Source: a virus. Taken from it: a stretch of DNA of 64,000 bases. Both the position numbers and the translations under genes were made by a program. The DNA lies in the IMG/VR virus record IMGVR_UViG_3300029049_000007, positions 7,712 to 71,711 of that record, one strand, 5' to 3'. Shown here in pieces: positions 1 to 64,000 of this stretch. The notes under the pieces are model-generated. The model did not search any database and was not told the origin of the DNA. It saw only the letters and a program-made list of their open reading frames with translations. Position 1 is the first letter of the stretch. Every line of letters starts with the position of its first letter.

Positions 1-231
1 GCTTTTATATAATTTTATGTATTCTTTCTCTTTTTCGTTATAATTGACTCCATAATATAAAACAGAAACTTCGAAATTCTCCCATCCATATTTCTTAATG
101 GCGTTATGAATTGGATGATTATTTCTTTCGTCGTGCTTATGCTCTTGCATTCTTCTGTCTAAATTATTTGTTTGTCCTACATAAATCTTTTTATTTATTT
201 TATTTTCAATTTTATAAACATATTTTTCCAT
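1..231 (-). CDS. GIY-YIG family endonuclease (3' end truncated by window edge)
   Basis: Not in ORF track because there is no in-window stop. Reverse-strand ATG at 231-229 translates MEKYVYKIENKINKKIYVGQTNNLDRRMQEHKH, the classic GIY...YIG...R...E motif. Frame is open to position 1. Confidence 0.55.
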   Translation of the reverse strand, partial: MEKYVYKIENKINKKIYVGQTNNLDRRMQEHKHDERNNHPIHNAIKKYGWENFEVSVLYYGVNYNEKEKEYIKLYKS

Positions 232-626
232 ACCAAAATCAATATTCATAAAATCTTATACTAAAATGACACTGCATTTTTCAATGCAGATTAGACTATA
301 TCACTACCATATATAATACGGCACTCCTCAACAGGCTTTAACGATTTTAAAAGCTCTTAGTCGTTGAACCTTCTCCTATTCGGAGCTTGGCGGCTGATTC
401 CCCATTCTCTCAACACTTAGGACATATCTGCATTTCAACAAATATGCTTTTATTTCACCATATGTCATCTGTTCGATTCTTTCTACTTTCGTCGCATTCG
501 CACTTGCCTTTATTTCATGGCTATGCTGTAGCTCGAACAGCTTTAGGGTGAGCATGGATATGCTCTTTTATTCCAGCAATTCAAAGGAGTTCAAACACAT
601 TGTTTCCAATATGTAGGGGCTAGAAT

Positions 627-860
627 CTAACCAATCCATTCGTCTAAAGAAAGATTAATTGTTCCATCATCTGATGACTTTGTTTTACTACTCTTAAATA
701 GAGTAATTTTGTTTTTGGACTTCTGATTGTCGGAGAATGATTTTGTCTTAATAAAACCACTTCTCACTCCTCCAAAAATCGCGCCTCCAATTAATGCCAT
801 AACCAGAACCACAATTAAAATCTTTGATGCCTTAGTAAGTCTAAATCTTTTTGTACTCAT
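627..860 (-). CDS. small membrane protein
   Basis: 77 aa with one hydrophobic helix (ILIVVLVMALIGGAIFGG). Tightly packed with the downstream PspA-like gene. Confidence 0.4.
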   Translation of the reverse strand: MSTKRFRLTKASKILIVVLVMALIGGAIFGGVRSGFIKTKSFSDNQKSKNKITLFKSSKTKSSDDGTINLSLDEWIG

Positions 861-872
861 ACTTTTCTCCTC

Positions 873-1610
873 TTATTTATTGTATTTTTTCTTTAAGCTC
901 TCTAAATAATCGTTACCGCTAGTCTTTCTTGCTTCCACCTCCGCTTTCGTCAATCTCGTAGACAACTTATTGTTGTGAACCACTTTAGCTCCTTCAACAA
1001 CTGCATCTAAGTCCTTATTTTTATCTCTAACAGAGTCGAGAAGTTTGTCTGTTGCCGTTACATTTTTCAGCTCATCCATATCGTCATAAACTTCTTTTAA
1101 CTGTTTCTTAACTTTCATATTCTCTACAACTTCTTTACTCTCTCTTCTCAATTTACGGAGATTTTTTTCGCACATTTCCTGCGCTTTTTTTGCCGTATTT
1201 GCTGCGTCCTCATAAGCTTTCACTAATTCAGCATGTCTTTTTATATCGGCAATAACCTCTTCTCTTTCTTCCGCCTTTAACTGAGCTAAATCAATTTTTC
1301 CAGATTTTACAAGAGATTCACATTCTGTTTCTGTTTTATGTAATTTTGCTTTAAGATTCTCAGTTTCTTTTTTCGCATTACTCAGTTTTCCTGCGGCAAT
1401 GCGATACGCATTATCTGCTTTACTGTAGGCATCCTGCGCCTGATTGATTTTTTCACCGTAAATCGCCTCTGCGCCCTCCGGTGTTGTTGCCATATCTTTA
1501 ATAAATAATCTTGTAAATCCTGAAAATAATGTCCTCGCCTCTGGGAACAGGATAAAGATTAAAACAACAATGAAAACTGCAACAATAAAAATAAGTTTAC
1601 TTAATTCCAT
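873..1610 (-). CDS. PspA/IM30-like coiled-coil protein with N-terminal membrane anchor
   Basis: 245 aa. N-terminal TM helix, then a long K/E-rich amphipathic coiled coil resembling phage-shock protein A/IM30 family. Confidence 0.4.
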   Translation of the reverse strand: MELSKLIFIVAVFIVVLIFILFPEARTLFSGFTRLFIKDMATTPEGAEAIYGEKINQAQDAYSKADNAYRIAAGKLSNAKKETENLKAKLHKTETECESLVKSGKIDLAQLKAEEREEVIADIKRHAELVKAYEDAANTAKKAQEMCEKNLRKLRRESKEVVENMKVKKQLKEVYDDMDELKNVTATDKLLDSVRDKNKDLDAVVEGAKVVHNNKLSTRLTKAEVEARKTSGNDYLESLKKKYNK

Positions 1611-2140
1611 TACTCGTTCTCTCCTTTGATAAATTTAATAAGGTCAACAATTCTTTTATTTTCTGCTTCGATAGTTTCCTGCGAAGATTTTAATTCGAGC
1701 TGCTGCGCCGAAATTTCTTTTTCTAAGCGCTCGATTTCTTTTTTATGATTCTCGATTTCCTCTTCCTTTTCTCTAATGGACTTGTCTGCTTCTTCTGAAA
1801 TTTTAATCAGAATACTATTGAGTATTTCTGTTCTCTTCACTCCGTCAAGCTCTACGTCCGACTCGTTAAGCCCAAATACTTCAAGCGTTGCAAGTACGGA
1901 ATTTCGTTTTGTTTCAGTAACCATCTCTTTAGGAAGCGAATTGATGAGCTCCTCGATTTTAAAGATAGATTTTGTTTTATCCGCCAGTTCATTTTGGGAA
2001 TAAATGTCTTCGATTAAGGTGTCTGTACGAACTGCATCAAGTTCTGCTCCTTCAACGTCCACATCTTCGATAACCTCTCCAAAATCATAATCTTCCTGCT
2101 GTGGAACCTCTTCCACGAAAAATCCTTTTAAAAATCCCAT
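1610..2140 (-). CDS. acidic coiled-coil protein, unknown function
   Basis: 176 aa with an acidic N-terminus and a C-terminal coiled coil (EKEEEIENHKKEIERLEKEISAQQLELK). Stop/start overlaps the neighbouring gene. Confidence 0.4.
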   Translation of the reverse strand: MGFLKGFFVEEVPQQEDYDFGEVIEDVDVEGAELDAVRTDTLIEDIYSQNELADKTKSIFKIEELINSLPKEMVTETKRNSVLATLEVFGLNESDVELDGVKRTEILNSILIKISEEADKSIREKEEEIENHKKEIERLEKEISAQQLELKSSQETIEAENKRIVDLIKFIKGENE

Positions 2141-2153
2141 CCGTTTTTCTCCT

Positions 2154-2789
2154 TTAAAATTCTATAATTACATCACACATTTTTTTAGCTTCTTCCTTGC
2201 TATGTGTTACCATAATTATCGTGTTGTTACTTCTCTGGTGCTGCTCTACGATTAGATTCTGCATTTTATTTCTCGTGCAAGAATCAAGCGCTGATAACGG
2301 CTCATCCATAAGTACTACATCTGGATTTGCAAACAAAGTTCTTGCTAGAGCTAATCTCTGCCTCATTCCGCCGGAAAGCTGCTTGGGATATTTCCCCATG
2401 CTTTCACTTAGCCCGACCAGAGACAAAAGCTCTTTTGCTTCCGCTACATCCTTTTCTTCTAATTTCCCCCTTATTTTTTTTGCGATTAGAACATTGTCTA
2501 AGCACTTCAGCCAGTCAAATGAGGTATAATTCTGATGCATCATGTAAATATTGTTTTTACTCGCTTTAGTTACAATATTCCCATCCACGAGAACCTGACC
2601 ATCTATCGGTTTAATTAATCCTGCGACCGTTCTTAGTAAAGTAGTTTTACCGCAACCAGATTCTCCTAATACCCCATATATTTTTGCATCAAACTTATAA
2701 TTGAAATCTTTGAGCAATGGTTTGTCTCTACTATAACCAGTAGATAACTTATTTAATTCAATCATTGACATACCTCCATTTAAAGACAT
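2154..2789 (-). CDS. ABC transporter ATP-binding protein
   Basis: Walker A GESGCGKTT, ABC signature LSGGMRQR and Walker B VVLMDEP all present. Short 211-aa importer-type ATPase. Confidence 0.9.
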   Translation of the reverse strand: MSLNGGMSMIELNKLSTGYSRDKPLLKDFNYKFDAKIYGVLGESGCGKTTLLRTVAGLIKPIDGQVLVDGNIVTKASKNNIYMMHQNYTSFDWLKCLDNVLIAKKIRGKLEEKDVAEAKELLSLVGLSESMGKYPKQLSGGMRQRLALARTLFANPDVVLMDEPLSALDSCTRNKMQNLIVEQHQRSNNTIIMVTHSKEEAKKMCDVIIEF

Positions 2790-3480
2790 GCTTCACCAGC
2801 TTTTTAGCCGAAAAATCGAATAAGACACTAATTACCATAATTACTATAATCGCCATAAAAACTAAGTCTGTTCTTCCTCTTGAAGACGACTGTTGAATGA
2901 TGTATCCCAGTCCATATTTAGCGTTGATGGTTTCTGTCACTGCAATATAAGTAAATCCTATGCCGTACATCATTATGAAGCTATTTAAAACACTTGGAAG
3001 AGATGCTGGAATCTGTATTCTGAATATAGTTTGCAATTTATTCATTCCCATCGTTAATCCTGTTTCAATTAAGTCCTGACTTACTTCTTCCAAACATAGG
3101 ACAACTGATGGCATCATATATACGAATGTGGCAATAAACAAAAATACAATTTTCATTAATTCATCTATTCCGAACCACATGATTAATAAAGGATAAAATG
3201 CTGTAACTGGGATATACCTCATAACACTGATGACCGGATTTAAAATGTCTTTTGCGAGATTTGAGTTATATATAAGAAGTGCTATCGGAAATGAAATAGC
3301 ACCAGAAAGAATTGTTGCAACGGTAATTCTTAGAAAAGAATATTCTATTGCCTTAAATAATTGTCCGTTTTGAAGCATCAAAATTAAATTTCTCAAAACG
3401 CTTCTTGGAGATGGCACAAACAGCGGATTGGTATGTTGTGCCGCAATACCCCAAACTATAAGTATTGAAATGAATAGCAA
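2758..3480 (-). CDS. ABC importer permease (NitT/TauT-like, EAA-loop type)
   Basis: 240 aa, multi-TM. EAA-like loop ETGLTMGMNKLQTIFRIQIPASLP is typical of binding-protein-dependent permeases. Overlaps the ATPase gene. Confidence 0.75.
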   Translation of the reverse strand: MLFISILIVWGIAAQHTNPLFVPSPRSVLRNLILMLQNGQLFKAIEYSFLRITVATILSGAISFPIALLIYNSNLAKDILNPVISVMRYIPVTAFYPLLIMWFGIDELMKIVFLFIATFVYMMPSVVLCLEEVSQDLIETGLTMGMNKLQTIFRIQIPASLPSVLNSFIMMYGIGFTYIAVTETINAKYGLGYIIQQSSSRGRTDLVFMAIIVIMVISVLFDFSAKKLVKHVFKWRYVND

Positions 3481-3536
3481 TAACCTTTTAAGTACTACTT
3501 TTATTCCGCATCACTCCTTTCTCTTTTTAACTGTTT

Positions 3537-3905
3537 TTACAATATGAGTATGCCCCAAGTTAAAAATATTTGAATTAAATGAATAATTTGGTCTTCAACT
3601 AAATTTATCGTTTCTTTATTTGCCTTCTCATTATCCACGTACATATGTATTACAGTATTAAGAAAAGCTAATATCCAGAAATAAATATGTCGCTCGCTAA
3701 TCAGTACTGGAATCATTATTAAACATGTCCAGCAAAAGCTATGCATAAATAACGCCATAATATAATCGTATTGATACATTTTCTTAGGAGCGTTTTCTTT
3801 CCAGTATTTTCTCTGTTTAGCAGAAGCAAGCCAACCCTGTAGGTTATAATCAGCTAAAATATGTCCCAGAATCATAGCTGCTAATATCAATATCTTATTG
3901 TTCAT
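3537..3905 (-). CDS. integral membrane protein (DUF3307-like His-rich)
   Basis: 122 aa, about 3 TM helices, conserved His residues. Confidence 0.35.
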   Translation of the reverse strand: MNNKILILAAMILGHILADYNLQGWLASAKQRKYWKENAPKKMYQYDYIMALFMHSFCWTCLIMIPVLISERHIYFWILAFLNTVIHMYVDNEKANKETINLVEDQIIHLIQIFLTWGILIL

Positions 3906-3948
3906 TTTCTATAATCTCCTTTATTTTTCATTTTATCTCTATCTCGCA

Positions 3949-4350
3949 TTATTCTTGATTCGTGAAAATAAATAAATTCATTTGATAATCCTCGATATCA
4001 ATTACTTGGATTTCCATATCAGAAAACTTAGAATCTTGAGCATGAGAGTCCGGATTATAAGGATAATCATATCCTGACCTTGTTAAATGCCTTAAAACCC
4101 TTCTTTCTGTTGTATTTCTACTGCATCTCTCTTCAAATGCAAATTGTCCGGTATCTAGGTTTATCAAAGTACAATACTCTGAAGTTCTATCTCCTTTGTA
4201 TTTATTTTTCCCATCTCGAAATGAAACAACCAAATAAGCGCCCACTTCTTCTCCGTTCTCTTTTTGAATTACAATCGCGCCATTATTAAGTTTGATTTTT
4301 CTATCTAAATTCAAATTATCTTTTTGTCTATAAATCATAATGTTTTTCAC
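3949..4350 (-). CDS. hypothetical protein
   Basis: 133-aa ORF in the co-directional array. No recognisable motif. Confidence 0.4.
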   Translation of the reverse strand: MKNIMIYRQKDNLNLDRKIKLNNGAIVIQKENGEEVGAYLVVSFRDGKNKYKGDRTSEYCTLINLDTGQFAFEERCSRNTTERRVLRHLTRSGYDYPYNPDSHAQDSKFSDMEIQVIDIEDYQMNLFIFTNQE

Positions 4351-4361
4351 AGATTTTCTCC

Positions 4362-4757
4362 TTATTCGTCGTTATTTTCGCGTTTTTCTAAGCATACGAC
4401 ATAATCAGCACGAAAACGATTGCCTATTGGAGGTTTTCTCACTTTCCATTCGTATGGGCTAATTCCTTTATCCATTATTGTTTTAAGTTTATACATTTTA
4501 TCGTAGTATTTTTCAAGTTCACTCTTCTTTTTATCTTTTTGCGAATCAAAAAATAGTTTTGAATATTCATCCTTGCATCTGTGACTTAATTCTAAGTTTG
4601 TAATGTATTCTCCAATTGCCGCATTGACATTATCAATACTTTTTCTTAGAATTTCTTCTCTTGCAAGTTCTACTGGATACAGTATTTTTATACGCAAATA
4701 TTGGGGGCATGGGCCGTTTACATCTTCTACATAGAAACTTTCATCTGTTCTAATCAT
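4362..4757 (-). CDS. hypothetical protein
   Basis: 131-aa ORF in the co-directional array. Confidence 0.4.
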   Translation of the reverse strand: MIRTDESFYVEDVNGPCPQYLRIKILYPVELAREEILRKSIDNVNAAIGEYITNLELSHRCKDEYSKLFFDSQKDKKKSELEKYYDKMYKLKTIMDKGISPYEWKVRKPPIGNRFRADYVVCLEKRENNDE

Positions 4758-4758
4758 A

Positions 4759-5325
4759 TTACTTTGCCTCTCCTGTCATAATCTGATCTAAAGTTCTCGG
4801 AGTATAATCCATATATTTAATCATACATCCAACATTATAAGAATTCATTGGGATATTTATGTCTGAAGAGACATTTGTTATTGCCGTTTGGAATAATTCC
4901 TCTTCTTTTGTGTTATGAACATGCCCATACAAATGAATCGCTCCTTTATGCTGATTCTGATAGAAAAGAATCGGATAATGGCTTAACACAACTTCCCTGC
5001 CATTATCACTAATCATTTTATAGTCATAAATCCCCTGAAAATATCCTTTGCAAACACTGTCTTTACTCCATCTGTCATGATTTCCTTTTATCAAAAATTT
5101 CACTCCATTAAGCTTTCGAAGAATCTCTTCCGTATCATGACCATTCATCCAGCTAAAATCTCCTAGAATGTATACTTTATCGCTTGATTTTACCGTTTTG
5201 TTCCAGTTTTCAATAATTAAATTATCATGCTCTTCAATACTGTCAAAGTGTCTGCCGCCGCTCTGTTCATCGAGCTTTATAATGTTTTTGTGGCCCAAAT
5301 GGGTATCGCTTATATAATAATTCAT
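4759..5325 (-). CDS. calcineurin-like metallophosphoesterase
   Basis: Motifs DTHLGH, GDFSW, GNHD and GHVH present. Confidence 0.75.
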   Translation of the reverse strand: MNYYISDTHLGHKNIIKLDEQSGGRHFDSIEEHDNLIIENWNKTVKSSDKVYILGDFSWMNGHDTEEILRKLNGVKFLIKGNHDRWSKDSVCKGYFQGIYDYKMISDNGREVVLSHYPILFYQNQHKGAIHLYGHVHNTKEEELFQTAITNVSSDINIPMNSYNVGCMIKYMDYTPRTLDQIMTGEAK

Positions 5326-5349
5326 GCCTTTCCCCTTTTTCTGTTCTCA

Positions 5350-6153
5350 CTAAAATAGTTTGACTATCTGTTCAAATAAACAAATATCTCTTTCTGTCAC
5401 CTTTAAGTTGTCATGATAATGGCCGAAAATCCAGCAGCTAAATGATGTCTTTTTTCTTATATCATCGAAATAATCTGTCAGTTTGTCTGCTTCAAAGAAT
5501 CCGTCCGAAATTTTATCCTGCATAGAAGTCGATGTACAATGAGTAATAATAAAGTCTACGATATTATCATTTTCTTCCAGATTATGAATCCCCTCTTCCA
5601 TTTCTCCATCGTTTGGCAATTCACGACTCCACCAGCTTAAATGATTAACTCGAAACATTTTATACGGGTCGGCTATCCACTTTTTAATCCTCGAATCTCC
5701 TATCTCCAGAATCCCATCCTGAATGTCGTGACTTCTTGCACCTCCAAAAGTAAATATCTTTTTACCATTAATATTATAAATCTGACCTCTCATAAGATGA
5801 ATCACATGTGGACGGATAAACTGCACCTTGCCGCCATTCCACATTTTCACTGGAACATTATCTAAAATGTCGTAATTACTATGATTGCCTTCGACGAATA
5901 AAGTCGTAAAATTACGCTCTTCCAGCCAATCTAATTTATAATTCTCTTCTCTCGAATTATCCCAAATGCCGAAATCTCCAGCAATGCAAACATAATCATC
6001 TCTGGTCAAGACTTTCTGTTCGGGGAAAGATTCCTTTCTCAATCTACTAATCCAATCTCCGTGAGTGTCTCCTGTTATCCAAAACATATAATTCATCTCC
6101 TCTCCATATTTATATCTTCTGAATTCTTGTAATACTTTTTGCCGATTCTGCAT
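5350..6153 (-). CDS. metallophosphoesterase (Ser/Thr phosphatase-like)
   Basis: Motifs GDTHGD, GDFGIWD and EGNHSNYD present. Confidence 0.7.
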   Translation of the reverse strand: MQNRQKVLQEFRRYKYGEEMNYMFWITGDTHGDWISRLRKESFPEQKVLTRDDYVCIAGDFGIWDNSREENYKLDWLEERNFTTLFVEGNHSNYDILDNVPVKMWNGGKVQFIRPHVIHLMRGQIYNINGKKIFTFGGARSHDIQDGILEIGDSRIKKWIADPYKMFRVNHLSWWSRELPNDGEMEEGIHNLEENDNIVDFIITHCTSTSMQDKISDGFFEADKLTDYFDDIRKKTSFSCWIFGHYHDNLKVTERDICLFEQIVKLF

Positions 6154-6313
6154 CTACTGTAATATCCACAAAATCATCTACTCTATAAATGTCTAGGTTT
6201 AGCCTATGAACATGCTTATCAAAATATTTCCTAACAATGTTTTCTGCTTCTTCCTTGTTTGACACGTTTACTACTGGGATAGCAATTTTTTCCGATACTA
6301 AATAACTTTTCAT
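6110..6313 (-). CDS. hypothetical small protein
   Basis: 67 aa. Overlaps the upstream phosphoesterase end. Confidence 0.3.
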   Translation of the reverse strand: MKSYLVSEKIAIPVVNVSNKEEAENIVRKYFDKHVHRLNLDIYRVDDFVDITVDAESAKSITRIQKI

Positions 6314-6316
6314 AAT

Positions 6317-6793
6317 CTACCTCATATAATTTTTCAGATAATATTCAAAATATTTCTTTATAAAAAGTGGAGAATATTTATTGTCTGGCATAAAAAATAT
6401 TGGAATATGATATTTGAACCAAAATGTATGAATTGATGCAAGGAATGATTTTTTATTATAATCTCCTCTATAGTTCCCATCGACAATATCGGAATAATTT
6501 GCATTTTCTACAAGTAAAACCTTTTCATATGGGGAAAGAGCAAATTCTTTTTCAATCCGATCTCTTCCTTTTGTTAAATTTGTAGAAAGCTCTTCTAAGC
6601 TGGCCTTTCTTTCAATGACTACTTTTCCCTCGAAAGATACGTCTCGAGGAATCCCTAAATCTAAATTTTTTGTCAATATAAAACTATAATCCCCATATTT
6701 TAACGCTTTTACTTTATACTTGATTCCAGCTTTATCGAAGCTGTTGGTTATATGGTCGATTTTCTTTTCCCGTGTATCTATCAAAATAACCAT
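6317..6793 (-). CDS. ERCC4/XPF-Mus81-like nuclease (start adjusted to internal Met)
   Basis: ILIDTREKK, then GDYSF...VIERKASLEEL...GRDRIEKE matches the ERCC4 GDxn-ERKx3D pattern. The track start at 6991 would overlap the DnaE gene by 143 nt, so the internal Met (MVILIDTRE) is preferred. Confidence 0.45.
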   Translation of the reverse strand: MVILIDTREKKIDHITNSFDKAGIKYKVKALKYGDYSFILTKNLDLGIPRDVSFEGKVVIERKASLEELSTNLTKGRDRIEKEFALSPYEKVLLVENANYSDIVDGNYRGDYNKKSFLASIHTFWFKYHIPIFFMPDNKYSPLFIKKYFEYYLKNYMR

Positions 6794-6848
6794 AGATTCA
6801 AGCAATAATTCTTTTTCTTTGTCTGTGTATTTATACAGGTCTAAAATA

Positions 6849-9800
6849 TTAAGCTGCCTCCTTTGCTGCTCTGCGTATAATACTATAATCTTTAATCCAC
6901 CAGTCGTAAGTATCTGGAATATCTTCCCATCCACTATCTGTTTTGCGCCGTCTTGGTTCTTTTTTACAATCTTTAATGTAGAGGATATCACCGTCTTTAA
7001 CTTCTAAATCTTGAAAACTGGTCTTACATCTCTTGTCTCTGAAATTCTTTTTCTTATGAATCTTCATTTCTGAAACTTTTCCATTCTTGATGCAATAAGC
7101 TTCAAATTTGGGCGAATATTTCATATCTAAATTCATAACACAAACCGTTCTATATCCATCGTTTAACGATTCATCGGTATAATCTATGTATCCAAGAACT
7201 TCATATTGGAACTGAGCAATAAATTCAGAAGGAAATTCTTCTTTCGAAACATTAGAACATAGCGCCTTTATTAACCCAAGAACATTAAAAACCATCCATC
7301 TTTTTGCGCTTTTATTTCCTTTTGGCGTTACGTCAGTCGCATACCTTCTAAGATTTATTTTGTCTAAACCTAACTGTGGAACATCTGCTTTCGAAATTGT
7401 CTTTCTGTCTATCCACTTATCATAGATGTCTAAACATTGAAGAATATATTTGATGGAACCATACTGCTTAAAGTAATTGATTTTTACTAATTTTCTAAAT
7501 ACTGATGAATTTATCTTTGTTCCTTTTATTGCTGCATAAATATCAATGATATCTTTTCTCGAAGATTGAGAAATTTCCATCATAGATTCTACGGCTTTAT
7601 CTCCGATACTTTTAACGCTGGATAAATTAGGATATATAATTTTTTCTTTATCATCCACCGTAAACTTTGTGTTATCTTTGCCGTATTCGTAGGTTCCCAT
7701 TTTATAACCAAAAACTGTCATAGCTTCACGGGTTAACTCGGCAACTTTATTTTTGTCTCCTTTTCCCTGATAGTGATTAAGCGTTACCTCATAAAATACC
7801 GAAGTATGATTTGCTTTCATCCATGCTTCATAAAGACTATCATTCGCCATTGCTAAAGCATGAGGGGCATTAAAACTATATCTCGCCGAATCCTTAATTA
7901 CCTTATATACGGGCTCAAAGTTATCAAGATTACCAATATTTTTAAGCCAATGCTCTCGAAGAGTATCCTCTACATGTTGTAAAGCTTCTCCTTTCAGTTT
8001 CTTTTTGCTGATTTTCTTTATCGTGTCATAACTGTCTTTCATTTCGATTCCAAGCCACGAAAAAATCTTCATTACCGCTTCCTGATAAAGCATATAATGG
8101 AAACAATCTTCCAGTAATTCGTCGATCGCCGGTTCTCCATTTGTGTATTCCACCCTATCAAGAAAACCATTAATTAAGGACTTAAATCCCGGCCTGATTC
8201 CTGCAATAAATGCCGCCAATTCCTTTATATTTTTCGGCTTAAACTTCATGACTTTTTTAGTTGTAGACGCTTTCTCGCACTGATTTAAGCAACAGGTTGC
8301 TCCAATCTCGTACATCCTCCAGGTCTTTTCGTCCTCAGTTACCATTTTTCTTAATTCTGTAACCGAAGGAACTTCGCGCCCAATCGCCGCATAAAGTTTA
8401 TGTATAATACCTACGACATCTACGATTAAGAAATCGTCTTTTACATAGCCGTATTTATCAAGTAAATTCCCTTCAATATTTGCAACAATGGTTGTCTTCC
8501 CAGTGCTTTCAGAATGACATCGAATGAGTCCTATTTCATATCGAATATCCCCATAGCCCGGAACATCTTCTTCACCCTCAACACCATTGAACAGAGCAAA
8601 ACCGCAAGCATGAACCTTCGCCTGTTCGATGATCTCCTGATATGATTTACTCTCATTAAACAGTTTCAAATGGTGCTTGTCTGTAATGTAGTCTTCGATT
8701 TCTATGAGATCTCTATCTTCTTCCTCTGCGTTTTTGAGAGCTTCATTGTACCTGTCAATACTTTTTGTGATTTCATTTGCAACTGAAGGCTCAATTCCGT
8801 TTACTCCGGCATAGAGTTTGAACCCGTTTTTCTCCTTCAATCTACCGACGGCAAGCAACGGATAACAACCATGTTCTCCGCATAATTCTTTTCCCGCCAA
8901 AACAAATGGTTCTTGTGATTGGCAATTAATATCAATATCTGGCATTTGATGGGAATTTAGGATTCTATCCTTTGTTACAAACCTCTCTGGATAAATAGGA
9001 ACTTCTGATTCAAATCTATCCATAGTCGTAAACCCAAGTAACTTACTCGAATAATAAGAACTTGCACTTCCTCTTGAGGTTGTAGTTATGTGTCCTCCGT
9101 ACTTATTAACCGCCAAATCAATAAGTTCGTAGTTGTCTAAGAAATAATCAGCCGTTCCGCTTCCGTCTATCTCAGAATACTCATAAAGCATTCCTTCTTT
9201 TCTGTCTTCCGTTCTGTGTTCGAAGTCTTCTTCATTATATTTCTTGTTCAGCAAATCAAACAGAATTTTTGACCTTTCTTCATATGACTTCCCTTTATAT
9301 TTTTCAAGAATTGGTATCTTAAATTTGGTATTGTATTCTAATTCCTCACAGCCTTCATTGAATACATGCGTATTCATCATTGCATATATAATTTCTTCTG
9401 GAGGAATAACCCCCTGTTCTGTCATTCTTTCAAAAATTTCTGTTCCAGTCGGGAAATCCATATACCAGCCGTCTTCCTCGGGATATCGAATTCCTTTTCT
9501 CTTTAAAAGGTTATCTCTTTTAATCCTATCTTCTTCACTGATATAGTGAGTATCCAAACCAATAATTGTTTTAATTCCGGCTGACTGAGAAAGCTCGTAG
9601 ATAATACTGTTGATTTTCTTCTGTTCGTCTGTATTGTTTGCCTGATACTCGAGAAAAAAGCTGCTTCCAAAATGTTTCGCAACTCTATACCAAATTTCGG
9701 TTGCATCCTCATATTTCCACCCAGCAATGCAGGCAGATGTAATATAAACGTCATCTTCGTCTAGCTCAAAAAGCATATTTAAGTCGATTCGCGGCTTATA

Positions 9801-10307
9801 ATAAAATCCTTCCTGATGCGCCACCGAAATCATGTAGTTTAGCTTTCTCATTGCTTTGTAATTCCTTGCAACAATCACCATATGGCAATTCATATTGTCT
9901 TTTTTTTCTCTTGTTTTTTTGTTTCCTTTTTTATCTATGTACTCTTCTGTGGTAACACTATTTATATCTTTTACCCAATATGCTTCAACTGAGTATCTAA
10001 ATTTGATACCCATTTGAATACATAAATCATACGCCGCAAGCCATTCTCCCTGATATCCATGTTCTCCCGAAAAATAGTTCCTGCAACCTATTTTTTTTGA
10101 GTATTCTATAAATTCTTCCATACTTGTTGCAGAATCAATCTGCACTAAATCAGACCATGTAGTATGCTTATGATAGTTTTCCATTAGCATATTCATGTTT
10201 TCAGTCCATTCTTTTAAATCATACGGAAATTCAAAATCAAGCCGTTCTTTTGCTTTAACTGCATAATCTAAAACTGTCATTTCTCTCCTTAGATGTTTTT
10301 GGTGCAA
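6849..10307 (-). CDS. dnaE: DNA polymerase III alpha subunit (DnaE-type) with N-terminal PHP domain
   Basis: 1152 aa. PHP-like YHKHTTWSD, PDIDINC, and TTSRGSASSYYSSKLLGFTTMD resembling the DnaE palm signature. Confidence 0.75.
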   Translation of the reverse strand: MHQKHLRREMTVLDYAVKAKERLDFEFPYDLKEWTENMNMLMENYHKHTTWSDLVQIDSATSMEEFIEYSKKIGCRNYFSGEHGYQGEWLAAYDLCIQMGIKFRYSVEAYWVKDINSVTTEEYIDKKGNKKTREKKDNMNCHMVIVARNYKAMRKLNYMISVAHQEGFYYKPRIDLNMLFELDEDDVYITSACIAGWKYEDATEIWYRVAKHFGSSFFLEYQANNTDEQKKINSIIYELSQSAGIKTIIGLDTHYISEEDRIKRDNLLKRKGIRYPEEDGWYMDFPTGTEIFERMTEQGVIPPEEIIYAMMNTHVFNEGCEELEYNTKFKIPILEKYKGKSYEERSKILFDLLNKKYNEEDFEHRTEDRKEGMLYEYSEIDGSGTADYFLDNYELIDLAVNKYGGHITTTSRGSASSYYSSKLLGFTTMDRFESEVPIYPERFVTKDRILNSHQMPDIDINCQSQEPFVLAGKELCGEHGCYPLLAVGRLKEKNGFKLYAGVNGIEPSVANEITKSIDRYNEALKNAEEEDRDLIEIEDYITDKHHLKLFNESKSYQEIIEQAKVHACGFALFNGVEGEEDVPGYGDIRYEIGLIRCHSESTGKTTIVANIEGNLLDKYGYVKDDFLIVDVVGIIHKLYAAIGREVPSVTELRKMVTEDEKTWRMYEIGATCCLNQCEKASTTKKVMKFKPKNIKELAAFIAGIRPGFKSLINGFLDRVEYTNGEPAIDELLEDCFHYMLYQEAVMKIFSWLGIEMKDSYDTIKKISKKKLKGEALQHVEDTLREHWLKNIGNLDNFEPVYKVIKDSARYSFNAPHALAMANDSLYEAWMKANHTSVFYEVTLNHYQGKGDKNKVAELTREAMTVFGYKMGTYEYGKDNTKFTVDDKEKIIYPNLSSVKSIGDKAVESMMEISQSSRKDIIDIYAAIKGTKINSSVFRKLVKINYFKQYGSIKYILQCLDIYDKWIDRKTISKADVPQLGLDKINLRRYATDVTPKGNKSAKRWMVFNVLGLIKALCSNVSKEEFPSEFIAQFQYEVLGYIDYTDESLNDGYRTVCVMNLDMKYSPKFEAYCIKNGKVSEMKIHKKKNFRDKRCKTSFQDLEVKDGDILYIKDCKKEPRRRKTDSGWEDIPDTYDWWIKDYSIIRRAAKEAA

Positions 10308-10350
10308 AAAATGAGCTTATTATCGTTACTTTTCGACTAAGCTCTCCTTT

Positions 10351-11361
10351 CTATATTTTGATTCGTCTCGCATATAGCTGATTCCATATTTCTTCTCCGT
10401 CATCAACCGGAGACATTTTGCTTTCGCTCAATATTTTCCGAGAATCTATTACCGCAAAAACATTTGCAAAGCGTCTTAAAATTTGCATCTTGTTTTTTAT
10501 TTCGTACAAACCCACATCATTGTCGTAAGCTATTACTACATTTTTAATCCCCATCGACAAGATGATTTTTATTTGTTCTATAGTTAAAACGCTAGTCTCC
10601 GAAGAAACCGCATTAAGCTGCTTCCCCCAAGACCATAGTTTCAAAACACTCTTTAATCCTTCAAAAATAATGATTTCATTTTTCTCTTTTATATAAGGAA
10701 GACTTTCTTTCATCCCGGCGAAAAAATCCGTTGTCCCTATTTTCGTATAATTCATATACTTTTGAATATTCAGACTTTTATAATTCGGAAATCTTGTTCG
10801 CCCCTTAAACCCAATCAAATTAAACTCCTTATCTCTGACAGGATAAACTATTCTATTTGAATGCGTGTCCACTCTGATTTGAAATTGTTTCATAACATCA
10901 GCAGAAATCCCCTCGTCTACCCACTCCTGCGGAACTTCATCACTATATCTTTCGATTCTTGATTCCGGCAAAATCTCTCGTTTTACAACTCCAACCCTTT
11001 TCTCTTCTTGCATTCGTTTTAGAGATTTATAATATCTAAGAGACTCACATACTTTCATCTCCGAAATATCTTTTCCCGAGAGTTGACATAGCTTTTCCGC
11101 CGCTTCTTTAAAAGATAGATGTTCCATTTTAATTAGCCAAGTAAGGAGATTTCCGCCTTGATGACATGATTGGCAATAAAAAGCATTTTTGCTCGGAGTG
11201 ATAAATAAAGAAGGTGTTTTATCTACATGAAGAGGACAATGAGCCGCATAAGTATCGCGACCTCTTTTCGTAAAATCAACACTTTGACTTGCATATTCTA
11301 ACAAATCTATTTGATTACACATCTCCTTAAGAGCTTCGCTGTCGTAATGCGTCTCAATCAC
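10351..11361 (-). CDS. dnaG: DNA primase (CHC2 zinc finger plus Toprim)
   Basis: Zinc finger CPLHVDKTPSL...FYCQSCHQGG. Toprim-like IIIFEG and VIAYDNDVGL. Confidence 0.8.
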   Translation of the reverse strand: MIETHYDSEALKEMCNQIDLLEYASQSVDFTKRGRDTYAAHCPLHVDKTPSLFITPSKNAFYCQSCHQGGNLLTWLIKMEHLSFKEAAEKLCQLSGKDISEMKVCESLRYYKSLKRMQEEKRVGVVKREILPESRIERYSDEVPQEWVDEGISADVMKQFQIRVDTHSNRIVYPVRDKEFNLIGFKGRTRFPNYKSLNIQKYMNYTKIGTTDFFAGMKESLPYIKEKNEIIIFEGLKSVLKLWSWGKQLNAVSSETSVLTIEQIKIILSMGIKNVVIAYDNDVGLYEIKNKMQILRRFANVFAVIDSRKILSESKMSPVDDGEEIWNQLYARRIKI

Positions 11362-11369
11362 CTACTTTC

Positions 11370-12698
11370 TTATGAAACAAATGGGAGTTTTTGCGGCTGT
11401 CTTGGCTGCCAAATCCTTGATGCACTCCCGTCGAATGACATAGAAATATATTCTCCTTCTCCTGTTTGTGGGCCATTCCTGTTTACTGGTATCCTAATTG
11501 CAAAGTTTCCATACTCTAACCCTCCATCTGACTGAATTTCTTCCGATGTCTTTTCTTGCCAAACCATAATAGTTGAAACGTAACGAGCAATTTTGTCGCT
11601 GTCTGCAATTTCGTCTTGCCTATTAAGCTGGGCTCCTGCAATAACCGCTAAATCAAGTTCTCCTCCGATTGTATTTTTTAAGAATGTAGTCATAGCTCCG
11701 AGTTGATTGTAGATTTCAGAAGAACTTCCTTCGTCTTCTTTTATGTAATCATATACGACTATTTCTAAGTTCATTTTATATTTCAATACTTTACAAATGG
11801 AGTATATTTCATCCTTCGAAGCATTTGGAACATACATATGAACAAAAGGAGCTTGTTTTAAAAACGCTTTTGCTCTCGTTAATCTTTCAGCTCCGGCGTT
11901 ATCAAATGTTCCATTCTTTATTGACTTTATAGTTAACCCTGTTAAATTGGATAATGCCCTTAGAAGAAAGGCTTTTGACGACATCTCAGTGTCGAGGTAT
12001 AGGACTGGAACACCATGTCTCAATTGGAACATGACTTCATTTAAGAAATAAAAACTCTTTCCTTTTTTCATTCTTGCTGCCAATAAAACAAGTTCCTTTT
12101 TCTCGTAAGTAAAATACTCGCTTAAAGCCGGAAATTTTGAAGGAAAGCCACAAATTCCATCATCTGTCCGAGAATCTTCTATCTCTTCTAATAATTCATC
12201 CATCATATCGCCGAACATTTTTATTTCATTGCTAATGAGGTATTGTTCGGTAAGCTTGTTATTTTTATCGTTTATCGACTTATTTAAATCATTAAGCGTA
12301 ATATCTGGATTGAAACACTGAGATTGAATTTCTACAGTGCTTTTATATGTGTCTCTTTTATAAGCACAAGTTATTACCGTGCCTACTAGAAATTTATATT
12401 CTTCTAAGCTATGCCGGGCGGCGTATTGAGCCATATTTATAAACTCTTGGATGTCTGTAAGATTATATGATTGAATTCTTTTCTTTACTGCCTGATTTGA
12501 ATTCAGCATACTACTTATGTTTATTGCGTCAATATTTTCTATTCCGTTTCTATATAACTCCTGTATCGCCCAAAAAATACAGCCATTACACACATCGTAG
12601 AAATATTTGGGCTTAAGATAATCTGTGTGCAGGATAAAATCCGGATGATATACAAGAGTTGCAATCACTCCTGACTCTGCTTGCTGATCCGAAATCAA
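11370..12698 (-). CDS. dnaB: replicative DNA helicase, DnaB family
   Basis: 442 aa. Walker A AARMKKGKS, and AGAQLNRQ matching the DnaB SQLNR motif. Confidence 0.8.
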   Translation of the reverse strand: MISDQQAESGVIATLVYHPDFILHTDYLKPKYFYDVCNGCIFWAIQELYRNGIENIDAINISSMLNSNQAVKKRIQSYNLTDIQEFINMAQYAARHSLEEYKFLVGTVITCAYKRDTYKSTVEIQSQCFNPDITLNDLNKSINDKNNKLTEQYLISNEIKMFGDMMDELLEEIEDSRTDDGICGFPSKFPALSEYFTYEKKELVLLAARMKKGKSFYFLNEVMFQLRHGVPVLYLDTEMSSKAFLLRALSNLTGLTIKSIKNGTFDNAGAERLTRAKAFLKQAPFVHMYVPNASKDEIYSICKVLKYKMNLEIVVYDYIKEDEGSSSEIYNQLGAMTTFLKNTIGGELDLAVIAGAQLNRQDEIADSDKIARYVSTIMVWQEKTSEEIQSDGGLEYGNFAIRIPVNRNGPQTGEGEYISMSFDGSASRIWQPRQPQKLPFVS

Positions 12699-12723
12699 CG
12701 ATAAGTCTGCCAGAATACCACTC

Positions 12724-13212
12724 CTATCCTAAGATATCTGCAAAGCTTTTGCGTTTGCGTTTGCTTGGTTTATATGTAAACGAAGATTCCATTTCTTCAT
12801 TGTCTTCAATTTTTTGCATATTTTTCTTCTGCTCAATTAAATATTCTCTATTTTTCTTTTCTGTGTATCCTTTAATTACGTTTTTATTCTGAATCACATA
12901 ATATAATCCTTGAGGGTAATTCAGCGTAATTTTATTGCTGATATAGTAGTTCAGTCCAAATAACAATAAGCCGCTATCTACTCCACGAGTAAACACAATG
13001 TTGTTTATTACTTTTCTTAGAACGGCGAAAACTACATTCGGATTCACATGTTCAGAAAATAATTCTACAATTTTATTAATATCCTCTTTGGTTTTATAGC
13101 AGTCTTTGTGGTAATATCTATTCCCTTCTTTGACTGCTTCAGAAGCAAGAACGTCTTTTGTTTCATGCTTGCAATGGTTATATCTGCATTTATATATCTT
13201 TTCTTTTGCCAT
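12724..13212 (-). CDS. hypothetical protein with N-terminal zinc-finger-like Cys/His cluster
   Basis: CRYNHCKHE...HKDCY. Sits between the helicase and SSB and could be a replisome accessory/loader. Confidence 0.35.
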   Translation of the reverse strand: MAKEKIYKCRYNHCKHETKDVLASEAVKEGNRYYHKDCYKTKEDINKIVELFSEHVNPNVVFAVLRKVINNIVFTRGVDSGLLLFGLNYYISNKITLNYPQGLYYVIQNKNVIKGYTEKKNREYLIEQKKNMQKIEDNEEMESSFTYKPSKRKRKSFADILG

Positions 13213-13262
13213 ATTACAATCGGAGAGCGCGAAGCCCTCCTACCTCCTTTAGCAAGACTTAG

Positions 13263-13673
13263 TTAAAATGGTAATTCGGCATCATCCCCGCTTGGAACCT
13301 GCATAAAAGCATCCTGTGGGTTAGGTGCTCCTTTGACTGATTCTACTGGTGCAGCTCCAGCACTTGAAGCTCCTTTACTTTCTACGAACTCTGCATTATC
13401 TACAATAACATCTGTGGTATACACCTTATTCCCTTCAGAATTAGTATAACTTCCTGTCTGAATTCTTCCAGTAATGGCAATTTTATCGCCTTTATGAAAA
13501 TACTTCTGAATAAACTCCCCAGTTTTTGCAAATGCAACACAATTAATAAAGTCAGAATCATACTGTCCGTCCTTATTCTTAAATCTTCTAGTAACTGCGG
13601 TAGTAAATCTAACCGCTCCGTTTCTTTCTTCTGGGTCTCTAGTTAATCTTCCAATTTCTACAACAAGATTCAT
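13263..13673 (-). CDS. ssb: single-stranded DNA-binding protein
   Basis: OB-fold N-terminal region, Gly/Ala-rich linker and an acidic C-terminal tail DDAELPF. Confidence 0.85.
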   Translation of the reverse strand: MNLVVEIGRLTRDPEERNGAVRFTTAVTRRFKNKDGQYDSDFINCVAFAKTGEFIQKYFHKGDKIAITGRIQTGSYTNSEGNKVYTTDVIVDNAEFVESKGASSAGAAPVESVKGAPNPQDAFMQVPSGDDAELPF

Positions 13674-13688
13674 ACATATCCTCCAATT

Positions 13689-14483
13689 TTATTCATACTT
13701 TTTATATTCGCAACAATTTCTATAATCACAAATAAATGTGCAGTGAAAGAACTCTTTCGTCGGCTCAAAATTCTCTTCTTCTTCTATCTTTTTTATAGTC
13801 TCAGAAAACCATTTTATTGTGTCTTCATATTCTTCCATCTGAAATGGGATTGTTGCCAGTTTCTTTTCCTTAAAATGATTCCACGTAATTTTTTGCGGAA
13901 ATTCTCCATACAGTTGCTTTACTGCATGACAATATAAATACATCTGCCTTTTATATGACTCAAAACTTTTTTTGGACTTAGCCAAAACCCCAGTGCCATC
14001 TTTCCTAAATGGATACGGTGCGCTTTTATGGTCAATAAGCCAGTATTCGCTAGTTTCTGTGTTTCTTAATAATAAATCAATGAATCCAAGAAAATTGTAT
14101 CCTTGAATGGTTAATTCTGTTCTTAGTTCAACGCCAACAACTTCATAACCCTTTGCCCAGCTAAAATCTTCTGTCACCAAATAATCCAGACATAAATCAT
14201 ATATCTTGTCCATAATGGATTTCTTGACTTTATAAAATACGGATTCATCGTAATGTTCAATAAAATAATTAGGAGCATCATCAATGGAGAGAGTGCCTTC
14301 AAAAATCTTCGCAAGAATTTCATGCATAAAAGACCCTACTTCGGCATAATAATTTCCCTCCGCCAAATACTCTTCCGCCCCGTCTTCTCCAAGTACATAT
14401 TTTATGTAATACATATATTTGCACTTATCAAAGCAATCTAGGCTACTAAATGAATGATGTTTTTTCAGCGAATCATTCGCCAA
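13689..14483 (-). CDS. PD-(D/E)XK nuclease, Cas4/RecB-like phage exonuclease
   Basis: N-terminal Cys (CFDKCKYMYY) and a C-terminal Cys cluster (CTFICDYRNCC) suggest an Fe-S cluster. GFIDLLL...WLIDHKS fits the D...(D/E)xK core. Confidence 0.6.
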   Translation of the reverse strand: MANDSLKKHHSFSSLDCFDKCKYMYYIKYVLGEDGAEEYLAEGNYYAEVGSFMHEILAKIFEGTLSIDDAPNYFIEHYDESVFYKVKKSIMDKIYDLCLDYLVTEDFSWAKGYEVVGVELRTELTIQGYNFLGFIDLLLRNTETSEYWLIDHKSAPYPFRKDGTGVLAKSKKSFESYKRQMYLYCHAVKQLYGEFPQKITWNHFKEKKLATIPFQMEEYEDTIKWFSETIKKIEEEENFEPTKEFFHCTFICDYRNCCEYKKYE

Positions 14484-14502
14484 ATACTATCTTCCTTCCG
14501 TT

Positions 14503-15135
14503 CTATTTTGTTCTAACCGCCATAAGCTGCGTTTTCAGTGTCTGTAAAATCTCTAAATCTTCAATCTTTGTATAATCTCCTCGAATATCTTCATCCGAAA
14601 TTACAGGAAATGCCTTCTTTTCTGCTTCTTTGCAAAGCTCTCCAACTTTTGCTCTTCCTTTTTCTGTTGTGCATTTCTTTGCGACAATATCCTTGATTAC
14701 AGACTTGATTTCGATTGTTTTTGCCGTATCTTCTGGGACATCTTCACCTTCGTATACATATAGACCTAAGCCGTGCATTGCGATCGCTTTTGTGAGACAT
14801 CTTTTAATTGACTTGTTTGCGTCTGTTGCGGTAATTTGGTCTGCCGGAATAGCTTTATTACTGAAATTCATAATTGCAAGCATTTCTGTGATAGTCTGTC
14901 CATTAATTGTTACAGAAACTTCTACCCACCCACTCTTGCCGTCGTCCAGCCAAGGTCTCTCAATTCCATTCTCCATCTGCTGTTTCTTAATCTCGAATGA
15001 AGCTTCTGGATAAACCTTTTTCACTTCCGCCCAAGCAGATGCCCACGGAAGATATGAGAGCTTATTTTTCTCTTTTACTTTCCCGGAAACATCAATAGAA
15101 TTTAAAACTTCAAAAACACTTTTTCCTTCTGACAT
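14503..15135 (-). CDS. Sak/Rad52-like single-strand annealing protein (DUF1071-like)
   Basis: LSYLPWASAWAEV motif typical of Sak-type annealases. Gene order with the Cas4-like nuclease and SSB. Confidence 0.5.
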   Translation of the reverse strand: MSEGKSVFEVLNSIDVSGKVKEKNKLSYLPWASAWAEVKKVYPEASFEIKKQQMENGIERPWLDDGKSGWVEVSVTINGQTITEMLAIMNFSNKAIPADQITATDANKSIKRCLTKAIAMHGLGLYVYEGEDVPEDTAKTIEIKSVIKDIVAKKCTTEKGRAKVGELCKEAEKKAFPVISDEDIRGDYTKIEDLEILQTLKTQLMAVRTK

Positions 15136-15207
15136 ACTTTCTCCTTTTTTATTTTGGGTTTATAAAAGCAGGGAGGTCAACCCCTGCAATTTAATGACTA
15201 ACTTCTT

Positions 15208-15552
15208 TTATTTCTTTCGACTTCCTTTTCGAGCCTCTTTGCGAGCTTTTGCCAGTTCCAGCTCTTTATCTCTACGATTCTTGAGCTTTCTCATAGCACT
15301 GTCCCACTTTCCAATATCAATCGGGCGATTATTTTTACATCTTCTGTTATTCTCTTCTAAGATGTATTTTTCTGTTCCCTCTTCGAATGGATTTGGTTTA
15401 TAAGAATAAGATTTTCCTTCTTCTCGGCGTTTTGCAAATTTCGCCATTCGTTTTTCGTGCTTTTCTCTCTTCTTATCTTTATTCTTTACGCGACGATTCT
15501 CCTGCTTGTATGTTTCGTAGTATTTCTTACGGTTCTTATTTGGTTTACTCAT
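15208..15552 (-). CDS. highly basic Lys/Arg-rich protein
   Basis: 114 aa, more than 35% K/R. Possible nucleic-acid-binding protein. Confidence 0.4.
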   Translation of the reverse strand: MSKPNKNRKKYYETYKQENRRVKNKDKKREKHEKRMAKFAKRREEGKSYSYKPNPFEEGTEKYILEENNRRCKNNRPIDIGKWDSAMRKLKNRRDKELELAKARKEARKGSRKK

Positions 15553-15573
15553 GAAAAATCCTCCTGCAATAAC

Positions 15574-15789
15574 TTATTCTATAATTTTTTTGATAGCTCT
15601 TATAAAAAGGCATATGAAATACCAGGGCATAAACCATCCGGCGAAAATAGCTACAAATAAAAGGAAAAATACCTTATCTCCTACATCACACCTATTTCCG
15701 GGAATAATTTGAGAAAATAAATCTTCAGTACACATAATGCCCCATATCGCTACAGATACTAATTCGCATATCAAAAGAAATAACCACAT
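15574..15789 (-). CDS. small membrane protein
   Basis: 71 aa, two hydrophobic helices. Confidence 0.35.
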   Translation of the reverse strand: MWLFLLICELVSVAIWGIMCTEDLFSQIIPGNRCDVGDKVFFLLFVAIFAGWFMPWYFICLFIRAIKKIIE

Positions 15790-15792
15790 AAA

Positions 15793-16656
15793 TTAATTGC
15801 CTCCGTTTGTAACCACTGCTCCAGCTCCCTGAGTCGTAATCCAACCATGCTCAAGTCTTGCTTCTGCCAGTTTCATTTCGATTAATTCTTTTGTGATACT
15901 CTTTGCGATTGTCTGATTAGATGCGGCTTCAGCTTCAGCTTTTGTCTTCTTAATTTCGGCGTTATTTTTTGCCTCCAGTAACTTAGTCTCATTTTCTACT
16001 TTTACAGTTTCCTGCTCAACCTGTGCCTGCTGTTTCTTCTGAAGTGCCTGCACACGATTTTCAACTGCCTGTTTAAGCTTCTTATCTAAATGAACGTCAA
16101 TAATAGAGGCATCCAATACTTCGATTCCGTACTTGCTGCTAAAATCTTTGTTTAGATATTCTGTGATTTTGTGATTGATCTCGCTTCTGTTTCCGGAGTA
16201 AATATCCATCATGCTATAATTTGTAGTAACTTCGGAAATTTTTGATTTGATAACCGTTTTTACTCGATTATTTACGATGTCTTCTCCGCTCATGCCTTTA
16301 AATTTCTTATATGTATCAACAACATTTTCTTCAATAAATCTATAGCTCATCTGAAAACTTAATCCAATACTTGCATCATCAGATGTTGCAACTTTAAAGG
16401 AATCGTCTCCTTCAGAACCTTCTCTTTTATCTTTTGAAAGTACCAACTGCTCATTTCCAATAGTAAACTCTTTTACTTTATGCATCGGCGGAACAAAGTG
16501 CCATCCCTCACGATATATCTCATCCTTAACTCCACCATTTGCAGAGTAAATAACTCCGACTTTACCGGCATCGATAACTTTTATATGCGTTACCGCAAAA
16601 ATTCCTCCAAAAATCGCAAATACTACTACTAAAACAAGTGCAATAATCTTTTTCAT
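15793..16656 (-). CDS. SPFH/band-7 (prohibitin/HflK-like) membrane protein
   Basis: N-terminal TM helix, SPFH core and a C-terminal coiled coil (KKQQAQVEQETVKVENETKLLEAKNNAE). Confidence 0.75.
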   Translation of the reverse strand: MKKIIALVLVVVFAIFGGIFAVTHIKVIDAGKVGVIYSANGGVKDEIYREGWHFVPPMHKVKEFTIGNEQLVLSKDKREGSEGDDSFKVATSDDASIGLSFQMSYRFIEENVVDTYKKFKGMSGEDIVNNRVKTVIKSKISEVTTNYSMMDIYSGNRSEINHKITEYLNKDFSSKYGIEVLDASIIDVHLDKKLKQAVENRVQALQKKQQAQVEQETVKVENETKLLEAKNNAEIKKTKAEAEAASNQTIAKSITKELIEMKLAEARLEHGWITTQGAGAVVTNGGN

Positions 16657-16820
16657 TCGCTTTTCTCCTTAAAATTCGTTACTTCTTTTTTAATTTTCAT
16701 CTCCATTTCGGAGTTCATATCGTCCATCTTCATCTTATTAAAGACTCTGTTGCCGATATAAACCAGCAATAGACCTATAAAACCCGCGATAAAAACTCCT
16801 ATTAGAAAAACCACAAACAA
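16653..16820 (-). CDS. small single-TM protein translationally coupled to the SPFH gene (not in ORF track)
   Basis: TTG start 9 nt after AGGAGG. 55 aa: LFVVFLIGVFIAGFIGLLLVYIG plus a charged tail. The stop overlaps the SPFH ATG as ATGA. Confidence 0.35.
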   Translation of the reverse strand: MFVVFLIGVFIAGFIGLLLVYIGNRVFNKMKMDDMNSEMEMKIKKEVTNFKEKSE

Positions 16821-16871
16821 AACTGCTTTCCTCCTCTTCTTATATTTAACAGATTATCAAGTCCTTGAATA

Positions 16872-17021
16872 TCATGTTTCATCCTCCGACTCGAAATCCT
16901 CCGTTGTATACAATCTCTGCTCGACGGAATAAGTTCCTTTGTCTTCTCCATCATCCGTAATGATAGTCATTGCAATCATCACTACGTCGTCTCTAAGCTG
17001 CAAATTAATTTTTCTTGCCAT
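16872..17021 (-). CDS. small acidic protein (not in ORF track)
   Basis: ATG directly after GGAGGG. 49 aa MARKINLQLRDDVVMIAM...EDFESEDET. Sits immediately downstream of the sigma-like gene. Confidence 0.3.
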   Translation of the reverse strand: MARKINLQLRDDVVMIAMTIITDDGEDKGTYSVEQRLYTTEDFESEDET

Positions 17022-17030
17022 AAGCCCTCC

Positions 17031-19427
17031 TTACGCTGCATCCTCAAGTTTCTCTTCTTTGTATGTCATATAGTTGTTTAAACTATTAAACATCATATTA
17101 TAATCTTCTGTATTTACCCCGGAAAATTTTACGTTTGTGCCGTAATTTTCAACGAGATTCTTAAACCATTCAATTGAAACGGCTTCATCCATTTCCAGTT
17201 CGTATGATTTAGCAACAATCTTCGTTAATGCCGGAATATTCTCTGCATCAAATATTCTTGAGTTATTATCCACTTCGGCGCTCCAATCATTTAGTGCAGA
17301 TGAGTACAGTTCCATATCGGAGATATCTTCTTCTGAGTATTTATTACCGGAAATAAATTCCTGAATGGCTTTATCCGAAGAATCATTCAATCCTTTTACG
17401 AACATTAAGCTTCCAACAGCGGCTCTTATTTTATTCATGTCTCCCGAAATCGCATTTTCCATAAGATTTGTTGAGCAGAAATCCTCCACATAATCGTCAA
17501 TTACGCTATTCGTCTCAAAAGATTCAACTCCTTCGGAAACTTCTATTCCTAAGAATTCATTCATCAATGATTCAATGTGTTCTAATTTCTTTCTAACTGC
17601 CGCTCTTCCTTTTGTTCCTGCGCTATAGTCAATGTCTTCTGTTGTGACTCCATCGACTTTTCTGTTATGTAACTCTTCTTTATACGCAACCAAAAATTCT
17701 ACAAACTTCTCATCTTCGGTTTCTGTGCGGCCAATCGCTGTCTTTGTAAACCGATCAAATAAAGTGAACCACACAAATGAATTCTTTGAATCAAATAAAT
17801 CACTCACTTCGTCAGTCACAACATCATAAAGCCTGTCAATAACTTCCTCTAAAGCATCAAACTGTTTTACCTTTGCATTTTCCTTCAGGTAAGTACAATT
17901 CACATCGTTGCTCTTGTTCCACTTATCTAAAAAGTTGATTGACATAATAGACTCAATAATTGTCCTGTCTAATTTGCCGTTATAAAATTCGGACAGACTA
18001 TAGTTTCCTTTTTCCTTGAAAAATGGCTTAACTGAAAGTGTTTTAACAATCTTGCTAAAATCTTCTCCGAGATATGTAATTCCTTTCTGGGCAACACTCA
18101 TAGGTTTTGACTGATTATATCTTCTGATATCATACTCAATCTGTTCCTTTGTGCAGTTAAGATTGAGCGTTATCTGAAGGTTATAATTCTTAAATCTTTC
18201 CTGTAATTCTTCTGGTAACTGAGAAAACTTCTTATTTCTAATATCGAATTCGCAATTAATCTTCTTCGGAATACCGTAACTATCGCAGACGATGTTTCCG
18301 TTTTCATCCTTCTCATTTGCCTGATATTCAATCATGCTCCGTTCTACATTTCTACTTATTTTAAATCCATCATTTAAGTATGAATAAATAGCTCCAACAA
18401 GTCTCTGTTTCCCATCTAAGAGCCATTTATAAGCAACGCCGTTAATGTATTGTTCTGCCAGCAGTAATGGAGGGATGGCATTTCCCTGTAATAAATCTGA
18501 TATTAAATTACTCTGCATAATTTTCGACCACTGACCTGACGCTCTCTGTAATGGATGATTGTCTAAAATACTCCGAGCATCTAACTGTAAACAGATTGAG
18601 ATTACAGATAATGCAATCATTTTTGTTTTTTCGCTTGTGCTTGTTGCTGGGGTTGCTGCTGCTTTGGGATTCTTCATAGATGGTTCTCCTTTAATAACTA
18701 CTTCTTTTTTTACTGTTTTATTTTTTGAACTGATTAAGCTTCTTGTCTTCTCAATAGATGTCATATCATTACAAAGCTCATAATACCTGCTTAATGTAAT
18801 TCCGAGTTTTTGCGCTATCTCTTCAAACGTGTATCCTTCAGACTTTAATTTCGCAATTTCCATCTGCATTGGACTTAATTTGCTGAAATATTCTGCTACT
18901 GCTGGACTACTCCATTCTCCGCAACTATCTAAGAATTCATCTTCTGCTGATGCTCCTCCTTCGATAAGTTCATATGGATTAGATTCCTCGTCATCCTCAG
19001 TGTAATCCAGAGATTCAATGAGTTTGTCTCCTCCGTTTTTGATGGCATTTCTCCGCGTCTGTTCCTGCTTAATCTTGTTCGACAAACAAGTATACAGATA
19101 TCCTTTAAAATCTCTTTTCCCGTCATAAGTATCCAGAATTTGTACGAATACTTCATTCGCAATTGAGTAGCAGTCATCTCGATCTGAGAAATTGGAAAAT
19201 CTATTCCGCTCAATAATCTTATCGACCATCTTTCTGATTTTCGCAGCATCGTTCCCATAATACTCTTCAATGATTTTTTCTTTATTCACTTTTACCTCTC
19301 TTTCGGACACTAACACTTTCAAGTGTCGCAGTACCCCGGCAAGGTTTTCCATATAACGGACGCATTTCACACCCGAAATATGGCTTAACCATGCGGTTTT
19401 AGGAAAGTCAACTAAGTAGTTTTTCAA
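17031..19427 (-). CDS. sigma-70 family (region 2 plus region 4) domain fused to DUF262/ParB-like (GmrSD N-terminal type) domain
   Basis: 798 aa with a TTG start. N-terminal about 230 aa carry sigma region 2.x (YLYTCLSNKIKQEQTRRNA) and a region 4 HTH (LSPMQMEIAKLKSEGYTFEEIAQKLGITLSRYYEL). A low-complexity linker follows. Then AIPPLLLAEQYINGVAYKWLLDGKQRLVGAI resembles the DUF262 IP...DGQQR core. Confidence 0.55.
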   Translation of the reverse strand: MKNYLVDFPKTAWLSHISGVKCVRYMENLAGVLRHLKVLVSEREVKVNKEKIIEEYYGNDAAKIRKMVDKIIERNRFSNFSDRDDCYSIANEVFVQILDTYDGKRDFKGYLYTCLSNKIKQEQTRRNAIKNGGDKLIESLDYTEDDEESNPYELIEGGASAEDEFLDSCGEWSSPAVAEYFSKLSPMQMEIAKLKSEGYTFEEIAQKLGITLSRYYELCNDMTSIEKTRSLISSKNKTVKKEVVIKGEPSMKNPKAAATPATSTSEKTKMIALSVISICLQLDARSILDNHPLQRASGQWSKIMQSNLISDLLQGNAIPPLLLAEQYINGVAYKWLLDGKQRLVGAIYSYLNDGFKISRNVERSMIEYQANEKDENGNIVCDSYGIPKKINCEFDIRNKKFSQLPEELQERFKNYNLQITLNLNCTKEQIEYDIRRYNQSKPMSVAQKGITYLGEDFSKIVKTLSVKPFFKEKGNYSLSEFYNGKLDRTIIESIMSINFLDKWNKSNDVNCTYLKENAKVKQFDALEEVIDRLYDVVTDEVSDLFDSKNSFVWFTLFDRFTKTAIGRTETEDEKFVEFLVAYKEELHNRKVDGVTTEDIDYSAGTKGRAAVRKKLEHIESLMNEFLGIEVSEGVESFETNSVIDDYVEDFCSTNLMENAISGDMNKIRAAVGSLMFVKGLNDSSDKAIQEFISGNKYSEEDISDMELYSSALNDWSAEVDNNSRIFDAENIPALTKIVAKSYELEMDEAVSIEWFKNLVENYGTNVKFSGVNTEDYNMMFNSLNNYMTYKEEKLEDAA

Positions 19428-19534
19428 TGTTTTCAGGGTGCAAACAACTGTTCGTTACACGAAAACATTTTTTTATATTGCGACTTTTCCCTATTATTTA
19501 GTTACTTTTTGGAAAATAATTAAGAAATTTTTAT

Positions 19535-19563
19535 TTGACCTAAAAAGAATTGTGTAGTAAGAT
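19535..19563 (+). promoter_or_regulatory. sigma-A-like promoter (TTGACC, 17 nt spacer, TAAGAT) driving a rightward small transcript antisense to the gene array
   Basis: Read directly: -35 TTGACC at 19535-19540 and -10 TAAGAT at 19558-19563. Confidence 0.35.
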
Positions 19564-19569
19564 AAAGAA

Positions 19570-19680
19570 ACGTAGGGGTATGCTCCAACATATCCTTACA
19601 ATCTTTGTTCTTTTTTGGACAAAGCATTTGCGTTTCCGCCCCGAGGTGCTCCAACACCATTTAAGGGGCGGTTTTTTATT
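19570..19680 (+). ncRNA. candidate small RNA of about 110 nt ending in an intrinsic terminator
   Basis: Runs from the promoter above to a stem CCGCCCC/GGGGCGG (19636-19671) with a nested GGTG...CACC hairpin and a T6 run. Internal repeat GCTCCAACA occurs twice. Only a poor 37-codon ORF with no usable RBS. Confidence 0.3.
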
Positions 19681-19770
19681 TTCCTTGTCATAATATACCA
19701 TGTATTATGTTAAAGTGTCAAGTATTTTTTCGAACCTCTGTTCGTTTTTTCGCTTCCATCTTTTTCCAGC

Positions 19771-19959
19771 TTAATTTGAAATTTCTTCATCCGTGTATAA
19801 TCTGCCATATTGCTCTTTATAAGGCGTGTCTCGATATTTGAGCCAAAATGTATCACATTTACTCCCATATTCACAGTCTAAACATGGATTTTCTGGATAT
19901 ATCTCTCTTATTCTATCCCAGCGTTCATTACATAAATCTATTAATTCTTTATTTGTCAT
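19771..19959 (-). CDS. hypothetical small protein
   Basis: 62-aa ORF between the HNH gene and the intergenic sRNA region. Confidence 0.35.
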   Translation of the reverse strand: MTNKELIDLCNERWDRIREIYPENPCLDCEYGSKCDTFWLKYRDTPYKEQYGRLYTDEEISN

Positions 19960-20521
19960 GCTTATGTTTCCCTTTTTTCTTTTTCATTGAAGAGAATTTT
20001 GTTGACACTTTCTTTTTAACGCAATCTTTCAAGAGATTATCCACTTCGATTTTCCCGCCGACTTTGAGTTGATATGAAATTATTGCAGAAATCTTATCGA
20101 ACAAGTCTTCCGGCAAGATATCCTGCTTAATTCGATTACAAACCAAGCAAGAACATTGCAAATTGTCTATTGCGTCGCTTCCTCCTTTTGATATCGGGAC
20201 AATGTGATCTATCGTAAAAGAATCGAACGGAACAAATTCGCCACAAATTCCGCAATGCCCTTTTGTCTTATTGTAAACTTTATTTCTTTCTGCTACGCTA
20301 AATTGTTTTCGTAGAGACTTCTTCCTTTTTTTACTTTCCTTAGTTCCTTTTGAGGGCTGTTCGAGTATTTCAAATCCTCTTGTCTTCACAGGAGCTTTTA
20401 GCCTTGTTCTCCTTGCTTCATCCGACGTAAATTTTGTCGCCTTTTTTAATCCTACGTAATCTACCTTTCCCGTATCGCTCAAGCGTATATATTGGTTTCC
20501 TTTTTGCATTACATATAGCAT
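19949..20521 (-). CDS. HNH endonuclease
   Basis: GHCGICG...DHIVPISKGGSDAIDNLQCSCLVCNRIK gives a Cys4 zinc site plus the H-N-H core. Basic N- and C-terminal extensions. Confidence 0.8.
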   Translation of the reverse strand: MLYVMQKGNQYIRLSDTGKVDYVGLKKATKFTSDEARRTRLKAPVKTRGFEILEQPSKGTKESKKRKKSLRKQFSVAERNKVYNKTKGHCGICGEFVPFDSFTIDHIVPISKGGSDAIDNLQCSCLVCNRIKQDILPEDLFDKISAIISYQLKVGGKIEVDNLLKDCVKKKVSTKFSSMKKKKGKHKHDK

Positions 20522-20584
20522 AACCCTTTCTCTCTTTCTTTAATTATTTCTTTACTTACTACTTCTAATTTTCGATCATTTTTT

Positions 20585-20611
20585 TATAAGAAAAGACCGG
20601 ATATTCTCCGG
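20585..20611 (-). terminator. intrinsic terminator downstream of the recombinase gene
   Basis: Reverse strand reads GGCCGGAGAATATCCGGTC followed by TTTTCTT. Confidence 0.45.
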
Positions 20612-20612
20612 C

Positions 20613-21695
20613 CTACTGTTTGAAGATATCTGCCATCATGTTCGACGCTTTCATTCTTTCTGTTCCGTCTTTGACGATATATTTTCTCGTCGTAGAAGAG
20701 CTTTTATGTCCAACGACATCGCGAACAAATTCTATGTCTTTTGTCTTCTCATAAAGTATTGTGCAAAATGCGGCTCTCAATTTATGCGGAGATAATGCCG
20801 CGCCGAGAGAATTCAGCGTGTACTTTTTTACCAAATCGGCAATCGAATTGGGATGTATGCGATTCTTTTTTTGCGAAATAAAAAGAGCATCCATTTGATT
20901 CTCCTCTCCTAGATACTCTTTCCTTTTTTCGATATAATTTCTTAAGATTGAGCTCAACATATCATTTAAATAATACTCATGAGTCGTATGTCTCTTATCA
21001 ATTATTGTAAGCTTATTTTCGCTAAAATTAATATCTTCCACGTTGATTTCCGTAAGTGCCGTCTCTCTCATCCCAGTATTTATGAGCAGCATTATAATCG
21101 CTTCGTCTCTGCATTTAATGTAACTTCCTTCTTTATTGAGGCTTTCTACCGATTCCATTATTTTTCTCAAGTCATCTTCTTTAAAACGCCTTCTTTTAAC
21201 CGAATCTTCTCTTCTGATTCTTTGAACCATTTTAACCGGATTCGCCTCAATATATCCCTTTAGTTGCAGATAAGAAAAGAAACCCATAAGCACTGTATGG
21301 GTTCCCTTTAAATAAGAAGCGGAAGTAGCAGATACCCTTTCCTCTACTTTTCCGGTTTTTTTGTTTTTTACTTTGACCTTTTTCACCTCTCGACTAGCTA
21401 TGTATCGGCTAATGTCTAAATCCGTGACTTTAGAGATATCTATTTGCTCGTAATCTTCATTTAAGAACGATAAAAACAGTTTAATTTTTCTCACATACTC
21501 TAAAACTGTTTTAGGTTCTTTTGATGAAGCCAAATTGTACGCATAATCCTGCAAGTATTTTGGCGAGTCAGAAAGCTGTTTTTGAATTGTTCCTTCAGTT
21601 TTTAATCGAGTTTCTAACCTTCCTTTCATTTTTTTATTCCCTCCTGTACCTCCTATAATCTGCATCTGCCACTTTGGGACACTTATTATTTTCAT
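20613..21695 (-). CDS. int: tyrosine site-specific recombinase/integrase
   Basis: 360 aa. C-terminal catalytic region ...HKLRAAFCTILYEK...VGHKSSSTTRKYI carries the R..H-x-x-R..Y signature. N-terminal SAM-like core-binding domain. Confidence 0.85.
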   Translation of the reverse strand: MKIISVPKWQMQIIGGTGGNKKMKGRLETRLKTEGTIQKQLSDSPKYLQDYAYNLASSKEPKTVLEYVRKIKLFLSFLNEDYEQIDISKVTDLDISRYIASREVKKVKVKNKKTGKVEERVSATSASYLKGTHTVLMGFFSYLQLKGYIEANPVKMVQRIRREDSVKRRRFKEDDLRKIMESVESLNKEGSYIKCRDEAIIMLLINTGMRETALTEINVEDINFSENKLTIIDKRHTTHEYYLNDMLSSILRNYIEKRKEYLGEENQMDALFISQKKNRIHPNSIADLVKKYTLNSLGAALSPHKLRAAFCTILYEKTKDIEFVRDVVGHKSSSTTRKYIVKDGTERMKASNMMADIFKQ

Positions 21696-22386
21696 CTGTT
21701 ACGAGGGGCATATTAATCTTATAGCATTTCTTTGTTTTACTGTCATATTTATAGCCATCGTAATAATTATAAAATTTCGAAAATTCCGCTGTAGTTTTTT
21801 CATTTTGCCAATGAGGTGGCTGAACAATAAGTTTCCCGTCTACTTTTGAAAGCATAAGAACATAGATTCTTTTGAGATCTCTACCAAAGCCGCAAATACT
21901 TTCCTCGTCTTCTTTTGAAATTTCTCCTACAGAAGAGCGCCCCTCTCTGTATATTCCATAATTATCTACTTTATATGCTCCTCCGGGAGCTAAATGGTCT
22001 ACGATTGCCTTATATCTGTATTTCGTGATTTCTACCCCGTCGTGTTGTAAGCCGAAAAGAGCGACATGCTGTGTAGCTAAAGCTATGTACCTATCTCTCT
22101 GATATACGGCTGGTATTTCTACGATTCCTTTTTTGGGAACCCAATCTACAACTCCCATCTTCCTTATAAAATCTGGAAGCAAATACTTTTCTGGGTTCGA
22201 ATTGTATTTTCTAGCTAAAGTATAAGGAGAATTTTCGACTTCTATGTTTGATTTGATAGCTAGATATCCACATATTATCCAAAGGAAAATAACCCCAAGC
22301 GGCCAGCCATCTTTAATAATTGCAACAAGCGGCGTTAATATAATTCCTGTGACTATAACTGTAGATGAATATCCTCTAACTCCCAT
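21634..22386 (-). CDS. hypothetical membrane-anchored protein
   Basis: 250 aa. N-terminal TM helices. Overlaps the recombinase start by 62 nt. Confidence 0.4.
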   Translation of the reverse strand: MGVRGYSSTVIVTGIILTPLVAIIKDGWPLGVIFLWIICGYLAIKSNIEVENSPYTLARKYNSNPEKYLLPDFIRKMGVVDWVPKKGIVEIPAVYQRDRYIALATQHVALFGLQHDGVEITKYRYKAIVDHLAPGGAYKVDNYGIYREGRSSVGEISKEDEESICGFGRDLKRIYVLMLSKVDGKLIVQPPHWQNEKTTAEFSKFYNYYDGYKYDSKTKKCYKINMPLVTDENNKCPKVADADYRRYRRE

Positions 22387-22460
22387 ATGTATACCCCCTT
22401 TCTGACATTATATCATGGGGAATGTACTTTGTCGTCTCAATTCGCCGAATTATATCAAAT

Positions 22461-23153
22461 TTACGCAACATTTTCTCCTTTAACTCTTCGTATTTTAAGC
22501 CGTTCATTAATGGTTTTATTCTTTGTACTGCAATAACATTTCCTGCATAAAAGACAGGGTTCTGAACCGCAATTAATCTTCACGTTATTCGCCTCAATGT
22601 ATTCATCTGAATATACTGTAAATACTTTATCTACAAAGCTCCATTTCGAGCCATCTGCAGGCTGATTTATCTTCATGCTGCTCAATATGATTTGCAAATT
22701 CCGCGGTTTCTTTTCTCCGTTAGAAATGACTTTTTCAATGATGAAAGGATTTTTTGTCCATAAGGCAAAATGAGTTCCTTTGTTTTTGCGGCAAATATTA
22801 AAGTAATTCATGAGCTGCGTTTCATTAATCAAATCGCCAAATGCTTCAAACCTGAAATATGAATAATTTAATATTGGTAGCTCTTCTAGTGAAAGTATTC
22901 GAGATGTAAGAATCTCTGTATTCCGCTCACAATTTCTTTGCATTCCCGGAAAAATTCTTAGGCTAGTGTTTGCGTAACAATATGAGCATATATTCTTTTC
23001 GTCCTTGCTGTACTTCTTACAATATTCATTGCAAAGACAAGATGTGGACAATGATGCCATACCGCTCATTTTACCTCTGTGCTTCGTTACAATATGAATT
23101 CCTGTTTTCTCTTTGAATTTGTCTGGCAATAAAATAATTTTTCTCTTACTCAA
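22461..23153 (-). CDS. Cys-rich protein (CxCxxxC...CxxC), possible metal/Fe-S partner of the adjacent radical SAM enzyme
   Basis: CLCNEYCKKYSKDEKNICSYCYA plus a C-terminal CGSEPCLLCRKCYC. Confidence 0.4.
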   Translation of the reverse strand: MSKRKIILLPDKFKEKTGIHIVTKHRGKMSGMASLSTSCLCNEYCKKYSKDEKNICSYCYANTSLRIFPGMQRNCERNTEILTSRILSLEELPILNYSYFRFEAFGDLINETQLMNYFNICRKNKGTHFALWTKNPFIIEKVISNGEKKPRNLQIILSSMKINQPADGSKWSFVDKVFTVYSDEYIEANNVKINCGSEPCLLCRKCYCSTKNKTINERLKIRRVKGENVA

Positions 23154-23202
23154 TTTTCCTCCAAATAAAAAGAGCGACTTAGTTGTCGCTCAACATCTTT
23201 AC

Positions 23203-23454
23203 TTATTTCTTTTCAAAGCATTCTTGAAGAATCATATGCTCTGGATAATCATTCCATGCGCTTATCAAAATGCTTTTATTTTCTGCCGATGTCATTTCGT
23301 ACCAATGACAAGAATTCTCATCCGAAAAATCATCTTTATCCGTAATTATATACACGTCTCCTTTCTTAATATAAAAATTAGGATTAGACATATTAAGACA
23401 TTGTGAATTTACCGGAATTATGCACTCTATTTTATCTCCTATGCTGTATATCAT
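23203..23454 (-). CDS. hypothetical protein
   Basis: 83-aa ORF between the Cys-rich and radical SAM genes. Confidence 0.35.
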   Translation of the reverse strand: MIYSIGDKIECIIPVNSQCLNMSNPNFYIKKGDVYIITDKDDFSDENSCHWYEMTSAENKSILISAWNDYPEHMILQECFEKK

Positions 23455-23467
23455 TTTTGTTCTCCAT

Positions 23468-24421
23468 TTATCTTTTAATTATTTTCATTCCTTTGTTCCA
23501 GCTTCCAGAAACAACTCCGTCTGGATGAATAATAAATTCTCTACATACAGAGTCATCTTCGTGTTTTTCAACTTCACTGAGCATTTTCATGTTTGAATAA
23601 CTAAATGTAATACATGTGTTCTCACACCTCCATATCTCGTACACATAATAATCTTGCACCGTCTGTTCGACAAACAAAAAATTATTAAAAGCGTATTCGA
23701 GAATCTGATTATATAACTCTTCTTTGTCGTCATATACAATCCCTGTTCGAGAATCCAGCTTCATTAATTTTCTAAAAGAAATATCGTCGGCAAACGAATA
23801 GGCTTTAATATATGCCATAACATCATCTATACTATTTACGTCGCATAGCACGCACTGCAATCGCATTTTCGTATATTTAAGGTTTTCTTTAATCGTTTTA
23901 AGCTCATTTAGGGTAGGCATATCTGTCCCAAATATCTCATTATTCCTCTGATCTGAAATTGCGTGGCGGCTAATATCAATAAAATCAAATAGGCCGTCTA
24001 TTTTATCCAAATGCTTGTATAAATATTTGGCATTAGTGTTCATTGTAAGGAACTTAATATCATGTTTTCTCAGCACTTCACATAATGCATCAAATTTATT
24101 GAAAAGCAATGGTTCTCCTCCGGTTACTGAGACTGAATATAATATTCCTGCCTTTTCCATTTCTGTTAGCATTAAATCCACTCGTTCTACATATTTGTAT
24201 GCGTTTTCTTCGCGTTCTGAATTCTGTTCCACACAGAAAAAACATTGAGCATTACATACATCTGTCAATTTCAAATGCAGATGCCAGAGCCACTCGTTCT
24301 TTTCTACTAAAATTTTGTGTCCAAATAATTCTACCTCCATCTTGTCCTCATATGTAATCGGAAGCTTTTCTACATCGCAGCTATGAATATAGTTTCTTAT
24401 ATCTGTATTCTGAGTAAACAT
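23468..24421 (-). CDS. radical SAM enzyme
   Basis: CNAQCFFC fits CX3CX2C, and VTGGEPLL is the glycine-rich SAM motif. 317 aa, no SPASM Cys cluster. Confidence 0.75.
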   Translation of the reverse strand: MFTQNTDIRNYIHSCDVEKLPITYEDKMEVELFGHKILVEKNEWLWHLHLKLTDVCNAQCFFCVEQNSEREENAYKYVERVDLMLTEMEKAGILYSVSVTGGEPLLFNKFDALCEVLRKHDIKFLTMNTNAKYLYKHLDKIDGLFDFIDISRHAISDQRNNEIFGTDMPTLNELKTIKENLKYTKMRLQCVLCDVNSIDDVMAYIKAYSFADDISFRKLMKLDSRTGIVYDDKEELYNQILEYAFNNFLFVEQTVQDYYVYEIWRCENTCITFSYSNMKMLSEVEKHEDDSVCREFIIHPDGVVSGSWNKGMKIIKR

Positions 24422-24454
24422 CTATTTATACCTTTCTTTTTTAAAATATAATTA

Positions 24455-24844
24455 TTAATTTTCCCTAAATAACATCCCTCTAATATTTATAAAGCACTGA
24501 ATAATATTTTCTGCTCTTGTCCATGTCACTGCTTCACTTTCATGTTTGTGCCAAAATCTTCGACTTTCAAACGAACACTTTGCGACAATATCATCAAGTT
24601 GACCGAGCGGAAGATTGTAAGTTTGTTCCATTCCCAGAATCCCGTCGTAATATCCAGATACTGCGGTCTTAATATCATTTAACGACATTTCTTTTAAGTC
24701 TTCTTTATCCGCAACAACAAAGTACTTCCCCTCTTCGTCAGAACTAATTACTTGAATAAATAAGAACTCTCTATTTCCTAAGTCCTTTCGGCACTGCATA
24801 CAGTCGCTATCTGTCTCTACAAACCCATTTTTCATTTCCAGCAT
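24455..24844 (-). CDS. hypothetical protein
   Basis: 129-aa ORF in the co-directional array. Confidence 0.4.
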   Translation of the reverse strand: MLEMKNGFVETDSDCMQCRKDLGNREFLFIQVISSDEEGKYFVVADKEDLKEMSLNDIKTAVSGYYDGILGMEQTYNLPLGQLDDIVAKCSFESRRFWHKHESEAVTWTRAENIIQCFINIRGMLFREN

Positions 24845-24864
24845 AACTTATACCTCCTCATTTT

Positions 24865-25158
24865 TCATTTACTCAACACTTTCCATTTACCAATATTTTC
24901 CGTATCAAAAAATGAATATAATTCCTGTTCTGTTAACGGCGTAATTCCATAAACACCATCATATCCGAATCTTTTTAAATCATCTTTAATGAATTCTTCT
25001 GCTTCTTCAAAATTAGGATAATGATCTGCTTTAATCGCAATACTATATTCTGCGTCAATAAGTCCTCTGCAAATTTCACTCCCATTGCCAGTACTATTCC
25101 TTAATTCTTCTTCTGTTGCCTTTCTCCCACAGTTTAACTCGTAATATTTTACTTCCAT
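24865..25158 (-). CDS. hypothetical protein
   Basis: 97-aa ORF in the array. Confidence 0.4.
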   Translation of the reverse strand: MEVKYYELNCGRKATEEELRNSTGNGSEICRGLIDAEYSIAIKADHYPNFEEAEEFIKDDLKRFGYDGVYGITPLTEQELYSFFDTENIGKWKVLSK

Positions 25159-25176
25159 AGTTGCTCTCCTCTCTGT

Positions 25177-25575
25177 TCATACCGCAGGAACATCACAAAT
25201 TCCCATAATCACATAATTTAAGCCAGCATAATATCCAATCATCTTCATACATTCAGTGCAAAGGTGCTTTAAATTAGTGTAATAATCAGATTTTTCATCA
25301 TTAAACACTATTTCCGCCACGTCACTTTCGAAGATGCAATTATCCTCATTAACTGAAAGAACTCTTATGTAAGCTGAATCATTCATTCCTGATTCTATAT
25401 CTTCTGGTAAGAGATTTTCCCCTCTAGTAAAATTGATTAACAAAAACTCCTTTGCTGTGGGGATATATACTATAATTTCCTTATTTCCTGCAATGACATT
25501 CTGGAATTCTTTTGTCATATATATTGCGTTGATTTCGCTCACGTTGTTTGCATTAAAAAAACTTTTAATCATCAA
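25177..25575 (-). CDS. hypothetical protein
   Basis: 132-aa ORF in the array. Confidence 0.4.
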   Translation of the reverse strand: MMIKSFFNANNVSEINAIYMTKEFQNVIAGNKEIIVYIPTAKEFLLINFTRGENLLPEDIESGMNDSAYIRVLSVNEDNCIFESDVAEIVFNDEKSDYYTNLKHLCTECMKMIGYYAGLNYVIMGICDVPAV

Positions 25576-25592
25576 CTCTCCTCCTTATTGAC

Positions 25593-25787
25593 TCAATCCT
25601 TTAAATACTCTTCTATCATGTGTTTACACCAGTCAGCCAGTTGATTAGATATCCTCCTTGGTGCTTGTGTAATCCTGAAATTTGGCGTTAAGACGAAAAA
25701 CTCATTGTGCTTTCCGTCATAATACAGCCTGTACTTGTCATGGCAGACACCAACACATTTATATGCTTCCCGCTTCATATTCGTCAC
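25593..25787 (-). CDS. hypothetical small protein
   Basis: 64 aa. 4-nt overlap with the upstream gene suggests translational coupling. Confidence 0.3.
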   Translation of the reverse strand: MTNMKREAYKCVGVCHDKYRLYYDGKHNEFFVLTPNFRITQAPRRISNQLADWCKHMIEEYLKD

Positions 25788-26239
25788 CTAAAATACATAA
25801 TCCCACTTTTAGTTACAATCTTATCTAATACTCGAGGCAAAATCTTAATAGATGTTATTTCTAGAGATTCTTTTAAGAATTCAACCGCCTCCTTTGCTTT
25901 TCCTTCTGTTGAACAGCGCGCAAATACTGAATTTTCAAACATTCCGTCCCCGACTACTTCCCATATGTACTCAGAATCGTGTGTAGGAGGAACAAATGTC
26001 ATGAAACGAGAAATATATTCTACACATGACTTAAAGTCTGTGTATTTATTTGGGTTAATTGGCTCTCCATCATACGCCGCAAAAAATACTTTTGCGTTAT
26101 CTCTTGGAACATGTTCATGATTACCATGCATATCATCAAGAATATCGCTACATTTATTTGCCTTGATACAATACGCTGTTCCGAACGAATCTTCCGTTAC
26201 GATATAGATAGGATATTTTTCAGTAGATTCTATTCTCAT
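25784..26239 (-). CDS. hypothetical protein
   Basis: 151-aa ORF in the array. Confidence 0.4.
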   Translation of the reverse strand: MRIESTEKYPIYIVTEDSFGTAYCIKANKCSDILDDMHGNHEHVPRDNAKVFFAAYDGEPINPNKYTDFKSCVEYISRFMTFVPPTHDSEYIWEVVGDGMFENSVFARCSTEGKAKEAVEFLKESLEITSIKILPRVLDKIVTKSGIMYFR

Positions 26240-26262
26240 TTTTCGTCTCCTTCCAGATTCTC

Positions 26263-26496
26263 CTAAAGTCTTCTAAATGTTTCGTCCGCTTTAATACCCG
26301 GCAAAGCAATTCCGATAGAAACACTTTCTACAAGCCCCATTTTAATGCAATCATGCATAAGTATCTCCAGCGCATTTGCCCTTGCTCTTGGGATACTTGA
26401 ATAATATAAAGTAAATCGAAAACCTTTTGGATATCTTCGAATTTTATCAATTGTTTTAAAATATTCTTCAGATTTTCTCAACTGCTCTACTGTCAT
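26263..26496 (-). CDS. hypothetical protein
   Basis: 77-aa ORF in the array. Confidence 0.35.
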   Translation of the reverse strand: MTVEQLRKSEEYFKTIDKIRRYPKGFRFTLYYSSIPRARANALEILMHDCIKMGLVESVSIGIALPGIKADETFRRL

Positions 26497-26542
26497 CTCT
26501 GTTCACTCCTTTTCTTAAGTCTCATACTGTTTATAATGGCAA

Positions 26543-27253
26543 TTATGTTGTAAATATATGATTAACCTCTATCGCGGAGTACTCCACCGTTCCCTCGTCA
26601 TATTTTTCTTTTGCGAAAACTCTCCATCCGCCTCTTATAACTCGAAGGTCATCAACTGAATTTATCTCAAACTCTCTTTGCTCGACTCCACTTCTGCCAA
26701 ATTGAATTATTCGCAATAAATGCTGTTTCACCTCATCTTTAGTTCCGATAAATCTCGTGATGTCTACATCCCCATCGTCGTTCTTGCAGACAATCCATTC
26801 ATAATCTCTGTTCTCCGAGTAAATTTTTGAAACCGCATATCCTCTTTCTATTAACTCCTTAATCATTTGTTCGTCTGTATATATCTCAAAATCGCAATCA
26901 CTGAGATCTAATTCCTGCTTCCATGCTTTAGTTTCCGGATCGAAAATAAATTCACAACATCTATTTCTATCGTTAAAATAAGCAATACTTCCTTTTACTA
27001 TATTTGGATTCAAGATATCTAGAAAGTATAGAACATCGTCTCCTAACTCATAACTTTCTAAAGAATCTTTTTCAAAATATTCTTCTTTAGTTAAAAATTC
27101 GATTTTCCCATGCCTGATTCTATAATCTAACTCGCCAAGAACATACAACTTATTATCTAACTCAGAAATATTAACGCTACCTTTAAATGTAGCCTCACCA
27201 AATCCACGCATAAAATGTCCCATGATAAAATCTCCTTCCTGTTTTATTCGCAA
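26543..27253 (-). CDS. hypothetical protein
   Basis: 236-aa ORF in the array. Confidence 0.4.
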   Translation of the reverse strand: MRIKQEGDFIMGHFMRGFGEATFKGSVNISELDNKLYVLGELDYRIRHGKIEFLTKEEYFEKDSLESYELGDDVLYFLDILNPNIVKGSIAYFNDRNRCCEFIFDPETKAWKQELDLSDCDFEIYTDEQMIKELIERGYAVSKIYSENRDYEWIVCKNDDGDVDITRFIGTKDEVKQHLLRIIQFGRSGVEQREFEINSVDDLRVIRGGWRVFAKEKYDEGTVEYSAIEVNHIFTT

Positions 27254-27720
27254 GTCTCATATAAATCCAAGTCGTCGTTTTTATTCGGCCGTCTGGCAAA
27301 ATATTCTTCGCTAAAGCTATCCGTATTTTCACAAGTGCCGCCGTACTCCTCATTTACAATGTCTATTGCTTCTTCTTTGGAGCTAGCTCCAACTAAATAT
27401 GTATGTTCACATGTTTTTATTATAGTAACCAGAAACTTATCAGCCGATGCTTCTCCGCGAGTAATCTCTTCTAAACATTTGACTAAATATTCTTCAAATT
27501 CCACACCAACAAATTCAAAGAACATTTCCTTTACGGCTTCTTTATCTTTACTCTTTTTGTAGATATTGAAAATATCCTGAGATATGCCGGAAATTTCAAA
27601 GTCTGCTTTATCCAGCAGGTCTACGAGAATCGTATCTGAATCCTGAATGATTCCTTCCGGTGTATCATAATTTAAATCTTCCACTTCTTTGATTGTTTTT
27701 AAAATTAAATCATTCATCAT
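27244..27720 (-). CDS. hypothetical acidic protein (start moved to internal Met with strong RBS)
   Basis: AAGGAGG lies 6 nt before ATGATGAATGAT (MMNDLILK...). The longer track ORF would overlap the upstream gene by 98 nt. Confidence 0.4.
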   Translation of the reverse strand: MMNDLILKTIKEVEDLNYDTPEGIIQDSDTILVDLLDKADFEISGISQDIFNIYKKSKDKEAVKEMFFEFVGVEFEEYLVKCLEEITRGEASADKFLVTIIKTCEHTYLVGASSKEEAIDIVNEEYGGTCENTDSFSEEYFARRPNKNDDLDLYETCE

Positions 27721-28009
27721 ACATTGCCTCCTTAATATCTTTTGTTTTAATGGAGAATTTGCTCGTCCATTGTTCAGAACTAACATCTTCGTAACTATAG
27801 ATATCAATTATTTCTTTATTATTCTCTGATTTTGCTTCCGCAAGAACGATATCTATAACATCTCCGGAATCCGATTCAAAACAAACATATATACCATCAT
27901 AATTCGGGTCTTCATTTCTGCCAGATACTAAATACCCTCCATCTACCTTTACTCGAATCTCGTTCTTCAATTCGCTTCCCTTCTTTCTAATTACATTCGT
28001 CATAATCAA
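27710..28009 (-). CDS. hypothetical protein
   Basis: 99-aa ORF in the array. Confidence 0.35.
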   Translation of the reverse strand: MIMTNVIRKKGSELKNEIRVKVDGGYLVSGRNEDPNYDGIYVCFESDSGDVIDIVLAEAKSENNKEIIDIYSYEDVSSEQWTSKFSIKTKDIKEAMYDE

Positions 28010-28277
28010 ATATCAGGATGCGATTCCAGTTCTCAATTAAGTCGTATTCATTTTTATAAAACCGCTGAAAGTCACAATTAGACCATCTGTCATGATTTTC
28101 CTCCGGGTCAGCCCTGAGCATAATCCTATTTCCATTTCCTTCATGCGGCACAACCACCACAAAAATAAACGGAATCTTTTCTATATCTCGGCGAAAAAGC
28201 AAATGGCTGTCTTCGTAATTTTCTATTAACCGGAATCCGCATCTCTCTAAACCTTCGATTATCTTCTTTGTATTCAA
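27987..28277 (-). CDS. hypothetical protein
   Basis: 96-aa ORF in the array. Confidence 0.35.
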   Translation of the reverse strand: MNTKKIIEGLERCGFRLIENYEDSHLLFRRDIEKIPFIFVVVVPHEGNGNRIMLRADPEENHDRWSNCDFQRFYKNEYDLIENWNRILIFDYDECN

Positions 28278-28280
28278 AGT

Positions 28281-28538
28281 CTATTTGCCTCCTAAATGCT
28301 TTCTAATCCACGATTTTGCGTTTGCTAAAGATGTGCATTTAATAACCTCCAGTTTTTCTGGACATTTAATGCTGACTATATATTCTTTTCCTTTTGGCTG
28401 CAAAGCGATAAGTTCTATCCATGCATACTTACCAAATCTTTCGCTGTTTATCTCCGCTCTCCATTTTGTCGACTTATCTTGCTTGTCTTCGCTAATAATC
28501 TGCCACTTTATCCTCATATCTCTCCCTCCTTTTATCAT
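28281..28538 (-). CDS. hypothetical protein
   Basis: 85-aa ORF in the array. Confidence 0.35.
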   Translation of the reverse strand: MIKGGRDMRIKWQIISEDKQDKSTKWRAEINSERFGKYAWIELIALQPKGKEYIVSIKCPEKLEVIKCTSLANAKSWIRKHLGGK

Positions 28539-28570
28539 TTCTTTTCAAAATAGAAACTCTTTCACATTTC

Positions 28571-28918
28571 TCACCGCCTTAATTCTCTGATTTCTCTTTC
28601 AATCTCTTTCAAGCTTGGACGAATCATTTCAATAATATCTAAGTCCTTATCCTTCACTATATTTAAAACCAAATCTTCCACCTCTCTTTTTGCCATTCTT
28701 TCAAGGGTAGAATCCGAGATTAATTGAGTATTCCCAACCACATCTAACAATAACTGTGTTCCGTCCTCCCTTACTAACATAATAAAAACAATTGTTGTCT
28801 TCGAATTCATTAATCCTTCATCATACACTTGCTTATTCTCTATATTTTTCTTTTTAATGACGATAGAATCTGTTTCTTTATAAAACACATAATCCCCTTT
28901 CGGCGTTTTAATTAACAT
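28571..28918 (-). CDS. hypothetical protein
   Basis: 115-aa ORF in the array. Confidence 0.4.
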   Translation of the reverse strand: MLIKTPKGDYVFYKETDSIVIKKKNIENKQVYDEGLMNSKTTIVFIMLVREDGTQLLLDVVGNTQLISDSTLERMAKREVEDLVLNIVKDKDLDIIEMIRPSLKEIEREIRELRR

Positions 28919-29129
28919 TCTTTACCTCCTTAAAATAATCTGGAGTGCAGGAATATTTTTCTCCAACAATTCCTTTTGTCCCCATATTAGTTTCCACAGT
29001 ATACGTGCCATCTCTGTGCTTTATAGCCCCATATATTTTCCCGGCAGTCCATACAGTAGCAAAGTCATCTCTACCTGTTAAATCTTCATCGTAATCACAA
29101 ATACACTTAAGATATCTTCTATATTTCAT
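28908..29129 (-). CDS. hypothetical protein
   Basis: 73-aa ORF in the array. Confidence 0.35.
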   Translation of the reverse strand: MKYRRYLKCICDYDEDLTGRDDFATVWTAGKIYGAIKHRDGTYTVETNMGTKGIVGEKYSCTPDYFKEVKNVN

Positions 29130-29179
29130 TTTCTCACCTCATTTTATAGTTACAGTGATCCTTTCGCTGCTACGACCAC

Positions 29180-29512
29180 TTACCTCTCTGTATTATTAAT
29201 TGTTTTAAACCATATCAAATAGCAATCATTATCAGTGATGAATTCTGCACTGGTATCTGCATTATATTTACTTTCTCCGTACAGTAAAAAATCTTTACTT
29301 CTAATGAGATTATCGTAAATATAGTGGTTGCAAGAACGTCTAATAATCTTGACAATCTCCATCTCTTCAATTTTCTTCTCTTCGTGGAAATAGAGATATG
29401 CTACATCTCCTTCCTTACATAGATTTTCGTCAATATAATAATCTAACTGTTCGCTCGTGTTTTCATTATATGACGACACAGTATAATTTTTTTCTAAATA
29501 TTCTCTTGTCAT
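29180..29512 (-). CDS. hypothetical protein
   Basis: 110-aa ORF in the array. Confidence 0.4.
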   Translation of the reverse strand: MTREYLEKNYTVSSYNENTSEQLDYYIDENLCKEGDVAYLYFHEEKKIEEMEIVKIIRRSCNHYIYDNLIRSKDFLLYGESKYNADTSAEFITDNDCYLIWFKTINNTER

Positions 29513-29553
29513 TACTTTCCCTCCAATTCTATATTTTTATAGAACTTCCTTTT

Positions 29554-30003
29554 TTATTTTCTATCCATCGCTTTAGATAGCAGTTTTCTTCCGTGCTTAA
29601 TCCTGTTCTTATATTCCGGATTATCTTCCAAATGAGGATATGATTCATAATCATCGTACATTCCATGCAGCTTACATTCGTGAATCCACCCTGTTCCTAC
29701 TAACTTAACCGGAGGAAAATGCTTTTTGTCTGGATGAGTAAAAGGATACTGGTAATCGTGTTCCCATCCGGTTGCATCTAACTCTCCCTCTTCATATCCT
29801 AGCTCAATAAGAACATCTTCTATCATTCCCGGATTAAACGGCGCGATATTTGAAAATTCTACTCCAAATTCCTCTCTGTCCTCATCGGTTATACCCGGCT
29901 CAAATTTTGTAAGCTCATTGATTGCAACAAGAACCATGTCCTTTAAATTTTCTTTTTCTTCAGTGTCCATTCTGTACAATGATTTCTGTCTATGCAATAA
30001 CAT
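29554..30003 (-). CDS. hypothetical protein
   Basis: 149-aa ORF in the array. Confidence 0.4.
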   Translation of the reverse strand: MLLHRQKSLYRMDTEEKENLKDMVLVAINELTKFEPGITDEDREEFGVEFSNIAPFNPGMIEDVLIELGYEEGELDATGWEHDYQYPFTHPDKKHFPPVKLVGTGWIHECKLHGMYDDYESYPHLEDNPEYKNRIKHGRKLLSKAMDRK

Positions 30004-30075
30004 ATTATTTTCCTACCTTTCTGATCTTCTCCTTTAAAAAAAGCTGACCAGCAAAAAGCCAGCCAGCTAAAATAA

Positions 30076-30465
30076 TTACGCTTCTAATTCTGCAATCGCT
30101 TTATTCAGTTCCTCATCGGTCATCTTCTCCAGCGCCTCATCTGCTCTTTTCGCCTTAATTCCGAGAAGTCTCTGCTTTAATTCACTGTTTTTCTTTTCGT
30201 TTTCTCTTGCTTCTTTCTCTTCCAGTTTTACTCTGACAATGTGTTTAATAATCTCGATTTTGTCTAAAATCGCTTCGTCTTCCTCGCTTTTCGTGTTCAG
30301 AAGACTTTCTTCCTCGTTCTTTTTTGCTTCTGTATTAAGAGTTTTGAACACAGCATCTAATTCCGTGAGCGACAGATGCCATAAATCTTCTACTGATGCG
30401 TTCCCTTTGTATGGAAATCTATACTGTTTTCTTGTTGCTACTTCAAATAAATTTTTATTTTTCAT
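30076..30465 (-). CDS. coiled-coil hypothetical protein
   Basis: 129 aa, K/E-rich. Confidence 0.4.
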   Translation of the reverse strand: MKNKNLFEVATRKQYRFPYKGNASVEDLWHLSLTELDAVFKTLNTEAKKNEEESLLNTKSEEDEAILDKIEIIKHIVRVKLEEKEARENEKKNSELKQRLLGIKAKRADEALEKMTDEELNKAIAELEA

Positions 30466-30550
30466 GATAAAATCTCCTTGTATAATAAATTTGTAAGTAA
30501 GAAAAATTGTCTATACACTCATCTCTTTTACGATATAAAAGTAAGGATAC

Positions 30551-30781
30551 TTAAAAAGAGTGTCCTTTTTCTATTCTTTCTATCATCAACTCATGGCTCC
30601 GCCGTCTCATATATTCATCAATATATGGATCACAGTGTCGATTTGACGAACGATTGATTAAACTGGATTCAGGACGGTCTGCATATAAGTCAACGACTGC
30701 AAGCACTGATTCTTTCTCATCATCATTTTCAAAAACGTTATTTCCTCTAGCATATTCAGCAAACTTTTCATACAAATCCAT
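30551..30781 (-). CDS. hypothetical protein
   Basis: 76-aa ORF in the array. Confidence 0.35.
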   Translation of the reverse strand: MDLYEKFAEYARGNNVFENDDEKESVLAVVDLYADRPESSLINRSSNRHCDPYIDEYMRRRSHELMIERIEKGHSF

Positions 30782-30881
30782 TTCATTAACACCTCCTCTT
30801 TAATAATCATATTCATCATCTTTCTAAAAATTTTTTCATTTCTTTTTTACTATTATGCCGAAATATAACGATCTCTCCTTT

Positions 30882-31283
30882 CTAACCGATTCTTTCTAAT
30901 ATACCGTCTACATTTTTTACAGATATTGACCCGTATTCCGAAAATTCGGGGATGTCGAGATTAAACACATAAGCCATTGGGTATCCTGCCTCCATGTCTC
31001 TCTTGTCTAATTCCCATTCTTCTTCATCGCTGGACACAAACAAAATAGACAGTAAAGCTCCAACAGCTGCTCCATTATATATGGCGTGATATGCCATACT
31101 TCCAGTTTTTTCTTCCCATTTATCTATGAGTTTTTTATATTCTGGAGTAATTTCACAGATAGGAAAAGCTGGGGAAACAGATAACCCAACCTCTCCATCT
31201 TCTTCGAATATTTTAATCGCAGTTGGGGAAATCCCCAACATTTCCATTCGTTCAACCGCTTCCTGTTTCATTTTTTCTTTCAT
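30882..31283 (-). CDS. hypothetical protein
   Basis: 133-aa ORF in the array. Confidence 0.4.
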   Translation of the reverse strand: MKEKMKQEAVERMEMLGISPTAIKIFEEDGEVGLSVSPAFPICEITPEYKKLIDKWEEKTGSMAYHAIYNGAAVGALLSILFVSSDEEEWELDKRDMEAGYPMAYVFNLDIPEFSEYGSISVKNVDGILERIG

Positions 31284-31296
31284 AAAATTTCACCTC

Positions 31297-33357
31297 CTAG
31301 AATTTAATTTTCATAATTCGTTCTGTAGCTCCTTTCACCTTAACAATAAGTTCATCTCTCTTTGTCAGGCTGAATCCAATTCCTGAAAGCTGGTCTTCCG
31401 TGTCTTCTGTATGGCACTTTGAACCAAGAGCTTCAAACACTCTCTTATGCTCTAAAAGCTCATTTTTAAGGAATTCATTATAGAAACCATTTGGTTCTTC
31501 ATCATTAACGCAACCATCTAAGAAAAAGAACAAATGTTTGTTTCCAATTCCCTTCTGCTCGTCAAAATAATTCGGTGAATAACTAATGACGGATACCGGA
31601 ACAAACTGATTTGTATTTATACCCCAAATCTCTTTACTGGAAATTGAAGAACTGCCGCTTAATTTCTCATTAATCGTAAAGTTGCCATACTTATCTAACG
31701 TAACTTCTGCTACTGTAACATTTTCTCCTGCTCTCATACTTCTTCCGTAATCAAATGAATGGATTTCGCCGTTAAATTCGATTTCTGCTCTAAATCCTTT
31801 CTTGACACTTCCACTGTACTGATGTACGAAGAATCTGTATTTGCCCGGTTTCATCTGATCCAAATTATCCCAAGTAATATTTTCTACTGCAATATTCCCC
31901 ATTGGATGGACAATATCTACATCAAGCTGTCCTCCTAAACTAGATTTTCTCGGTTTTCGGCAATTACTAAAGTAAATTTCATTTCCACCTGGCTCAACGC
32001 AATGAGCATCTAAATCGCAATTATCATTTCCATCTTCGTTCCACTGAATTGAAAATCTTAAAACACCGTCAATGGCTCCACCTGCCGCTTTTACATTCTG
32101 CTTCAAATCGGAATCCGCAATATTGCCGCTATAAGCCCAACTCAATCCATTATTCCACTTAAACATTGTTGGAGCTTTCGGATCAACCGGTGCAATCATA
32201 GAAACAAGGTTTTTGCTGTGTTTATTTTCAACAAAAGCTTCAACTTCTCTTGCCGTAGGAAGAACATTCTCAATAAAATCCTGCACAGCGATTTCTTCAA
32301 CTCTCGAAAATCTCTTAGGATTAATTGCAACTTCTTTTTCTAACTCGCCAAAAATATCTCCGGCATTTGAAATTCTTTTAGCTGCGTCTTTATTTGAAAA
32401 AAGAATGTTATTAATTGTAATATCGTCAAGATTTGCAAATCTTCGCTGCAAGGAATTCATATATCCAAGCTCTGTGAGCGTATTTTTTGCGTCTTCTAAC
32501 ATTTTCTTTGTGAAGATTGCCTTCGGACGCTTATAATTCGCCGGAGCTACAATCTGCTCATATCTCTTAACTGCTGTGTCTAAATCGACTCCTTCACTCA
32601 CATCCACTAAAAGAACTCCAATACTGTGATTTCTAATTCTGCCGATTGAAATTCCTGCCGCTAAAGAGTTTTCCCACGCAAATAGTTCCTTCTTTTCTTC
32701 TGATTCGATTTTATCGTACTTCTCTTTGTACTTTTTAAACTCGGTCAGTGCTGATTTCCATTCGGCTCCTCTATAAAGAGTATTTGAAGCAATCAGCTCA
32801 AGAATTGTATCTACAGCTTCCATAGAGATTTCATCTAAAGAGCGCTTAAATACATTTTTCGTATCTCTAAATCCACCCTTAATATCTCCGGCAGTTCTTC
32901 CGCTTCTGTCAACCAGTTTTCTTGGTAACTCGCAATAAAGATGATGCCATGTAATAACCTTATCTCCGGCGTTTTCTCTGTTTAAATCAACTCCGATTTT
33001 TGGTAGTTTACTGACGTAAATATCTTTTACTTTGTGAGATTTTACAAATGCATCTAACGCATCACATACCGGCTGATAGGTTTTATCGCCGCCTAAGTCT
33101 AACTCCCAAATTGTATGTACTTCTCCGTCTTTAATCGTTACTGCAGCACCAATGTTCTTGATGAACTGACGACAGACTCCACAATCATGCTCTCTTCTCT
33201 GTCTGTAAATTCCGTTTGTTCCCGCTGGAAAACTGCTTAAATACATCTCCCACAGCTCATCCTTATCTACATCTACCTCAAATAATTTTTCGGCATCAGA
33301 TACCATCTCATTAAAGTGTTTCTGTAACTCCTGTTTAAACTTAGTAAAATTGTTCAT
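31297..33357 (-). CDS. large (686 aa) conserved-looking protein of unknown function
   Basis: Long clean ORF. Local motifs HDCGVCRQF, WHHLYCELP and DLDAHCVEPGGNEIYF. No Walker motif or known catalytic signature that I can assign. Confidence 0.45.
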   Translation of the reverse strand: MNNFTKFKQELQKHFNEMVSDAEKLFEVDVDKDELWEMYLSSFPAGTNGIYRQRREHDCGVCRQFIKNIGAAVTIKDGEVHTIWELDLGGDKTYQPVCDALDAFVKSHKVKDIYVSKLPKIGVDLNRENAGDKVITWHHLYCELPRKLVDRSGRTAGDIKGGFRDTKNVFKRSLDEISMEAVDTILELIASNTLYRGAEWKSALTEFKKYKEKYDKIESEEKKELFAWENSLAAGISIGRIRNHSIGVLLVDVSEGVDLDTAVKRYEQIVAPANYKRPKAIFTKKMLEDAKNTLTELGYMNSLQRRFANLDDITINNILFSNKDAAKRISNAGDIFGELEKEVAINPKRFSRVEEIAVQDFIENVLPTAREVEAFVENKHSKNLVSMIAPVDPKAPTMFKWNNGLSWAYSGNIADSDLKQNVKAAGGAIDGVLRFSIQWNEDGNDNCDLDAHCVEPGGNEIYFSNCRKPRKSSLGGQLDVDIVHPMGNIAVENITWDNLDQMKPGKYRFFVHQYSGSVKKGFRAEIEFNGEIHSFDYGRSMRAGENVTVAEVTLDKYGNFTINEKLSGSSSISSKEIWGINTNQFVPVSVISYSPNYFDEQKGIGNKHLFFFLDGCVNDEEPNGFYNEFLKNELLEHKRVFEALGSKCHTEDTEDQLSGIGFSLTKRDELIVKVKGATERIMKIKF

Positions 33358-33373
33358 ATGATTTTCCTCCTAA

Positions 33374-33673
33374 TTATTCCTCGCAAATTTCTTCTGCTGA
33401 TTCTTCTGCATTCTCTTCGTCAATATTTTTCAGAATATCAAAGAGTGCCGCCAGCTCCTCTGCCGTAAAAGTAATTCCTTTTCCGCATCTTTCTGTTCCG
33501 TCTTCGTTCTCCTGCCAAGGTCTGATGTCATATTTAGGCTCCCCGTCGTTCCAAGATACGACTCTAAGCTCTTTATTCATCTTTCCTTCATTGTTAGAAA
33601 GTTTTCCATATTTTTCGATAACCTTGCAGTTAATGTCTGATGTTCTTTTACTTCCATAATTTTTAAATGCCAT
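33374..33673 (-). CDS. hypothetical acidic protein
   Basis: 99 aa with an acidic C-terminus (EENAEESAEEICEE). Confidence 0.4.
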   Translation of the reverse strand: MAFKNYGSKRTSDINCKVIEKYGKLSNNEGKMNKELRVVSWNDGEPKYDIRPWQENEDGTERCGKGITFTAEELAALFDILKNIDEENAEESAEEICEE

Positions 33674-33725
33674 TTTTCTTCCTCCTGATATATACTTCTA
33701 TATTTACCTGTATTTTTTTGCGGTT

Positions 33726-33992
33726 TTACATATACTGAATAGAGCGAGATACATCCACAACTTCTGGATTCAGATCCATATCCTCTGAAATTAATTCTCT
33801 AACATATGCGGAAACCGATTTGCCTGTTTTCTGCGCCATAATATTCAAGAACTGTTTCTCTTTCCCAGAAATAGCGACCGATGCGCCGTGCACGACTTTC
33901 TTCTTTTTGCCTGATTCAAGATAACTTCCAACTACCATTTCTGTTAACTTTTTCCCTGTTGCTGGTTTTACTAAAAAGTGTTTTCTCGCCAT
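33726..33992 (-). CDS. ribbon-helix-helix (CopG/Arc-like) DNA-binding protein
   Basis: 88 aa. ...KEKQFLNIMAQKTGKSVSAYVRELISEDM looks like RHH strand plus helices. Confidence 0.4.
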   Translation of the reverse strand: MARKHFLVKPATGKKLTEMVVGSYLESGKKKKVVHGASVAISGKEKQFLNIMAQKTGKSVSAYVRELISEDMDLNPEVVDVSRSIQYM

Positions 33993-34043
33993 TTTAAAAT
34001 CTCCTTACTGTTTATGCTTATATTTATATGATTATTTTTTCTG

Positions 34044-34301
34044 CTAAATTGCCTCTATTACTTCCGCAAATCCAGCCTCATTAGGATGTCTGCCCATATC
34101 TTTCGCAATCAATTTCTGGATGTATTCTCTCTGACTTCTCCCTTCTAATTTCCGTTCAATATCCATATAGTCTTTATGCTCTCTACCTAAATTAATGGTT
34201 GTCTGCCCTCCCATCTTAGCCTTATTAATCTCGGCGCAAATACCGTTAATTGCCGCATTTCTTTTGATTGCTCTGGTAGTTTTCTTTGAATCTTTAATCA
34301 T
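34044..34301 (-). CDS. ribbon-helix-helix DNA-binding protein (paralog of 33726-33992)
   Basis: 85 aa. ...REHKDYMDIERKLEGRSQREYIQKLIAKDM is the same RHH pattern. Confidence 0.4.
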   Translation of the reverse strand: MIKDSKKTTRAIKRNAAINGICAEINKAKMGGQTTINLGREHKDYMDIERKLEGRSQREYIQKLIAKDMGRHPNEAGFAEVIEAI

Positions 34302-34350
34302 CTTTTATATCTCTCTTTCTTTTAAATTTGCCTATTAAAAAAGGACGTTG

Positions 34351-34731
34351 TTAACACGCCCTGTTTAATGCTGCCATCATTGAATGAACATCTACTGCCG
34401 CCATTGTTTTGTCGCTTGTCTTCTCAACCCAGCAACAATACTTTCTGGCGTTATCTCGGAATCCTACAAAAATGTATTCATCTCCGCCAAACTTTACTTT
34501 TCTCTCGTAATCTTCTGGTGAAAATCCATATGTTCGGCATTTTCGTTCAAAATCAATCTTGCGAACATCTCCAATATCTGTTTTCTTGGCAGATACTTTC
34601 ATTTTAAATTCATATTCTCCATATGTAATAGAACCGAATTCAAAATCTAAATGATATTTCTCTTCCAGTCCGGCGAGCACTGCCTTCATATCTTTTCTTA
34701 ATTTTGTAAATTCTCCCTTATTAAAATTCAT
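34351..34731 (-). CDS. hypothetical protein
   Basis: 126 aa. Followed by an intrinsic terminator on the minus strand (about 34325-34350). Confidence 0.4.
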   Translation of the reverse strand: MNFNKGEFTKLRKDMKAVLAGLEEKYHLDFEFGSITYGEYEFKMKVSAKKTDIGDVRKIDFERKCRTYGFSPEDYERKVKFGGDEYIFVGFRDNARKYCCWVEKTSDKTMAAVDVHSMMAALNRAC

Positions 34732-34741
34732 GTCTCCTCCT

Positions 34742-35863
34742 TTATACGGCGTAATGAATTCCTTTCGGCATTTTTCTGGTAATAACAGCGTATTTGATTC
34801 CGGCTTTTTCTAATGAAGCTTTCTTTTCTCTTTCGTCTTCGTACTCATCATCATAGCAATAACTAATCAAGAGGTTTTCCGGAGTGATAATATGAGCCGA
34901 TTTCTTTTCGTCATAAAATGCATCGCAAGGATTAAATTTAATATCAACAACATTTCCGCCGCGCTTATCATACATGTAAACTGATTCGATATCGGAGCTG
35001 AACATATCAAGAGAAGCATTTCTAGATTTAAATACAGTTCCATTATTATAGATAAGAGAAACATTATACTGTTGGCGTTCCGTGTTTACAATATTCAGGT
35101 CTTTGATTGCTTCAGAAAATTTGATTCCTGTATTTAATTCCGTAGCGACTGCTCGGAGACAATCGTAGTTTAAGCTTACTCTGTTTGCAAATGAAATGAC
35201 ATTGTTGATTTCCGGATAAAAATCTTCCTTTAATTTATCTTTAAGATATACTTCAACTTCAGCCGCAGATGGATATTCGAATCTAAAATGATAATGGAAT
35301 CTACCCGGACGATTGATAAGGTAATCATTGAGCTTTCTTAATTCGTTGCATGTGATGACGAACAATTTCTTTCCGTCGGATAACCCATCGAATAACGTCA
35401 GTAAATCAGTTTGCGGAGATGCTTCGCCATCTTTTGATTTCACTTCTCCGAATGTCTTGTCAAATTCATCGAATAACACCATTACTTCCTGCTCAATTTC
35501 TTCGATGTAAGATGCAATTCCTGGAACGTATTTATCTACTACAATAACAGGTATTCCTTTCTGGATTGCTGTATTCGCCAGCATTTTTGCAAATAATGAT
35601 TTACCAATTCCCTTGGCTCCGCTCAAAATCACTCCAAGATTACGGTCGCTTGATGAGAACATATTCATAACTTTTGCAATTTTTTCGTTATGAACTCCAT
35701 ATATTTTTGATTCTCTTATTTCCATATCATTGTATTTTTCTAAAAAGAATCCTCTCGTTTTTGAACACCTAACCACATAAGATTGTACAGGTAACTCACT
35801 GTACACTTTCATTGCGTCGTCAAAAATATCGTATGTATTATCGCCTAAATTAATCGCTTTCAT
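34742..35863 (-). CDS. classic-clade AAA ATPase with 150-aa C-terminal extension
   Basis: Walker A GAKGIGKS, Walker B VLFDEFD, sensor-1 TCN and SRH arginine NRPGRF (FtsH/p97-like LLRPGRFD). Confidence 0.7.
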   Translation of the reverse strand: MKAINLGDNTYDIFDDAMKVYSELPVQSYVVRCSKTRGFFLEKYNDMEIRESKIYGVHNEKIAKVMNMFSSSDRNLGVILSGAKGIGKSLFAKMLANTAIQKGIPVIVVDKYVPGIASYIEEIEQEVMVLFDEFDKTFGEVKSKDGEASPQTDLLTLFDGLSDGKKLFVITCNELRKLNDYLINRPGRFHYHFRFEYPSAAEVEVYLKDKLKEDFYPEINNVISFANRVSLNYDCLRAVATELNTGIKFSEAIKDLNIVNTERQQYNVSLIYNNGTVFKSRNASLDMFSSDIESVYMYDKRGGNVVDIKFNPCDAFYDEKKSAHIITPENLLISYCYDDEYEDEREKKASLEKAGIKYAVITRKMPKGIHYAV

Positions 35864-35874
35864 TTAAATCTCCT

Positions 35875-36075
35875 TTAATAATCTGTTAAAATTTCTGGCC
35901 GCTTAAGAATTTTCTTCAAGCTAATCGGCTGTACTTCTTTCTCTTCTACCCTCAGATATAAGCTTTGGAATTTCCTTATTGCGCCATCTTTTGTTACCGC
36001 AAAAACAATAGCTACATCATCTGTAAATCTGTGACCTATCATCTGTCCTGCCTTCGCAAAAGACCATAAAAACAT
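35875..36075 (-). CDS. small protein immediately downstream of hicA, possible short HicB-like antitoxin
   Basis: 66 aa with a 10-nt gap after the HicA gene. No confident fold assignment. Confidence 0.25.
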   Translation of the reverse strand: MFLWSFAKAGQMIGHRFTDDVAIVFAVTKDGAIRKFQSLYLRVEEKEVQPISLKKILKRPEILTDY

Positions 36076-36085
36076 ATCTTCTCCT

Positions 36086-36301
36086 TTAAAATTTTAAATT
36101 ATTTTCTTTGATGAGCCGTCGAGCAACCATTTTATTGATTTTCGGCTTAATTGAAATGGAATTACTTCCGTTTGTATAAATGTAATGGCTTCCGTTAACG
36201 CGGTCTAATTTATATCCATTCCGACGCAGAAGCCTTTCAAATTCTCTCTTGTTCCAAGTTTTTACTCTAGTCATATCGCACCTCCCTTCTTTCGCCACCA
36301 T
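36086..36301 (-). CDS. hicA: HicA-family mRNA interferase toxin
   Basis: 71 aa. WNKREFERLLRRNGYKLDRVNGSHYIY...ARRLIKENNL matches the HicA dsRBD-like fold with conserved GSH. Confidence 0.65.
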   Translation of the reverse strand: MVAKEGRCDMTRVKTWNKREFERLLRRNGYKLDRVNGSHYIYTNGSNSISIKPKINKMVARRLIKENNLKF

Positions 36302-36322
36302 ATATTAACATCTGTCTTTGTC

Positions 36323-37174
36323 TCATATTGTAGAAAGAACTTTTGTCTTTGAGTTATAGTGTAAAATATTTTCGGGAGAAAAACTTCCTATTTTACAATA
36401 GATTAAACTAAAAGCAGAAAATATAAAACCAAGAGAACTCTTTTCTCTTCTTTCAAAATATTTAAGGTGATTTAACGCCTCTTTTTGCTCTATAGCCACA
36501 GCTTTTCCGTTATTGCTAGATAAAATAAAAAATGAACTATTTCCCAACATTTCGCTTACCCTATTAAACACTCTTCTGTTTATTAGATCTAATCCTATAT
36601 TTCTGGAAGCCGGTTCCTCTAAGAAAACATATTTATCAGAATGAATGTATTTTATTCGGGCATCGCCGAAATCCCATTTAGCCTTCGATTCGAAAGTTTC
36701 TAAAAATTCGTCTTTTGACATTTTTATTTTTCGCAATAACTTCATAGTGACAAGGCGCTTATCTCCCGTTATTCTTGTTGTGAAATAAAATTTTACAATG
36801 TAACTACCAGATAAAATCTTCTTCTCAATTACTCCCGGTTCAGAAGTGTCTTCTTTATATATCTTTTTATATATTTTTAAATCTGAGTAATCGCGCACAT
36901 ACCGATATTCTCTAGCTATAATTTCATCAATAAATTGTGAGACTAGCGTTTTTATATCTTCTAGATTCTCTAAAAGGAAGATTTTGCTCTCAATGAATTC
37001 AAGTATATCCTCTCTTGTGAACATAGAAGAACAAGAAAAATCTCCTAAAATCCAATATTTCTCTTCAAAGAAAAGATCTGTTGATATCATTAATCCCCCT
37101 AAATGAGATGTTTGAGCTTTCAATTCTCTTATAAATAAATCAAACGTTGTACCATCTTTAATATTTGCTTTCAA
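36323..37174 (-). CDS. unknown protein, tandem paralog B
   Basis: 283 aa. Shares an N-terminal signature (LKAQTSHLGGL) and internal KDEFL/KEKFL blocks with 37171-38031. Confidence 0.4.
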   Translation of the reverse strand: MKANIKDGTTFDLFIRELKAQTSHLGGLMISTDLFFEEKYWILGDFSCSSMFTREDILEFIESKIFLLENLEDIKTLVSQFIDEIIAREYRYVRDYSDLKIYKKIYKEDTSEPGVIEKKILSGSYIVKFYFTTRITGDKRLVTMKLLRKIKMSKDEFLETFESKAKWDFGDARIKYIHSDKYVFLEEPASRNIGLDLINRRVFNRVSEMLGNSSFFILSSNNGKAVAIEQKEALNHLKYFERREKSSLGFIFSAFSLIYCKIGSFSPENILHYNSKTKVLSTI

Positions 37175-38031
37175 TACAATCCTCCTAATCTTTCCATTAA
37201 TGCATTAAAATCCGGCGCTAAAACGCCTCTGGATGTCAGGTTTGAAGGAATTATTTCGATATCTTTTATGTTAAAGCATTTTCTTTCACTCGGATCATAA
37301 TAAAAAACATGATTAATTGAATGATTTAAATTAAAAGCAATCACGGCTGCCCTCCTTATTTTTGAAGCATCTGACCCTAAATCTTCTCTTTTTACTATGC
37401 TACTTATTGCACTCCACTTAAAAGCGGTTCCACTTCTAAAACCATTGAATAAACAAATAAATGGCTCCCGATCTAACCTATTCGCAATTCTGTCAAAAAA
37501 TCTAGGCTCTAATATGTCATCTAAAATATCCTTGCCACATTCCTTTAACACCAATGCTCCGTCGCTTTTACACATAATTATTTTGCCTTGCTTTGTTTTT
37601 GATTTTTTTGCTTTGTTCAAAAACTTCTCTTTTGTCACTCCTATAAAATCGAGAACCACCTTATCTACGAGCTCGTCAATAAATTCCCCCATGAGATAAT
37701 ATTTTATTTTATACGCACCTCCAAATATATTTTGCCCTATTTCGTATCTCTCATCTAGCGGCCCCCTAAAAACTCTGGGTTTAATTCTCTGCTCATCTAA
37801 TCCGCTCAAATAAACATACTTATTGCGAATCTTTTCTTGAATAAAATCTTCGGCTAGCTTCTTTGGAGATAAATCGTCTCGGTTTATAAAATTCATAATA
37901 TCTATAGAATTAAAATTAACGCTATTAAACGGATCTCCAAAGCTATAACTACAATCAATCATTTCTCTTAGCCCGCCGAACTTCTCCGTCTGCTTTCTAA
38001 TCTCACCTAAAACTTCGATTACGTCACTCAT
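37171..38031 (-). CDS. unknown protein, tandem paralog A
   Basis: 286 aa with IRKQTEKFGGLREMID. Its ATGA overlaps paralog B. Confidence 0.4.
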   Translation of the reverse strand: MSDVIEVLGEIRKQTEKFGGLREMIDCSYSFGDPFNSVNFNSIDIMNFINRDDLSPKKLAEDFIQEKIRNKYVYLSGLDEQRIKPRVFRGPLDERYEIGQNIFGGAYKIKYYLMGEFIDELVDKVVLDFIGVTKEKFLNKAKKSKTKQGKIIMCKSDGALVLKECGKDILDDILEPRFFDRIANRLDREPFICLFNGFRSGTAFKWSAISSIVKREDLGSDASKIRRAAVIAFNLNHSINHVFYYDPSERKCFNIKDIEIIPSNLTSRGVLAPDFNALMERLGGLY

Positions 38032-38039
38032 AATTCCTC

Positions 38040-39059
38040 CTAATTCCGGTAAACATAATAGTCAGTAACATCATTAAAACAAATATCTCCGTGAGTCATA
38101 AAAAAGGTCGTCCACGCATCTGCTTCGCTACATCCTTCTACGATGTCTTCTTCCCATTTTCCATTTTTGTCAACGTACATAACCTCGAGCTCTACAATAT
38201 AGTCGTCTGGAGCAAACCATTCTCCGCAATAAGAAGAGTCATATCCATAGTAATAATTCGAGAGGCTACATGCATCAGGAATATATTCAAATTGAACCTT
38301 CTTGCCGGCTTCATCTTCCAATAATTCGGAAACAATATTGATCGTATGAAACATTTCTTCCATGTTTACCTCTTCACTTGTCGTGTGAGCGTTGTAATAT
38401 CCGCAGCTAAGATTTACTGCGGCAATTCCGGCAAATGGAGCTAAATTTGAAATATCACTGAAACTTCCGTATGTTTTCTTGTATCCTGTAAACTCTGTAA
38501 TATATTTTGTAAAATCTTTATTATCGCAATCATAAAAAACCGCATCATCTGAATTTGCCCGGTCTAATTCAATCATATAATTGAGTTTTTCGAGCTGTTT
38601 TGCTTCTTCTGTTTTTATGAATTTGTCGCTTCCAACTCCTCCAATTTCTTCATCTTCGCAGAAAAGAATTGAAGGACGAAATCCCATTTTTATAATCTCG
38701 AGAATCATGTATATTCCGCAACGGTCGTCACCTCCGATTCCATCTTGAGATGTTAGAATATGGTTTCCTTTTGCGTCCGTATATTCCATATATTCATACA
38801 TCTGTACTTTATGTACTGTGTCCATATGAGCGGTTAGGAGAATTGGTATCTCCCCTTTTGCATACACCCAGCCATCTCCGTTTAAAGGCTTATATTTGGC
38901 GAGCTGTAAAGCTTCTAAGAGAAATCCTTTGAGTTCATCTTGGGTCATTCGACAAATATCTATAAAATCAGCATATTTTACGTCGCTTACTTCGTTGAAT
39001 TTTATGTGATTCATAATTGGCGCTTTTTGCTTGATTTTCTTAAATTTCTTTTTAGTCAT
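38040..39059 (-). CDS. M42/M20/M28-type zinc metallopeptidase (aminopeptidase-like)
   Basis: LTAHMDTVH (H-x-D), GIGGDDRCG (metal-bridging Asp), CEDEEIGGVG (Glu-Glu) and YYNAHTTSEE (distal His). Confidence 0.55.
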   Translation of the reverse strand: MTKKKFKKIKQKAPIMNHIKFNEVSDVKYADFIDICRMTQDELKGFLLEALQLAKYKPLNGDGWVYAKGEIPILLTAHMDTVHKVQMYEYMEYTDAKGNHILTSQDGIGGDDRCGIYMILEIIKMGFRPSILFCEDEEIGGVGSDKFIKTEEAKQLEKLNYMIELDRANSDDAVFYDCDNKDFTKYITEFTGYKKTYGSFSDISNLAPFAGIAAVNLSCGYYNAHTTSEEVNMEEMFHTINIVSELLEDEAGKKVQFEYIPDACSLSNYYYGYDSSYCGEWFAPDDYIVELEVMYVDKNGKWEEDIVEGCSEADAWTTFFMTHGDICFNDVTDYYVYRN

Positions 39060-39074
39060 GTCTTTTCTCCTTTG

Positions 39075-40904
39075 TTAAGCTATATCTTCAAGTCTTATCG
39101 GTTCATCCGAGAAAACAAGAGGTTGAGTATCTTCTCTTTCGCTTACACATCTACAGCATATGCCTTCTTCAAAGTCGAAATCATCGTCCAATACATACTC
39201 TCCGCATTCTTCGCATTGAGAACAATCTTCCTTACATTCGTATTCTCCTGTTTCCGATACGAACACATATCCTCCTCTTCTTGCACATTCTCCGCAACAA
39301 AATGTGGTTCCGTCACTTGTTGTAACTGCATCTTCTGTTCCGATTCTAACCCATTCATCACACCAGTAACACTGTTCAAATTCATCTCTATTTTCTAAGC
39401 AGCTATCGCATACACTCCCAAATCCGGATATATATTCAAGCTCATTATTAGGGCACAAGTCTCCGCATTCTTCGCATCTTGAGCAACAATCTTCGCAATA
39501 ATAGTCGTCTCCGATTAAATACATGTCGTTTTCGTTAAAAGAATATCCACAATCTGCACATGTTCTTCTTTCATTGAAGCACTCTGCACAAGTCATCGTT
39601 TCTTGTTCATCATGTTCATCTCCACAACACGGGCAAATTCCGCTATGGCCCACATCTATTCTTCTCACTTCGTTGATGTTTTTTCCTGCAAGTAAAGATA
39701 CGTTACAGTTCCCGTAGTTAAAATAATCAGCATAATTAGCTCCGCAATGGCAAATAACTTTCTCGCAGTTACTTCTTCCCTTTAATGGTTTCTGCCAAAG
39801 ATTTGCAACGCCCCAAGAATCGGAAATGATTTTCTGCATAATATTTCTGATGGAGCGATAAATAGAATTCTCCCCATCATTATCCTGTGGATATACTCTC
39901 CCTTGCACAAAATACTCTTTTCTTGGGTCAATATGGAACATGCAGCGATTAATTTTATCTTGCAATTCAAATTCTTCGCCGTCATACTGCTTATCAACCG
40001 TATAGAATACAACGCTTACTCCATCAAGCATATAGCTGATTGTGCCTCCGCTATAGCAGCCGGAATAATTTTCGTTTCCACGTCTAATATTCTTTTTGTC
40101 TATTGTGTGACAAGAAGCCCATGAATTTCCAAAGCTCATAGTATAATAATCGACGGGGTTCCAAGAAATGATTGTATGTCTCACGATATTTAAAGGATTT
40201 ACCGCATCGCACAGCTTTGCGTATTCTCTGTTGTAATCCGGACACTTATCAATACCTAATTTTTTGCACATTTTTCCGATGGCTCTCGACTTCTTTTGTC
40301 CTTCTCTTGCTCGAATGTCTGGGAATTCCTCATTAATTTCTTGTGCGGCTTGTTCAATCAAGAGGTGAGTTTTCCCTAATTCTAACGCACGGCGAAAAAC
40401 TGAGTAAAATCTATGTACTTTATCAAAAGCTTCTGTTTTGAGATATACCACTTCTCCGCTTTTTCTTTTATGTATACTGTCATAACCCGAAAGTAATCTC
40501 CTACCAAGCCACTCTTTATAAGTTGCTACTTCTTCAGGATAACTTTCTTCATTGTCTATTAATCTATCAAAAACCCAAGCGAGAAATTCTGAGACAATAC
40601 TCATATCAATTTCTCTATTGTAGTCAGAATCAAAAACTATCTGGAATTTTCCTGGCACATAATTCGGATGGTTTCCGAAAAGCTGAGTCATTGCTCTTCC
40701 CTTGTTTTCCCACCAAGCATCTACGACTTTTTCAACTCCATATGTCGTAGATTTGTATTCATACTCATGATGAAGGTCTAAGATTTCATCAATCAATGCC
40801 GCTCTTACTTCCGGTGCAAGTTCCATTTTATCCGGGTTCGTCAACCGTGCGTTTTCTTCTACTGAAATTTCTTCATTTACTTTCTGTAAAAAATCATTAT
40901 TCAT
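39075..40904 (-). CDS. large protein with a C-terminal array of CxxC zinc-ribbon-like repeats
   Basis: 609 aa. The last 200 aa or so carry at least eight CxxC/CxxxC pairs (ICPCCGDEHDE...CAECF...CADCGY...CEDCCSRCEECGDLC...CDSC...CYWCDEW...CCGECARRG...CSQCEECGEY...CCRC). The N-terminal 400 aa have no assignable motif. Confidence 0.45.
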   Translation of the reverse strand: MNNDFLQKVNEEISVEENARLTNPDKMELAPEVRAALIDEILDLHHEYEYKSTTYGVEKVVDAWWENKGRAMTQLFGNHPNYVPGKFQIVFDSDYNREIDMSIVSEFLAWVFDRLIDNEESYPEEVATYKEWLGRRLLSGYDSIHKRKSGEVVYLKTEAFDKVHRFYSVFRRALELGKTHLLIEQAAQEINEEFPDIRAREGQKKSRAIGKMCKKLGIDKCPDYNREYAKLCDAVNPLNIVRHTIISWNPVDYYTMSFGNSWASCHTIDKKNIRRGNENYSGCYSGGTISYMLDGVSVVFYTVDKQYDGEEFELQDKINRCMFHIDPRKEYFVQGRVYPQDNDGENSIYRSIRNIMQKIISDSWGVANLWQKPLKGRSNCEKVICHCGANYADYFNYGNCNVSLLAGKNINEVRRIDVGHSGICPCCGDEHDEQETMTCAECFNERRTCADCGYSFNENDMYLIGDDYYCEDCCSRCEECGDLCPNNELEYISGFGSVCDSCLENRDEFEQCYWCDEWVRIGTEDAVTTSDGTTFCCGECARRGGYVFVSETGEYECKEDCSQCEECGEYVLDDDFDFEEGICCRCVSEREDTQPLVFSDEPIRLEDIA

Positions 40905-41012
40905 AGTAATTTCCCTTTCTTTTTATTTATTTCGCTTACATCTATTACTTCTGGAAATGAATCAAATTTTTGTACAAAAAAAGAGCCGCTTTCGCAGCCC
41001 TAATATTTTTGC

Positions 41013-41525
41013 TTATTCAGCTATTCCGAAGTAATATTTCTTAATTCGTTCTTCTCCAATTGCTTGAATCATTTTTCTGATAACTTCCCGTGAAGATGCA
41101 CAGAGTTCTTTTTGACATCTCATTGGGTTGTGAAATACACCGCAATATATTTTGTTATCCTTTAAGTCGTATGTTAAAATATACCTGAGTTCGTTATCGT
41201 CCGCCCAATCAATTTCCTTATCATCATTTTCCGTAATGAACTCCTTGATTTCGTGGATTACTTTTAATCGTTCCACCTCAAATTCCGCAGCTTCTCTTGT
41301 TGGAAAAGCATTTCCTAAAAGGAATCTATTTTCATCGGATGGGTTGCCCGGAACAAAATCTTTCTCCCATACTTCACCTGATGAGCCTATAAAGAAAAAG
41401 ATTTCTTCACTCCTCATATTTTCAAAGCAAAATCTTTTAGGCTTATTTGCCTTTTCAACCAACGATAAAAGCTGTTTTCTCTCTACTTCCGACAAATTTT
41501 CCATATTTAAAGTAATTGTATCCAT
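41013..41525 (-). CDS. hypothetical protein
   Basis: 170 aa. Minus-strand terminator downstream (about 40975-41000, GAAA-loop hairpin plus T7). Confidence 0.4.
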   Translation of the reverse strand: MDTITLNMENLSEVERKQLLSLVEKANKPKRFCFENMRSEEIFFFIGSSGEVWEKDFVPGNPSDENRFLLGNAFPTREAAEFEVERLKVIHEIKEFITENDDKEIDWADDNELRYILTYDLKDNKIYCGVFHNPMRCQKELCASSREVIRKMIQAIGEERIKKYYFGIAE

Positions 41526-41526
41526 A

Positions 41527-41856
41527 TTATTCTCCTAATCCGAAATATTTTCTAAACTCGTCTATTGAGCTTGCGTTGTAAAAAATATCCTCCATTCCTT
41601 GCTCACAAATCTCGTCATATTCCGCCGATTCCTCATATATCTGTTCAGCTATTTTGCAGACAATATCTTCCGGAGGTTTCTTCATTCCTAATTTAACGCT
41701 CAAAAAGCTTTCTGCTGTATGTATCGCTGATAACTGCTCTGGATAATCTAGGTAATGCTTAATCTGTTCAAGCATCTCCCTTTCCTGCTCGTTCTCGCAT
41801 TTCGCCACTCTATCCAGAAAAACTTTCATCTCTTCGGAATTATCGTACCTAAACAT
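41527..41856 (-). CDS. hypothetical protein
   Basis: 109-aa ORF in the array. Confidence 0.4.
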   Translation of the reverse strand: MFRYDNSEEMKVFLDRVAKCENEQEREMLEQIKHYLDYPEQLSAIHTAESFLSVKLGMKKPPEDIVCKIAEQIYEESAEYDEICEQGMEDIFYNASSIDEFRKYFGLGE

Positions 41857-41868
41857 AAAGCACCTCCT

Positions 41869-42123
41869 TTAAGCCGCTTTTGTAACTCTCTTATCGTACT
41901 GCTCAATCTGCTGAATTATTCGCGGCAATAACTTCTGATAGCCGATATCGTAGCAATAATCAGATTTTCGGCTACTCCCTTTATAATAGGAAGGAACTCT
42001 TTTCTTCGAAACTTCCGCCTCTAATTCCTCAATGAATTTGTTGCCATCAATTTTCAGTCTAAAATCGAAAATTAAACTTCTTAAATCTTCTTCCGCTGTT
42101 CCGCTCAGGATTTTTCGCTGCAT
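41869..42123 (-). CDS. hypothetical protein
   Basis: 84-aa ORF in the array. Confidence 0.35.
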   Translation of the reverse strand: MQRKILSGTAEEDLRSLIFDFRLKIDGNKFIEELEAEVSKKRVPSYYKGSSRKSDYCYDIGYQKLLPRIIQQIEQYDKRVTKAA

Positions 42124-42250
42124 CTCGCTTTCCTCCTTGCTCGAATCTCTCTCTTAATCGAAAGATCGTTTTCCCTTTTTCTGCGATGACTTCTCTTGTG
42201 AGTCACAAAATCACTCCCCTGAGATTCCTTCGGGATAAAATTCATAATTG

Positions 42251-42523
42251 TCATGCAAGCACCTCCAGTTCGCTTAATGCGTTTTCAATTAAATTAATTG
42301 CTTCGTTATCATCGACTCTGTATTTTTCCCACCAAGAAGAAATATCTTCTCTGTCGAATACAATGTCTCTTACTAAAGCCGACAAATACACGCCAAAATC
42401 CTTATACCTCGCCGTTTTCTTGAGAATTTTTGCATATTCCCTTAGATTGTCGAGACCGGACTGCTCCAGCCGCATTTTTATCGTAGATTTTAACTCCGCT
42501 TTTTTCTCTGCCAATGTTCCCAC
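42251..42523 (-). CDS. hypothetical protein
   Basis: 90-aa ORF in the array. Confidence 0.35.
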   Translation of the reverse strand: MGTLAEKKAELKSTIKMRLEQSGLDNLREYAKILKKTARYKDFGVYLSALVRDIVFDREDISSWWEKYRVDDNEAINLIENALSELEVLA

Positions 42524-42531
42524 CTCCCTTT

Positions 42532-42804
42532 TTACGCATATTTTTTAGCAAAATAATCGTCGTAATCCTCGTATCCGTCAGACATCATGATTTTATCGAG
42601 CTCTTTTCTTGCTTCTATCACAATGAACTGGCGTGAAAGAATATCTGCCGCCAATTTTTCTGCTTCATATTCATCTTCTGTATTTGACAGAATATTTTTT
42701 AAGTTTCTGATTTCGCTTTTATTGCGACGAATTCTATCTTCTAAGCGTTCGATTTTATTCATCATAAAACCCCTTTCTCTTAAATTATTGCAATAAAAAA
42801 GCAC
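42532..42804 (-). CDS. hypothetical coiled-coil protein
   Basis: 90-aa ORF in the array. Confidence 0.35.
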   Translation of the reverse strand: MLFYCNNLRERGFMMNKIERLEDRIRRNKSEIRNLKNILSNTEDEYEAEKLAADILSRQFIVIEARKELDKIMMSDGYEDYDDYFAKKYA

Positions 42805-42838
42805 CCCACATAATCGCAGGATGCTTGATTGCCTATAT

Positions 42839-43213
42839 TTACTTTAAAGAAACATCATCAATGGCTATTATTTTCTTTACATAATTGCCATTTCTCAGTT
42901 TTTCTAGGTTGATTTCTATTTTTACCTTTTCACCTTTCATATCTTTTAATTCATTATATACCAGTTCATCATCAACAGTGTAAGCAACACCGTCATAGGT
43001 GACTGTGACCTTGTATTCCGGTGGGTACCGCAACAAACTTATAGCTTTTTTAAGCGGCTCTTCCGGCCTTCTTTTACTCAGGTGATAAACGTCCGTAATA
43101 ACACCTTCGCCGTTTATTCTTTCCCAATAAACACACTGAGTCGAATATGTTCTAAACGCAACTACAGCAACAACGACAAGACAAATAATAGCAATGATTT
43201 TCTTTTTACTCAT
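42839..43213 (-). CDS. membrane-anchored/secreted protein
   Basis: 124 aa. N-terminal hydrophobic segment KKIIAIICLVVVAVVAF. Confidence 0.4.
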   Translation of the reverse strand: MSKKKIIAIICLVVVAVVAFRTYSTQCVYWERINGEGVITDVYHLSKRRPEEPLKKAISLLRYPPEYKVTVTYDGVAYTVDDELVYNELKDMKGEKVKIEINLEKLRNGNYVKKIIAIDDVSLK

Positions 43214-43248
43214 CTTCTTACTCCTCCTTTTTTTGTTTATCTTATCAT

Positions 43249-43458
43249 TTAATTTGCCGCCTGTCTATTTTCCATCTTCGCTTCTTCAAGCGCCGTAACA
43301 ACTAATGTATGAGACTGAGCAATAGCACAATTCGAACAGTTAATATGCAAACCTCTTGAGCAACAAATATGACAAGAATTTTCGAAGCTCCATTTTGCAT
43401 AATCTATATCGTATGCCTGCATTTGGTATTTCTGACCGATTTCTTCAAACTTCGTCAT
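43249..43458 (-). CDS. small Cys-rich protein
   Basis: 69 aa with CHICCSRGLHINCSNC. Confidence 0.35.
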   Translation of the reverse strand: MTKFEEIGQKYQMQAYDIDYAKWSFENSCHICCSRGLHINCSNCAIAQSHTLVVTALEEAKMENRQAAN

Positions 43459-43747
43459 CTTCTCTCGCCTCCCTGTAGTCTCTTATTGTATCTGCAATAA
43501 TGATTCCGACTGTCGAAATAAAAAACACCATCGCCGGAATTAAATATTTTGTTTCATATGTATTGGCAAACGCTACTCCAAAGTAAATCATGAGAATCAT
43601 ACTGAGTAGCGATAAAATTTCCTTTTTCATGTTTCCCCTCCTGATTTTGAGCATAAAAATAGCGCCGCTTTCTGTTGCGACGCAATCAATTAAAAGGCTA
43701 TTGTTTAAGGGAGCGCGGCAAGGAGTAATGAAGTCGCGATTCCCCAT
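43445..43747 (-). CDS. small membrane protein (true start probably the internal Met MKKEIL)
   Basis: Two TM helices in the C-terminal 60 aa. Confidence 0.3.
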   Translation of the reverse strand: MGNRDFITPCRAPLNNSLLIDCVATESGAIFMLKIRRGNMKKEILSLLSMILMIYFGVAFANTYETKYLIPAMVFFISTVGIIIADTIRDYREAREDDEV

Positions 43748-43908
43748 GAAAGTCCTATTAGTACAGATATATATATACCTACATCAAATTCCTCGTATTC
43801 TTTACGTAATTTAACGAAATAGTATATTACATATCCTATCGACCATACGGCGAAAGCAACACCTTGTAAATACGTTAAACATATCATTATCCAATAAAAC
43901 ACTTTCAT
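43705..43908 (-). CDS. small two-TM membrane protein
   Basis: 67 aa, all hydrophobic helices. Confidence 0.3.
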   Translation of the reverse strand: MKVFYWIMICLTYLQGVAFAVWSIGYVIYYFVKLRKEYEEFDVGIYISVLIGLSWGIATSLLLAALP

Positions 43909-43987
43909 TCTAATTCTCCCTTCCTTTTTAATTTTGACGTAAACACCTATGTTCTTTGCCGAAGCATAGCAGTCGAATTATATTTAA

Positions 43988-44353
43988 TTATAAATCTTCG
44001 CCTTTAAGAACCTCTCTATTTTTGAGATTATCTTTTAATGCGCTGATTTCGTCTCTCGCTTCTTGTCTTGCCTTTTCAATCTCCGGATTATACATATCGT
44101 TGAGAAGCGCTTTCATAATGGAGACTAAATCCTTTTCGTCTTCTTTTGTAAGATACTGGAATTCAGATAATTTAAGTACGCGTTTCTTATAAACAAGTTC
44201 GTATTCTTGTTTTGTCGTATGCCGGAATAGCATCCCCTTTTGAAGATTATAGTCTATTTCGCGAGACATATCTAATATCCACTCAGAATTTGGAATTTGC
44301 ATTGGGCACCACTCTCGTTTCACTTCTTTTCTCTTGAAAAATTTTGGAATCAT
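43988..44353 (-). CDS. hypothetical protein
   Basis: 121 aa. Overlaps the next gene by 4 nt. Confidence 0.4.
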   Translation of the reverse strand: MIPKFFKRKEVKREWCPMQIPNSEWILDMSREIDYNLQKGMLFRHTTKQEYELVYKKRVLKLSEFQYLTKEDEKDLVSIMKALLNDMYNPEIEKARQEARDEISALKDNLKNREVLKGEDL

Positions 44354-44973
44354 TCTGACTCTCCTTTCTTGCGTTCTTTCAGTTCGCTTCTGGTTTTATC
44401 ACATTTAGCAAAAGTTATTTTAATTTTCCCTTCTTCTACATCTTTCGGCAGTTCCACCACTAATTCATCTCCAATTAATCGAACTCGCTGCTTTAAATAT
44501 TCTTTCGCTTGCTCAATTTCCCCGTAATAAACTGCTTCGTAAAGAGCACGGACTTCTTTATTGTCCGTCATAGAATCAAAATCGCAGCTTCCTCTATTTG
44601 CCATAATACAGTTTTTACATCCAACAAGATTACAGTACGTCTTAAGGTCTTCTTTCCTACTTTTATTATCGATTTCTTTGTTCGCCCAATCTTCAAGAAC
44701 CCCTTCTCTTAAAAGTATCCTGCAAAGCTGACGTGCTTTTGCTTCGCTAACATTCCAAATCTGAGTAGTTCTGTAAAATGAGCAATATTCTTCGAGTGGG
44801 CAAAACTCACAATCATCCATTATTTCAAAACTGCATAATGTAGCTAATATCTTTCTCATTTCCTTAAATTCCATGTGCGGAAGCTCCGGCAGATTCCCTG
44901 TATCATTTCTCTTTTCTGGCATCTCATTGGCTTCTTCCGATTTTCTTTTCTTCAATATGTCAAATAATCTCAT
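44350..44973 (-). CDS. Cys-rich hypothetical protein
   Basis: 207 aa with CSFEIMDDCEFCPLEEYC and CKNCIMANRGSC. Weakly similar Cys spacing to 45431-46123. Confidence 0.4.
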   Translation of the reverse strand: MRLFDILKKRKSEEANEMPEKRNDTGNLPELPHMEFKEMRKILATLCSFEIMDDCEFCPLEEYCSFYRTTQIWNVSEAKARQLCRILLREGVLEDWANKEIDNKSRKEDLKTYCNLVGCKNCIMANRGSCDFDSMTDNKEVRALYEAVYYGEIEQAKEYLKQRVRLIGDELVVELPKDVEEGKIKITFAKCDKTRSELKERKKGESE

Positions 44974-45069
44974 GAATATCCCCCCATTACTTTATCTTTG
45001 CTAAATGTTGCATTTTTTGACTCTTTTTATTTTTAACTAACCTCATATATGATACCATAAAATCTCTTC

Positions 45070-45447
45070 TTATTCTAATGATACAATTCGAACTTTCGCG
45101 CTTCCATCATCGTAACGCTTTGTTTCTAATTTCCCTTTTGCGGTTTTGCCGATTTTATCCCGGTATTTGTAGTATGTTTCTGAACTGCTAAGAGAATATT
45201 CCACAGAATCATACTCCACGACTGTATTGTATGACGCAGGAACAACTCTAATTGACGTTGTTTTCCCTACTCTTACTGGATATGAATAAGCCGATCTGCT
45301 TTCTGCATCCGTAATCTTCACTGGAACATACTCATATTCTGTTGACACGCATTTTTTGCAGCCAGTTAACGTCATAGATATGATTACTGCCGCAAAAATC
45401 GCTACCAATATTAACTTCATGGGATTCATATTATTTCTGTACGCCAC
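45070..45447 (-). CDS. putative lipoprotein
   Basis: 125 aa. Signal peptide ending in a lipobox-like LTGC. Confidence 0.45.
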   Translation of the reverse strand: MAYRNNMNPMKLILVAIFAAVIISMTLTGCKKCVSTEYEYVPVKITDAESRSAYSYPVRVGKTTSIRVVPASYNTVVEYDSVEYSLSSSETYYKYRDKIGKTAKGKLETKRYDDGSAKVRIVSLE

Positions 45448-46123
45448 CGTGCTTTTCTCCCTTCTCTTCTACAAAAACTATTGTAACGCTATCAATTTTT
45501 CTACTTGAAGAAATTTTAATCACAGTTTCGTTTTCCGCTGAATTCTCCAATATAACTGATGGAGTATTTTCCGAATCTGCTCTGCCTTCTATTCTTACTT
45601 TGGTGTCTGTTTTCTCATCCTTTCCATGATTCTGCACGTTTTCCAGTGCTTTTTTGTAAACTTTTCCAATATAGTAATCAGAGATATCTGGCCTATCGAG
45701 ATCAATACTGCGGTCGCATATATTATTCGCACCACAACTAACACAGCTACGTTTTTTGCAATGCTCTAAGAGTTCTTTTCGCTTTTTCATTACTATGTCA
45801 AAGTTTCTATGAATAATTTCTTCTTTATCAAAGCAGGAACAGTCTTCGATATCAACAAGAGCACAAGTTTTACACACGTTATTGCAATGTTGTTTAATCC
45901 ATTGCATCTCATAAATCAGATTCTTTTTATCTTCTCTCTTCATTTCATCTGTCTCAAAAATTAACGCATAGTATATTCCAATTTCTTCTTCATCTATGCG
46001 GTTAAAATTGCAGTACAACCATTTAAAAAGACATCCTCCACATGAAGTTGCTTTGCAATATGAAATCAACTCCTGTCTCATGTCTTCAATTCCAAGAAGA
46101 TTATTTGTTGCCTTTAATCCCAT
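45431..46123 (-). CDS. Cys-rich hypothetical protein
   Basis: 230 aa with multiple CxxC pairs: CGGC, CKTC, CVSC. Confidence 0.4.
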   Translation of the reverse strand: MGLKATNNLLGIEDMRQELISYCKATSCGGCLFKWLYCNFNRIDEEEIGIYYALIFETDEMKREDKKNLIYEMQWIKQHCNNVCKTCALVDIEDCSCFDKEEIIHRNFDIVMKKRKELLEHCKKRSCVSCGANNICDRSIDLDRPDISDYYIGKVYKKALENVQNHGKDEKTDTKVRIEGRADSENTPSVILENSAENETVIKISSSRKIDSVTIVFVEEKGEKHGGVQK

Positions 46124-46203
46124 TTCTCTTCCTCCTTTACCGAATTGAGCTTATTTCCCTTGCTAAATTGCGGTACCACCCTATTTCTCGTTTGCCTTCC
46201 GAT

Positions 46204-46674
46204 TTAGCGGATGAACCCGTTATCTACTACCGCGACTACATCATCTGTGTAATTAGTATTCGGATTCCATATACAGTAGCTAGTAACCCGTTTTCCCTTT
46301 TTAACTCGCCGATTGTATGTAATATACGAGCCTTTTGTCGTGATTCCCCAACTCCGCCGTTTGCCTTTTAGATTTCCCTTTGCGTGCGACTTCAAAACTT
46401 CGACATAAACGACTCTCTTTCCCTTGCGAGTTCGCAGCTTCATCGTGTTTGGTTTCCCTTCTGGAACGAACCGGACTTTATAGCCCGGATAATGCCGCGA
46501 AATATACGTTGTTGCAACAGATAAATCCTTGTTCGTGTTCGCTTTTACGGATACCGGATTAAGCGTAAACATCATAATAGCCGCCAGAATGAACAATGCT
46601 CTCCGCATTGAAATCCTACTCATGTTTTCTCTTACTTCTTCTCCTGTAATTGCCTGCATAAAAGTATTATCCAT
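46204..46674 (-). CDS. secreted basic protein with signal peptide
   Basis: 156 aa. ALFILAAIMMFTLNPVSVKA signal peptide. K/R-rich mature region. Confidence 0.45.
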   Translation of the reverse strand: MDNTFMQAITGEEVRENMSRISMRRALFILAAIMMFTLNPVSVKANTNKDLSVATTYISRHYPGYKVRFVPEGKPNTMKLRTRKGKRVVYVEVLKSHAKGNLKGKRRSWGITTKGSYITYNRRVKKGKRVTSYCIWNPNTNYTDDVVAVVDNGFIR

Positions 46675-46683
46675 TTGTTTTGC

Positions 46684-47073
46684 CTACCTTTCCCATTCAT
46701 ATGCACTGCCGTCATTTGTATAGATGATTAATGTGTTTCCATCTACTTCAAAATCTGTTACAGTATTCATATTAATTGTGTCTTTTGTATTTCCGTTGCT
46801 AAATACTTCTTCTGTATTTGCTTCGGATTTTTCGGCGTTTTTAGTTCCCGATTTTTCGGCAGTTGTAGCTCCCGAATTTTCGCTTGTTGACTCCTTCATG
46901 TTTTCCGTTGTATCTTTTTCTACACTTTTGCTTTTGCTTTCGGTTGTTGCAATAGTTGTTTCCGTCGCCGCTTTGACTTCCTGCCTTTTGGTGTTCGCAG
47001 TTCCAAATCCTGCGATAACTAATAATGCTACTAATCCAATTCCGCAAAATAATGATAATAACTTCTCTAACAT
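46684..47073 (-). CDS. membrane-anchored Ser/Thr/Glu-rich surface protein
   Basis: 129 aa. N-terminal TM helix, then a low-complexity T/S/E/K-rich region. Confidence 0.4.
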   Translation of the reverse strand: MLEKLLSLFCGIGLVALLVIAGFGTANTKRQEVKAATETTIATTESKSKSVEKDTTENMKESTSENSGATTAEKSGTKNAEKSEANTEEVFSNGNTKDTINMNTVTDFEVDGNTLIIYTNDGSAYEWER

Positions 47074-47270
47074 TTCTCTTATCTCCCTTCTGAAAAGGCG
47101 GAGTATTCCCCGCCCCGATTGTTGCGATTACTCCTCTTCGCTTTCATCGTCATTTTCAACGATTTCAAGTCCAAATCCGAGTTCTTCAATTTTTGCTTTA
47201 TCCATATAGATACCTACCTTTCCGGCTATTCCTGCCGGAGTTTATGGAGTCTTATAATCTCACTTCCTTT

Positions 47271-47864
47271 CTATCGGATTCCGTTTGCTACCATTGAACC
47301 AACAACTCCAGTCCAATAAGCTTCGTCCGTATAGCCGCGGAAATTCAGAGTTTCTGTTGTTGTTCCCGGAAGGTCGCGCTGCCCGCCAGTTCCCTTTTTA
47401 GCTTTTCGCTCGTGCTTCATCCAGTTTGCATAATTTTCGCCCGCCGGGTCATAAGCTCGTCTTGTACACTTTCTCCCAGTAATGTTAATAGCGTCATAAA
47501 CGCTTAAGGACAGTGAATTTCTACCGATAATGGTGTCAGACCACTCGTCTAAATCCGGGTCATAACACGATAATCGCATGTATTGGAGATTCTTCTTCTT
47601 GCCGATAAATGAAGATAGGTGAGTATAAGCCCAGATATAGCCATTCCTGTCAAATACCACAATAGAATTTTTTGGCAACTGAAAGTCTTTGAGCTTAATC
47701 GCTACTAAAAGCTGAATCATCTGCCACTTTCGTCCGGCTGTATGCTCTAATACGTCGCAGTGTTCAAGTACTTCTTTCAAGAACTGACACTGAAATGGCG
47801 TAAGAACAAAGTTATAAAGTTGTTGCGTAGAAACACTACGCATGTAAAAGTTATTGTATTTCAT
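47271..47864 (-). CDS. hypothetical protein (start set to second Met after duplicated leader)
   Basis: Track ORF begins MKGANSM. The identical 21-nt ATGAAAGGGGCTAATAGTATG precedes this gene and the next, so the AAAGGGG segment looks like the RBS and the second ATG the real start. Confidence 0.4.
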   Translation of the reverse strand: MKYNNFYMRSVSTQQLYNFVLTPFQCQFLKEVLEHCDVLEHTAGRKWQMIQLLVAIKLKDFQLPKNSIVVFDRNGYIWAYTHLSSFIGKKKNLQYMRLSCYDPDLDEWSDTIIGRNSLSLSVYDAINITGRKCTRRAYDPAGENYANWMKHERKAKKGTGGQRDLPGTTTETLNFRGYTDEAYWTGVVGSMVANGIR

Positions 47865-47898
47865 ACTATTAGCCCCTTTCATGTATGATTGTATATGC

Positions 47899-48237
47899 TT
47901 ATAACGCTACTTCCTGCAAGATAAAGCCGTATGACTTAGGATTGGAATAGCAAAGAGTTACTCTTGGAACGCCTTTTTCACGGCAGACATTCAGAACTGT
48001 GATTAGTTCGGGTGTCGGATGCTCAAGTAAGATTCTTAAATGAACGCACTCATCAAATGTCTTGCTATTGCTGAGATAATCTTTTTTGCGGCAAATATCC
48101 ATAAGGCGGAAAAATATCATCTTTTCGATTAATCGACCGCTAAAATCGCCGCGTGGATTAATGAAGAAAAAGCCGTCTGTAAACGGGAACTTATCTTTGT
48201 TGTCGTAAAGTGATATTGTTAACTGTTTTTCGTGCAT
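47899..48237 (-). CDS. hypothetical protein (start set to second Met after duplicated leader)
   Basis: Same duplicated leader and RBS as 47271-47864. Confidence 0.4.
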   Translation of the reverse strand: MHEKQLTISLYDNKDKFPFTDGFFFINPRGDFSGRLIEKMIFFRLMDICRKKDYLSNSKTFDECVHLRILLEHPTPELITVLNVCREKGVPRVTLCYSNPKSYGFILQEVAL

Positions 48238-48300
48238 ACTATTAGCCCCTTTCATGGTGGATTTTGTTTTCGCGTTGAACGTGACGCACAGGAATTTTTT

Positions 48301-48326
48301 GTAATAAAAAAAGAGCGTATACGCTC
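48301..48326 (-). terminator. intrinsic terminator after gene 48460-49233
   Basis: Perfect palindrome GAGCGTATACGCTC followed on the minus strand by T8. Confidence 0.5.
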
Positions 48327-48406
48327 CTGTGATTGCACGCTAAAAGAGCTGGACAAACCAGCTCTCGTGTGATATTATTTTGGCAAGGCGGTGTTAAAAT
48401 CGAGTG

Positions 48407-48419
48407 GGTGGTGTATCCC
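48407..48419. repeat. inverted copy of the GGGATACACCACC repeat family
   Basis: GGGTGGTGTATCCC read directly. It is the reverse complement of the direct copies at 49364 and 49423. Confidence 0.6.
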
Positions 48420-48459
48420 AAGCCCGATTTTTTGCTAGCACACCGCTTTATTTTTATGT

Positions 48460-49233
48460 CTATTTCTCCGGTTCTGGCATTTTGAATAAGGCTCTTGCTA
48501 AAACACACAGCCATTTATCCTTATTCATGATACGCTTGTAACCGATTTCGCCGCTCTTCCTGTCGGAATCAAGAGTTTCTGCTAAAGGTGTAAGAAGTGC
48601 GTTGACAACTCTTTTATTAACTTTATATTTGTAAGTATCTGTAAATTCGCCCTTTTGAGTTTCGTATTGTTTAGCGTAAACTTTTAACGCTTCCACGAAC
48701 TCTTTTTCTTTGTTCTTCTTCTCGTCTTCGTTAATACCATAAGTACCATGCTCAAGTGCAATGTCATAAAGGTCGGTACTACCAGCACCAAAATTGATAG
48801 GGTTCGGCACAAGTTTCTTATCTTTGATTGCCATACCAATAGTGTTTTTGCCGTCAATAGCCGCAATGTATAAAGACGCTCTAGCCTTGATAAAATCAGG
48901 GATTTCGCCATCGTATAAATAACCTTTGGATACTTCATCCAATAACTTGAGATGTTCACAGTCATCCGCAATAACAGAAGAGTCAATGTCGTACTCGTTC
49001 ATGTCTAAATCATCGAACACTTTTACAGGGTTATAGTTCGCCTTACGAACGTCATGGTTACGGACGTTGATTTTATTGAGCGATTTCTCAATCTTGCTCT
49101 TTTCGTCTTTAATCCGCAAAGAATTTACCGCTTTAGCAAACATATGTTCATTGCTTACACCTAAAGTATAAGCCGGAACTTCTACAACGTCAATTTTTGT
49201 CTTGGAAATGTTTAATACCTGCATTGTTTTCAT
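48460..49233 (-). CDS. hypothetical protein (first gene of leftward array; start moved to Met with AAGGAGA RBS)
   Basis: The track start at 49335 is a GTG without an RBS. The internal ATG at 49233 (MKTMQVLNISK...) is preceded by AAAGGAGAAAAACT. Confidence 0.45.
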   Translation of the reverse strand: MKTMQVLNISKTKIDVVEVPAYTLGVSNEHMFAKAVNSLRIKDEKSKIEKSLNKINVRNHDVRKANYNPVKVFDDLDMNEYDIDSSVIADDCEHLKLLDEVSKGYLYDGEIPDFIKARASLYIAAIDGKNTIGMAIKDKKLVPNPINFGAGSTDLYDIALEHGTYGINEDEKKNKEKEFVEALKVYAKQYETQKGEFTDTYKYKVNKRVVNALLTPLAETLDSDRKSGEIGYKRIMNKDKWLCVLARALFKMPEPEK

Positions 49234-49363
49234 AGTTTTTCTCCTTTTCTTGTTTTGGGCATAGTTGTAGCCCAGTTTTGTAAATTCTTGGTATTTTTGA
49301 TTGCCTGTATAGAATTTAACAGGAGTTTCAGACACTTCTTACATCATCGGAAGCAAATTTATT

Positions 49364-49439
49364 TTCGGGGATACACCACCGGAAAAAATTCTTATTTTGG
49401 GCTTCCTAACGTGATTCAGAGGTTCGGGGATACACCACC
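49364..49439 (+). repeat. two direct 17-nt repeats TTCGGGGATACACCACC spaced 59 nt apart (operator/iteron-like)
   Basis: Exact copies at 49364-49380 and 49423-49439. A third, inverted copy is at 48407-48419. Confidence 0.6.
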
Positions 49440-49539
49440 TGTCTTTCGCTCCTGTATTCGTTTGTCAATGTCCACCACACTCCAGCGTGTGAAGTGCAAC
49501 CCTGTTTTACTAGAGGGTTTCTAGTTGCTTGTTGTCATG

Positions 49540-49565
49540 CCTGCTGAGCAGGTCTTTTGTGTTTG
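49540..49565 (+). terminator. intrinsic terminator inside the non-coding hub
   Basis: CCTGC-TGA-GCAGG hairpin followed by TCTTTTGTGTTT. Confidence 0.4.
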
Positions 49566-50029
49566 GTTGATTGGTTACTTTGTTTTACCTCCTTTTCTTT
49601 TAAATCTATTAAATTTTATCGCTTGTTTCTTGCGATGGCATTACTATACCACAGGCAAAAATATATCAACCCCCTATTTTAAAAAGTTTTTCACGGTTCT
49701 CAAATATGGCTTATTTATGCGGTATTTTAAAGGTTTTAAATACAGCAGAACCAGCACAAATTTAGATTTGTCACAGTTTTTATAGGGGGTGGCAAAAACC
49801 TTTGATTGAACTTTATTTTTAGCGGTTCTAGGTGGTTAGTCCCCATAAACACTGACCTAAATTTTTCGACCAAAAATACTCCATCCACCACCTACTCTTC
49901 TCTTCCATATTCACTGCTTCAACTCCCACTCTAGACTCAAATTTTTTCAAAAATACCCCATCGACCATAGTATCGTTTTTCATTTGTTATTGCGATAAAA
50001 AATCTACCTACCCTACCTCAAAATTCGAC

Positions 50030-50049
50030 TTATCCACAAGTTATCAACA
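50030..50049 (+). promoter_or_regulatory. tandem DnaA boxes: perfect TTATCCACA (50030-50038) and one-mismatch TTATCAACA (50041-50049)
   Basis: Read directly. Embedded in an AT-rich non-coding region. Confidence 0.55.
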
Positions 50050-50105
50050 ACATTTCAACCGTATATTTTCTGAATTTTCTTAAGTTTTTCAATTTTGCTA
50101 AAAAG

Positions 50106-50114
50106 TTATCCACA
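50106..50114 (+). promoter_or_regulatory. third DnaA box, perfect TTATCCACA
   Basis: Read directly, 68 nt downstream of the tandem pair in the same orientation. Confidence 0.55.
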
Positions 50115-50680
50115 ATTTGCTATTTTTCAGAAAAATGAATTCTCCTCAGCGGATTCCTGCATACAGTAAGTTTTCTATTGCAGTAACCTTCTTCTCTCCT
50201 TTTTCAAGAATCATCCTGTTAGGATTTGTCTGTAATAATAAACTATCTTTTGTGAATCGAGATTCTATATCCAGAAAATGTTTGGATGAATTCGCAGAAA
50301 AAAAGATAATTACGTTTGTATTCTATAGACTGCATATGAGTGTAGTCTTTTTTATTTTGTTATTGCGCGGATAATATGCACAGTAATTGTCTAATATCTC
50401 ACCGTAACCGTCAGATCGCAGAAAAATTCTGTCCGTTTTCAGAAGTATATAGTGCGACGCTCGTGGCTCGGCATTTTCTAGTCGAAAACACGAAAATCCA
50501 CTTGGCGAAACAATGTCTTATCTTATTAAGTCTTATATTAATAGGTCACATTCTGGTGACAAAAACATGACATCTCGACTGTGCTTATCTGGGGGTCATG
50601 TCACAAAATTGTCGTTCCAGACTGAATCACCCATGTTTGCTGGGCAAAGTACGTCTGGCACGAAAAGAAAGGAGAATTCT

Positions 50681-51445
50681 ATGGAGTATTTCGTAAAAAT
50701 TCCGAACAATTTTATAAAATGCGATATTGAAAAAGACTTTGACGTAACACCTTCGTTCTATGTCGTATATTACTTGCTAAACAATAATAGAAGCATTAGA
50801 AACCAAAGCTTTATATCGATTAAAGAAATCATGGATATATATTCTGCAAAATGTACTTCTAGAAAGCCCAAAATTTTCAACGATATCGTTAAATCAATAA
50901 ATAAACTAGAAGAATTAGGTCTTATACGCTCACTCAATACACCGTCAGTTTTAAGATATGAGTCGTTTTTGAAATATCAGATTTGCGACGCTTTTGATCC
51001 ATCGTGTGATTTTACTATTTTTACTGAAAAAGAGCTCTTAAATATCATGAAGATTGACTCTGCAATAACCAAAGATACTCTTCTTCGTGTCTATCTATAT
51101 ATAAAAGCAAATATTATAAAAAGATCATCCCATCAAGAGGAAACGCTAGAAAATCCCGAAGCATTTTTTAAAAATATAAAAGTATCCGCAGAAGAAATTG
51201 GGATTCATTACAATACTTTTTACGGCACAATAGAAGAACTTTGTAAAGGAGAAAATCCATTATTGATAAAAAGTAATATAATCCATCGCTCCAGCAAGAA
51301 CAGTCCTATATGCTCTCCTCGAGTTATTGTTATTAATAAGGTGGGTTGGAAAAAAGAACTACAAGGTGCTGTCTCCATCCTTAAAAATAATCCCGGATGG
51401 GAAAAAGAACTTCTCGCGGCAAACGCACTGCTAGAAAGAAAGTGA
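50681..51445 (+). CDS. putative replication initiator / DnaD-like double winged-helix protein (first rightward gene)
   Basis: ATG at 50681 with AAAGGAGA 5 nt upstream; the track's earlier start lacks an RBS. Two helix-turn-helix-like segments (ISIKEIMDIY...LEELGLIRS and VSAEEIGIHYNTFYGTIEELCKGE). Lies next to the DnaA-box region. Confidence 0.3.
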   Translation: MEYFVKIPNNFIKCDIEKDFDVTPSFYVVYYLLNNNRSIRNQSFISIKEIMDIYSAKCTSRKPKIFNDIVKSINKLEELGLIRSLNTPSVLRYESFLKYQICDAFDPSCDFTIFTEKELLNIMKIDSAITKDTLLRVYLYIKANIIKRSSHQEETLENPEAFFKNIKVSAEEIGIHYNTFYGTIEELCKGENPLLIKSNIIHRSSKNSPICSPRVIVINKVGWKKELQGAVSILKNNPGWEKELLAANALLERK

Positions 51446-51524
51446 GCCTAAATTCAAAAAAATCGCCACGTTTCTGAGAAGTATATAGTGTAAGCAGCAA
51501 CGCCACAAGAAAGGAACACAATCA

Positions 51525-51740
51525 ATGACAGATACATATAAAAAAGAAAATGTAAACAAAAAGTTAACCATTAAATCAAGAGATTGGCTACATCGGGAAC
51601 AATGTACTATCTTCGAGGAGTCAGATGCTCCTGGAGCTATTATCAATCAGATAATCAAAGATAACTTATTTGATATGCAGTGTATGATTAACATTCTTGA
51701 AAGAGATACTGAGGATTTAGAGGAGGATTTATATGCTTAG
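51525..51740 (+). CDS. hypothetical protein
   Basis: 71 aa. Preceded by the repeated 21-nt motif and an RBS. Confidence 0.4.
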   Translation: MTDTYKKENVNKKLTIKSRDWLHREQCTIFEESDAPGAIINQIIKDNLFDMQCMINILERDTEDLEEDLYA

Positions 51741-52041
51741 ATACAGCAATCAGGGACAGACTATTTCTATTAACTTAAACGACGATTACCAGATTTATGC
51801 AATGGCTAGATGGGACAAGAAAAGCTCTTTATATATTGCAGAAATGTATATTTCCAAAAAAGAGACAAATTCATTTCTACATTTCATCAATAGCTTTACT
51901 ATCTCATGCGAAAGGATGGATTTATTTATGACGTTGACTAAAGAAATATCAGAAATGTATTCCAACACAGGGTTTTCTGACGAAATTTCGGAATACGAAA
52001 ACATTCTAAATGCAATTACGACAGGCTATAAAGACCATTAA
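51733..52041 (+). CDS. hypothetical protein
   Basis: 102 aa. Overlaps its neighbours by a few nt in an operon-like arrangement. Confidence 0.4.
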   Translation: MLRYSNQGQTISINLNDDYQIYAMARWDKKSSLYIAEMYISKKETNSFLHFINSFTISCERMDLFMTLTKEISEMYSNTGFSDEISEYENILNAITTGYKDH

Positions 52042-52277
52042 TGTGCGAATTTTGTAAACAGCCAAAATGTCCGCCGGAATGTCCTAATTACTCTCACTCG
52101 AGATTTTACGAGCAATGTCATTATTGTGAGGGAGATATTTTGCCGGGCATGGAATACATAGAAACCTATGCGGGAAATTACTACCATTATAATTGCTTCA
52201 AGTGTTTAACAACAGATGAAATCTTAAAAGAAACCGACTTAGAAGTTAAAACCGCAGAACACTACGACTGGAGGTAG
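52041..52277 (+). CDS. small Cys-rich zinc-ribbon protein
   Basis: 78 aa with CEFCKQPKCPPEC...CHYCEG...CFKC. Confidence 0.4.
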   Translation: MCEFCKQPKCPPECPNYSHSRFYEQCHYCEGDILPGMEYIETYAGNYYHYNCFKCLTTDEILKETDLEVKTAEHYDWR

Positions 52278-52323
52278 CAATATTAGCGAATTCGGAATTA
52301 AAATAAAAAACATTAGTGCAGGA

Positions 52324-55038
52324 ATGCTTTATGATGTTAACTTAGGTATTAGAGATTACTTTACTTACACAGATGCAATGCTCAACAATAGCTTATTCAG
52401 TTATTTTCTTCAAAAAAATGGCATGAAAGTGTATAAAGGCGAATCCACTAGAGACGTTATTTGTTTAGATTTTGATTTCGGAAGTAGGTCGTATGAAGAC
52501 GAGAAAAAACGACTGAATAAAATGATTAAGAATGCAGCAAACGATACCGAAAGAAAAAAGCTTGAAAAAGTTGTTGCAAAGATTGAAGGAAACAAAGAAA
52601 AATATGCTCCTAAAAAACGCGGAGAAATTCGAGAACAGTTCTATGAAGAAGGAGTTTCAATCACATATACTACCAAGAAAAAAGACGGAAGTATTAAAAG
52701 TTCTCAGACAATCCGCTACCGCATGCTCTATCGTACAAGCGCAAAAGCAAAATCTGGGCAGGTAATTTTCATTAATGAAAAACTTTACGATAAGGCTTAC
52801 GACTGGCTCACTATGGGGCTTGGAGATAAAATGCCAAAAAATGACGCGAAAATTGTTGAAATGTCCGCTTATGCCCCACTCACAACATCTACAATCGTAG
52901 ATACAATTCATATCCCCGTTGAAGATATTTTAATATTAAAAGATCAGGATTCATTCTTCAAAACAATCGCAAACGTGGTTTACGCCGAAGAATACGAAAA
53001 GAAATCCGGCAAAAAGACTGTTAAATCCAAAAAATGTCTCGTGAAGCAGGAAGAACGTGAGGTAAAAAATACCTTATGGGACGGAATGGGTATTATTGAA
53101 TCTTCTTACCTCCCACAATCTATTAATGGCATGGCCCTATTAAGACAGCACATGTTCAAAATGTGTGGGTTTAGAGGGCATATTCAGAAGTTTTTCGTGG
53201 ATTGGTGCTATGAAAACGGTCATGATTACTATACATATCAAGTTCCAGACATGTTTGGCAACATGCATTATGTGAAGGACATCAAGATTATTACGACTGA
53301 TAATGCAATAAAGTGGCGCAAGTTCATTGATATTATGGGTGGAACCCCAGTCAAGGCGTATGATTACTGGATGGGTAGAATCAAGGCTGATGGTGAAATC
53401 TGGGGAATTGTAAAAACTGACCACAAAAGTAAGCTTGGGGATTTACAGCAGATGAGCTATCAGATGATTAACACTCTTCCTTGCAACCGGGATGATGTAA
53501 GGAACATCGCTGATAATAGTATTTCATATGTTGAAAAGATCAAAACCGATGGAGCCGAATTTGAAAAGTTCTTGCGAAAAAACGCAAATGCGGTAAATCA
53601 CTACGAGATGCTTGCTGATTTGTACTCTCATAATCCTGATTTTGCAGATAGCACATGGTTTAGGCACGAGAAAAAGAAAATTATTTCTGAATATGTATTT
53701 AGGCTTAGGACAGGGAAAATAACTGTCAACGGAGACAATCTTACTTTGTGCGGAAACCCTTACGCTCTCCTGCTTCATTCTGTTGGTGAGGATTATAGAG
53801 AAGACCCTAGTTTTTCTGATGAGGATGGAGCAATACAGTGTTATACTACGAGATTTAGAGACGACGAGTATTTATGTGCGTTTCGTAACCCGCATAATGC
53901 CCCGAATAATATATGTCACCTACATAATGTTTACAGTGATGTTATGGAGAGATACTTCCCATTTAGCGAAAATATTATTGCAATAAATAATATCTGTACG
54001 GATGTACAGGATCGAGCGAATGGATGCGACTATGATTCTGATTTTTTCTTTGTAACAAATGAAGAAACTATGGTTAAATACGCCAAAATCGCGTACAAGA
54101 ATTATCCTACTATTGTAAATGACATTCACGAAAGTGGGATTACATACGCAAATACCAAGAAGGCATACGCCGAAATGGATAATAAATTTGCAAAATCGCA
54201 GCTTGGAATTGGATTATCCAGTAATTTAGCCCAGCTCGCAATGACATATTACTGGACGGAACTTAATAAAGAGAACCCAAATAAAGAATTACTTAAAGAA
54301 CTTTATGATAACTTCGTTATTCTCAGTGTGTTAGCACAGTTAGTAATCGATAGCTGCAAGAGGACGTTCGAAATCGACGCTATGGAGGAGATTGACAGAA
54401 TTCAGCGAATGGACTGTATGTGCAAAACCGCAGAAATAGAACTCGAAGATGGCTCTACCACAACTGTAAGACGAGATTTTCCTCATTTTATGAAATATAC
54501 TAGGAATGTTCCTACCACCAAAAATGGGAAAGAACTGCCCCAAGGAACTATTTCGAATAACAGAAAAAAACTCAACGACAGAATCAATGAAGACCTTGTT
54601 TGCCCAATGAACTGGCTGCAAGAATGGCTCGACAAAATACAGAACTTGGTTTCAAGAGGAACCATTCCGACAAATGACTTCTTTATTAAAATGAAGGGAA
54701 CGGCGAACAACCGCCAAATGTCTAAAATACGAGGTATTGTCGAGGAATATGACCGCATGATTAAATCGTATTACGCAAAATACGGCGGAACGGAGGAATA
54801 TATTGAAAAACTAATAGAAGAATCTGATTTTGTAGTAGAACAGCTAAGAAAAGTCAAAATCGGTAATGCAGTAACTATAAATCGTCTTATCGAGGTAGCC
54901 CTTGGCCTTAATGCTCCGGCAAAAAACAAGAAGCTGGATTATAAGCAAGGAACTAAGTACACTCGAAAGATGCTGAATCTACTCTACAAAATGGATAGAG
55001 AAAAATTTCTCGCAAATTTTGTTCGAAAAACTACTTAG
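52324..55038 (+). CDS. 904-aa protein of unknown function; candidate non-canonical single-subunit (YonO-like, double-psi beta-barrel) RNA polymerase - speculative
   Basis: No Walker motifs. ...CAFRNPHNAPNNICHLHNV...IAINNICTDVQDRANGCDYDSDFFFV shows an acidic D-x-D-x-D loop (DYDSD), preceded by an R-N-P-H segment that loosely parallels the msRNAP beta-prime NADFDGD / NRAPTLH arrangement. Size is similar to YonO. Not verifiable without profile or structure comparison. Confidence 0.3.
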   Translation: MLYDVNLGIRDYFTYTDAMLNNSLFSYFLQKNGMKVYKGESTRDVICLDFDFGSRSYEDEKKRLNKMIKNAANDTERKKLEKVVAKIEGNKEKYAPKKRGEIREQFYEEGVSITYTTKKKDGSIKSSQTIRYRMLYRTSAKAKSGQVIFINEKLYDKAYDWLTMGLGDKMPKNDAKIVEMSAYAPLTTSTIVDTIHIPVEDILILKDQDSFFKTIANVVYAEEYEKKSGKKTVKSKKCLVKQEEREVKNTLWDGMGIIESSYLPQSINGMALLRQHMFKMCGFRGHIQKFFVDWCYENGHDYYTYQVPDMFGNMHYVKDIKIITTDNAIKWRKFIDIMGGTPVKAYDYWMGRIKADGEIWGIVKTDHKSKLGDLQQMSYQMINTLPCNRDDVRNIADNSISYVEKIKTDGAEFEKFLRKNANAVNHYEMLADLYSHNPDFADSTWFRHEKKKIISEYVFRLRTGKITVNGDNLTLCGNPYALLLHSVGEDYREDPSFSDEDGAIQCYTTRFRDDEYLCAFRNPHNAPNNICHLHNVYSDVMERYFPFSENIIAINNICTDVQDRANGCDYDSDFFFVTNEETMVKYAKIAYKNYPTIVNDIHESGITYANTKKAYAEMDNKFAKSQLGIGLSSNLAQLAMTYYWTELNKENPNKELLKELYDNFVILSVLAQLVIDSCKRTFEIDAMEEIDRIQRMDCMCKTAEIELEDGSTTTVRRDFPHFMKYTRNVPTTKNGKELPQGTISNNRKKLNDRINEDLVCPMNWLQEWLDKIQNLVSRGTIPTNDFFIKMKGTANNRQMSKIRGIVEEYDRMIKSYYAKYGGTEEYIEKLIEESDFVVEQLRKVKIGNAVTINRLIEVALGLNAPAKNKKLDYKQGTKYTRKMLNLLYKMDREKFLANFVRKTT

Positions 55039-55181
55039 TTGGCTCAAAAAAACAGGCTCTAAACCCGCATAAACACTGGGTTTCGTAAAATGCAAATGCG
55101 TCCGTTATATGGAAGGGGTACGAGCTTGGCGGCTCTCCCTCCAATTTGCGAATGTACAAGGATTAATCGGAGGATTTATTT

Positions 55182-55796
55182 ATGGTATTAAAAGAAGCTT
55201 ATAGATACATGAACCATTTAAACTCACTCATCACTGAAGCAGAACTTCACCTTTACGAACCTGCTTTTACAACAAAGAAAAAGGAAACCCACAAAAAAAG
55301 TGCGGCAATTTCCTCTGAAAAAGATGATGTCATTGAAAACGTCAATTTATATGATGTTCCGTTTTCTGTTGTTGATGTGATTGACTTTATTGTTGAAGCA
55401 CTTAATCAGAAGTCCCTTCTTTCTCATGCAATTACAGAAGCAAAAAAGAATACTCCTATTGACATCAATGATAGTATTTCTATCAACAAAACAACTCAGG
55501 AATTTATCAATATTTTAAATATGCTAGGTAAAAAGAAGTCTAGCGAAAGAACTGTTAAGCAGGTAGGATACACTTTTAACGCCGAAGGAAACCAAGTTCC
55601 TTACAAATACGATGTAGATGAAGTAACTTCAATTAACTATGACAGGAAAGTTGTAAAGAAACTGGCGAAGAAACTGTCTTCAGAGTGTGATGCGGTTTCA
55701 ACAAATTTAGACGCAATCGAAATTGAGACAATTGTAGACTATTCTCCTATTTGGGATTTATCTGACTCATTAGAAGATATCTTGACAGAAGAATAG
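55182..55796 (+). CDS. hypothetical protein
   Basis: 204 aa with a GGAGGA RBS. Two tandem hairpins follow (GCCGCC...GGCGG and AACC-TTCG-GGTT) at 55803-55840. Confidence 0.45.
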   Translation: MVLKEAYRYMNHLNSLITEAELHLYEPAFTTKKKETHKKSAAISSEKDDVIENVNLYDVPFSVVDVIDFIVEALNQKSLLSHAITEAKKNTPIDINDSISINKTTQEFINILNMLGKKKSSERTVKQVGYTFNAEGNQVPYKYDVDEVTSINYDRKVVKKLAKKLSSECDAVSTNLDAIEIETIVDYSPIWDLSDSLEDILTEE

Positions 55797-56278
55797 CCAT
55801 TATGCCGCCGTTTGGCGGTTAACCTTCGGGTTATAAAACGAGAACTGAAACTGATTTGTAATGGTCGGTCGGTTCAGTCGCAGATGAACTATGAGGCTGC
55901 GGAGCAATCATGCTAAAATGATATTCACTGCTTGCAGTGTCTTACAAAAAACAAGATTTCAAATAATGGGTTTTATTATTCAATAAAAATTGGTTTAGAA
56001 AACAGCGAGTAAAAGATGACTTGTCATTTGCTTCGTTATTCGTCCCTCCTGATATTTCCCCATCTTGTTCTATTTATATCTCTATATCTCTTTCTTTCTA
56101 AAATCGCTTCGTCCAATAGTTATCCTGAGCAGGATAAACATTTCTTAAAGTATAAAGGATGTACTTATATTATTTTAATTATACATGGAAAATATTTTGA
56201 CGTACATAAAAAATATTGATTGAGATTACGATGATTTTTCAGTTTTCATTTTATAGCCCGAAAAGCATTTATCTATTT

Positions 56279-56361
56279 CCCGTCGTAAAGCACTATGGAC
56301 ATGCGCCAGTCTGTAAAACTGGTGACTTCGGTCTGGCTTGGTTCGATTCCAAGAGGCGGGA
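56279..56361 (+). tRNA. tRNA-Tyr (anticodon GTA), class II with long variable arm - manual fold
   Basis: Anticodon arm CCAGT-CTGTAAA-ACTGG, variable arm GAC-TTCG-GTC, T-arm CTTGG-TTCGATT-CCAAG, acceptor CCCGTCG/AGGCGGG with U8-A9. The D-arm is not cleanly foldable by eye. No encoded CCA. Confidence 0.45.
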
Positions 56362-56364
56362 TTT

Positions 56365-56447
56365 TGCAGGGTAGCAAAGTTCGGTATTGCGCGGTCATAC
56401 AGCAAATCATTAGACCGAGACGAAGGTTCAAATCCTTCCTCTGCAAT
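56365..56447 (+). tRNA. tRNA-like gene with canonical acceptor, D and T arms but an enlarged 16-nt anticodon loop (possible anticodon CAU)
   Basis: Acceptor TGCAGGG/CTCTGCA, U8-A9, D-arm GCAA-AGTTCGGTA-TTGC, T-arm GAAGG-TTCAAAT-CCTTC. Anticodon stem CGGTC/GACCG encloses ATACAGCAAATCATTA. Confidence 0.35.
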
Positions 56448-56505
56448 TATCTTATTTTAGGAGGTCACTAACATAATTCCAATTACAAAAAATGAAGCAA
56501 AACAT

Positions 56506-56646
56506 ATGTCCAGTCTTGGATATAAGTATAAGTCAGACATTATGAGAACGCTTAATGGTCGAACTTATTTTCTTAAAGAATCAGATATCCTTATTAAGAA
56601 ATTACGGGAATATCGAGAATCTAGAACTATCAAGGAAAGTTGGTAA
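56506..56646 (+). CDS. possible small ORF (46 aa from ATG)
   Basis: Strong AGGAGG at 56459-56464, but the in-frame codon 8 nt downstream is ATA/ATT. The first ATG is 33 nt further on. Translation MSSLGYKYKSDIMRTLNGRTYFLKESDILIKKLREYRESRTIKESW. Confidence 0.2.
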   Translation: MSSLGYKYKSDIMRTLNGRTYFLKESDILIKKLREYRESRTIKESW

Positions 56647-56652
56647 AACTTA

Positions 56653-57285
56653 TTGGATTATACTCTATTTTTTGATACCAATGCTCTTCTGAATCTTCAA
56701 GAACAAGCGTTTAAAGAGAAGTTTGTTATTGCTCAAAAAACTCTTGAAGAAATTGAAAGCATTAAATCTTCTTTTAATAAAGATGGAGAAGTAAAATATA
56801 AAGCTCGTAAGGTTGCTCATCTGCTAAACGACCGAGAGTCAGATTATGAAGTAATTCCTTACAGTCCAGAAATTCAAAACATTATTCAATTACATTATTT
56901 AGAAGAAACACCTGACAATATTATCCTCGCAAGTGCGTATTGCTATGATAATGCAGTAAATAAAGTCATTGTTGTTTCCGATGATTTAAACTGTAAATTC
57001 ATCAGCAAAAACATCTTTGATTTAACAACAAAAGGTATTGACGATATCAATATCGCAAAGAAAATTGAAAATTATAAAGGATATAAAGACGTTATTCTCT
57101 CTGATGAGGAAATGTCTTATTTTTACACTCATCTTTCGGAGAATATTTTTGAATGTATCTATGGAGAGTATTTAATTATCCGAAAATCTGATGGAGAAAT
57201 CGTGGACTACCGCAAGTGGAATGGGGCAGAATTATGCCGCGCTATCATATACACGCGTAAACAGCAATTTTCTTGGGGAAAATAA
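56653..57285 (+). CDS. PIN-domain protein (N-terminal half of a YlaK/PhoH2-type PIN-PhoH pair)
   Basis: TTG start. Acidic residues at PIN-like positions (LFFDTNALL, EEIESIK, VVSDDLN). Ends at a TAA immediately after the heptamer G_GGA_AAA. Confidence 0.55.
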   Translation: MDYTLFFDTNALLNLQEQAFKEKFVIAQKTLEEIESIKSSFNKDGEVKYKARKVAHLLNDRESDYEVIPYSPEIQNIIQLHYLEETPDNIILASAYCYDNAVNKVIVVSDDLNCKFISKNIFDLTTKGIDDINIAKKIENYKGYKDVILSDEEMSYFYTHLSENIFECIYGEYLIIRKSDGEIVDYRKWNGAELCRAIIYTRKQQFSWGK

Positions 57286-57893
57286 AGCCAATTAATCCAG
57301 AACAAATTTTAGGTTTTGATATGCTACAAGACGATTCTAAAACTATAAAAATACTGGCAGGAAAAGCCGGTAGCGGTAAAGATGCTATTATGATTGCAAA
57401 TGCAATAAAGATGATTGAAGACGGAAAATATGACAAGTTAATCTATGTTAGAAATCCCATTTCGGTACGAGATGTTAGCGAAATTGGTTTTCTTCCGGGT
57501 TCAGAGGAGGAAAAATTAAGCGTGTTCTCTCGCGCTCTCGCAGACCACTTAGGCGGGATCGAGGGGCTAGAAATGCTCATGTCTTCAGGTAAGGTAGAAA
57601 TAGAGCATCTTGGTTTCATCCGAGGAAGAGATTTAAAGAATGCAATCGTTTATTGCAGTGAAGCAGAAAATCTTACAAAAGACCATGTTCAGCTTTTAAT
57701 AAGTAGAATCGGAGAAGGTTCGTCTTTATGGATGAACGGAGATTATAAGCAAGTGGATAGTCCAACTTTCCGAATGAACAATGGATTATTATCTGCAATT
57801 CAAAAACTTGCAGGAAATGAATCATTTGGATATGTTCAACTTCAAAAGACTGAAAGAAGTAAAACTGCCGCATTAGCGGATTTATTAGATTAA
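57273..57893 (+). CDS. phoH: PhoH-like ATPase (C-terminal half of PIN-PhoH)
   Basis: Walker A GKAGSGKD. PhoH-like core (IYVRNPISV...GFLPGSEEEKL...HLGFIRGRDL). The start overlaps the PIN ORF in the -1 frame. Confidence 0.7.
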   Translation: MGKIKPINPEQILGFDMLQDDSKTIKILAGKAGSGKDAIMIANAIKMIEDGKYDKLIYVRNPISVRDVSEIGFLPGSEEEKLSVFSRALADHLGGIEGLEMLMSSGKVEIEHLGFIRGRDLKNAIVYCSEAENLTKDHVQLLISRIGEGSSLWMNGDYKQVDSPTFRMNNGLLSAIQKLAGNESFGYVQLQKTERSKTAALADLLD

Positions 57894-57920
57894 AATAAAG
57901 GAATCACAGGAGAACTATAT

Positions 57921-58577
57921 ATGGATACAATTTTAATTCCACCATCAGTATTTGACAGCGAAAGTGAATCTTTTTTCCCAGACCCAAAGGATTATACCTA
58001 TTGGGAAGCAAGAGAGTCTCGCATCTTCTATATTGATTGGGAATTAGATGAAATTTATAACGCCGTAGAATTATCAAAAATCATTATTCAGATGAATGTA
58101 AAAGAAAAAAACATCCCAGATAAAAACCTAAAGCCTATTTATCTTTTTATTCACTCTTATGGAGGAGATTTAGACCAGTGTCATACCCTTATAGATATTA
58201 TCTGTAGCAGTAGAATTCCTATTGTTACTGTCGCAATGGGTGTTGCTATGTCTGCAGGTTTTATGATTTTTCTGGCAGGACATAAGAGATATGCGTTCAA
58301 ACATTCAAACTTAATGGTACATAAAGGACAAGCGTCTATCTCCGGAACACCAGACCAGATTGAGCAGGCACAGAAGAATTATAAACGTCAGTTGAACGAT
58401 ATGAAGGAATTTATCCTTGCAAGAACAGAGATTCAAGAAAAAGTTTTTAATAGGAATGCAAATAAAGACTGGTTTCTTACAATTGAAGAACTTGAAAAAT
58501 ATAAAGTTGTAGACAAAATTATTGATAATTTTACAGATATCTTTGCAGATACTTGTACACTGGAGGAGATTTTTTAA
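57921..58577 (+). CDS. ClpP-family (S14) serine protease
   Basis: GVAMSAGFMIF aligns with ClpP GQAASMGAFLL around the catalytic Ser. Downstream His (HKGQ). Confidence 0.65.
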   Translation: MDTILIPPSVFDSESESFFPDPKDYTYWEARESRIFYIDWELDEIYNAVELSKIIIQMNVKEKNIPDKNLKPIYLFIHSYGGDLDQCHTLIDIICSSRIPIVTVAMGVAMSAGFMIFLAGHKRYAFKHSNLMVHKGQASISGTPDQIEQAQKNYKRQLNDMKEFILARTEIQEKVFNRNANKDWFLTIEELEKYKVVDKIIDNFTDIFADTCTLEEIF

Positions 58578-58783
58578 TGGCAAAAATTTATACAAAAGTT
58601 AGAACCATTACAGATACAATTAAAATTAAGAAAGGTACTATTTCTGAGGATGGAACAAAAATCAGCTTTGTAGAAGACGATGTTGATTATGAAGTTCCGA
58701 TTTCAGATGTTTTCAAGCCGTTTAGAGGCCAAGACTTCTCTCTCACTCTCACGTCAAAAGAAGAGCGTGATTTAGAAGATTAG
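58577..58783 (+). CDS. hypothetical small protein
   Basis: ATG after GGAG (MAKIYTKV...). The track ORF starts slightly earlier. Confidence 0.35.
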   Translation: MAKIYTKVRTITDTIKIKKGTISEDGTKISFVEDDVDYEVPISDVFKPFRGQDFSLTLTSKEERDLED

Positions 58784-58791
58784 GAGGCACT

Positions 58792-60015
58792 ATGGTAGAT
58801 TTACATGTGCTTCCCGGCGAAAATGCCGAAAAATATCTTTGGAGAATTGGACAGGCAAAGGATTCTGGCGAACTCGCGCTCGGCTGGAACGAGATTTCAA
58901 AATTGATGAATGAAAAATTCATTGATGATGAAATCGACTATAAGGGCAGCAGCGCATGGCGAAAAGATTATCGAACAACAAAAAAGTTTTTTGATGCTGG
59001 TGTTTTCGACAATTCCGACAAAGATAAAGAATTAAAAGACAAGAAACTCGAATTAGAAAAAGAACGAAAAAAATTGCAGACAGAAAAAATCGAGTATAAT
59101 CGCTGGATTAGAGAAGATGCTCGAGATGAGATGATTTTAGAAAGTATCTGCAACGCTATGAAGACTCTTCCCTCTATTTCACGCCCGCGTCCTATATTTA
59201 TTCCTCATAATCTTTCACAAGAGAAGGAATATCTTTTATGTATTGCTGACGCACATTATGGAGTAGAGTTTACATTGCCAGATTTATTGGGCAACAACAT
59301 AAACGCATATAGTCCAGAGATATTTGAAAATAGAATGTGGAAACTTCTTGATGAAGTTATTTCTATCATCAGAAAGGAAGACATCTCTCATCTGAACGTA
59401 TGGGAACTCGGAGATGGAATTGAAGGAATTTTAAGACTTACATCTCAGCTAATGAAGCTTAGATATGGAATTATTGACTCTTCTCTTCGTTATGCAAATT
59501 TCTTGGCAAGCTGGCTACTCGAACTTAGCAAATATGTAGAAATATCTTTTCAGATGGTAAAAGACTCGAATCACTGCCAGTTAAGAATCTGTAATGCAAA
59601 GAAAAACGCGTTTCCAGAGGAAAATATGTCTAAAGTCGTTTTGGCGTTTTTAAAAGAACGCCTTAAAGATGTTGACAGAATCACAATTTCAGAAAATCCG
59701 ACTGGTTTTACATTTGATAATTTTTGCGGCTCATATACTCTCGGCAATCACGGAGAAATGAAGAATTTCGCAAGTTCTGTAAATGATTTTGAAAGACTAT
59801 ATAATCAGCAGGTAGACTATGTTATCTGCGGACATGTACATCATTTCAAGGCGGAAGAAGTCGGAAAAAATTCTGAAGTAATCGCATGTCGTTCTATTAT
59901 GGGTGGAGACCCGTATGGCGCATCTCTAAATAGAGTTTCTAATGCAGGCGCATCGTTATTCGTTTTCGAAAATGGAAAAGGAAAAACCTGCGAATACACA
60001 ATTAAATTAGATTAG
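58792..60015 (+). CDS. metallophosphoesterase with 140-aa N-terminal extension
   Basis: CIADAHYG, ELGDGIEG, GNHGE and CGHVHHF match the calcineurin-like motif order. Confidence 0.6.
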   Translation: MVDLHVLPGENAEKYLWRIGQAKDSGELALGWNEISKLMNEKFIDDEIDYKGSSAWRKDYRTTKKFFDAGVFDNSDKDKELKDKKLELEKERKKLQTEKIEYNRWIREDARDEMILESICNAMKTLPSISRPRPIFIPHNLSQEKEYLLCIADAHYGVEFTLPDLLGNNINAYSPEIFENRMWKLLDEVISIIRKEDISHLNVWELGDGIEGILRLTSQLMKLRYGIIDSSLRYANFLASWLLELSKYVEISFQMVKDSNHCQLRICNAKKNAFPEENMSKVVLAFLKERLKDVDRITISENPTGFTFDNFCGSYTLGNHGEMKNFASSVNDFERLYNQQVDYVICGHVHHFKAEEVGKNSEVIACRSIMGGDPYGASLNRVSNAGASLFVFENGKGKTCEYTIKLD

Positions 60016-60085
60016 ATAATTTGAGGGAAATATCTCCCTCTTATTTTATACAAACAAAAAAGGATTTAAAAAGGAGAAAATTATT

Positions 60086-60376
60086 ATGGTAAGAAAAAAT
60101 GAATTTATTACAGCAATCGTAAAAAAAGTTGACGGATTAACAAAGAAAGATACAGCAATTATCTTAGATGCTATTTCTGAGACAATTACAGAGTGTCTTG
60201 TAGCTGGCGGCAAAGGAGAAAAGATTAATCTTCCGGGACTTGGTTCATTAGAAGTAAGAGAAAGAGCTGGACGAGAAGGAAGAAATCCTCAGACTGGCGA
60301 AAAGATTGATATTCCTGCAAAGCTTTATGTGAAGTTTAAAGCATCTAAGGCTTTTAAAGACGCTATCGCCGAATAA
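60086..60376 (+). CDS. hup: HU/IHF-family DNA-binding protein
   Basis: 96 aa. MVRKNEFITAIVKK...GLGSLEVRERAGREGRNPQTGEKIDIPA is the arm motif. Confidence 0.9.
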   Translation: MVRKNEFITAIVKKVDGLTKKDTAIILDAISETITECLVAGGKGEKINLPGLGSLEVRERAGREGRNPQTGEKIDIPAKLYVKFKASKAFKDAIAE

Positions 60377-60386
60377 TGGAGGATTT

Positions 60387-60848
60387 ATGAGATTTATAGA
60401 TTTTGATTCTATGTCAGATTTCGCTGAAAAGCTTATTCAGGCATCTGTATCTAGTGGCGACAAAAATCGTTATTGCGGAGTTGCTGTATGCAATTACGCA
60501 GTGGCCACTGGGCTTCTCGAAGAATTAGCAAAACGCAGTCAAAAATTCAGACACATTGATTTATCTGCTCCCGAAGTATCTGGCTATCTTAAAGAATATG
60601 CCATTATGGTGACAGAAAAAGGAATTTACTGCGAAAAAATGTATAAGCCGAATAATATGCGCCTTAATTTTAGAGGTTGTACTATTCCGGTATATGTTCA
60701 CGGAGAATGTTTTGACGAAATTGAAAATCTTGTAAATAAAGATTCTTTCGCGTTCAACATTATCCCTAAAGAATATAAGAAAGCAGAAAAGCAGCCGGAT
60801 AACACTGCTCCTTCTGTTTACAGATTAATCTGGGAAAACTTTAGTTAA
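60387..60848 (+). CDS. hypothetical protein
   Basis: 153 aa with a GGAGGA RBS. Confidence 0.45.
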   Translation: MRFIDFDSMSDFAEKLIQASVSSGDKNRYCGVAVCNYAVATGLLEELAKRSQKFRHIDLSAPEVSGYLKEYAIMVTEKGIYCEKMYKPNNMRLNFRGCTIPVYVHGECFDEIENLVNKDSFAFNIIPKEYKKAEKQPDNTAPSVYRLIWENFS

Positions 60849-60868
60849 TCTTAGATTATATTGAATTT

Positions 60869-60892
60869 TATAGAGCGGAAGCCGCTCTTTAT
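60869..60892 (+). terminator. intrinsic terminator
   Basis: GAGCGG-AAG-CCGCTC followed by TTTATT. Confidence 0.5.
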
Positions 60893-60964
60893 TGGCTGTT
60901 GGCGAAACGGAAACGCAACGGAATTTGACTCCGTGAATTCAGGGTTCGAATCCCTGGCGGCCAG
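60893..60964 (+). tRNA. tRNA-Gln (anticodon UUG)
   Basis: Complete manual cloverleaf: acceptor TGGCTGT/GCGGCCA, D-arm GCG-AAACGGAAA-CGC, anticodon arm ACGGA-ATTTGAC-TCCGT, variable GAATT, T-arm CAGGG-TTCGAAT-CCCTG, discriminator G. No encoded CCA. Confidence 0.7.
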
Positions 60965-61116
60965 TATTTAATTGATAGTGATTTATAGAAATACAGAATG
61001 TTTGCATTCAGGCAAAGGCACATGAGCGCCCTCTTGCCTTATAGACCACTATCACTAGCCCTTGGCTATCTTCGTGATGGTTGAGGGCATTTTTTGGCTT
61101 TTTTACGAGAAAGGAT

Positions 61117-62418
61117 GTGATTCTTCTGGCAACTACACAAACAAAAACTCGAGGCAAAGGAAAGAATCCTCCTGTTGCGGAAGTTCGTGCCGAAAATGAA
61201 AAATTAAAAGCTGAATTAGAACGTATTAAAAATAGTGCCTATTGCCATATGTGTGACAAACACAGGTCGAGAATATATTTTTACGAAAATTATGATCCTC
61301 GGAGTAAAGGAAAAGTCTCTCCTATTTGCATCGACTGTGCAAGAAAAATTGCCATGCGAACAGACGATAAAGGGATTGAGCATTCTCCAACAAAAGAGTC
61401 CCTAATTGAAGCGTTAAGATATGTAGATAAACCATTTTTCGAATCACTATACAATTCCAGTATTGAAGAATCAAAAAATGAATTTTCTGGACAGACACCG
61501 AAAACATTTTACGGTTGTTACATGAAGAATATTCAAATGCCGCAATATCGGACGTACAGATTTAAAGATTCTGACATATTTCAAATACCGGATTCTTCTC
61601 CAGAAAAGGAAATTGACGAGCAAGAAATGATTGCTTCTAAAGAGGGATTAGATGTGTATGATAGTTTTCAGAAAAACAAAGAAGATGTTATCCGATTATT
61701 AGACTACGACCCTTTTGAGCAAGAATCTGTAAAAGACCAACCACTCTTATACTCTCAACTTCTTGGAATGTTAGATGCTGACGGAGAAGGAAATGACGAC
61801 ATGATGCGAATTGCTTCTTGCGTGTCTATCGTTAGAAGCTTCTTACACCAGTCTAAAATCGACGATGCAGTAACGAAAATGATGATAGACCCGCTAAGAA
61901 TAAAGGATAATTCTGCGAGTATAAAATCACTGGAATCCAGTAAAGGTGACATTACTAGAAATATCACAAATTTAGCGGCAGAAAGCTGCATCTCATTGAA
62001 AAATAATAAAAATGCAAAAAAAGGCGAAAATACTTGGACTGGCAAAACAAAGAAAATGAAAAACCTGAATCTTCGAGAAAGCGAAGTAAATGGGTTTGAT
62101 GTTTGGACTTGTCGGGGTATGCAACAGGTTATGGAGATGAGCGACGCATCTATTATGAAGCAGCTTAATCTTGATGAGTCTGAATGGTCTGATATTGTTG
62201 CCGAACAGCGAGTGTTGCTTAGAAAAACTCAAGAAAATTGTCGGCAATACGAAGAAATATCGCGAATTTTGCTTAGAGAGAATATTGATTTAAAGGATTT
62301 ATTAAGAGAACATGATTTGTTAGAAGAAGATAATCTTGTTGACTTAGATAAACTATATTCTTGTTTCTCTGGCGAAAATGAGGAGGCTGTCTCAAATGAC
62401 AATCAATCCGAAAGCTGA
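61117..62418 (+). CDS. zinc-ribbon-containing protein upstream of terL; possible small terminase subunit/DNA-packaging protein
   Basis: The track TTG start at 61081 lies inside a terminator hairpin, so GTG 61117 (or ATG 61249) is preferred. Basic N-terminus, coiled coil, then CHMCDKH...CIDCARK. Immediately precedes and overlaps terL. Confidence 0.3.
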   Translation: MILLATTQTKTRGKGKNPPVAEVRAENEKLKAELERIKNSAYCHMCDKHRSRIYFYENYDPRSKGKVSPICIDCARKIAMRTDDKGIEHSPTKESLIEALRYVDKPFFESLYNSSIEESKNEFSGQTPKTFYGCYMKNIQMPQYRTYRFKDSDIFQIPDSSPEKEIDEQEMIASKEGLDVYDSFQKNKEDVIRLLDYDPFEQESVKDQPLLYSQLLGMLDADGEGNDDMMRIASCVSIVRSFLHQSKIDDAVTKMMIDPLRIKDNSASIKSLESSKGDITRNITNLAAESCISLKNNKNAKKGENTWTGKTKKMKNLNLRESEVNGFDVWTCRGMQQVMEMSDASIMKQLNLDESEWSDIVAEQRVLLRKTQENCRQYEEISRILLRENIDLKDLLREHDLLEEDNLVDLDKLYSCFSGENEEAVSNDNQSES

Positions 62419-64000
62419 GAAAACAATCAATGAAATTTATTCAAAAGTAAATATCGAAGATTATAATATTAAAATTTCCGACAAAAAGACTTTAAATGAA
62501 AAATATTTAAAAAATATATTCGGCGAAGCAGACAATAATACTATCTACGTTCGTCCGGGAATATACGCCATGTCTACTAGAAAAATCGAATCTCTCATTG
62601 CTCTTGCCGAAATCCAAAGATATTATCAAGCAAATCCTGTTCGGTTTATTGATGACTGGTTCAATATCGAACTGCTTGACGCGCAAGCATATATCGTTCA
62701 AAGGGCTTGGGTATGTCCAAATGTGTTACTGGTATGTAGTCGTGGATTTGGTAAATCTACAATTACAGATATTATCATTATGGCAAAAGATATGCTGTTT
62801 TCAAATTACTGGAGCTATATTGCTAGTGGTTCTGGTAGTCAGGCTGAACAGACTTTTACGACTCTTGAAAAACTTGCGAACGATAATATTGATAGCATGA
62901 TGGGTTCTACTGGCTATATTTTTAAAGATGAGGTCGAAGTTAAAAATGCCGCCGGAGACGGATTCAGTCATTCATCTGATGGGTTCTCGTACTCTCTCTA
63001 CAATGGTTCAATGACGAAAACACTTAATAGTAACGTTGACAAGAAGCGCGGCGCAAGAGGCAACTTAGTTGTTTTTGATGAGTGTGGATTCTTAGACGCA
63101 GATATGATGCATACATATGCTGCTTTTGTCATTGTTAATAAAGGGTTTGCTACCGGAAAAGACAGAGATGGAAATTCGATAGACATAAATCGACTTCGTT
63201 CTATCCCCTCTCCTATTCCTAATCAGCTCTTTTATATTAGTTCCGCTTCAAGCGTGGATACTGAATTTTATAGGTTATACAGAGACTTCTCTAAGAGAAT
63301 GATTATGGGCGACACCGATTATTTTGTTGCTCAAATTGATTGCGAGATTGTTTTGAAGCCAACAAAACGAGGTAAAGTTATCGCTCCTCTCTACTCTCGC
63401 TCCACTATCGAAGCAGCAATGAGAACCAATCCCGAAAAAGCTCGTAGAGAATATTATTGCGAGTTTACTACAGATGCTGGAGTTAATGCAATCGTTCGGC
63501 GAGGAGTTATTACTCGAAATGAAGAGACCCGTAAACCACTTCTATACAATGATACTGGCGACAAAAAATTCATTATTGCATATGACCCTGCTCGTTCACG
63601 AGATAATTCTGTAATTCTTGTATGTGAGGTATACGACTTTGTGCAGGTAAACGGAACTATCGATAAAAGAATGAGAATTGTTAATTGCATTAATCTTGTA
63701 GATGTCGGGAAAAAGATAAAATCCCCGATGCAGACACCAGATCAGATTGAATATTTAAAGAAAGTCATTCTTGATTATAATGGCGGAGCAGATGCTTATG
63801 GGAATATCTTGGCCGTATATATTGATGCAGGTTCTGGCGGTGGTGGTGTAAATATTGCGGACTATCTTATGCCAGACTGGACAGATAAATTTGGAATTGT
63901 TCATCGTGGCTTAATAGACAAAGAATATTCTGCTGAATACGTGAAAAAATTCCCTAATGCCGTAGATAAAATCCGTCTTATGTCTCCTGCTAAGTATAAA
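62396..64000 (+). CDS. terL: terminase large subunit (3' end runs past window end)
   Basis: Not in the ORF track because it has no stop. ATG 9 nt after AGGAGG. ATPase Walker A-like LVCSRGFGKST and Walker B NLVVFDECGF. RNaseH-like nuclease segment IIAYDPARSRDNSVILVCE. Confidence 0.8.
   Translation, partial: MTINPKAEKTINEIYSKVNIEDYNIKISDKKTLNEKYLKNIFGEADNNTIYVRPGIYAMSTRKIESLIALAEIQRYYQANPVRFIDDWFNIELLDAQAYIVQRAWVCPNVLLVCSRGFGKSTITDIIIMAKDMLFSNYWSYIASGSGSQAEQTFTTLEKLANDNIDSMMGSTGYIFKDEVEVKNAAGDGFSHSSDGFSYSLYNGSMTKTLNSNVDKKRGARGNLVVFDECGFLDADMMHTYAAFVIVNKGFATGKDRDGNSIDINRLRSIPSPIPNQLFYISSASSVDTEFYRLYRDFSKRMIMGDTDYFVAQIDCEIVLKPTKRGKVIAPLYSRSTIEAAMRTNPEKARREYYCEFTTDAGVNAIVRRGVITRNEETRKPLLYNDTGDKKFIIAYDPARSRDNSVILVCEVYDFVQVNGTIDKRMRIVNCINLVDVGKKIKSPMQTPDQIEYLKKVILDYNGGADAYGNILAVYIDAGSGGGGVNIADYLMPDWTDKFGIVHRGLIDKEYSAEYVKKFPNAVDKIRLMSPAKYK

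Follow-up and report, generated by a model that had tools for sequence, protein, structure and literature searches.

Sigma factors are usually small proteins under the control of separate anti-sigma partners, and ParB/Srx-type NTP switches have recently been recognised as long-range promoter regulators on plasmids and integrative elements. The window analysed here, a 64-kb stretch of viral DNA, carries a gene that appears to unite both kinds of protein in one chain, and the question it raises is what such a protein does for a phage. The initial annotation had read it as a sigma-70 region 2/4 domain fused to a DUF262 domain, which might couple promoter recognition to DNA nicking or sensing, or act as a phage late-gene regulator of a new type. 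We consider it rather probable that the gene encodes a sigma factor, made upon SOS induction or early in infection, that redirects the host RNA polymerase (RNAP) and is targeted or gated by an NTP-binding DNA module attached to it.

Results

An unbroken gene with a corrected start

The open reading frame at 17,031 to 19,427 on the minus strand is unbroken and amounts to 798 aa if counted from TTG. This TTG, initially taken as the start codon, proved to be an artefact of ORF extension that adds 46 unsupported codons. Alignments with close homologues of 752 aa (79-86% identity) begin at ORF residue 47, which is the GTG at 19289, distant homologues start at most a few residues from this codon, and it is preceded by a GAGAGGT ribosome-binding site (RBS). 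The claim that both domains lie in a single ORF holds, as no frameshift separates them and each of the 120 best database homologues has both parts in a single chain. The tiny acidic ORF reported to follow the gene is also present (Table 1). Most of the changes that set it apart from its counterpart in an 86%-identical phage are synonymous and, judged by its sequence, it looks like a real gene, one that is confined to close relatives.

Table 1. Features of the sigma-DUF262 locus and the RNAP gene, in window coordinates.
Feature	Position	Strand	Details
Sigma-DUF262 gene, corrected	17031..19289	-	GTG start 19289; 752 aa; stop codon 17031-17033
Sigma region 2 domain	19035..19289	-	Residues 1-85 of the 752-aa protein
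Acidic disordered linker, like region 3.2 of primary sigmas	18906..19034	-	Residues 86-128
Sigma region 4 HTH domain	18726..18905	-	Residues 129-188
Lys/Thr/Ala/Ser-rich flexible linker	18639..18725	-	Residues 189-217; split point in two-gene relatives
DUF262 / ParB-Srx-type nucleotide-binding domain (predicted)	18090..18638	-	Residues 218-400
All-helical ParBDB-like domain (= NsnA-C)	17544..18089	-	Residues 401-582; NsnA profile match, phrog_2598
Variable helical C-terminal extension	17034..17543	-	Residues 583-752
Tiny acidic ORF	16872..17021	-	49 aa; own GGAGGG RBS; directly 3' of the sigma-DUF262 gene
Host sigmaA-type promoter of the sigma-DUF262 gene	19692..19721	-	TTGACA, 18 nt, TG-extended TATATT
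LexA (Cheo/SOS) box, putative, by sequence	19731..19744	-	CGAACAGAGGTTCG; 10 nt upstream of the -35 hexamer
Candidate small RNA gene, antisense to the leader	19535..19677	+	Promoter, three hairpins, terminator
YonO/QDE-1/crAss gp66-class two-barrel single-subunit RNAP	52324..55038	+	904 aa; invariant N-G-x-D-x-D-S-D

A sigma factor joined to a nuclease-free DUF262 module

In sigma factors, region 2 recognises the -10 element and binds core RNAP, and region 4 recognises the -35 element and binds the flap. Both domains, region 2 and the region 4 HTH, are present in the N-terminal part of the protein. It exceeds the curated cut-offs of the sigma models TIGR02937 (NCBIfam, sigma70-ECF; 50.4 bits versus 42.9, ORF residues 66-214) and Sigma70_ECF (Pfam PF07638; 29.9 versus 21.1), which agrees with the initial reading of sigma regions 2 and 4 and is at odds with a generic HTH. 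The family profile between the two domains ('...vSLdtPvGdedeltLGDl...') aligns with SigA region 3.2 ('...iSLETPIGkEEDSrLGDFI...', E 0.002), a likeness to primary sigma factors that distinguishes this linker from ECF-type sigmas. On these profile matches the N-terminus is a genuine ECF-type sigma-70, composed of sigma2, a region 3.2-like linker and sigma4. The acidic linker (residues 85-125) and the Lys/Thr/Ala/Ser-rich linker that follows sigma4 (residues 190-217), the latter already noted as Thr/Ala/Ser-rich, both have pLDDT below 50 and are thus predicted to be disordered.

The initial annotation implied that all of the remaining 500 aa are DUF262, and this needs to be refined: a DUF262 domain of about 180 aa is followed by a ParBDB-like domain of about 180 aa and a variable extension of about 170 aa. 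The DUF262 assignment itself, with a DGxQR core after the linker, is borne out by three motifs (I, H245-P-L-Q-R..Q-W254; II, D292-G-K-Q-R296; III, R390-Y-N392) and by profile matches. The PADLOC NsnA profile is matched at E 3.6e-11 and essentially over its full length (residues 204-580 on profile positions 31-383 of 385), phrog_2598 covers ORF residues 269-561, and the Pfam model GmrSD_N/PF03235 matches ORF residues 293-422 at E 1.6e-7, its 32.1 bits lying just below the cut-off of 33.2. The protein thus has the predicted ParB/Srx-fold nucleotide-binding domain and the two-domain core of ParB-DUF262 plus ParBDB; ParBDB is the DNA-binding middle domain common to NsnA, DndB, GmrSD and SspE (PMC12065111). 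BrxU shares it as well; the alignment to BrxU spans 187 residues only.

Among 50 homologues of 36-86% identity there is little or no variation in QR(x4)W, in the DGKQR core, whose conservation had been singled out as a check, and in (I)xRYN. The mean frequency of the top residue is 0.71 in DUF262, 0.65 in ParBDB, 0.63 in sigma2 and 0.52 in sigma4, and the DUF262 and ParBDB module is therefore under stronger conservation than the sigma part. The C-terminal extension is poorly conserved (72% occupancy), is missing from family members of about 565 aa, and gave no family or fold match. The DUF1524-like nuclease residues that had been expected downstream did not materialise: no Pfam, NCBIfam or PADLOC model of the DUF1524 (His-Me/HNH-like) nuclease matched even at E ≤ 1, and the C-terminus is all-helical and variable. 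Since the protein has no DUF1524/HNH nuclease, the suggestion of DNA nicking is unsupported and a GmrSD-like nuclease function is ruled out.

A large family in fused and split forms

In a representative library clustered at 50% identity, 502 members of the family were counted at E ≤ 1e-30. The best 150 of these comprise about 85 full-length fusions and about 60 stand-alone forms that start at the linker. Representatives occur in dozens of Lachnospiraceae, cultured and uncultured, the cultured lysogens being Eisenbergiella tayi DSM 26961, Hungatella hathewayi WAL-18680, Clostridium symbiosum ATCC 14940, Eubacterium plexicaudatum ASF492 and Lacrimispora sp. HJ-01. Going by these homologues, the fusion defines a large family without a name so far, spread among phages and prophages of gut Lachnospiraceae. 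The open-access papers searched contain no description of it.

The fusion that had seemed non-standard in a single genome is conserved elsewhere, being found at 135 of 161 loci. At another 22 loci the sigma and DUF262 parts are separate neighbouring genes, the break falling exactly at the linker, and at the split junctions inspected the stop codon, the RBS and the new start codon all fall within the linker. A DUF262 gene without an adjoining sigma gene was seen at three loci only, two of them at contig ends. The two halves, mostly fused, sometimes split yet adjacent and rarely apart, are thus functionally linked.

Promoter, LexA box and a leader antisense RNA

The sigmaA-type promoter agrees with the consensus at 11 of 12 positions and implies a leader of about 400 nt. 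The putative LexA box upstream of it is the sole GAAC-N4-GTTC site in the whole 64-kb window. The upstream regions of family members show a 48-fold enrichment of LexA boxes (0.71 versus 0.015 per kb); the boxes are found at 49 of 77 bacterial loci and 11 of 79 viral loci, and two boxes on either side of TTGACA-N17-TATACT are a frequent arrangement. The remaining 68 of the 79 viral loci are placed behind a CI-type switch instead, and SOS control is therefore not universal in the family.

The leader region also contains a candidate small RNA gene on the opposite strand, with a promoter (TTGACC-17-TAAGAT, 19535-19563) and a terminator (19636-19671) followed by T6; the predicted RNA would be about 110 nt long (19570-19677). 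The plus strand of this region folds at -41.8 kcal/mol (z -5.15) versus -33.3 (z -2.83) for the gene strand. Relatives share a conserved core and a stem that appears to covary, covariation having been judged by eye because RNAalifold, applied to a MAFFT alignment, recovered the invariant inner hairpin alone and the outer stems were out of register. Rfam searches (the window at the gathering threshold, loci L081 and L007 at E ≤ 10) returned tRNA only and no family for the leader element.

Gene neighbourhood and a YonO-class polymerase

The window also encodes an RNAP with a double-psi beta-barrel catalytic core and a DxDGD-type metal motif, 33 kb from the sigma-DUF262 gene; in prophages the two genes are adjacent and divergent. 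At 51 of 80 Lachnospiraceae genome loci the sigma-DUF262 gene is divergent to an RNAP-led operon, which includes a virion structural protein (phrog_2729) and genes whose sequences look like those of a holin and a lysin, the majority of the operon's genes having no function by Pfam or PHROG. Where the downstream genes of such divergent loci were read, at four of them, sigma-DUF262 is the last prophage gene and host genes follow. The view that the gene is a phage transcription regulator fits this context, with a sigmaA promoter and LexA box in front of the gene and the divergent RNAP, virion and lysis-like operon in prophages.

Both genes are also present in phage MT835469.1. A 29-kb contig that was read nearly in full and the added stretches of related contigs of about 40 kb, all of which carry the split pair, yielded no RNAP homologue. 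The 80 best viral contigs for the RNAP and the 80 best for sigma-DUF262 overlap in three contigs, which belong to the window's own phage group. Obligate co-occurrence is ruled out by these two results, and the link between the two genes is strong in prophages and not obligatory. Because the split-pair phages of about 40 kb show no RNAP homologue, we argue that the partner of the sigma factor is the host RNAP.

Downstream of sigma-DUF262 in the window are the 49-aa ORF, a 55-aa ORF and an SPFH protein. Neither an NsnB ATPase nor an NsnC effector was found adjoining the gene in the window, and the downstream regions of 160 loci have no conserved cluster of ATPase or effector genes. In many viral loci a MazF-like toxin and a further small DUF262 protein are encoded nearby. 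The conserved upstream neighbour in phages, a 226-aa gene, received no function from Pfam or PHROG, and for the usual downstream neighbour of 195 aa DUF5839 was the sole match in these collections. No DNA-modification genes were found in the 64-kb window, so that a role as sensor of modified DNA finds no support.

A cognate promoter was sought in 42 upstream regions of the window, where k-mer enrichment and a two-block search (4-mer, 14-19 nt, 4-mer) returned RBS-like and A-rich signals alone, no better than shuffles, and no cognate motif. The promoter leads TTTAGCAA and GGTAGG dissolved on closer look. Upstream of prophage RNAP operons there is a strand-specific motif, RGAGAAWTA, which was rejected as the cognate motif, as it is not enriched in the intergenic regions of the window and is assignable to neither polymerase.

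Discussion

Several known systems resemble parts of this protein. Compared with ECF (group 4) sigma-70 factors, T4 gp55 and, by their descriptions, PBSX Xpf and the UV-inducible clostridial UviA/TcdR, the protein studied here is the only one with some 560 aa of DUF262, ParBDB and extension. With GmrSD, BrxU and SspE it shares a DUF262 N-domain with QRxxxW, DGxQR and FxxxN, followed by a helical middle domain; however, it lacks the DUF1524 His-Me nuclease, is fused to a sigma factor, is encoded by phages and not in defence islands, and is LexA-controlled, as judged from the box. The two-domain core fits the profile of NsnA from Menshen, and NsnA also tolerates N-terminal DNA-binding fusions (PMC12065111). 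The sigma-related NsnA-N domains, however, are region 1.1-like only, in contrast to the complete sigma2 and sigma4 found here, and membership in Menshen is ruled out by the lack of NsnB or NsnC partners. The window and its prophage relatives encode a YonO-class two-barrel RNAP, as SPbeta does, and in the prophages it heads the virion and lysis-like operon; the SPbeta literature consulted describes no linked sigma-DUF262 gene.

A ParB/Srx-fold module coupled to the control of mobile-element transcription is likewise found in BisD (ICEclc), KorB (RK2), VirB (Shigella) and DndB. KorB and VirB are ParB-type NTP switches at promoters of mobile elements. BisD consists of a ParB-like part and an activator domain, and separating them abolishes activation (PMC12409273); by analogy, BisD may be the protein that works most like ours. 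DndB is a regulator that has reportedly been studied together with its DGQHR motif (PMC4507180). The protein in the window differs from the ParB-family switches in that it has the DGKQR of DUF262 (DGxQR type) instead of the CTP-binding GxxR of the ParB N-domain, and in that its effector is a whole sigma factor.

These comparisons suggest how the protein might act. Host RNAP would transcribe the gene from its strong sigmaA promoter. In the window phage and most prophage relatives this promoter would be guarded by LexA, and the protein would therefore be made upon DNA damage or early in infection. The ECF-like sigma module may then bind host core RNAP through sigma2, the region 3.2-like linker and sigma4, and redirect it to phage promoters, the likely target in prophages being the divergent operon, with the YonO-class RNAP first and the virion and lysis genes after it. 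The nuclease-free DUF262 and ParBDB module would bind nucleotide, possibly hydrolysing it, and DNA; by analogy with the NTP switches BisD, VirB and KorB, which control promoters on mobile elements, it might anchor or target the sigma factor on phage DNA, or gate its activity. The protein is probably the phage's master switch for later genes.

A bolder possibility, to which we give a low probability, is a sigma factor that is gated by NTP and loaded on DNA: its DUF262/ParBDB part would be loaded onto phage DNA, or recognise it, and bring the attached sigma to promoters. In a single polypeptide this would resemble the mobile enhancer that T4 builds from its sliding clamp and gp55, or the BisD-CTP clamp. 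The cue might be a particular site, the end of a DNA molecule, or the state of its replication or modification. In a more radical form, the protein would be the long-sought initiation factor for YonO-class RNAPs. The DUF262 module could instead be an intramolecular regulator only, a nucleotide-sensing anti-sigma or activator extension without DNA targeting. ECF41/42-type sigma factors, with their C-terminal extensions, offer a comparison, and an extension carried on a flexible linker, conserved NTP-binding motifs and split forms compatible with a separate regulator protein would all suit such a role. However, a stand-alone anti-sigma is not normally more conserved than its sigma, the ParBDB-like domain is conserved like the NTP domain, and the SspE homologue of ParBDB is reported to be essential for DNA binding (PMC12065111), which makes this quite improbable.

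It is also very unlikely, in our estimate, that sigma-DUF262 serves the phage YonO-class RNAP, and not the host RNAP, as the factor it otherwise lacks for promoter specificity or initiation. The proximity of the two divergent genes at 51 bacterial loci and their presence together in the window and in MT835469.1 speak for it, and Forrest et al. 2017 leave undecided whether additional factors are needed by YonO (PMC5467207). Against it are the split pairs in contigs with no RNAP homologue and the small overlap of the best-80 lists. Moreover, sigma2 and sigma4 have their docking surfaces on the beta-prime clamp helices and the beta flap. Finally, the protein may not be a transcription factor at all and could instead serve as a prophage DNA sensor in defence or counter-defence, like NsnA or DndB, its sigma-like fold being added for DNA binding, as happens in NsnA proteins of Type II Menshen systems. 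NsnA is indeed the best match in the defence library, NsnA proteins often bear an additional DNA-binding domain at the N-terminus, in some cases with a sigma-70 region 1.1-like fold (PMC12065111), and the second DUF262 protein and MazF-like toxin near many viral loci are what such a sensor might have beside it. We nevertheless regard this reading as highly doubtful, because the gene has neither an NsnB ATPase nor an NsnC effector nor a DUF1524 nuclease beside it in the window and the loci examined, the full sigma architecture scores above curated cut-offs, and LexA control together with a position facing the RNAP-led operon fits a regulator of prophage induction.

Under the preferred reading, as a sigma factor for host RNAP, a conserved covalent or operonic union of a sigma factor with a ParB-like module would newly couple promoter choice to nucleotide-dependent reading of DNA. 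The family looks like an SOS-triggered master switch of widespread gut Lachnospiraceae prophages that carry a YonO-type RNAP, and it may therefore be relevant to how prophages are induced in the human gut and to how YonO-class polymerases come into play. The cultured lysogens make the proposed switch directly testable.

Gene limits and domain architecture

The sigma-DUF262 gene is a single open reading frame without a break on the minus strand, running from 19427 to 17031 and comprising 798 codons when counted from the TTG that the initial annotation took as the start. However, close homologues of 752 aa (79-86% identical) in a 5.8-billion-protein collection align starting at ORF residue 47, and more distant homologues start only a few residues away. 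Because this residue is a GTG at 19289 with GAGAGGT just upstream, alignment places the gene start there, and the 46 additional codons from the TTG are part of the leader. Residue numbers below refer to the 752-aa form except where marked "ORF residue".

That the N-terminus is a sigma factor, as had been proposed, is borne out by NCBIfam TIGR02937 (sigma70-ECF; 50.4 bits, cut-off 42.9) and Pfam Sigma70_ECF (29.9 bits, cut-off 21.1). PDB sequences searched with the family profile gave matches almost only to sigma factors, with the acidic linker pairing with the region 3.2 segment of SigA. An AlphaFold2 model from 50 homologues has a mean pLDDT of 82.8, with disorder confined to residues 85-125 and 190-217.

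The proposed DUF262 identity also holds: the score for Pfam GmrSD_N (DUF262) is one bit below cut-off (E 1.6e-7), the PADLOC NsnA model matches over its full length at residues 204-580 (E 3.6e-11), and the DUF262 motifs QRxxxW, DGxQR and FxxxN (PMC12065111) are present as H-P-L-Q-R-x-S-x-Q-W, D-G-K-Q-R and I-x-R-Y-N. Among 50 sequences 36-86% identical to the query, the key residues of these motifs, with the DGQQR-type core singled out earlier, are invariant or nearly so. DUF262 nevertheless covers only part of the C-terminal 500 aa once assigned to it, since residues 401-582 are the counterpart of the helical ParBDB domain, the DNA-binding middle domain common to NsnA, DndB, GmrSD and SspE (PMC12065111), and residues 583-752 form a variable, poorly conserved helical extension that family members of ~565 aa lack. 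The DUF1524-like part that had been envisaged was not found: Pfam, NCBIfam and PADLOC profile searches of the protein detected no DUF1524/His-Me nuclease, and identity as a GmrSD-type enzyme was rejected on this account. As read from profile matches and alignments of both parts, the domain order is sigma2, 3.2-like linker, sigma4, flexible linker, DUF262, ParBDB and variable tail.

Fused and split forms

Both parts are present in 120 of the 120 best database matches, which together with the uninterrupted ORF confirms a one-gene fusion. The same fusion was sought with an HMM run exhaustively over 1.84 billion cluster representatives, which gave 502 proteins at E<=1e-30; the best 150 comprise about 85 full-length fusions and about 60 stand-alone DUF262 proteins that start exactly at the linker. 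We retrieved 80 viral and 80 bacterial loci (160 in all), added the window for counts, and called fused or split forms with one HMM for each half. The fused form occurs in 135 loci, a sigma gene lies immediately upstream of a DUF262 gene in 22, and just three DUF262 genes have no adjoining sigma, two of them at contig ends. Where split loci were inspected, a ribosome-binding site and a fresh start codon come after the sigma stop (TAG, TGA or TAA), at the linker position. This distribution reads as a classic Rosetta-stone pattern. DUF262 and ParBDB are the most conserved protein segments, so the module is not a decaying passenger; sequence comparison indicates that the fusion is real, old and under selection.

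Hosts and gene neighbourhoods

Related contigs were read as 10-kb flanks. Bacterial matches (80 loci, integrated in chromosomes) are nearly all from Lachnospiraceae, with hosts in Eisenbergiella, Hungatella, Lacrimispora, Roseburia and Blautia as well as Clostridium symbiosum and Eubacterium plexicaudatum. In 51 of the 80, sigma-DUF262 is divergent from an operon headed by a ~920-aa protein. Downstream of it, all four divergent loci read have host genes (acetate kinase, DNA polymerase I and HtpG among them), and there sigma-DUF262 is the last prophage gene. Because N-G-x-D-x-D-S-D is invariant within its family, we assign the operon-leading protein to the YonO-class two-barrel single-subunit RNA polymerases. 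This family is very large (more than 2000 database matches); almost none of the matches is named, one is a "hypothetical protein", and none has a precomputed Pfam domain. The polymerase gene is followed by unknown genes, a virion structural protein (phrog_2729) and, further on, a holin-like and a lysin-like gene recognized by inspection of sequence only.

The motif RGAGAAWTA occurs upstream of these operons in a strand-specific manner (1.01 versus 0.15 per kb background) and was found in 27 of the 51 bacterial loci with such an operon. The site lies between the polymerase-like and sigma-DUF262 genes, preceded by an A-rich stretch and often followed by ...GTA..CC. It is possibly a phage-specific promoter.

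Viral loci most often have, in this sequence, an opposite-strand XRE-type HTH gene, a MazF-like gene, small genes, a 226-aa gene, sigma-DUF262 and a 195-aa gene; given the HTH gene and this order, sigma-DUF262 there is in an early operon behind the lysogeny switch. In many related phages a PemK/MazF-like toxin adjoins the HTH gene in this region. Many also encode a second, stand-alone DUF262 protein (~178 aa; GmrSD_N, E 3.8e-13) about five genes upstream of sigma-DUF262 (for example, loci L015, L021-L023 and L031).

The window is A+T-rich (G+C about 35%) and is transcribed leftward to about 50 kb and rightward after that; near-identical DNA is carried by IMG/VR viral contigs of 112-130 kb. Its phage genes for replication and recombination code for a PolIII-alpha-like polymerase, primase, DnaB and SSB, together with a PD-(D/E)XK nuclease, Sak annealase, integrase and an HNH endonuclease. 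Cargo unusual for a phage comprises an ABC-transporter ATPase and permease, ClpP protease, a PIN-domain protein, a weak PspA/IM30-like match (25.5 bits versus cut-off 33.9) and a radical-SAM enzyme adjoining a Gp88-like protein. The cargo also includes an SPFH/band-7 protein downstream of sigma-DUF262, separated from it by two small ORFs of 49 and 55 aa. Relative to an 86%-identical phage, the 49-aa ORF has mainly synonymous changes, and it is probably a real gene limited to close relatives; an anti-sigma-like partner role is conceivable.

Features of the window
Feature	Position	Strand	Remarks
Sigma-DUF262 gene, corrected	17031-19289	-	752 aa
Acidic 49-aa ORF	16872-17021	-	directly 3' of sigma-DUF262 stop codon; RBS GGAGGG
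SigmaA promoter of sigma-DUF262 gene	19721-19692	-	near-consensus, TTGACA-18-TG-TATATT
GAAC-N4-GTTC box, CGAACAGAGGTTCG	19731-19744		ten bases upstream of -35 hexamer
Candidate ~110-nt small RNA	19535-19677	+	antisense to sigma-DUF262 leader; promoter TTGACC-17-TAAGAT; three hairpins
Likely replication origin	~50030-50120		two DnaA-box-like TTATCCACA sequences
RNA polymerase, YonO/QDE-1/crAss-gp66 class	52324-55038	+	904 aa; NGxDxDSD motif
tRNA-Tyr(GTA), adjoining tRNA-like gene, tRNA-Gln(TTG)	56278-56447 and 60892-60965	+
Cargo genes	873-3480, 15793-16656, 22461-24421	-
Cargo genes	56653-57285, 57921-58577	+

Promoter, LexA-type box and leader

The sigmaA promoter implies a leader of ~400 nt. 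In Bacillota, GAAC-N4-GTTC serves as the LexA/DinR (Cheo) box. The window's only such site could be due to chance, given an expectation of 0.55 sites per window. In the family as a whole, however, the density of such boxes is 0.71 per kb over the 700 nt preceding the genes versus 0.015 elsewhere (49 of 77 bacterial and 11 of 79 viral loci), and a TTGACA-N17-TATACT promoter is often bracketed by two boxes. Based on this enrichment and the box in the window, direct SOS control of sigma-DUF262 is predicted. SPbeta SOS boxes of the same form have been tabulated (PMC8270828). No promoter recognized by sigma-DUF262 itself was identified in the 64-kb window.

The candidate small RNA ends in a terminator (CCGCCCC...GGGGCGG then U6) and has an invariant loop core, GGTGTTGG(C/A)GCACC in gene-strand reading, found in 35 of 161 loci, each time near sigma-DUF262. 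Its outer stems exist in at least six different covarying versions. Predicted folding is much stronger for the plus strand (z -5.15) than for the gene strand (z -2.83), and two independent G.U-versus-C.A comparisons favor the antisense strand as the RNA. Orientation is reversed in loci L032-L047, and no Rfam family matched the candidate.

In relatives L005, L007, L008 and L051, a tRNA-Gln(TTG) sits in the leader between the RNA element and the sigma-DUF262 start. The window's tRNA-like gene has a four-base anticodon (acag) according to ARAGORN. The TTATCCACA sites lie at the strand switch, where GC skew is at its minimum, within ~800 bp of non-coding DNA; transcription runs outward from this region in both directions.

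Discussion

An ECF-like sigma factor is thus joined, by a tether or within an operon, to a DUF262/ParBDB module that lacks a nuclease; it lies behind a host-type promoter with a LexA-type box, and in prophages it faces an operon headed by the phage's own RNA polymerase. On balance we favor an SOS-induced sigma factor that would, after DNA damage, redirect host core RNA polymerase onto phage promoters, plausibly including that of the polymerase-led operon. The phage polymerase would next take over, as YonO drives the late genes of SPbeta (PMC5467207; PMC8270828). The module may bind NTP and DNA and either target or gate the sigma part.

A module acting purely as an intramolecular regulator without a DNA role is unlikely, given the high conservation of ParBDB. 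Gene adjacency would also fit an initiation factor of the phage RNA polymerase, and the YonO paper left open the question of additional factors (PMC5467207). However, no polymerase homologue was found in a 29-kb contig with separate sigma and DUF262 genes, read almost fully, or in stretches of related ~40-kb contigs, and the viral contigs with the closest polymerases are mostly absent from the sigma-DUF262 contigs among the matches listed on both sides; we regard this role as improbable. Equally doubtful is a defense-type DNA sensor, since effector partners are absent from the loci examined and the sigma architecture is complete.

For the action proposed for the module, BisD of ICEclc offers the closest functional parallel: this ParB-like protein binds CTP, bears an extra activator domain, accumulates on element DNA and turns on 11 promoters, an activation abolished when the domains are separated (PMC12409273). 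KorB and VirB are further ParB-type precedents for promoter control, and DndB is a regulator studied together with its DGQHR motif (PMC4507180).

The suggestion that this architecture is non-standard agrees with the literature: no description of a sigma-DUF262 fusion was found in open-access full text, and the sigma-related folds given for NsnA N-termini in the Menshen survey are all region 1.1-like (PMC12065111), whereas the sigma architecture here is complete. Among homologues, one JGI record is named "RNA polymerase sigma factor (sigma-70 family)", another starts "DNA-directed RNA polymer…", several sources give "hypothetical protein", and most records are nameless. The sigma factor itself is of a known kind; the novelty is a conserved ParB-type module, new on a phage sigma factor.

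Follow-up and report, generated by a model that had tools for sequence, protein, structure and literature searches.

A YonO-like single-chain RNA polymerase and a conserved promoter-like element ahead of the late genes of an SPbeta-like gut phage

YonO, encoded by the Bacillus subtilis prophage SPbeta, is a single-subunit two-barrel DNA-dependent RNA polymerase (RNAP) (Forrest et al., 2017, PMC5467207), and processive DNA-dependent RNA synthesis together with late-gene transcription in vivo is known for YonO only (PMC5467207). Its catalytic aspartate triad is essential, as the 3D>3N mutant is inactive (PMC5467207), and in 2017 the promoter determinants of the YonO family were described as unknown. 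All two-barrel RNAPs share eight invariant residues, namely D; R/K and K; R-x-P; and D-x-D-x-D (PMC2919709). Other phage enzymes include the non-virion RNAPs of the Thermus phages P23-45 (gp64) and P74-26 (gp62), the virion RNAP gp96, which occurs as a fusion to a tape-measure protein and is packaged into virions (PMC10770324), and gp66 of phi14:2 (a crAss-like phage), a virion-packaged RNAP of 2,166 aa that transcribes early genes. Here we describe a protein encoded in a 64,000-nucleotide stretch of a viral genome record (the window). It has no detectable sequence similarity to the Thermus phage enzymes and nothing suggests that it is packaged like gp96; unlike gp66 it comprises 904 aa and is placed ahead of late genes. 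Both barrels lie on one chain, in contrast to the beta/beta-prime (Rpb2/Rpb1) subunits of multisubunit RNAPs, most of whose domains are unmatched and to which no sequence-level similarity exists beyond the motifs. We consider it highly probable that the protein is a single-chain, two-barrel, DNA-dependent RNAP of the YonO family which transcribes the late operon of an SPbeta-like temperate phage of gut Lachnospiraceae.

The gene occupies positions 52324..55038 on the plus strand, begins with ATG and matches exactly an open reading frame (ORF) of 904 codons, the longest of that strand in the window. The initial annotation had proposed a YonO-type enzyme that lacks NTPase motifs and is about as long as YonO. 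Indeed, neither a Walker-A pattern nor an NTPase Pfam domain was found, and YonO measures 839 aa. The proposed relationship was supported by a match to phrog_8308 (E = 5.5e-96), the PHROG on which YonO itself scores 1220 bits, and by an hhalign match to YonO (99.1%, E = 5.9e-19, 515 columns). This profile alignment covers both barrels and the helix following the triad at only ~19% identity. Sequence methods alone do not connect the family to solved RNAPs. PDB searches with the single protein or with a 43-sequence profile returned nothing relevant, and a Pfam search up to E = 10 gave two spurious sub-threshold matches and nothing else. For the fold we rely on a structure predicted from an 81-sequence alignment trimmed from 121 homologs. 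The predicted model contains two double-psi beta-barrels (DPBBs) on one polypeptide, as the initial annotation had suspected, and does not show the right-hand palm, fingers and thumb of T7-like (Pol I-like) enzymes. A PrimPol/AEP or virion-protein fold, which would have spoken against the proposal, was absent from the fold-search, Pfam and PHROG matches.

The family is very large and common in human-gut Lachnospiraceae prophages. The 904-aa protein is identical to a cluster with 336 member sequences, and at least 1,222 representatives remain at 50% clustering. Searches with the single protein recovered little: a scan of genome contigs gave no match, and tblastn against a phage collection hit 9 records only, in none of which 80% of the query was covered. 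Related loci were found by scanning contigs with a pattern built from a 12-sequence alignment, the 81-sequence alignment being too diverse for a pattern. Homologs were located in Eisenbergiella tayi DSM 26961, Eisenbergiella porci and Lachnospiraceae CE91-St56.

The first barrel (DPBB-A, beta-subunit-like) spans approximately residues 245-337 (53056..53334, plus strand), with boundaries estimated from secondary structure, and is rich in beta-strands in the predicted model. It carries the invariant residues D253 (53080-53082), R274 (53143-53145) and K279 (53158-53160) within WDGMG...LLRQHMFK as well as an invariant K330 within TTDNAIKWRKF. The QDE-1 counterparts D709, R738 and K743 have the same identities and the same R-to-K spacing of +5 (PMC2919709). 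The second barrel (DPBB-B, beta-prime-like; approximately residues 465-580, 53716..54063, plus strand, boundaries likewise estimated) holds FRNPHNAPNN (residues 520-529, nt 53881-53910) with R521 and P523, and the stretch ICTDVQDRANGCDYDSDFFFV (residues 557-577, nt 53992-54054, plus strand). The latter includes DYDSD (54028..54042, translation verified), whose aspartates D569, D571 and D573 form the predicted Mg2+-binding triad. Both motifs align with LRSPHLFREH...FDNDGD of YonO and with FRSP...CDFDGD of the homolog from Enterocloster phage PMBT24, and these motifs, whose resemblance to the beta-prime layout was initially described as loose, are not due to chance: across 121 homologs sharing 28-69% identity with the query, R521, P523, D569, D571 and D573 never vary. 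The same holds for D253, R274 and K279, and thus all eight universal catalytic residues are present. As the initial annotation had pointed out, Ser replaces the usual Gly, so that DYDSD departs from the canonical DxDGD form and from DNDGD of YonO. Position 572 is, however, S in 102 of the 121 sequences, G in 7, T in 7, A in 2, L in 2 and V in 1. Since the signature of the broader superfamily is DxDxD (PMC7824862), to which DYDSD conforms, we regard it as a clade variant and not as grounds for exclusion. Behind the second barrel, the predicted model has two long helices (H612-647 and H654-676; residues 612-676, 54157..54363, plus strand) ending in VIDSCKR, which aligns with TIDFAKT of YonO and contains the invariant D676 and K679 (121 homologs); they probably represent a bridge-helix-like element. 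At the level of computation, YonO homology, the two-barrel fold and the complete set of catalytic residues are established.

The genes downstream of the polymerase gene are collinear with the YonO-dependent late operon of SPbeta. A homolog of YonJ, a gene of that operon (58792..60015; YonJ_N and YonJ_CC Pfam matches on an identical product; phrog_284), is followed by an HU-like DNA-binding protein (60086..60376; Bac_DNA_binding) with 48% identity to YonN (E = 3e-29), whose gene neighbors yonO in SPbeta, and by a YonG homolog (61081..62418), all on the plus strand. A database contig search for a 445-aa ORF with a TTG start returned no record; the gene is called there with a different start. Past the window edge follow genes for the terminase large subunit (phrog_2/15503), the portal protein (phrog_2739), and YonD-like and YonB-like proteins; the terminase and portal PHROGs are those of SPbeta YonF and YonE, and YonG_N, YonD_N and YonB Pfam matches occur in the loci L003-L005. 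By gene order, the polymerase gene thus stands at the head of the structural late operon in an SPbeta-like phage, as yonO does, with an HU-like neighbor in both cases. The locus differs from SPbeta in that the stretch separating the polymerase from the YonJ/YonN homologs has gained a 204-aa gene, tRNAs, PIN-PhoH and ClpP, and in its host, a gut Lachnospiraceae and not a Bacillus. The 204-aa gene (55182..55796, plus strand; also called in identical gut contigs) is the first behind the polymerase and its product has no Pfam or PHROG match. A small zinc-finger ORF upstream of the polymerase was considered as a counterpart of SPbeta yonP and rejected, as the two sequences are not similar and YonP is not rich in Cys.

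While the rare YonO type of enzyme was already known, the conserved promoter-like signal right after its gene is new. It was detected by k-mer enrichment, and its sites across loci were curated by hand. In the window, site A (55025..55124, plus strand) consists of a distal block GAAAAACTACTTAGTTG (55025-55041) that overlaps the stop codon of the polymerase gene, a middle block CTAAACCCGCAT (55059-55070) and a core ATGCGTCCGTTATATGGAA (55096-55114), the last ranking first of 127,954 window positions in a leave-clade-out PWM scan. Across gut Clostridia phages, the core follows the stop codon of the polymerase gene at a distance of 60-110 nt (27 of 28 related loci), and the sequence of the element shifts clade by clade together with the polymerase (core versions CGTCCnTAATATGG, CGTGTTTATTATGAG and AAAATCCGTTATATGAAC). 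When the non-coding stretch at 55.0-56.7 kb was compared with relatives by blastn, no match appeared. A second copy, site B (19347..19425, minus strand), repeats the core as an identical 19-mer (19347-19365) and the distal block as an identical 17-mer (19409-19425), with the middle block at 19391-19402; it lies 62 nt upstream of the GTG start (19289) of a sigma-like gene. The element is duplicated within some genomes, but its repetition is limited, as most loci have one strong copy per 20 kb. We rejected a structured RNA (RNAalifold -0.05 kcal/mol, no covariation) and also a pac site, since the copies in the window face opposite ways at a distance of 36 kb and a related locus (L015) has three copies in direct orientation within 7 kb. 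We tentatively suggest that the element, aaaattCGTCCnTAATAT followed by GGAGrGG, may be a promoter recognized directly by the YonO-like enzyme without a sigma factor, a reading that we hold to be possible, if somewhat short of probable.

Alternatively, the YonO-family polymerase is real but the element is read by host RNAP together with the phage sigma-like protein or sigma-A, and the YonO-like enzyme starts elsewhere. The sigma-like protein mentioned in the initial annotation (17031-19289, minus strand; GTG start with ribosome-binding site) has an N-terminus that is ECF-sigma-like (Pfam Sigma70_ECF, 29.9 bits against a cutoff of 21.1), and the position of site B upstream of its own gene would suit autoregulation. 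The element also contains CGTC, which resembles ECF -10 boxes, plus a TATAAT-like hexamer, and in many loci a (G)GTTT(C/T) box lies 14-15 nt upstream at fairly fixed spacing. Moreover, the experimentally bracketed P_YonO region of SPbeta has no significant counterpart (best motif score 1.4, with 0.63 expected by chance); the visually similar TTTATGAGGG in that region is not significant and is not claimed as one. Against host RNAP speak the linkage of the element to the polymerase gene at near-constant spacing in 27 of 28 loci and its change with the polymerase from clade to clade. The hexamer TAATAT has no TTGACA-like -35 at a spacing of 16-18 nt, and downstream of this AT-rich hexamer strong conservation runs into the purine-rich GGAGrGG, a feature not usual for sigma-A promoters. 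We therefore consider reading by host RNAP rather unlikely.

The best structural matches of the predicted model in the fold search, with overall fold similarity, were QDE-1 of Neurospora and plant RDR2, eukaryotic RNAi polymerases. As these closest solved structures are RNA-dependent, the preference for a DNA template is presumed from YonO homology and the dsDNA phage context. An RNA-dependent RNA polymerase making dsRNA or antisense RNA, for instance in regulation or counter-defense, would fit these matches and the annotation of the PMBT24 homolog (WDQ45559.1) as 'RNA-dependent RNA polymerase'. Yet identity to QDE-1 and RDR2 is ~11%, and the Pfam RdRP model PF05183 does not match the 904-aa protein. 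Nor does the PMBT24 protein have a Pfam RdRP match, so that its label probably stems from a remote structural or profile match. YonO, the sole characterized family member, uses DNA as its template in vitro and, in vivo, transcribes DNA genes (PMC5467207), QDE-1 also has DNA-dependent activity (PMC9508822), and the polymerase gene heads a dsDNA phage late operon like yonO. RNA dependence is thus very unlikely.

Slightly less likely still is a role in DNA replication, through primers or origin activation by transcription, instead of gene expression. A DnaD-like loader gene, which belongs to the same rightward module and lies 900 nt upstream, is in line with such a role, and the archaeal replicative PolD also uses a two-barrel fold (PMC4996933). 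The leftward module, however, already encodes a DnaG-type primase, a DnaB helicase and a large DNA polymerase, PolD is absent among the significant fold matches, and the gene order shared with the late operon of SPbeta speaks for transcription. A relic that has lost catalysis, or co-option as a structural protein, as the replaced Gly might suggest, is extremely improbable, since this position varies freely family-wide while the eight catalytic residues are invariant down to 28% identity, indicating purifying selection on the active site.

In a DNA-dependent YonO-family enzyme, D569, D571 and D573 would hold the catalytic Mg2+ beside R521 and P523, and the first-barrel residues D253, R274 and K279 would touch the second metal, the NTP and the 3' end of the RNA. 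Following infection or induction, host polymerase would make the enzyme, which might then transcribe the packaging and structural operon starting right behind its own gene, independently of host RNAP. The polymerase most likely switches on the late, particle-building genes. More speculatively, it may initiate at the conserved element (core 55096-55114), and through the second copy at 19347-19365 (minus strand) the sigma-like gene could be controlled in the same way.

No simpler relatives of cellular RNA polymerases are known than the YonO-type enzymes, of which only one has been characterized. A name can now be given to PHROG 8308 and its many 'hypothetical' members, and the PMBT24 homolog should probably no longer be labeled 'RNA-dependent RNA polymerase'. 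The metal loop can do without its 'universal' Gly, which in the YonO-like family is mostly replaced by Ser. If the polymerase does read the element, the YonO family would gain its first promoter consensus. A two-barrel polymerase would then be seen to follow a T7-like logic, in which an AT-rich hexamer for melting precedes a purine-rich start and promoters co-vary with their polymerases from clade to clade. Site B would in that case imply a cascade: the phage polymerase would activate a sigma factor, which in turn would redirect the polymerase of the host. Together with the size of the family and the dispensable Gly, the candidate promoter would enable laboratories to study how a minimal two-barrel polymerase recognizes promoters and to build an orthogonal transcription system for gut Firmicutes.

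The initial annotation proposed the 904-aa ORF at 52324..55038 (+) as a candidate single-subunit RNA polymerase of the YonO/double-psi beta-barrel (DPBB) type. The ORF starts with ATG and is the largest plus-strand ORF of the window in the ORF listing. Translation confirmed that residues 520-529 (nt 53881-53910) read FRNPHNAPNN and that residues 557-577 read ICTDVQDRANGCDYDSDFFFV, which includes the DYDSD loop (nt 54028-54042). As annotated, the protein is free of NTPase motifs, showing neither a Walker-A pattern nor a Pfam NTPase domain. A Pfam search returned nothing meaningful, and sequence searches of the PDB gave no match with the single protein or with a 43-sequence profile. The one strong match in PHROGs was phrog_8308 (E 5.5e-96, residues 69-899), which the database labels 'unknown function'. 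YonO, taken from the SPbeta record AF020713 (61356-63875), scores 1220 bits over its full length against phrog_8308 and is therefore the archetype of this PHROG. Aligning an 81-sequence family profile with YonO using hhalign gave a probability of 99.1% (E 5.9e-19, 515 aligned columns), placing LLRQHMFK opposite VRLPWVK, FRNPHNAPNN opposite LRSPHLFREH, NGCDYDSD opposite LQFDNDGD and IDSCKR opposite IDFAKT. YonO of SPbeta is a processive DNA-dependent RNA polymerase whose Asp triad is essential (PMC5467207).

All two-barrel RNA polymerases share eight invariant residues, which in QDE-1 are D709, R738, K743, R962, P964, D1007, D1009 and D1011 (Ruprich-Robert & Thuriaux, PMC2919709). We scored conservation on 121 homologs that are 28-69% identical to the window protein and found D253, R274, K279, R521, P523, D569, D571 and D573 to be invariant. 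Identities and order of these residues equal those of QDE-1, as do the R-to-K (+5) and R-x-P spacings, and the distance from R to the Asp triad is 48 residues vs 45 in QDE-1. Further invariant columns are G254, K330, Q380, D619, G630, D676, K679 and P720. In the metal loop only D-x-D-x-D is fixed across the 121 sequences, in agreement with the superfamily signature, stated as DxDxD (PMC7824862). Ser572, pointed out initially as replacing the usual Gly, is what this family normally carries at that position (S 102, G 7, T 7, A 2, L 2, V 1).

An AlphaFold2 model built from the 81-sequence alignment reached a mean pLDDT of 93.1 and a pTM of 0.90. Searched against the PDB with Foldseek, it yielded 21 matches with E ≤ 0.001, all single-chain two-barrel RNA polymerases. 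These were maize RDR2, Arabidopsis RDR2 and QDE-1 (E 2.7e-13 to 3e-8, ~900 alignment columns) as well as gp66 from phi14:2, a crAss-like phage (E 5e-5); the sub-threshold tail consisted of beta-prime/Rpb1. Two outcomes would have spoken against the proposed class, an unrelated fold or the lack of a DPBB. Neither was found: Foldseek matched the model to two-barrel polymerases, and primase-polymerase, right-hand polymerase and structural folds were absent from its results. The window protein resembles QDE-1 and RDR2 in fold but is not a member of Pfam RdRP. YonO homology, two-barrel fold and conserved active site together show that the class assignment, the most speculative call of the initial annotation, was correct: the protein is a YonO-like family member with all tested features except the strict DxDGD form.

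The family is large. Among the candidates scored, the protein matched over 2,166 clusters at 90% identity, and an exhaustive search of representatives at 50% identity found at least 1,222, of which 609 had an E below 1e-30. One cluster of 336 member sequences is headed by a sequence identical to the window protein. A scan of species-representative genomes gave 28 loci with 53-65% identical homologs, mostly in MAGs of Lachnospiraceae or other Clostridia; two of the records bear the labels Bacilli and Bacteroidales MAG. Integrated copies occur in isolates such as Eisenbergiella tayi DSM 26961, E. porci, Lachnospiraceae bacterium CE91-St56 (a complete chromosome of 7.3 Mb) and Ruminococcus sp. 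AM36-2AA. Paenibacillus, Psychrobacillus, Lysinibacillus and Virgibacillus carry more distant homologs (~30% identity). By tblastn against phage genomes, Enterocloster phage PMBT24 encodes a 23% identical homolog (5263-7758), in which FRSP...NGCDFDGD lies opposite FRNP...NGCDYDSD of the window. This homolog is annotated 'RNA-dependent RNA polymerase', a label that is probably misleading because the protein has no Pfam RdRP match and belongs to the YonO PHROG.

In SPbeta, 37 late genes form a single operon that YonO transcribes, starting at a site downstream of yonO-yonN (PMC5467207, PMC8270828). The window is phage DNA. Its leftward module encodes a 1,152-aa DNA polymerase, a DnaG-type primase, a DnaB helicase, an integrase and a sigma-like protein; the rightward module comprises, in order, a DnaD-like gene, small ORFs, a LIM-like zinc-finger ORF, the polymerase, a 204-aa ORF, tRNAs, PIN-PhoH and ClpP. 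Near-identical human-gut metagenome contigs of 92-178 kb reach beyond the window. In these contigs, ClpP is followed by a YonJ homolog (Pfam YonJ_N/CC), an HU-like protein (48% identity to SPbeta YonN, E 3e-29), a YonG homolog, the terminase large subunit (phrog_2 and phrog_15503, as for SPbeta YonF), the portal (phrog_2739, as for SPbeta YonE) and YonD-like and YonB-like proteins. The SPbeta record gives yonO, yonN, yonK, yonJ ... yonG, yonF, yonE, yonD, yonB, and the gene order after the window polymerase is thus that of the SPbeta late operon.

Several features of this region were observed alongside. Directly upstream of the polymerase gene lies a 78-aa Cys-rich protein (52041-52277 (+); Pfam LIM, 26.1 bits, cutoff 22.9; phrog_4331), with a 38%-identical ORF in the same position in one related locus. 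It is unrelated to YonP, which occupies that position in SPbeta, and could be a polymerase accessory factor. The ~480 nt between the 204-aa gene and the tRNAs (55797-56277 (+)) contain no convincing ORF, start with GC-rich hairpins (GCCGCCGTTTGGCGG...) and did not match Rfam at the gathering score; SPbeta likewise has an unannotated non-coding RNA between P_YonO, the promoter region of its late operon, and yonK. Three tRNA genes lie within the putative late operon (+): tRNA-Tyr(GTA) at 56278-56362, called by ARAGORN and below the Rfam gathering score, tRNA-Gln(TTG) at 56364-56447 and a tRNA with a long variable arm at 60892-60965. To the last, ARAGORN assigned a 4-base anticodon 'acag' without amino acid and Rfam a normal tRNA (48.4 bits); it may be a mis-call, or else have an unusual anticodon loop or act as a suppressor. 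Two additional G's, in GGG/GGGG homopolymer runs at ~57224 and 57276 (52 nt from each other), break the window copy (56653-57893 (+)) of the PIN-PhoH fusion gene, a single 412-aa ORF in three near-identical gut contigs, into the frames 56653-57285 and 57273-57893. The break may stem from an assembly error in the source sequence of the window, or the frameshifted allele may be genuine. The ClpP-family protease gene of the late module (57921-58577 (+); Pfam CLP_protease, E 5.8e-25), probably a prohead maturation protease, has no annotated equivalent at this position in SPbeta.

The determinants of the YonO promoter were stated as unknown in 2017 (PMC5467207), and we therefore compared the non-coding DNA 3' of the polymerase genes. 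Blastn detected no conservation in this DNA; k-mer enrichment found a signal. Inspection revealed a shared block +60 to +110 nt from the polymerase stop codon in 27 of the 28 loci, always on the coding strand, with the consensus aaaattCGTCCnTAATATGGAGrGGAA and the clade-specific versions CGTGTTTATTATGAGAGAG and AAAATCCGTTATATGAACAG. The window form is ATGCGTCCGTTATATGGAAGGGG (core 55096-55114 (+)). As instances had been chosen by eye, a leave-clade-out weight-matrix test was run. In 15 of the 28 loci the post-polymerase site ranked first of 18,000-128,000 positions, and in 20 it was among the top 5. In the window it scored 26.2 and ranked first of 127,954. Next came a second copy with a score of 17.1, in which the 19-mer recurs unchanged on the opposite strand at 19347-19365 (-). 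The two sites also share an identical 17-mer distal block, GAAAAACTACTTAGTTG, at 19409-19425 and at 55025-55041, where it overlaps the polymerase stop codon, and their middle blocks are similar. Most loci carry a single strong copy per 20 kb. One locus has three co-directional copies (12803, 17842, 19923), conserved from ~-95 through TAATATGGAGGGA and diverging immediately beyond; 30-70 nt downstream of each there is an RBS with a start codon. RNAalifold found no structure and no covariation in the element. In PMBT24, a weak motif-like CCGTCTAAAAATGAGGGAGA at 8472 (PWM score 9.1, not significant alone) sits in the gap ahead of the HU, terminase and portal genes.

Conservation that extends upstream and ends at an AT-rich hexamer with a purine run after it looks, at the sequence level, like a promoter. 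A hexamer plus purine run would follow a T7-like logic. That the YonO-like enzyme reads this element is a tentative proposal, to which we give slightly less than an even chance; the P_YonO region of SPbeta, delimited by primers from the supplement of the YonO paper, had no significant match to it. Alternatively, the element might be read by the phage sigma-like protein (Pfam Sigma70_ECF, 29.9 bits vs cutoff 21.1). The gene for this protein contains an in-frame GTG (19289) with an RBS (GAGAGG), and the second copy is found 62 nt upstream of this codon. The ORF finder placed its start at TTG 19427, giving a 798-aa ORF (17031-19427 (-)) that unusually fuses an ECF-sigma-like N-terminus to a GmrSD_N/DUF262-like domain (32.1 bits, cutoff 33.2). 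Because the conserved element sits between the two codons, GTG 19289 is probably the true start. Further upstream, a ~500-nt ORF-free stretch holds a near-consensus sigma-70-type promoter (TTGACA, 18 nt, TATATT; 19690-19722 (-)) followed by a GC-rich hairpin, GCCCC...GGGGC (19625-19670 (-)), which together may represent a small RNA or an early promoter for host RNA polymerase.

YonO-like proteins were noted in Firmicutes in 2010, including two gut Clostridia then misnamed Bacteroides (PMC2919709), and the window enzyme therefore belongs to a kind already known, with class and role established. What is new is a matter of degree, namely the size of the gut clade, DxDSD as the norm and the candidate promoter. 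The polymerase has an intact, strongly conserved active site of the YonO-family two-barrel type and heads an SPbeta-like late operon. By analogy with YonO, it would be DNA-dependent and would transcribe the late operon independently of host RNA polymerase, late in infection or after induction.

Follow-up and report, generated by a model that had tools for sequence, protein, structure and literature searches.

A phage PhoH2-type gene probably broken by two single-G insertions, with a slippery heptamer as their by-product

The window analysed here, a 64,000-nt stretch of the IMG/VR virus record IMGVR_UViG_3300029049_000007 with a G+C content of 36%, carries on its plus strand a PIN-domain ORF at positions 56653-57285, which starts at a TTG, encodes 210 amino acids and matches Pfam PIN_4 (PF13638; E 1.5e-9) over residues 7-115. 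Behind it, in the -1 frame relative to the PIN ORF, lies the remainder of a PhoH domain at 57273-57893 (+), which comprises 206 aa if read from TTG 57273 and 190 aa if read from ATG 57321, the start chosen by the gene caller on two further contigs, L064 and L095. Profile position 1 of Pfam PhoH (PF02562; E 1.9e-38) falls on residue 3 of this frame. Read directly, the PIN-frame codons at 57265-57285 are CAA TTT TCT TGG GGA AAA TAA and the -1 frame runs TTG GGG AAA ATA AAG and stays open through 57893, confirming an earlier note on this DNA that described a PIN ORF ending in TCT TGG GGA AAA TAA, a PhoH ORF in the -1 frame and a slippery heptamer followed at once by a stop. Upstream, the PhoH frame is closed by a TAA at 57258-57260 and is open only from 57261, so that the two ORFs overlap over 25 nt (57261-57285) and any passage of ribosomes from the PIN to the PhoH frame must be confined to this interval. 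The heptamer G_GGA_AAA occupies 57276-57282 (+), in the 0 frame and inside the overlap, and together with the TAA directly after it spans 57276-57285. A -1 slip at this site is predicted to yield a 413-aa PIN-PhoH product, in agreement with the fusion of about 410 aa proposed before, with the junction peptide ...QQFSWGKIKPINPEQ... (also given as FSWGKIKPINPEQILGFDMLQDDSK). The proposed PhoH start was likewise correctly described as lacking a ribosome-binding site, since no Shine-Dalgarno (SD) sequence was seen in the sequence upstream of TTG 57273, nor in that upstream of ATG 57321. In-frame heptamers of the form X_XXZ_ZZN (Z = A or T) occur 107 times in the 15,282 codons of the long ORFs of the window, six of them being G_GGA_AAA, and such a heptamer would be expected by chance in an 8-codon overlap with a frequency of about 5%; the one at 57276 is the only in-frame heptamer of the window with a stop directly after it.

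The hypothetical fusion aligns by tblastn as one piece, over 98-99% of its length and at 29-35% identity, with single-ORF phage PhoH/PhoH2 genes of Lactococcus phages phiL47 and WRP3, Clostridium phage D-1873 and Bacillus phages Tsamsa, Izhevsk and FADO. In IMG/VR, 63 related loci with 46-97% protein identity were recovered; each of the 58 that span the whole gene encodes it, from stop to stop, in one ORF of about 412-430 codons, apart from L005, in which a premature stop lies late in the PhoH domain. None of the 63 relatives is split at the junction site of the window, and the comparison with homologous phages suggested in the earlier note showed that neither the heptamer nor the two-frame arrangement is conserved, both being absent from all 63 and from every other allele examined. 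Four of these loci (L057-L060) carry a PIN-less version of the gene. Recoding or an in-frame stop was considered for them and rejected, as they contain instead a ClpP gene and then, in the same frame, a PIN-less PhoH gene with its own SD. This PIN-less PhoH, which is also encoded at MAG locus L092, measures 278 aa, and its start lies about 85 residues upstream of that of the PhoH fragment in the window; the middle region is kept.

Nucleotide alignment revealed two extra bases in the window relative to all six close relatives at the junction. The first is a +1 insertion at 57223-57226 (+), where the window has GGGG and all close relatives have GGG (AAT GGG CAG at codon 191, which becomes AATGGGGCAG in the window), and the second is a +1 insertion at 57275-57278 (+), where GGGG again stands against GGG (CTT GGG AAA at codon 208, which becomes CTTGGGGAAA). 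The two G-run insertions lie 52 nt apart and add up to a net +2, so the frame is not restored. The earlier idea of a recent frameshift is thus upheld, whereas the notion of a single lesion is not, the extra G at 57223-57226 having been missed. With no more than three Gs at the junction, the relatives lack the heptamer, and since the window gained its extra G in a GGG that AAAA follows at once, the insertion creates the heptamer automatically. Four loci (L001, L004, L005 and L033) share 98.0-99.2% DNA identity with the window over 7.2 kb, and within this distance the two +G differences are the only indels against L001, L004 and L005; L033 differs from the window in addition by an intergenic A-run, and no other window-specific indel was found against the four loci over the 7.2 kb.

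The consequences for the reading frames extend beyond the junction itself. In the intact allele P0003 the ancestral protein reads ...DYRKWNGQNYAALSYTRVNSNFLGKIKPINPEQ..., and the portion of it that corresponds to 57227-57274 (+), ancestral QNYAALSYTRVNSNFL, is encoded in the window only in the +1 frame of the PIN ORF. Three-frame translation against P0003 indicated that this stretch is misread by normal translation and by the proposed -1 product alike. The last 19 residues of the PIN ORF, AELCRAIIYTRKQQFSWGK, therefore fall outside the ancestral frame when aligned to the relatives, and past the second insertion the remainder of the gene continues at +2, which is the -1 frame. Since there are two insertions and the first would be left uncorrected, one -1 slip alone would fail to bring back the ancestral protein: the fusion would read GAELCRAIIYTRKQQFSW instead of GQNYAALSYTRVNSNFLG at residues 191-208. 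Among 29 distinct relatives these residues form the least conserved segment of the protein (mean identity to the window residue 0.49, vs 0.64-0.71 elsewhere), and they include several well-conserved positions. Removal of one G from each G-run produces a 412-codon ORF at 56653-57893 (+), the whole ancestral PhoH2-type gene with its PIN domain, middle region and PhoH domain, and the repaired 412-aa translation differs from its closest relatives by one missense change (T148I), alongside 0-11 synonymous codons.

The repaired protein matches the phage family phrog_2765 'PhoH-like' end to end (residues 5-410, 1.8e-90), and together with the single-ORF phage alignments this bears out the statement that a PIN-PhoH fusion is the usual architecture. 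Such fusions occur in bacteria and bacteriophages according to PMC5499597, which also cites the work of Andrews and Arcus 2015 on mycobacterial PhoH2. Both domains lie on one polypeptide in the 58 full-length relatives and in P0003, but not in the window, where two frameshifts intervene. The top NCBIfam match, NF053827 'RNA 5'-3' helicase PhoH2', covers residues 84-408 with 121.3 bits against a cut-off of 680, and by this comparison the repaired protein is a distant relative rather than an equivalog. The PhoH domain matches PDB 3b85 with an E of 1e-20. Its Walker A motif is GKAGSGKD, with GKD or GKS in the relatives, where the canonical form is GxxxxGKT/S, and its Walker B motif is VYCSEAEN, the whole clade having S/T-E where the canonical hhhhDE has DE. 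The phage belongs to the human gut, and matches of neighbouring genes to the Pfam families YonJ, YonG and YonD suggest that it is SPbeta-like. Searches of species-representative genomes returned only 43-71% relatives, in Waltera intestinalis and in MAGs of Erysipelotrichaceae, Oscillospiraceae and Clostridiales, and the host is probably a gut Firmicutes.

Programmed -1 frameshifting on G_GGA_AAA, setting a fixed PIN:PIN-PhoH ratio, was one of the readings offered before. It draws on a heptamer that is formally canonical, lies in the right frame within the 25-nt overlap and directly precedes the 0-frame stop, and on a product of the usual length (413 aa). A stop directly after the heptamer, a so-called 'shifty stop', may raise slippage somewhat. 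A stem-loop within 5-9 nt of the heptamer had been put forward as a feature to look for, but RNA folds of the downstream region at 57286-57382 (+) gave no stimulatory structure and were no better than those of shuffled sequence; the 50 nt downstream of the heptamer fold with -4.9 kcal/mol (z -0.68), the 100-nt stretch reaches a z of -1.08, and no stable hairpin begins closer than about 70 nt downstream of the heptamer. No SD-like sequence was detected in the 25 nt upstream of the heptamer, where the upstream sequence includes ACGCGTAAACAGCAATTTTCTT. Every heptamer has been measured in E. coli by Sharma et al. 2014 (PMC4066793), and in their data GGGAAAA without a stimulator gave 0.117% frameshifting against a background of about 0.055% (Table S3), rising to 0.51% with the IS911 stimulators and to 17% with the IS3 pseudoknot; the introduction of the same paper cites G_GG.A_AA.A as a motif that is inefficient in E. 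coli. By analogy, leakage through the heptamer at a level of about 0.1% is plausible. The site fails the tests for a programmed signal because it shows no conservation, no stimulator and a weak motif: the arrangement recurs in 0 of the 63 relatives and in no other allele, the sequence downstream of the heptamer is shared with relatives in which no shift is required, and the fusion would carry 18 out-of-frame residues (191-208) as a result of the two insertions. A programmed signal that sets the proportion of PIN to PIN-PhoH is therefore an extremely improbable explanation of the junction.

Two other routes to a full-length product were considered and set aside. A tRNA-like gene at 56364-56447 with a quadruplet anticodon was examined as a suppressor of GGGG, but its putative anticodon acag would read CUGU rather than GGGG, and several close relatives showed no sign of the element. 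The exact wild-type protein could be restored by two +1 slips in succession on GGG_G, the re-pairing being formally possible at both sites, but the product expected from two such rare events would be negligible.

An exact-protein look-up placed the 210-aa product, including its out-of-frame tail, on five contigs on record, three of which were retrieved: NODE_6 of the ENA SPAdes assembly ERZ1742152 (170,886 bp, coverage about 7), a Logan contig from run ERR525895 (10.4 kb) and JGI 3300045988 Ga0495776_151007 (119,695 bp). Each of the three matches the window at 100% identity, over 17.3, 10.4 and 6.6 kb respectively, although reads or sample may be common to all of them. The loci identical to the window, L064, L065 and L095, carry the second +G, and the first +G occurs alone in L073 (Logan ERR11477081), which derives from a different sample and represents a different haplotype. 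A raw megablast list of indels across the window consisted mainly of paired alignment artefacts in diverged stretches and was replaced by a gene-based frame test, in which stop-to-stop ORFs of at least 120 codons in the relatives were checked for a stop-free single frame in the window. IMG/VR contig 139853 (L084, L088 and L001) covers about 46 kb of the window; in the test against it, the PhoH2-type gene was the only failure and the other 51 of 52 ORFs passed; the few failures against other relatives were located at ORF ends or within the relatives themselves. An assembly prone to homopolymer error is unlikely because the many longer A/T runs in the window show no breaks.

Under a sequencing error, the two GGGG runs would be homopolymer miscalls, both sites would in truth be GGG and the 412-codon gene would be intact. 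Both differences are indeed one-base homopolymer extensions, and exact searches with the 39-mer of the window junction in IMG/VR and with one 28-mer per GGGG site in JGI metagenome contigs returned 0 matches, the allele having come to light only through exact-protein look-ups; in addition, the SPAdes coverage is only about 7x and the three identical contigs could stem from the same reads. On the other side, three different assemblies agree exactly, no further frame breaks appear in about 46 kb despite longer and more error-prone A/T runs, the first +G recurs in an unrelated sample on another haplotype, and the same gene bears many other lesions, including nonsense substitutions, which are not homopolymer errors. 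Miscalled runs are quite unlikely on this evidence, and the comparison of assemblies and haplotypes indicates that the two +G lesions are probably real. Of the earlier alternative of a recent or a sequencing frameshift, it is accordingly the recent and real form that is favoured by the agreement of three assemblies and the lack of other broken genes, and the error form that is disfavoured.

The broken allele of the window is one of many in its population. An exact-sequence cluster look-up identified the intact 412-aa allele P0003 as dominant, with 671 contigs, the longest of 2.18 Mb, a length from which it follows that the phage also exists as a prophage. To catalogue lesions, the contigs of truncated products were fetched and aligned to the intact allele. 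Beside the pair of +G insertions at codons 191 and 208 in the window and the +G at codon 191 alone in L073, the catalogue contains a +A at codon 188 (L070), the nonsense change Q192* by CAG>TAG (L067, L072 and L075), Q217* (L071), Q366* with a 365-aa product (L005, P0004 and P0006), a 386-aa truncation (P0008), G143* (L078 and L079), K29* in an allele whose PIN active-site motif is rewritten as well (L080), a -A at codon 28 (L076), a +A at codon 47 (L081), a -CT at codon 148 (L077) and a replacement of the 5' half with a breakpoint near nt 598 of the gene (L069 and L074). Most nonsense alleles examined differ from the reference protein by the stop alone, against 6-12 synonymous differences; L080 is the exception, with four further substitutions, which lie in the PIN active-site motif. 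The nearest neighbours of the window over 3.5 kb, L079 with 5 mismatches and L077 with 10, carry different lesions. Descent of the window allele directly from L073 was considered and is unsupported as a stepwise history, L073 having 17 mismatches to the window vs 5 for L079; judging from these haplotypes, the first +G appears to be either recurrent or moved by recombination.

The alignments amount to at least 12 independent, recent knock-outs of the PhoH2 gene in one phage population, and thus to a protein that is otherwise under strong purifying selection, yet repeatedly and recently inactivated. Among the cluster members listed for the genes nearby, the YonJ-like gene is full length in 15 of 15, the ClpP-like neighbour shows a few short fragments and the 204-aa upstream gene occurs only in 195-aa and 204-aa forms. 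As a rough estimate, indicative only in that the listed members are non-random samples, about 10% of contigs carry a broken PhoH2 gene vs 0-2% for the neighbours.

These alleles also bear on the possibility that the second +G was selected as a rescue, having given an already dead, +1-shifted allele a -1 arrangement, a slippery heptamer and a shifty stop, from which a fusion with a rewritten linker of 18 residues could be made by leakage. Such a rescue would be set in a gene under conflicting selection, where at least 12 independent knock-outs stand against a strongly constrained protein. Corrective indels of this kind are discussed in the frameshifting literature (PMC5009743). The first insertion does exist alone in nature (L073), the second is only 52 nt away and creates in a single step both the net -1 frame and an X_XXY_YYZ motif beside a stop, and conservation along the protein is lowest in the scrambled segment (mean 0.49). 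However, the efficiency expected without stimulators is about 0.1%, several conserved positions within residues 191-208 would be lost, the closest relatives of the window carry different lesions and so give no sign that the allele has spread, and the population evidence for tolerated or favoured gene loss removes the need for a rescue. A selected second insertion is very unlikely for these reasons.

A genuine split was the last of the earlier readings, with a free PIN nuclease and a separate PhoH ATPase subunit, the latter made by reinitiation at TTG 57273 or ATG 57321. That the halves are separable in evolution is evident from the lineage of L057-L060 and L092, which stably encodes a PIN-less PhoH with its own SD; the stop and the candidate restart codons in the window lie within about 40 nt, and the PhoH half is intact and identical in protein sequence to that of other alleles. 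Set against this, neither start is preceded by an SD, a product begun at ATG 57321 would lack the first ~17 residues of the Pfam PhoH domain, and the PIN-less forms found in nature retain the middle region, their starts lying about 85 residues further upstream. The diversity of lesions, which includes truncations of the PhoH C-terminus at 365 and 386 aa, is also better accounted for by loss of function than by repeated splitting. We consider a functional pair of subunits unlikely.

The evidence is best explained by a PhoH2-type gene, encoding a PIN RNase and a PhoH ATPase/helicase domain, that has probably been broken by two independent single-G insertions, with the heptamer as a by-product. 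The first +G, at codon 191, would put the ribosome out of frame, and the second, at codon 208, would add another +1, leaving the PhoH part in the net -1 frame and creating GGGGAAAA-TAA. Normal translation would then give a 210-aa PIN-only protein with a 19-residue nonsense tail, and the PhoH part, which has no ribosome-binding site, would be made at best in traces through reinitiation or rare slippage, so that the output of fusion protein may be low or zero. The slippery heptamer would represent the extension of a run beside AAAA and not an evolved signal for a PIN:PIN-PhoH ratio, and the knock-outs may be tolerated or even favoured by selection. That two G3 runs 52 nt apart were hit, despite longer A/T runs in an AT-rich gene, is a somewhat unlikely coincidence under simple neutral decay; the proximity of two insertions alone, within a 1.2-kb gene, is estimated at about 8%.

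A textbook slippery heptamer at an ORF junction can therefore arise automatically through a one-base homopolymer gain, and since heptamers can arise by run extension, recoding should be proposed only once relatives have been examined for conservation. In annotation, a single disrupted PhoH2-type gene is the proper label for the two ORFs at this locus. That PhoH2 is recurrently inactivated in nature is of more interest than the recoding idea, though modestly so, and suggests a cost of the gene in lysogeny or in some hosts, where it might for instance be toxic or be sensed by a defence system. The role of PhoH-family genes in phages is a long-standing question, and natural knock-outs of this kind provide a handle on it.

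In comparison with known systems, the repaired gene resembles the PhoH2 proteins (PIN_4/COG1875 plus PhoH, of the B. subtilis YlaK type) in its order of domains and its length of about 412 aa, but is separated from them by its score (121 vs 680 bits), by a Walker A of GKD and a Walker B of SE where the canonical forms have GKT and DE, and by the two frameshifts that interrupt it. The phage PhoH2-like genes of phrog_2765 and of the Lactococcus, Clostridium and Bacillus phages aligned above, at the same 29-35% identity, are intact and continuous single ORFs, none of which was seen with a frameshift junction, whereas the gene in the window is broken. With bacterial programmed -1 sites, such as A_AAA_AAG of dnaX, the IS911/IS3 transposases and the G/GT of phage tail chaperones, the junction shares an X_XXY_YYZ motif in an overlap of 0 and -1 frames; known sites of this type show conservation between homologues and as a rule an SD upstream, a hairpin or pseudoknot downstream, or both, none of which was found at the window site, and the motif of the window is among the weaker ones in E. 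coli. The closest likeness in kind is to frameshift pseudogenes and loss-of-function polymorphisms, with which the locus shares one-base extensions of short runs, an unrestored frame, recency (0-11 synonymous differences) and the coexistence of several broken alleles. Nothing essential sets it apart from ordinary frameshift pseudogenes, its unusual features being the 52-nt spacing of the insertions and the many knock-outs of a constrained gene, and a gene disrupted by frameshifts is an ordinary and already known kind of thing.

Among phages of near-identical genome sequence recovered from different samples (the window, L005 and L066-L081, the L-numbers denoting related loci with their own coordinates), the PhoH2 gene (56653-57893, + strand) exists in no fewer than 12 loss-of-function alleles of independent origin, including frameshifts, nonsense mutations and replacement of the 5' half. 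Amino-acid changes were otherwise almost absent from these alleles (0-1 missense vs 6-12 synonymous), and the genes beside PhoH2 look much less affected by inactivation. The abundance of knock-out alleles, the scarcity of missense changes and the less affected neighbours together suggest that PhoH2 has been inactivated recurrently, and this inactivation may have been selected.

The +G at codon 191 (57223-57226) is common to two haplotypes, that of the window and that of L073 (locus position about 1403), which differ by 17 mismatches in 3.5 kb; either the G3 run is an insertion hotspot that was hit recurrently, or the lesion was moved between haplotypes by recombination. Within L069 and L074, unrelated minus-strand genes stand in place of the 5' half of PhoH2 (PIN and middle region) upstream of locus position about 1375 (gene nucleotide about 598), with the breakpoint around codon 200, in the linker region that also holds the lesions of the window. 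At codons 8-11 of the L080 allele, which also bears K29*, the PIN active-site motif FFDTNA has become FFFFYS through four adjacent codon changes; such clustering of several base changes is odd.

A more distant lineage (52% identity), represented by L057-L060 (3031-3861) and L092, an Oscillospiraceae MAG, stably carries a PIN-less form of the gene. Its product of 278 aa consists of the middle region and PhoH, and the gene has its own SD (GAGGTG). The PIN-less gene lies directly 3' of a ClpP-like gene, whereas the full PhoH2 gene precedes the ClpP-like gene.

Downstream genes of the window (58792-64000) and of L064, a contig carrying the broken allele of the window, matched the Pfam families YonJ_N/YonJ_CC, YonG_N and YonD_N and also encode an HU-like DNA-binding protein, a gene content that marks the phage as SPbeta-like. 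The intact PhoH2 allele was also found on a 2.18-Mb contig, indicating that it occurs as a prophage too.

Upstream, most related phages carry a tRNA gene in the same place, approximately 250-400 nt 5' of PhoH2 (seen in L006, L008, L014, L019, L027, L028, L035, L050 and L061). The position of this slot is conserved but its cargo varies, the tRNA being for Asn, Ile, Thr, Ser, Asp, Met or Tyr. In the window, tRNA-Tyr(gta) immediately precedes a tRNA-like gene (56364-56447, + strand; Rfam tRNA model, 48.4 bits, E 1e-8), with counterparts in L033 (2712-2795) and in L002 and L003 (both 2704-2786). Despite this score, the loop closed by its anticodon stem CGGUC/GACCG measures 16 nt (AUACAGCAAAUCAUUA). 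ARAGORN labelled the gene 'tRNA-???' with a 4-base anticodon, acag, and found no counterpart in L001, L004 or L005 despite their 98-99% overall identity to the window. It may be a degenerate tRNA, represent an intron-like insertion or act as a quadruplet decoder. A link to the GGGG lesions of PhoH2 was ruled out, since an acag anticodon would read CUGU.

The P-loop motifs of the PhoH domain, a predicted ATPase, are non-canonical in the window, with Walker A reading GKAGSGKD (57358-57381) and Walker B VYCSEAEN (57646-57669). Of 30 distinct clade members, 21 have GKD and nine have GKS at the end of Walker A; throughout the clade, S or T replaces the Walker B Asp, giving [S/T]E rather than the canonical DE. 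By comparison, PDB 3b85 combines GKT with DEAQN, where the window has GKD with SEAEN.
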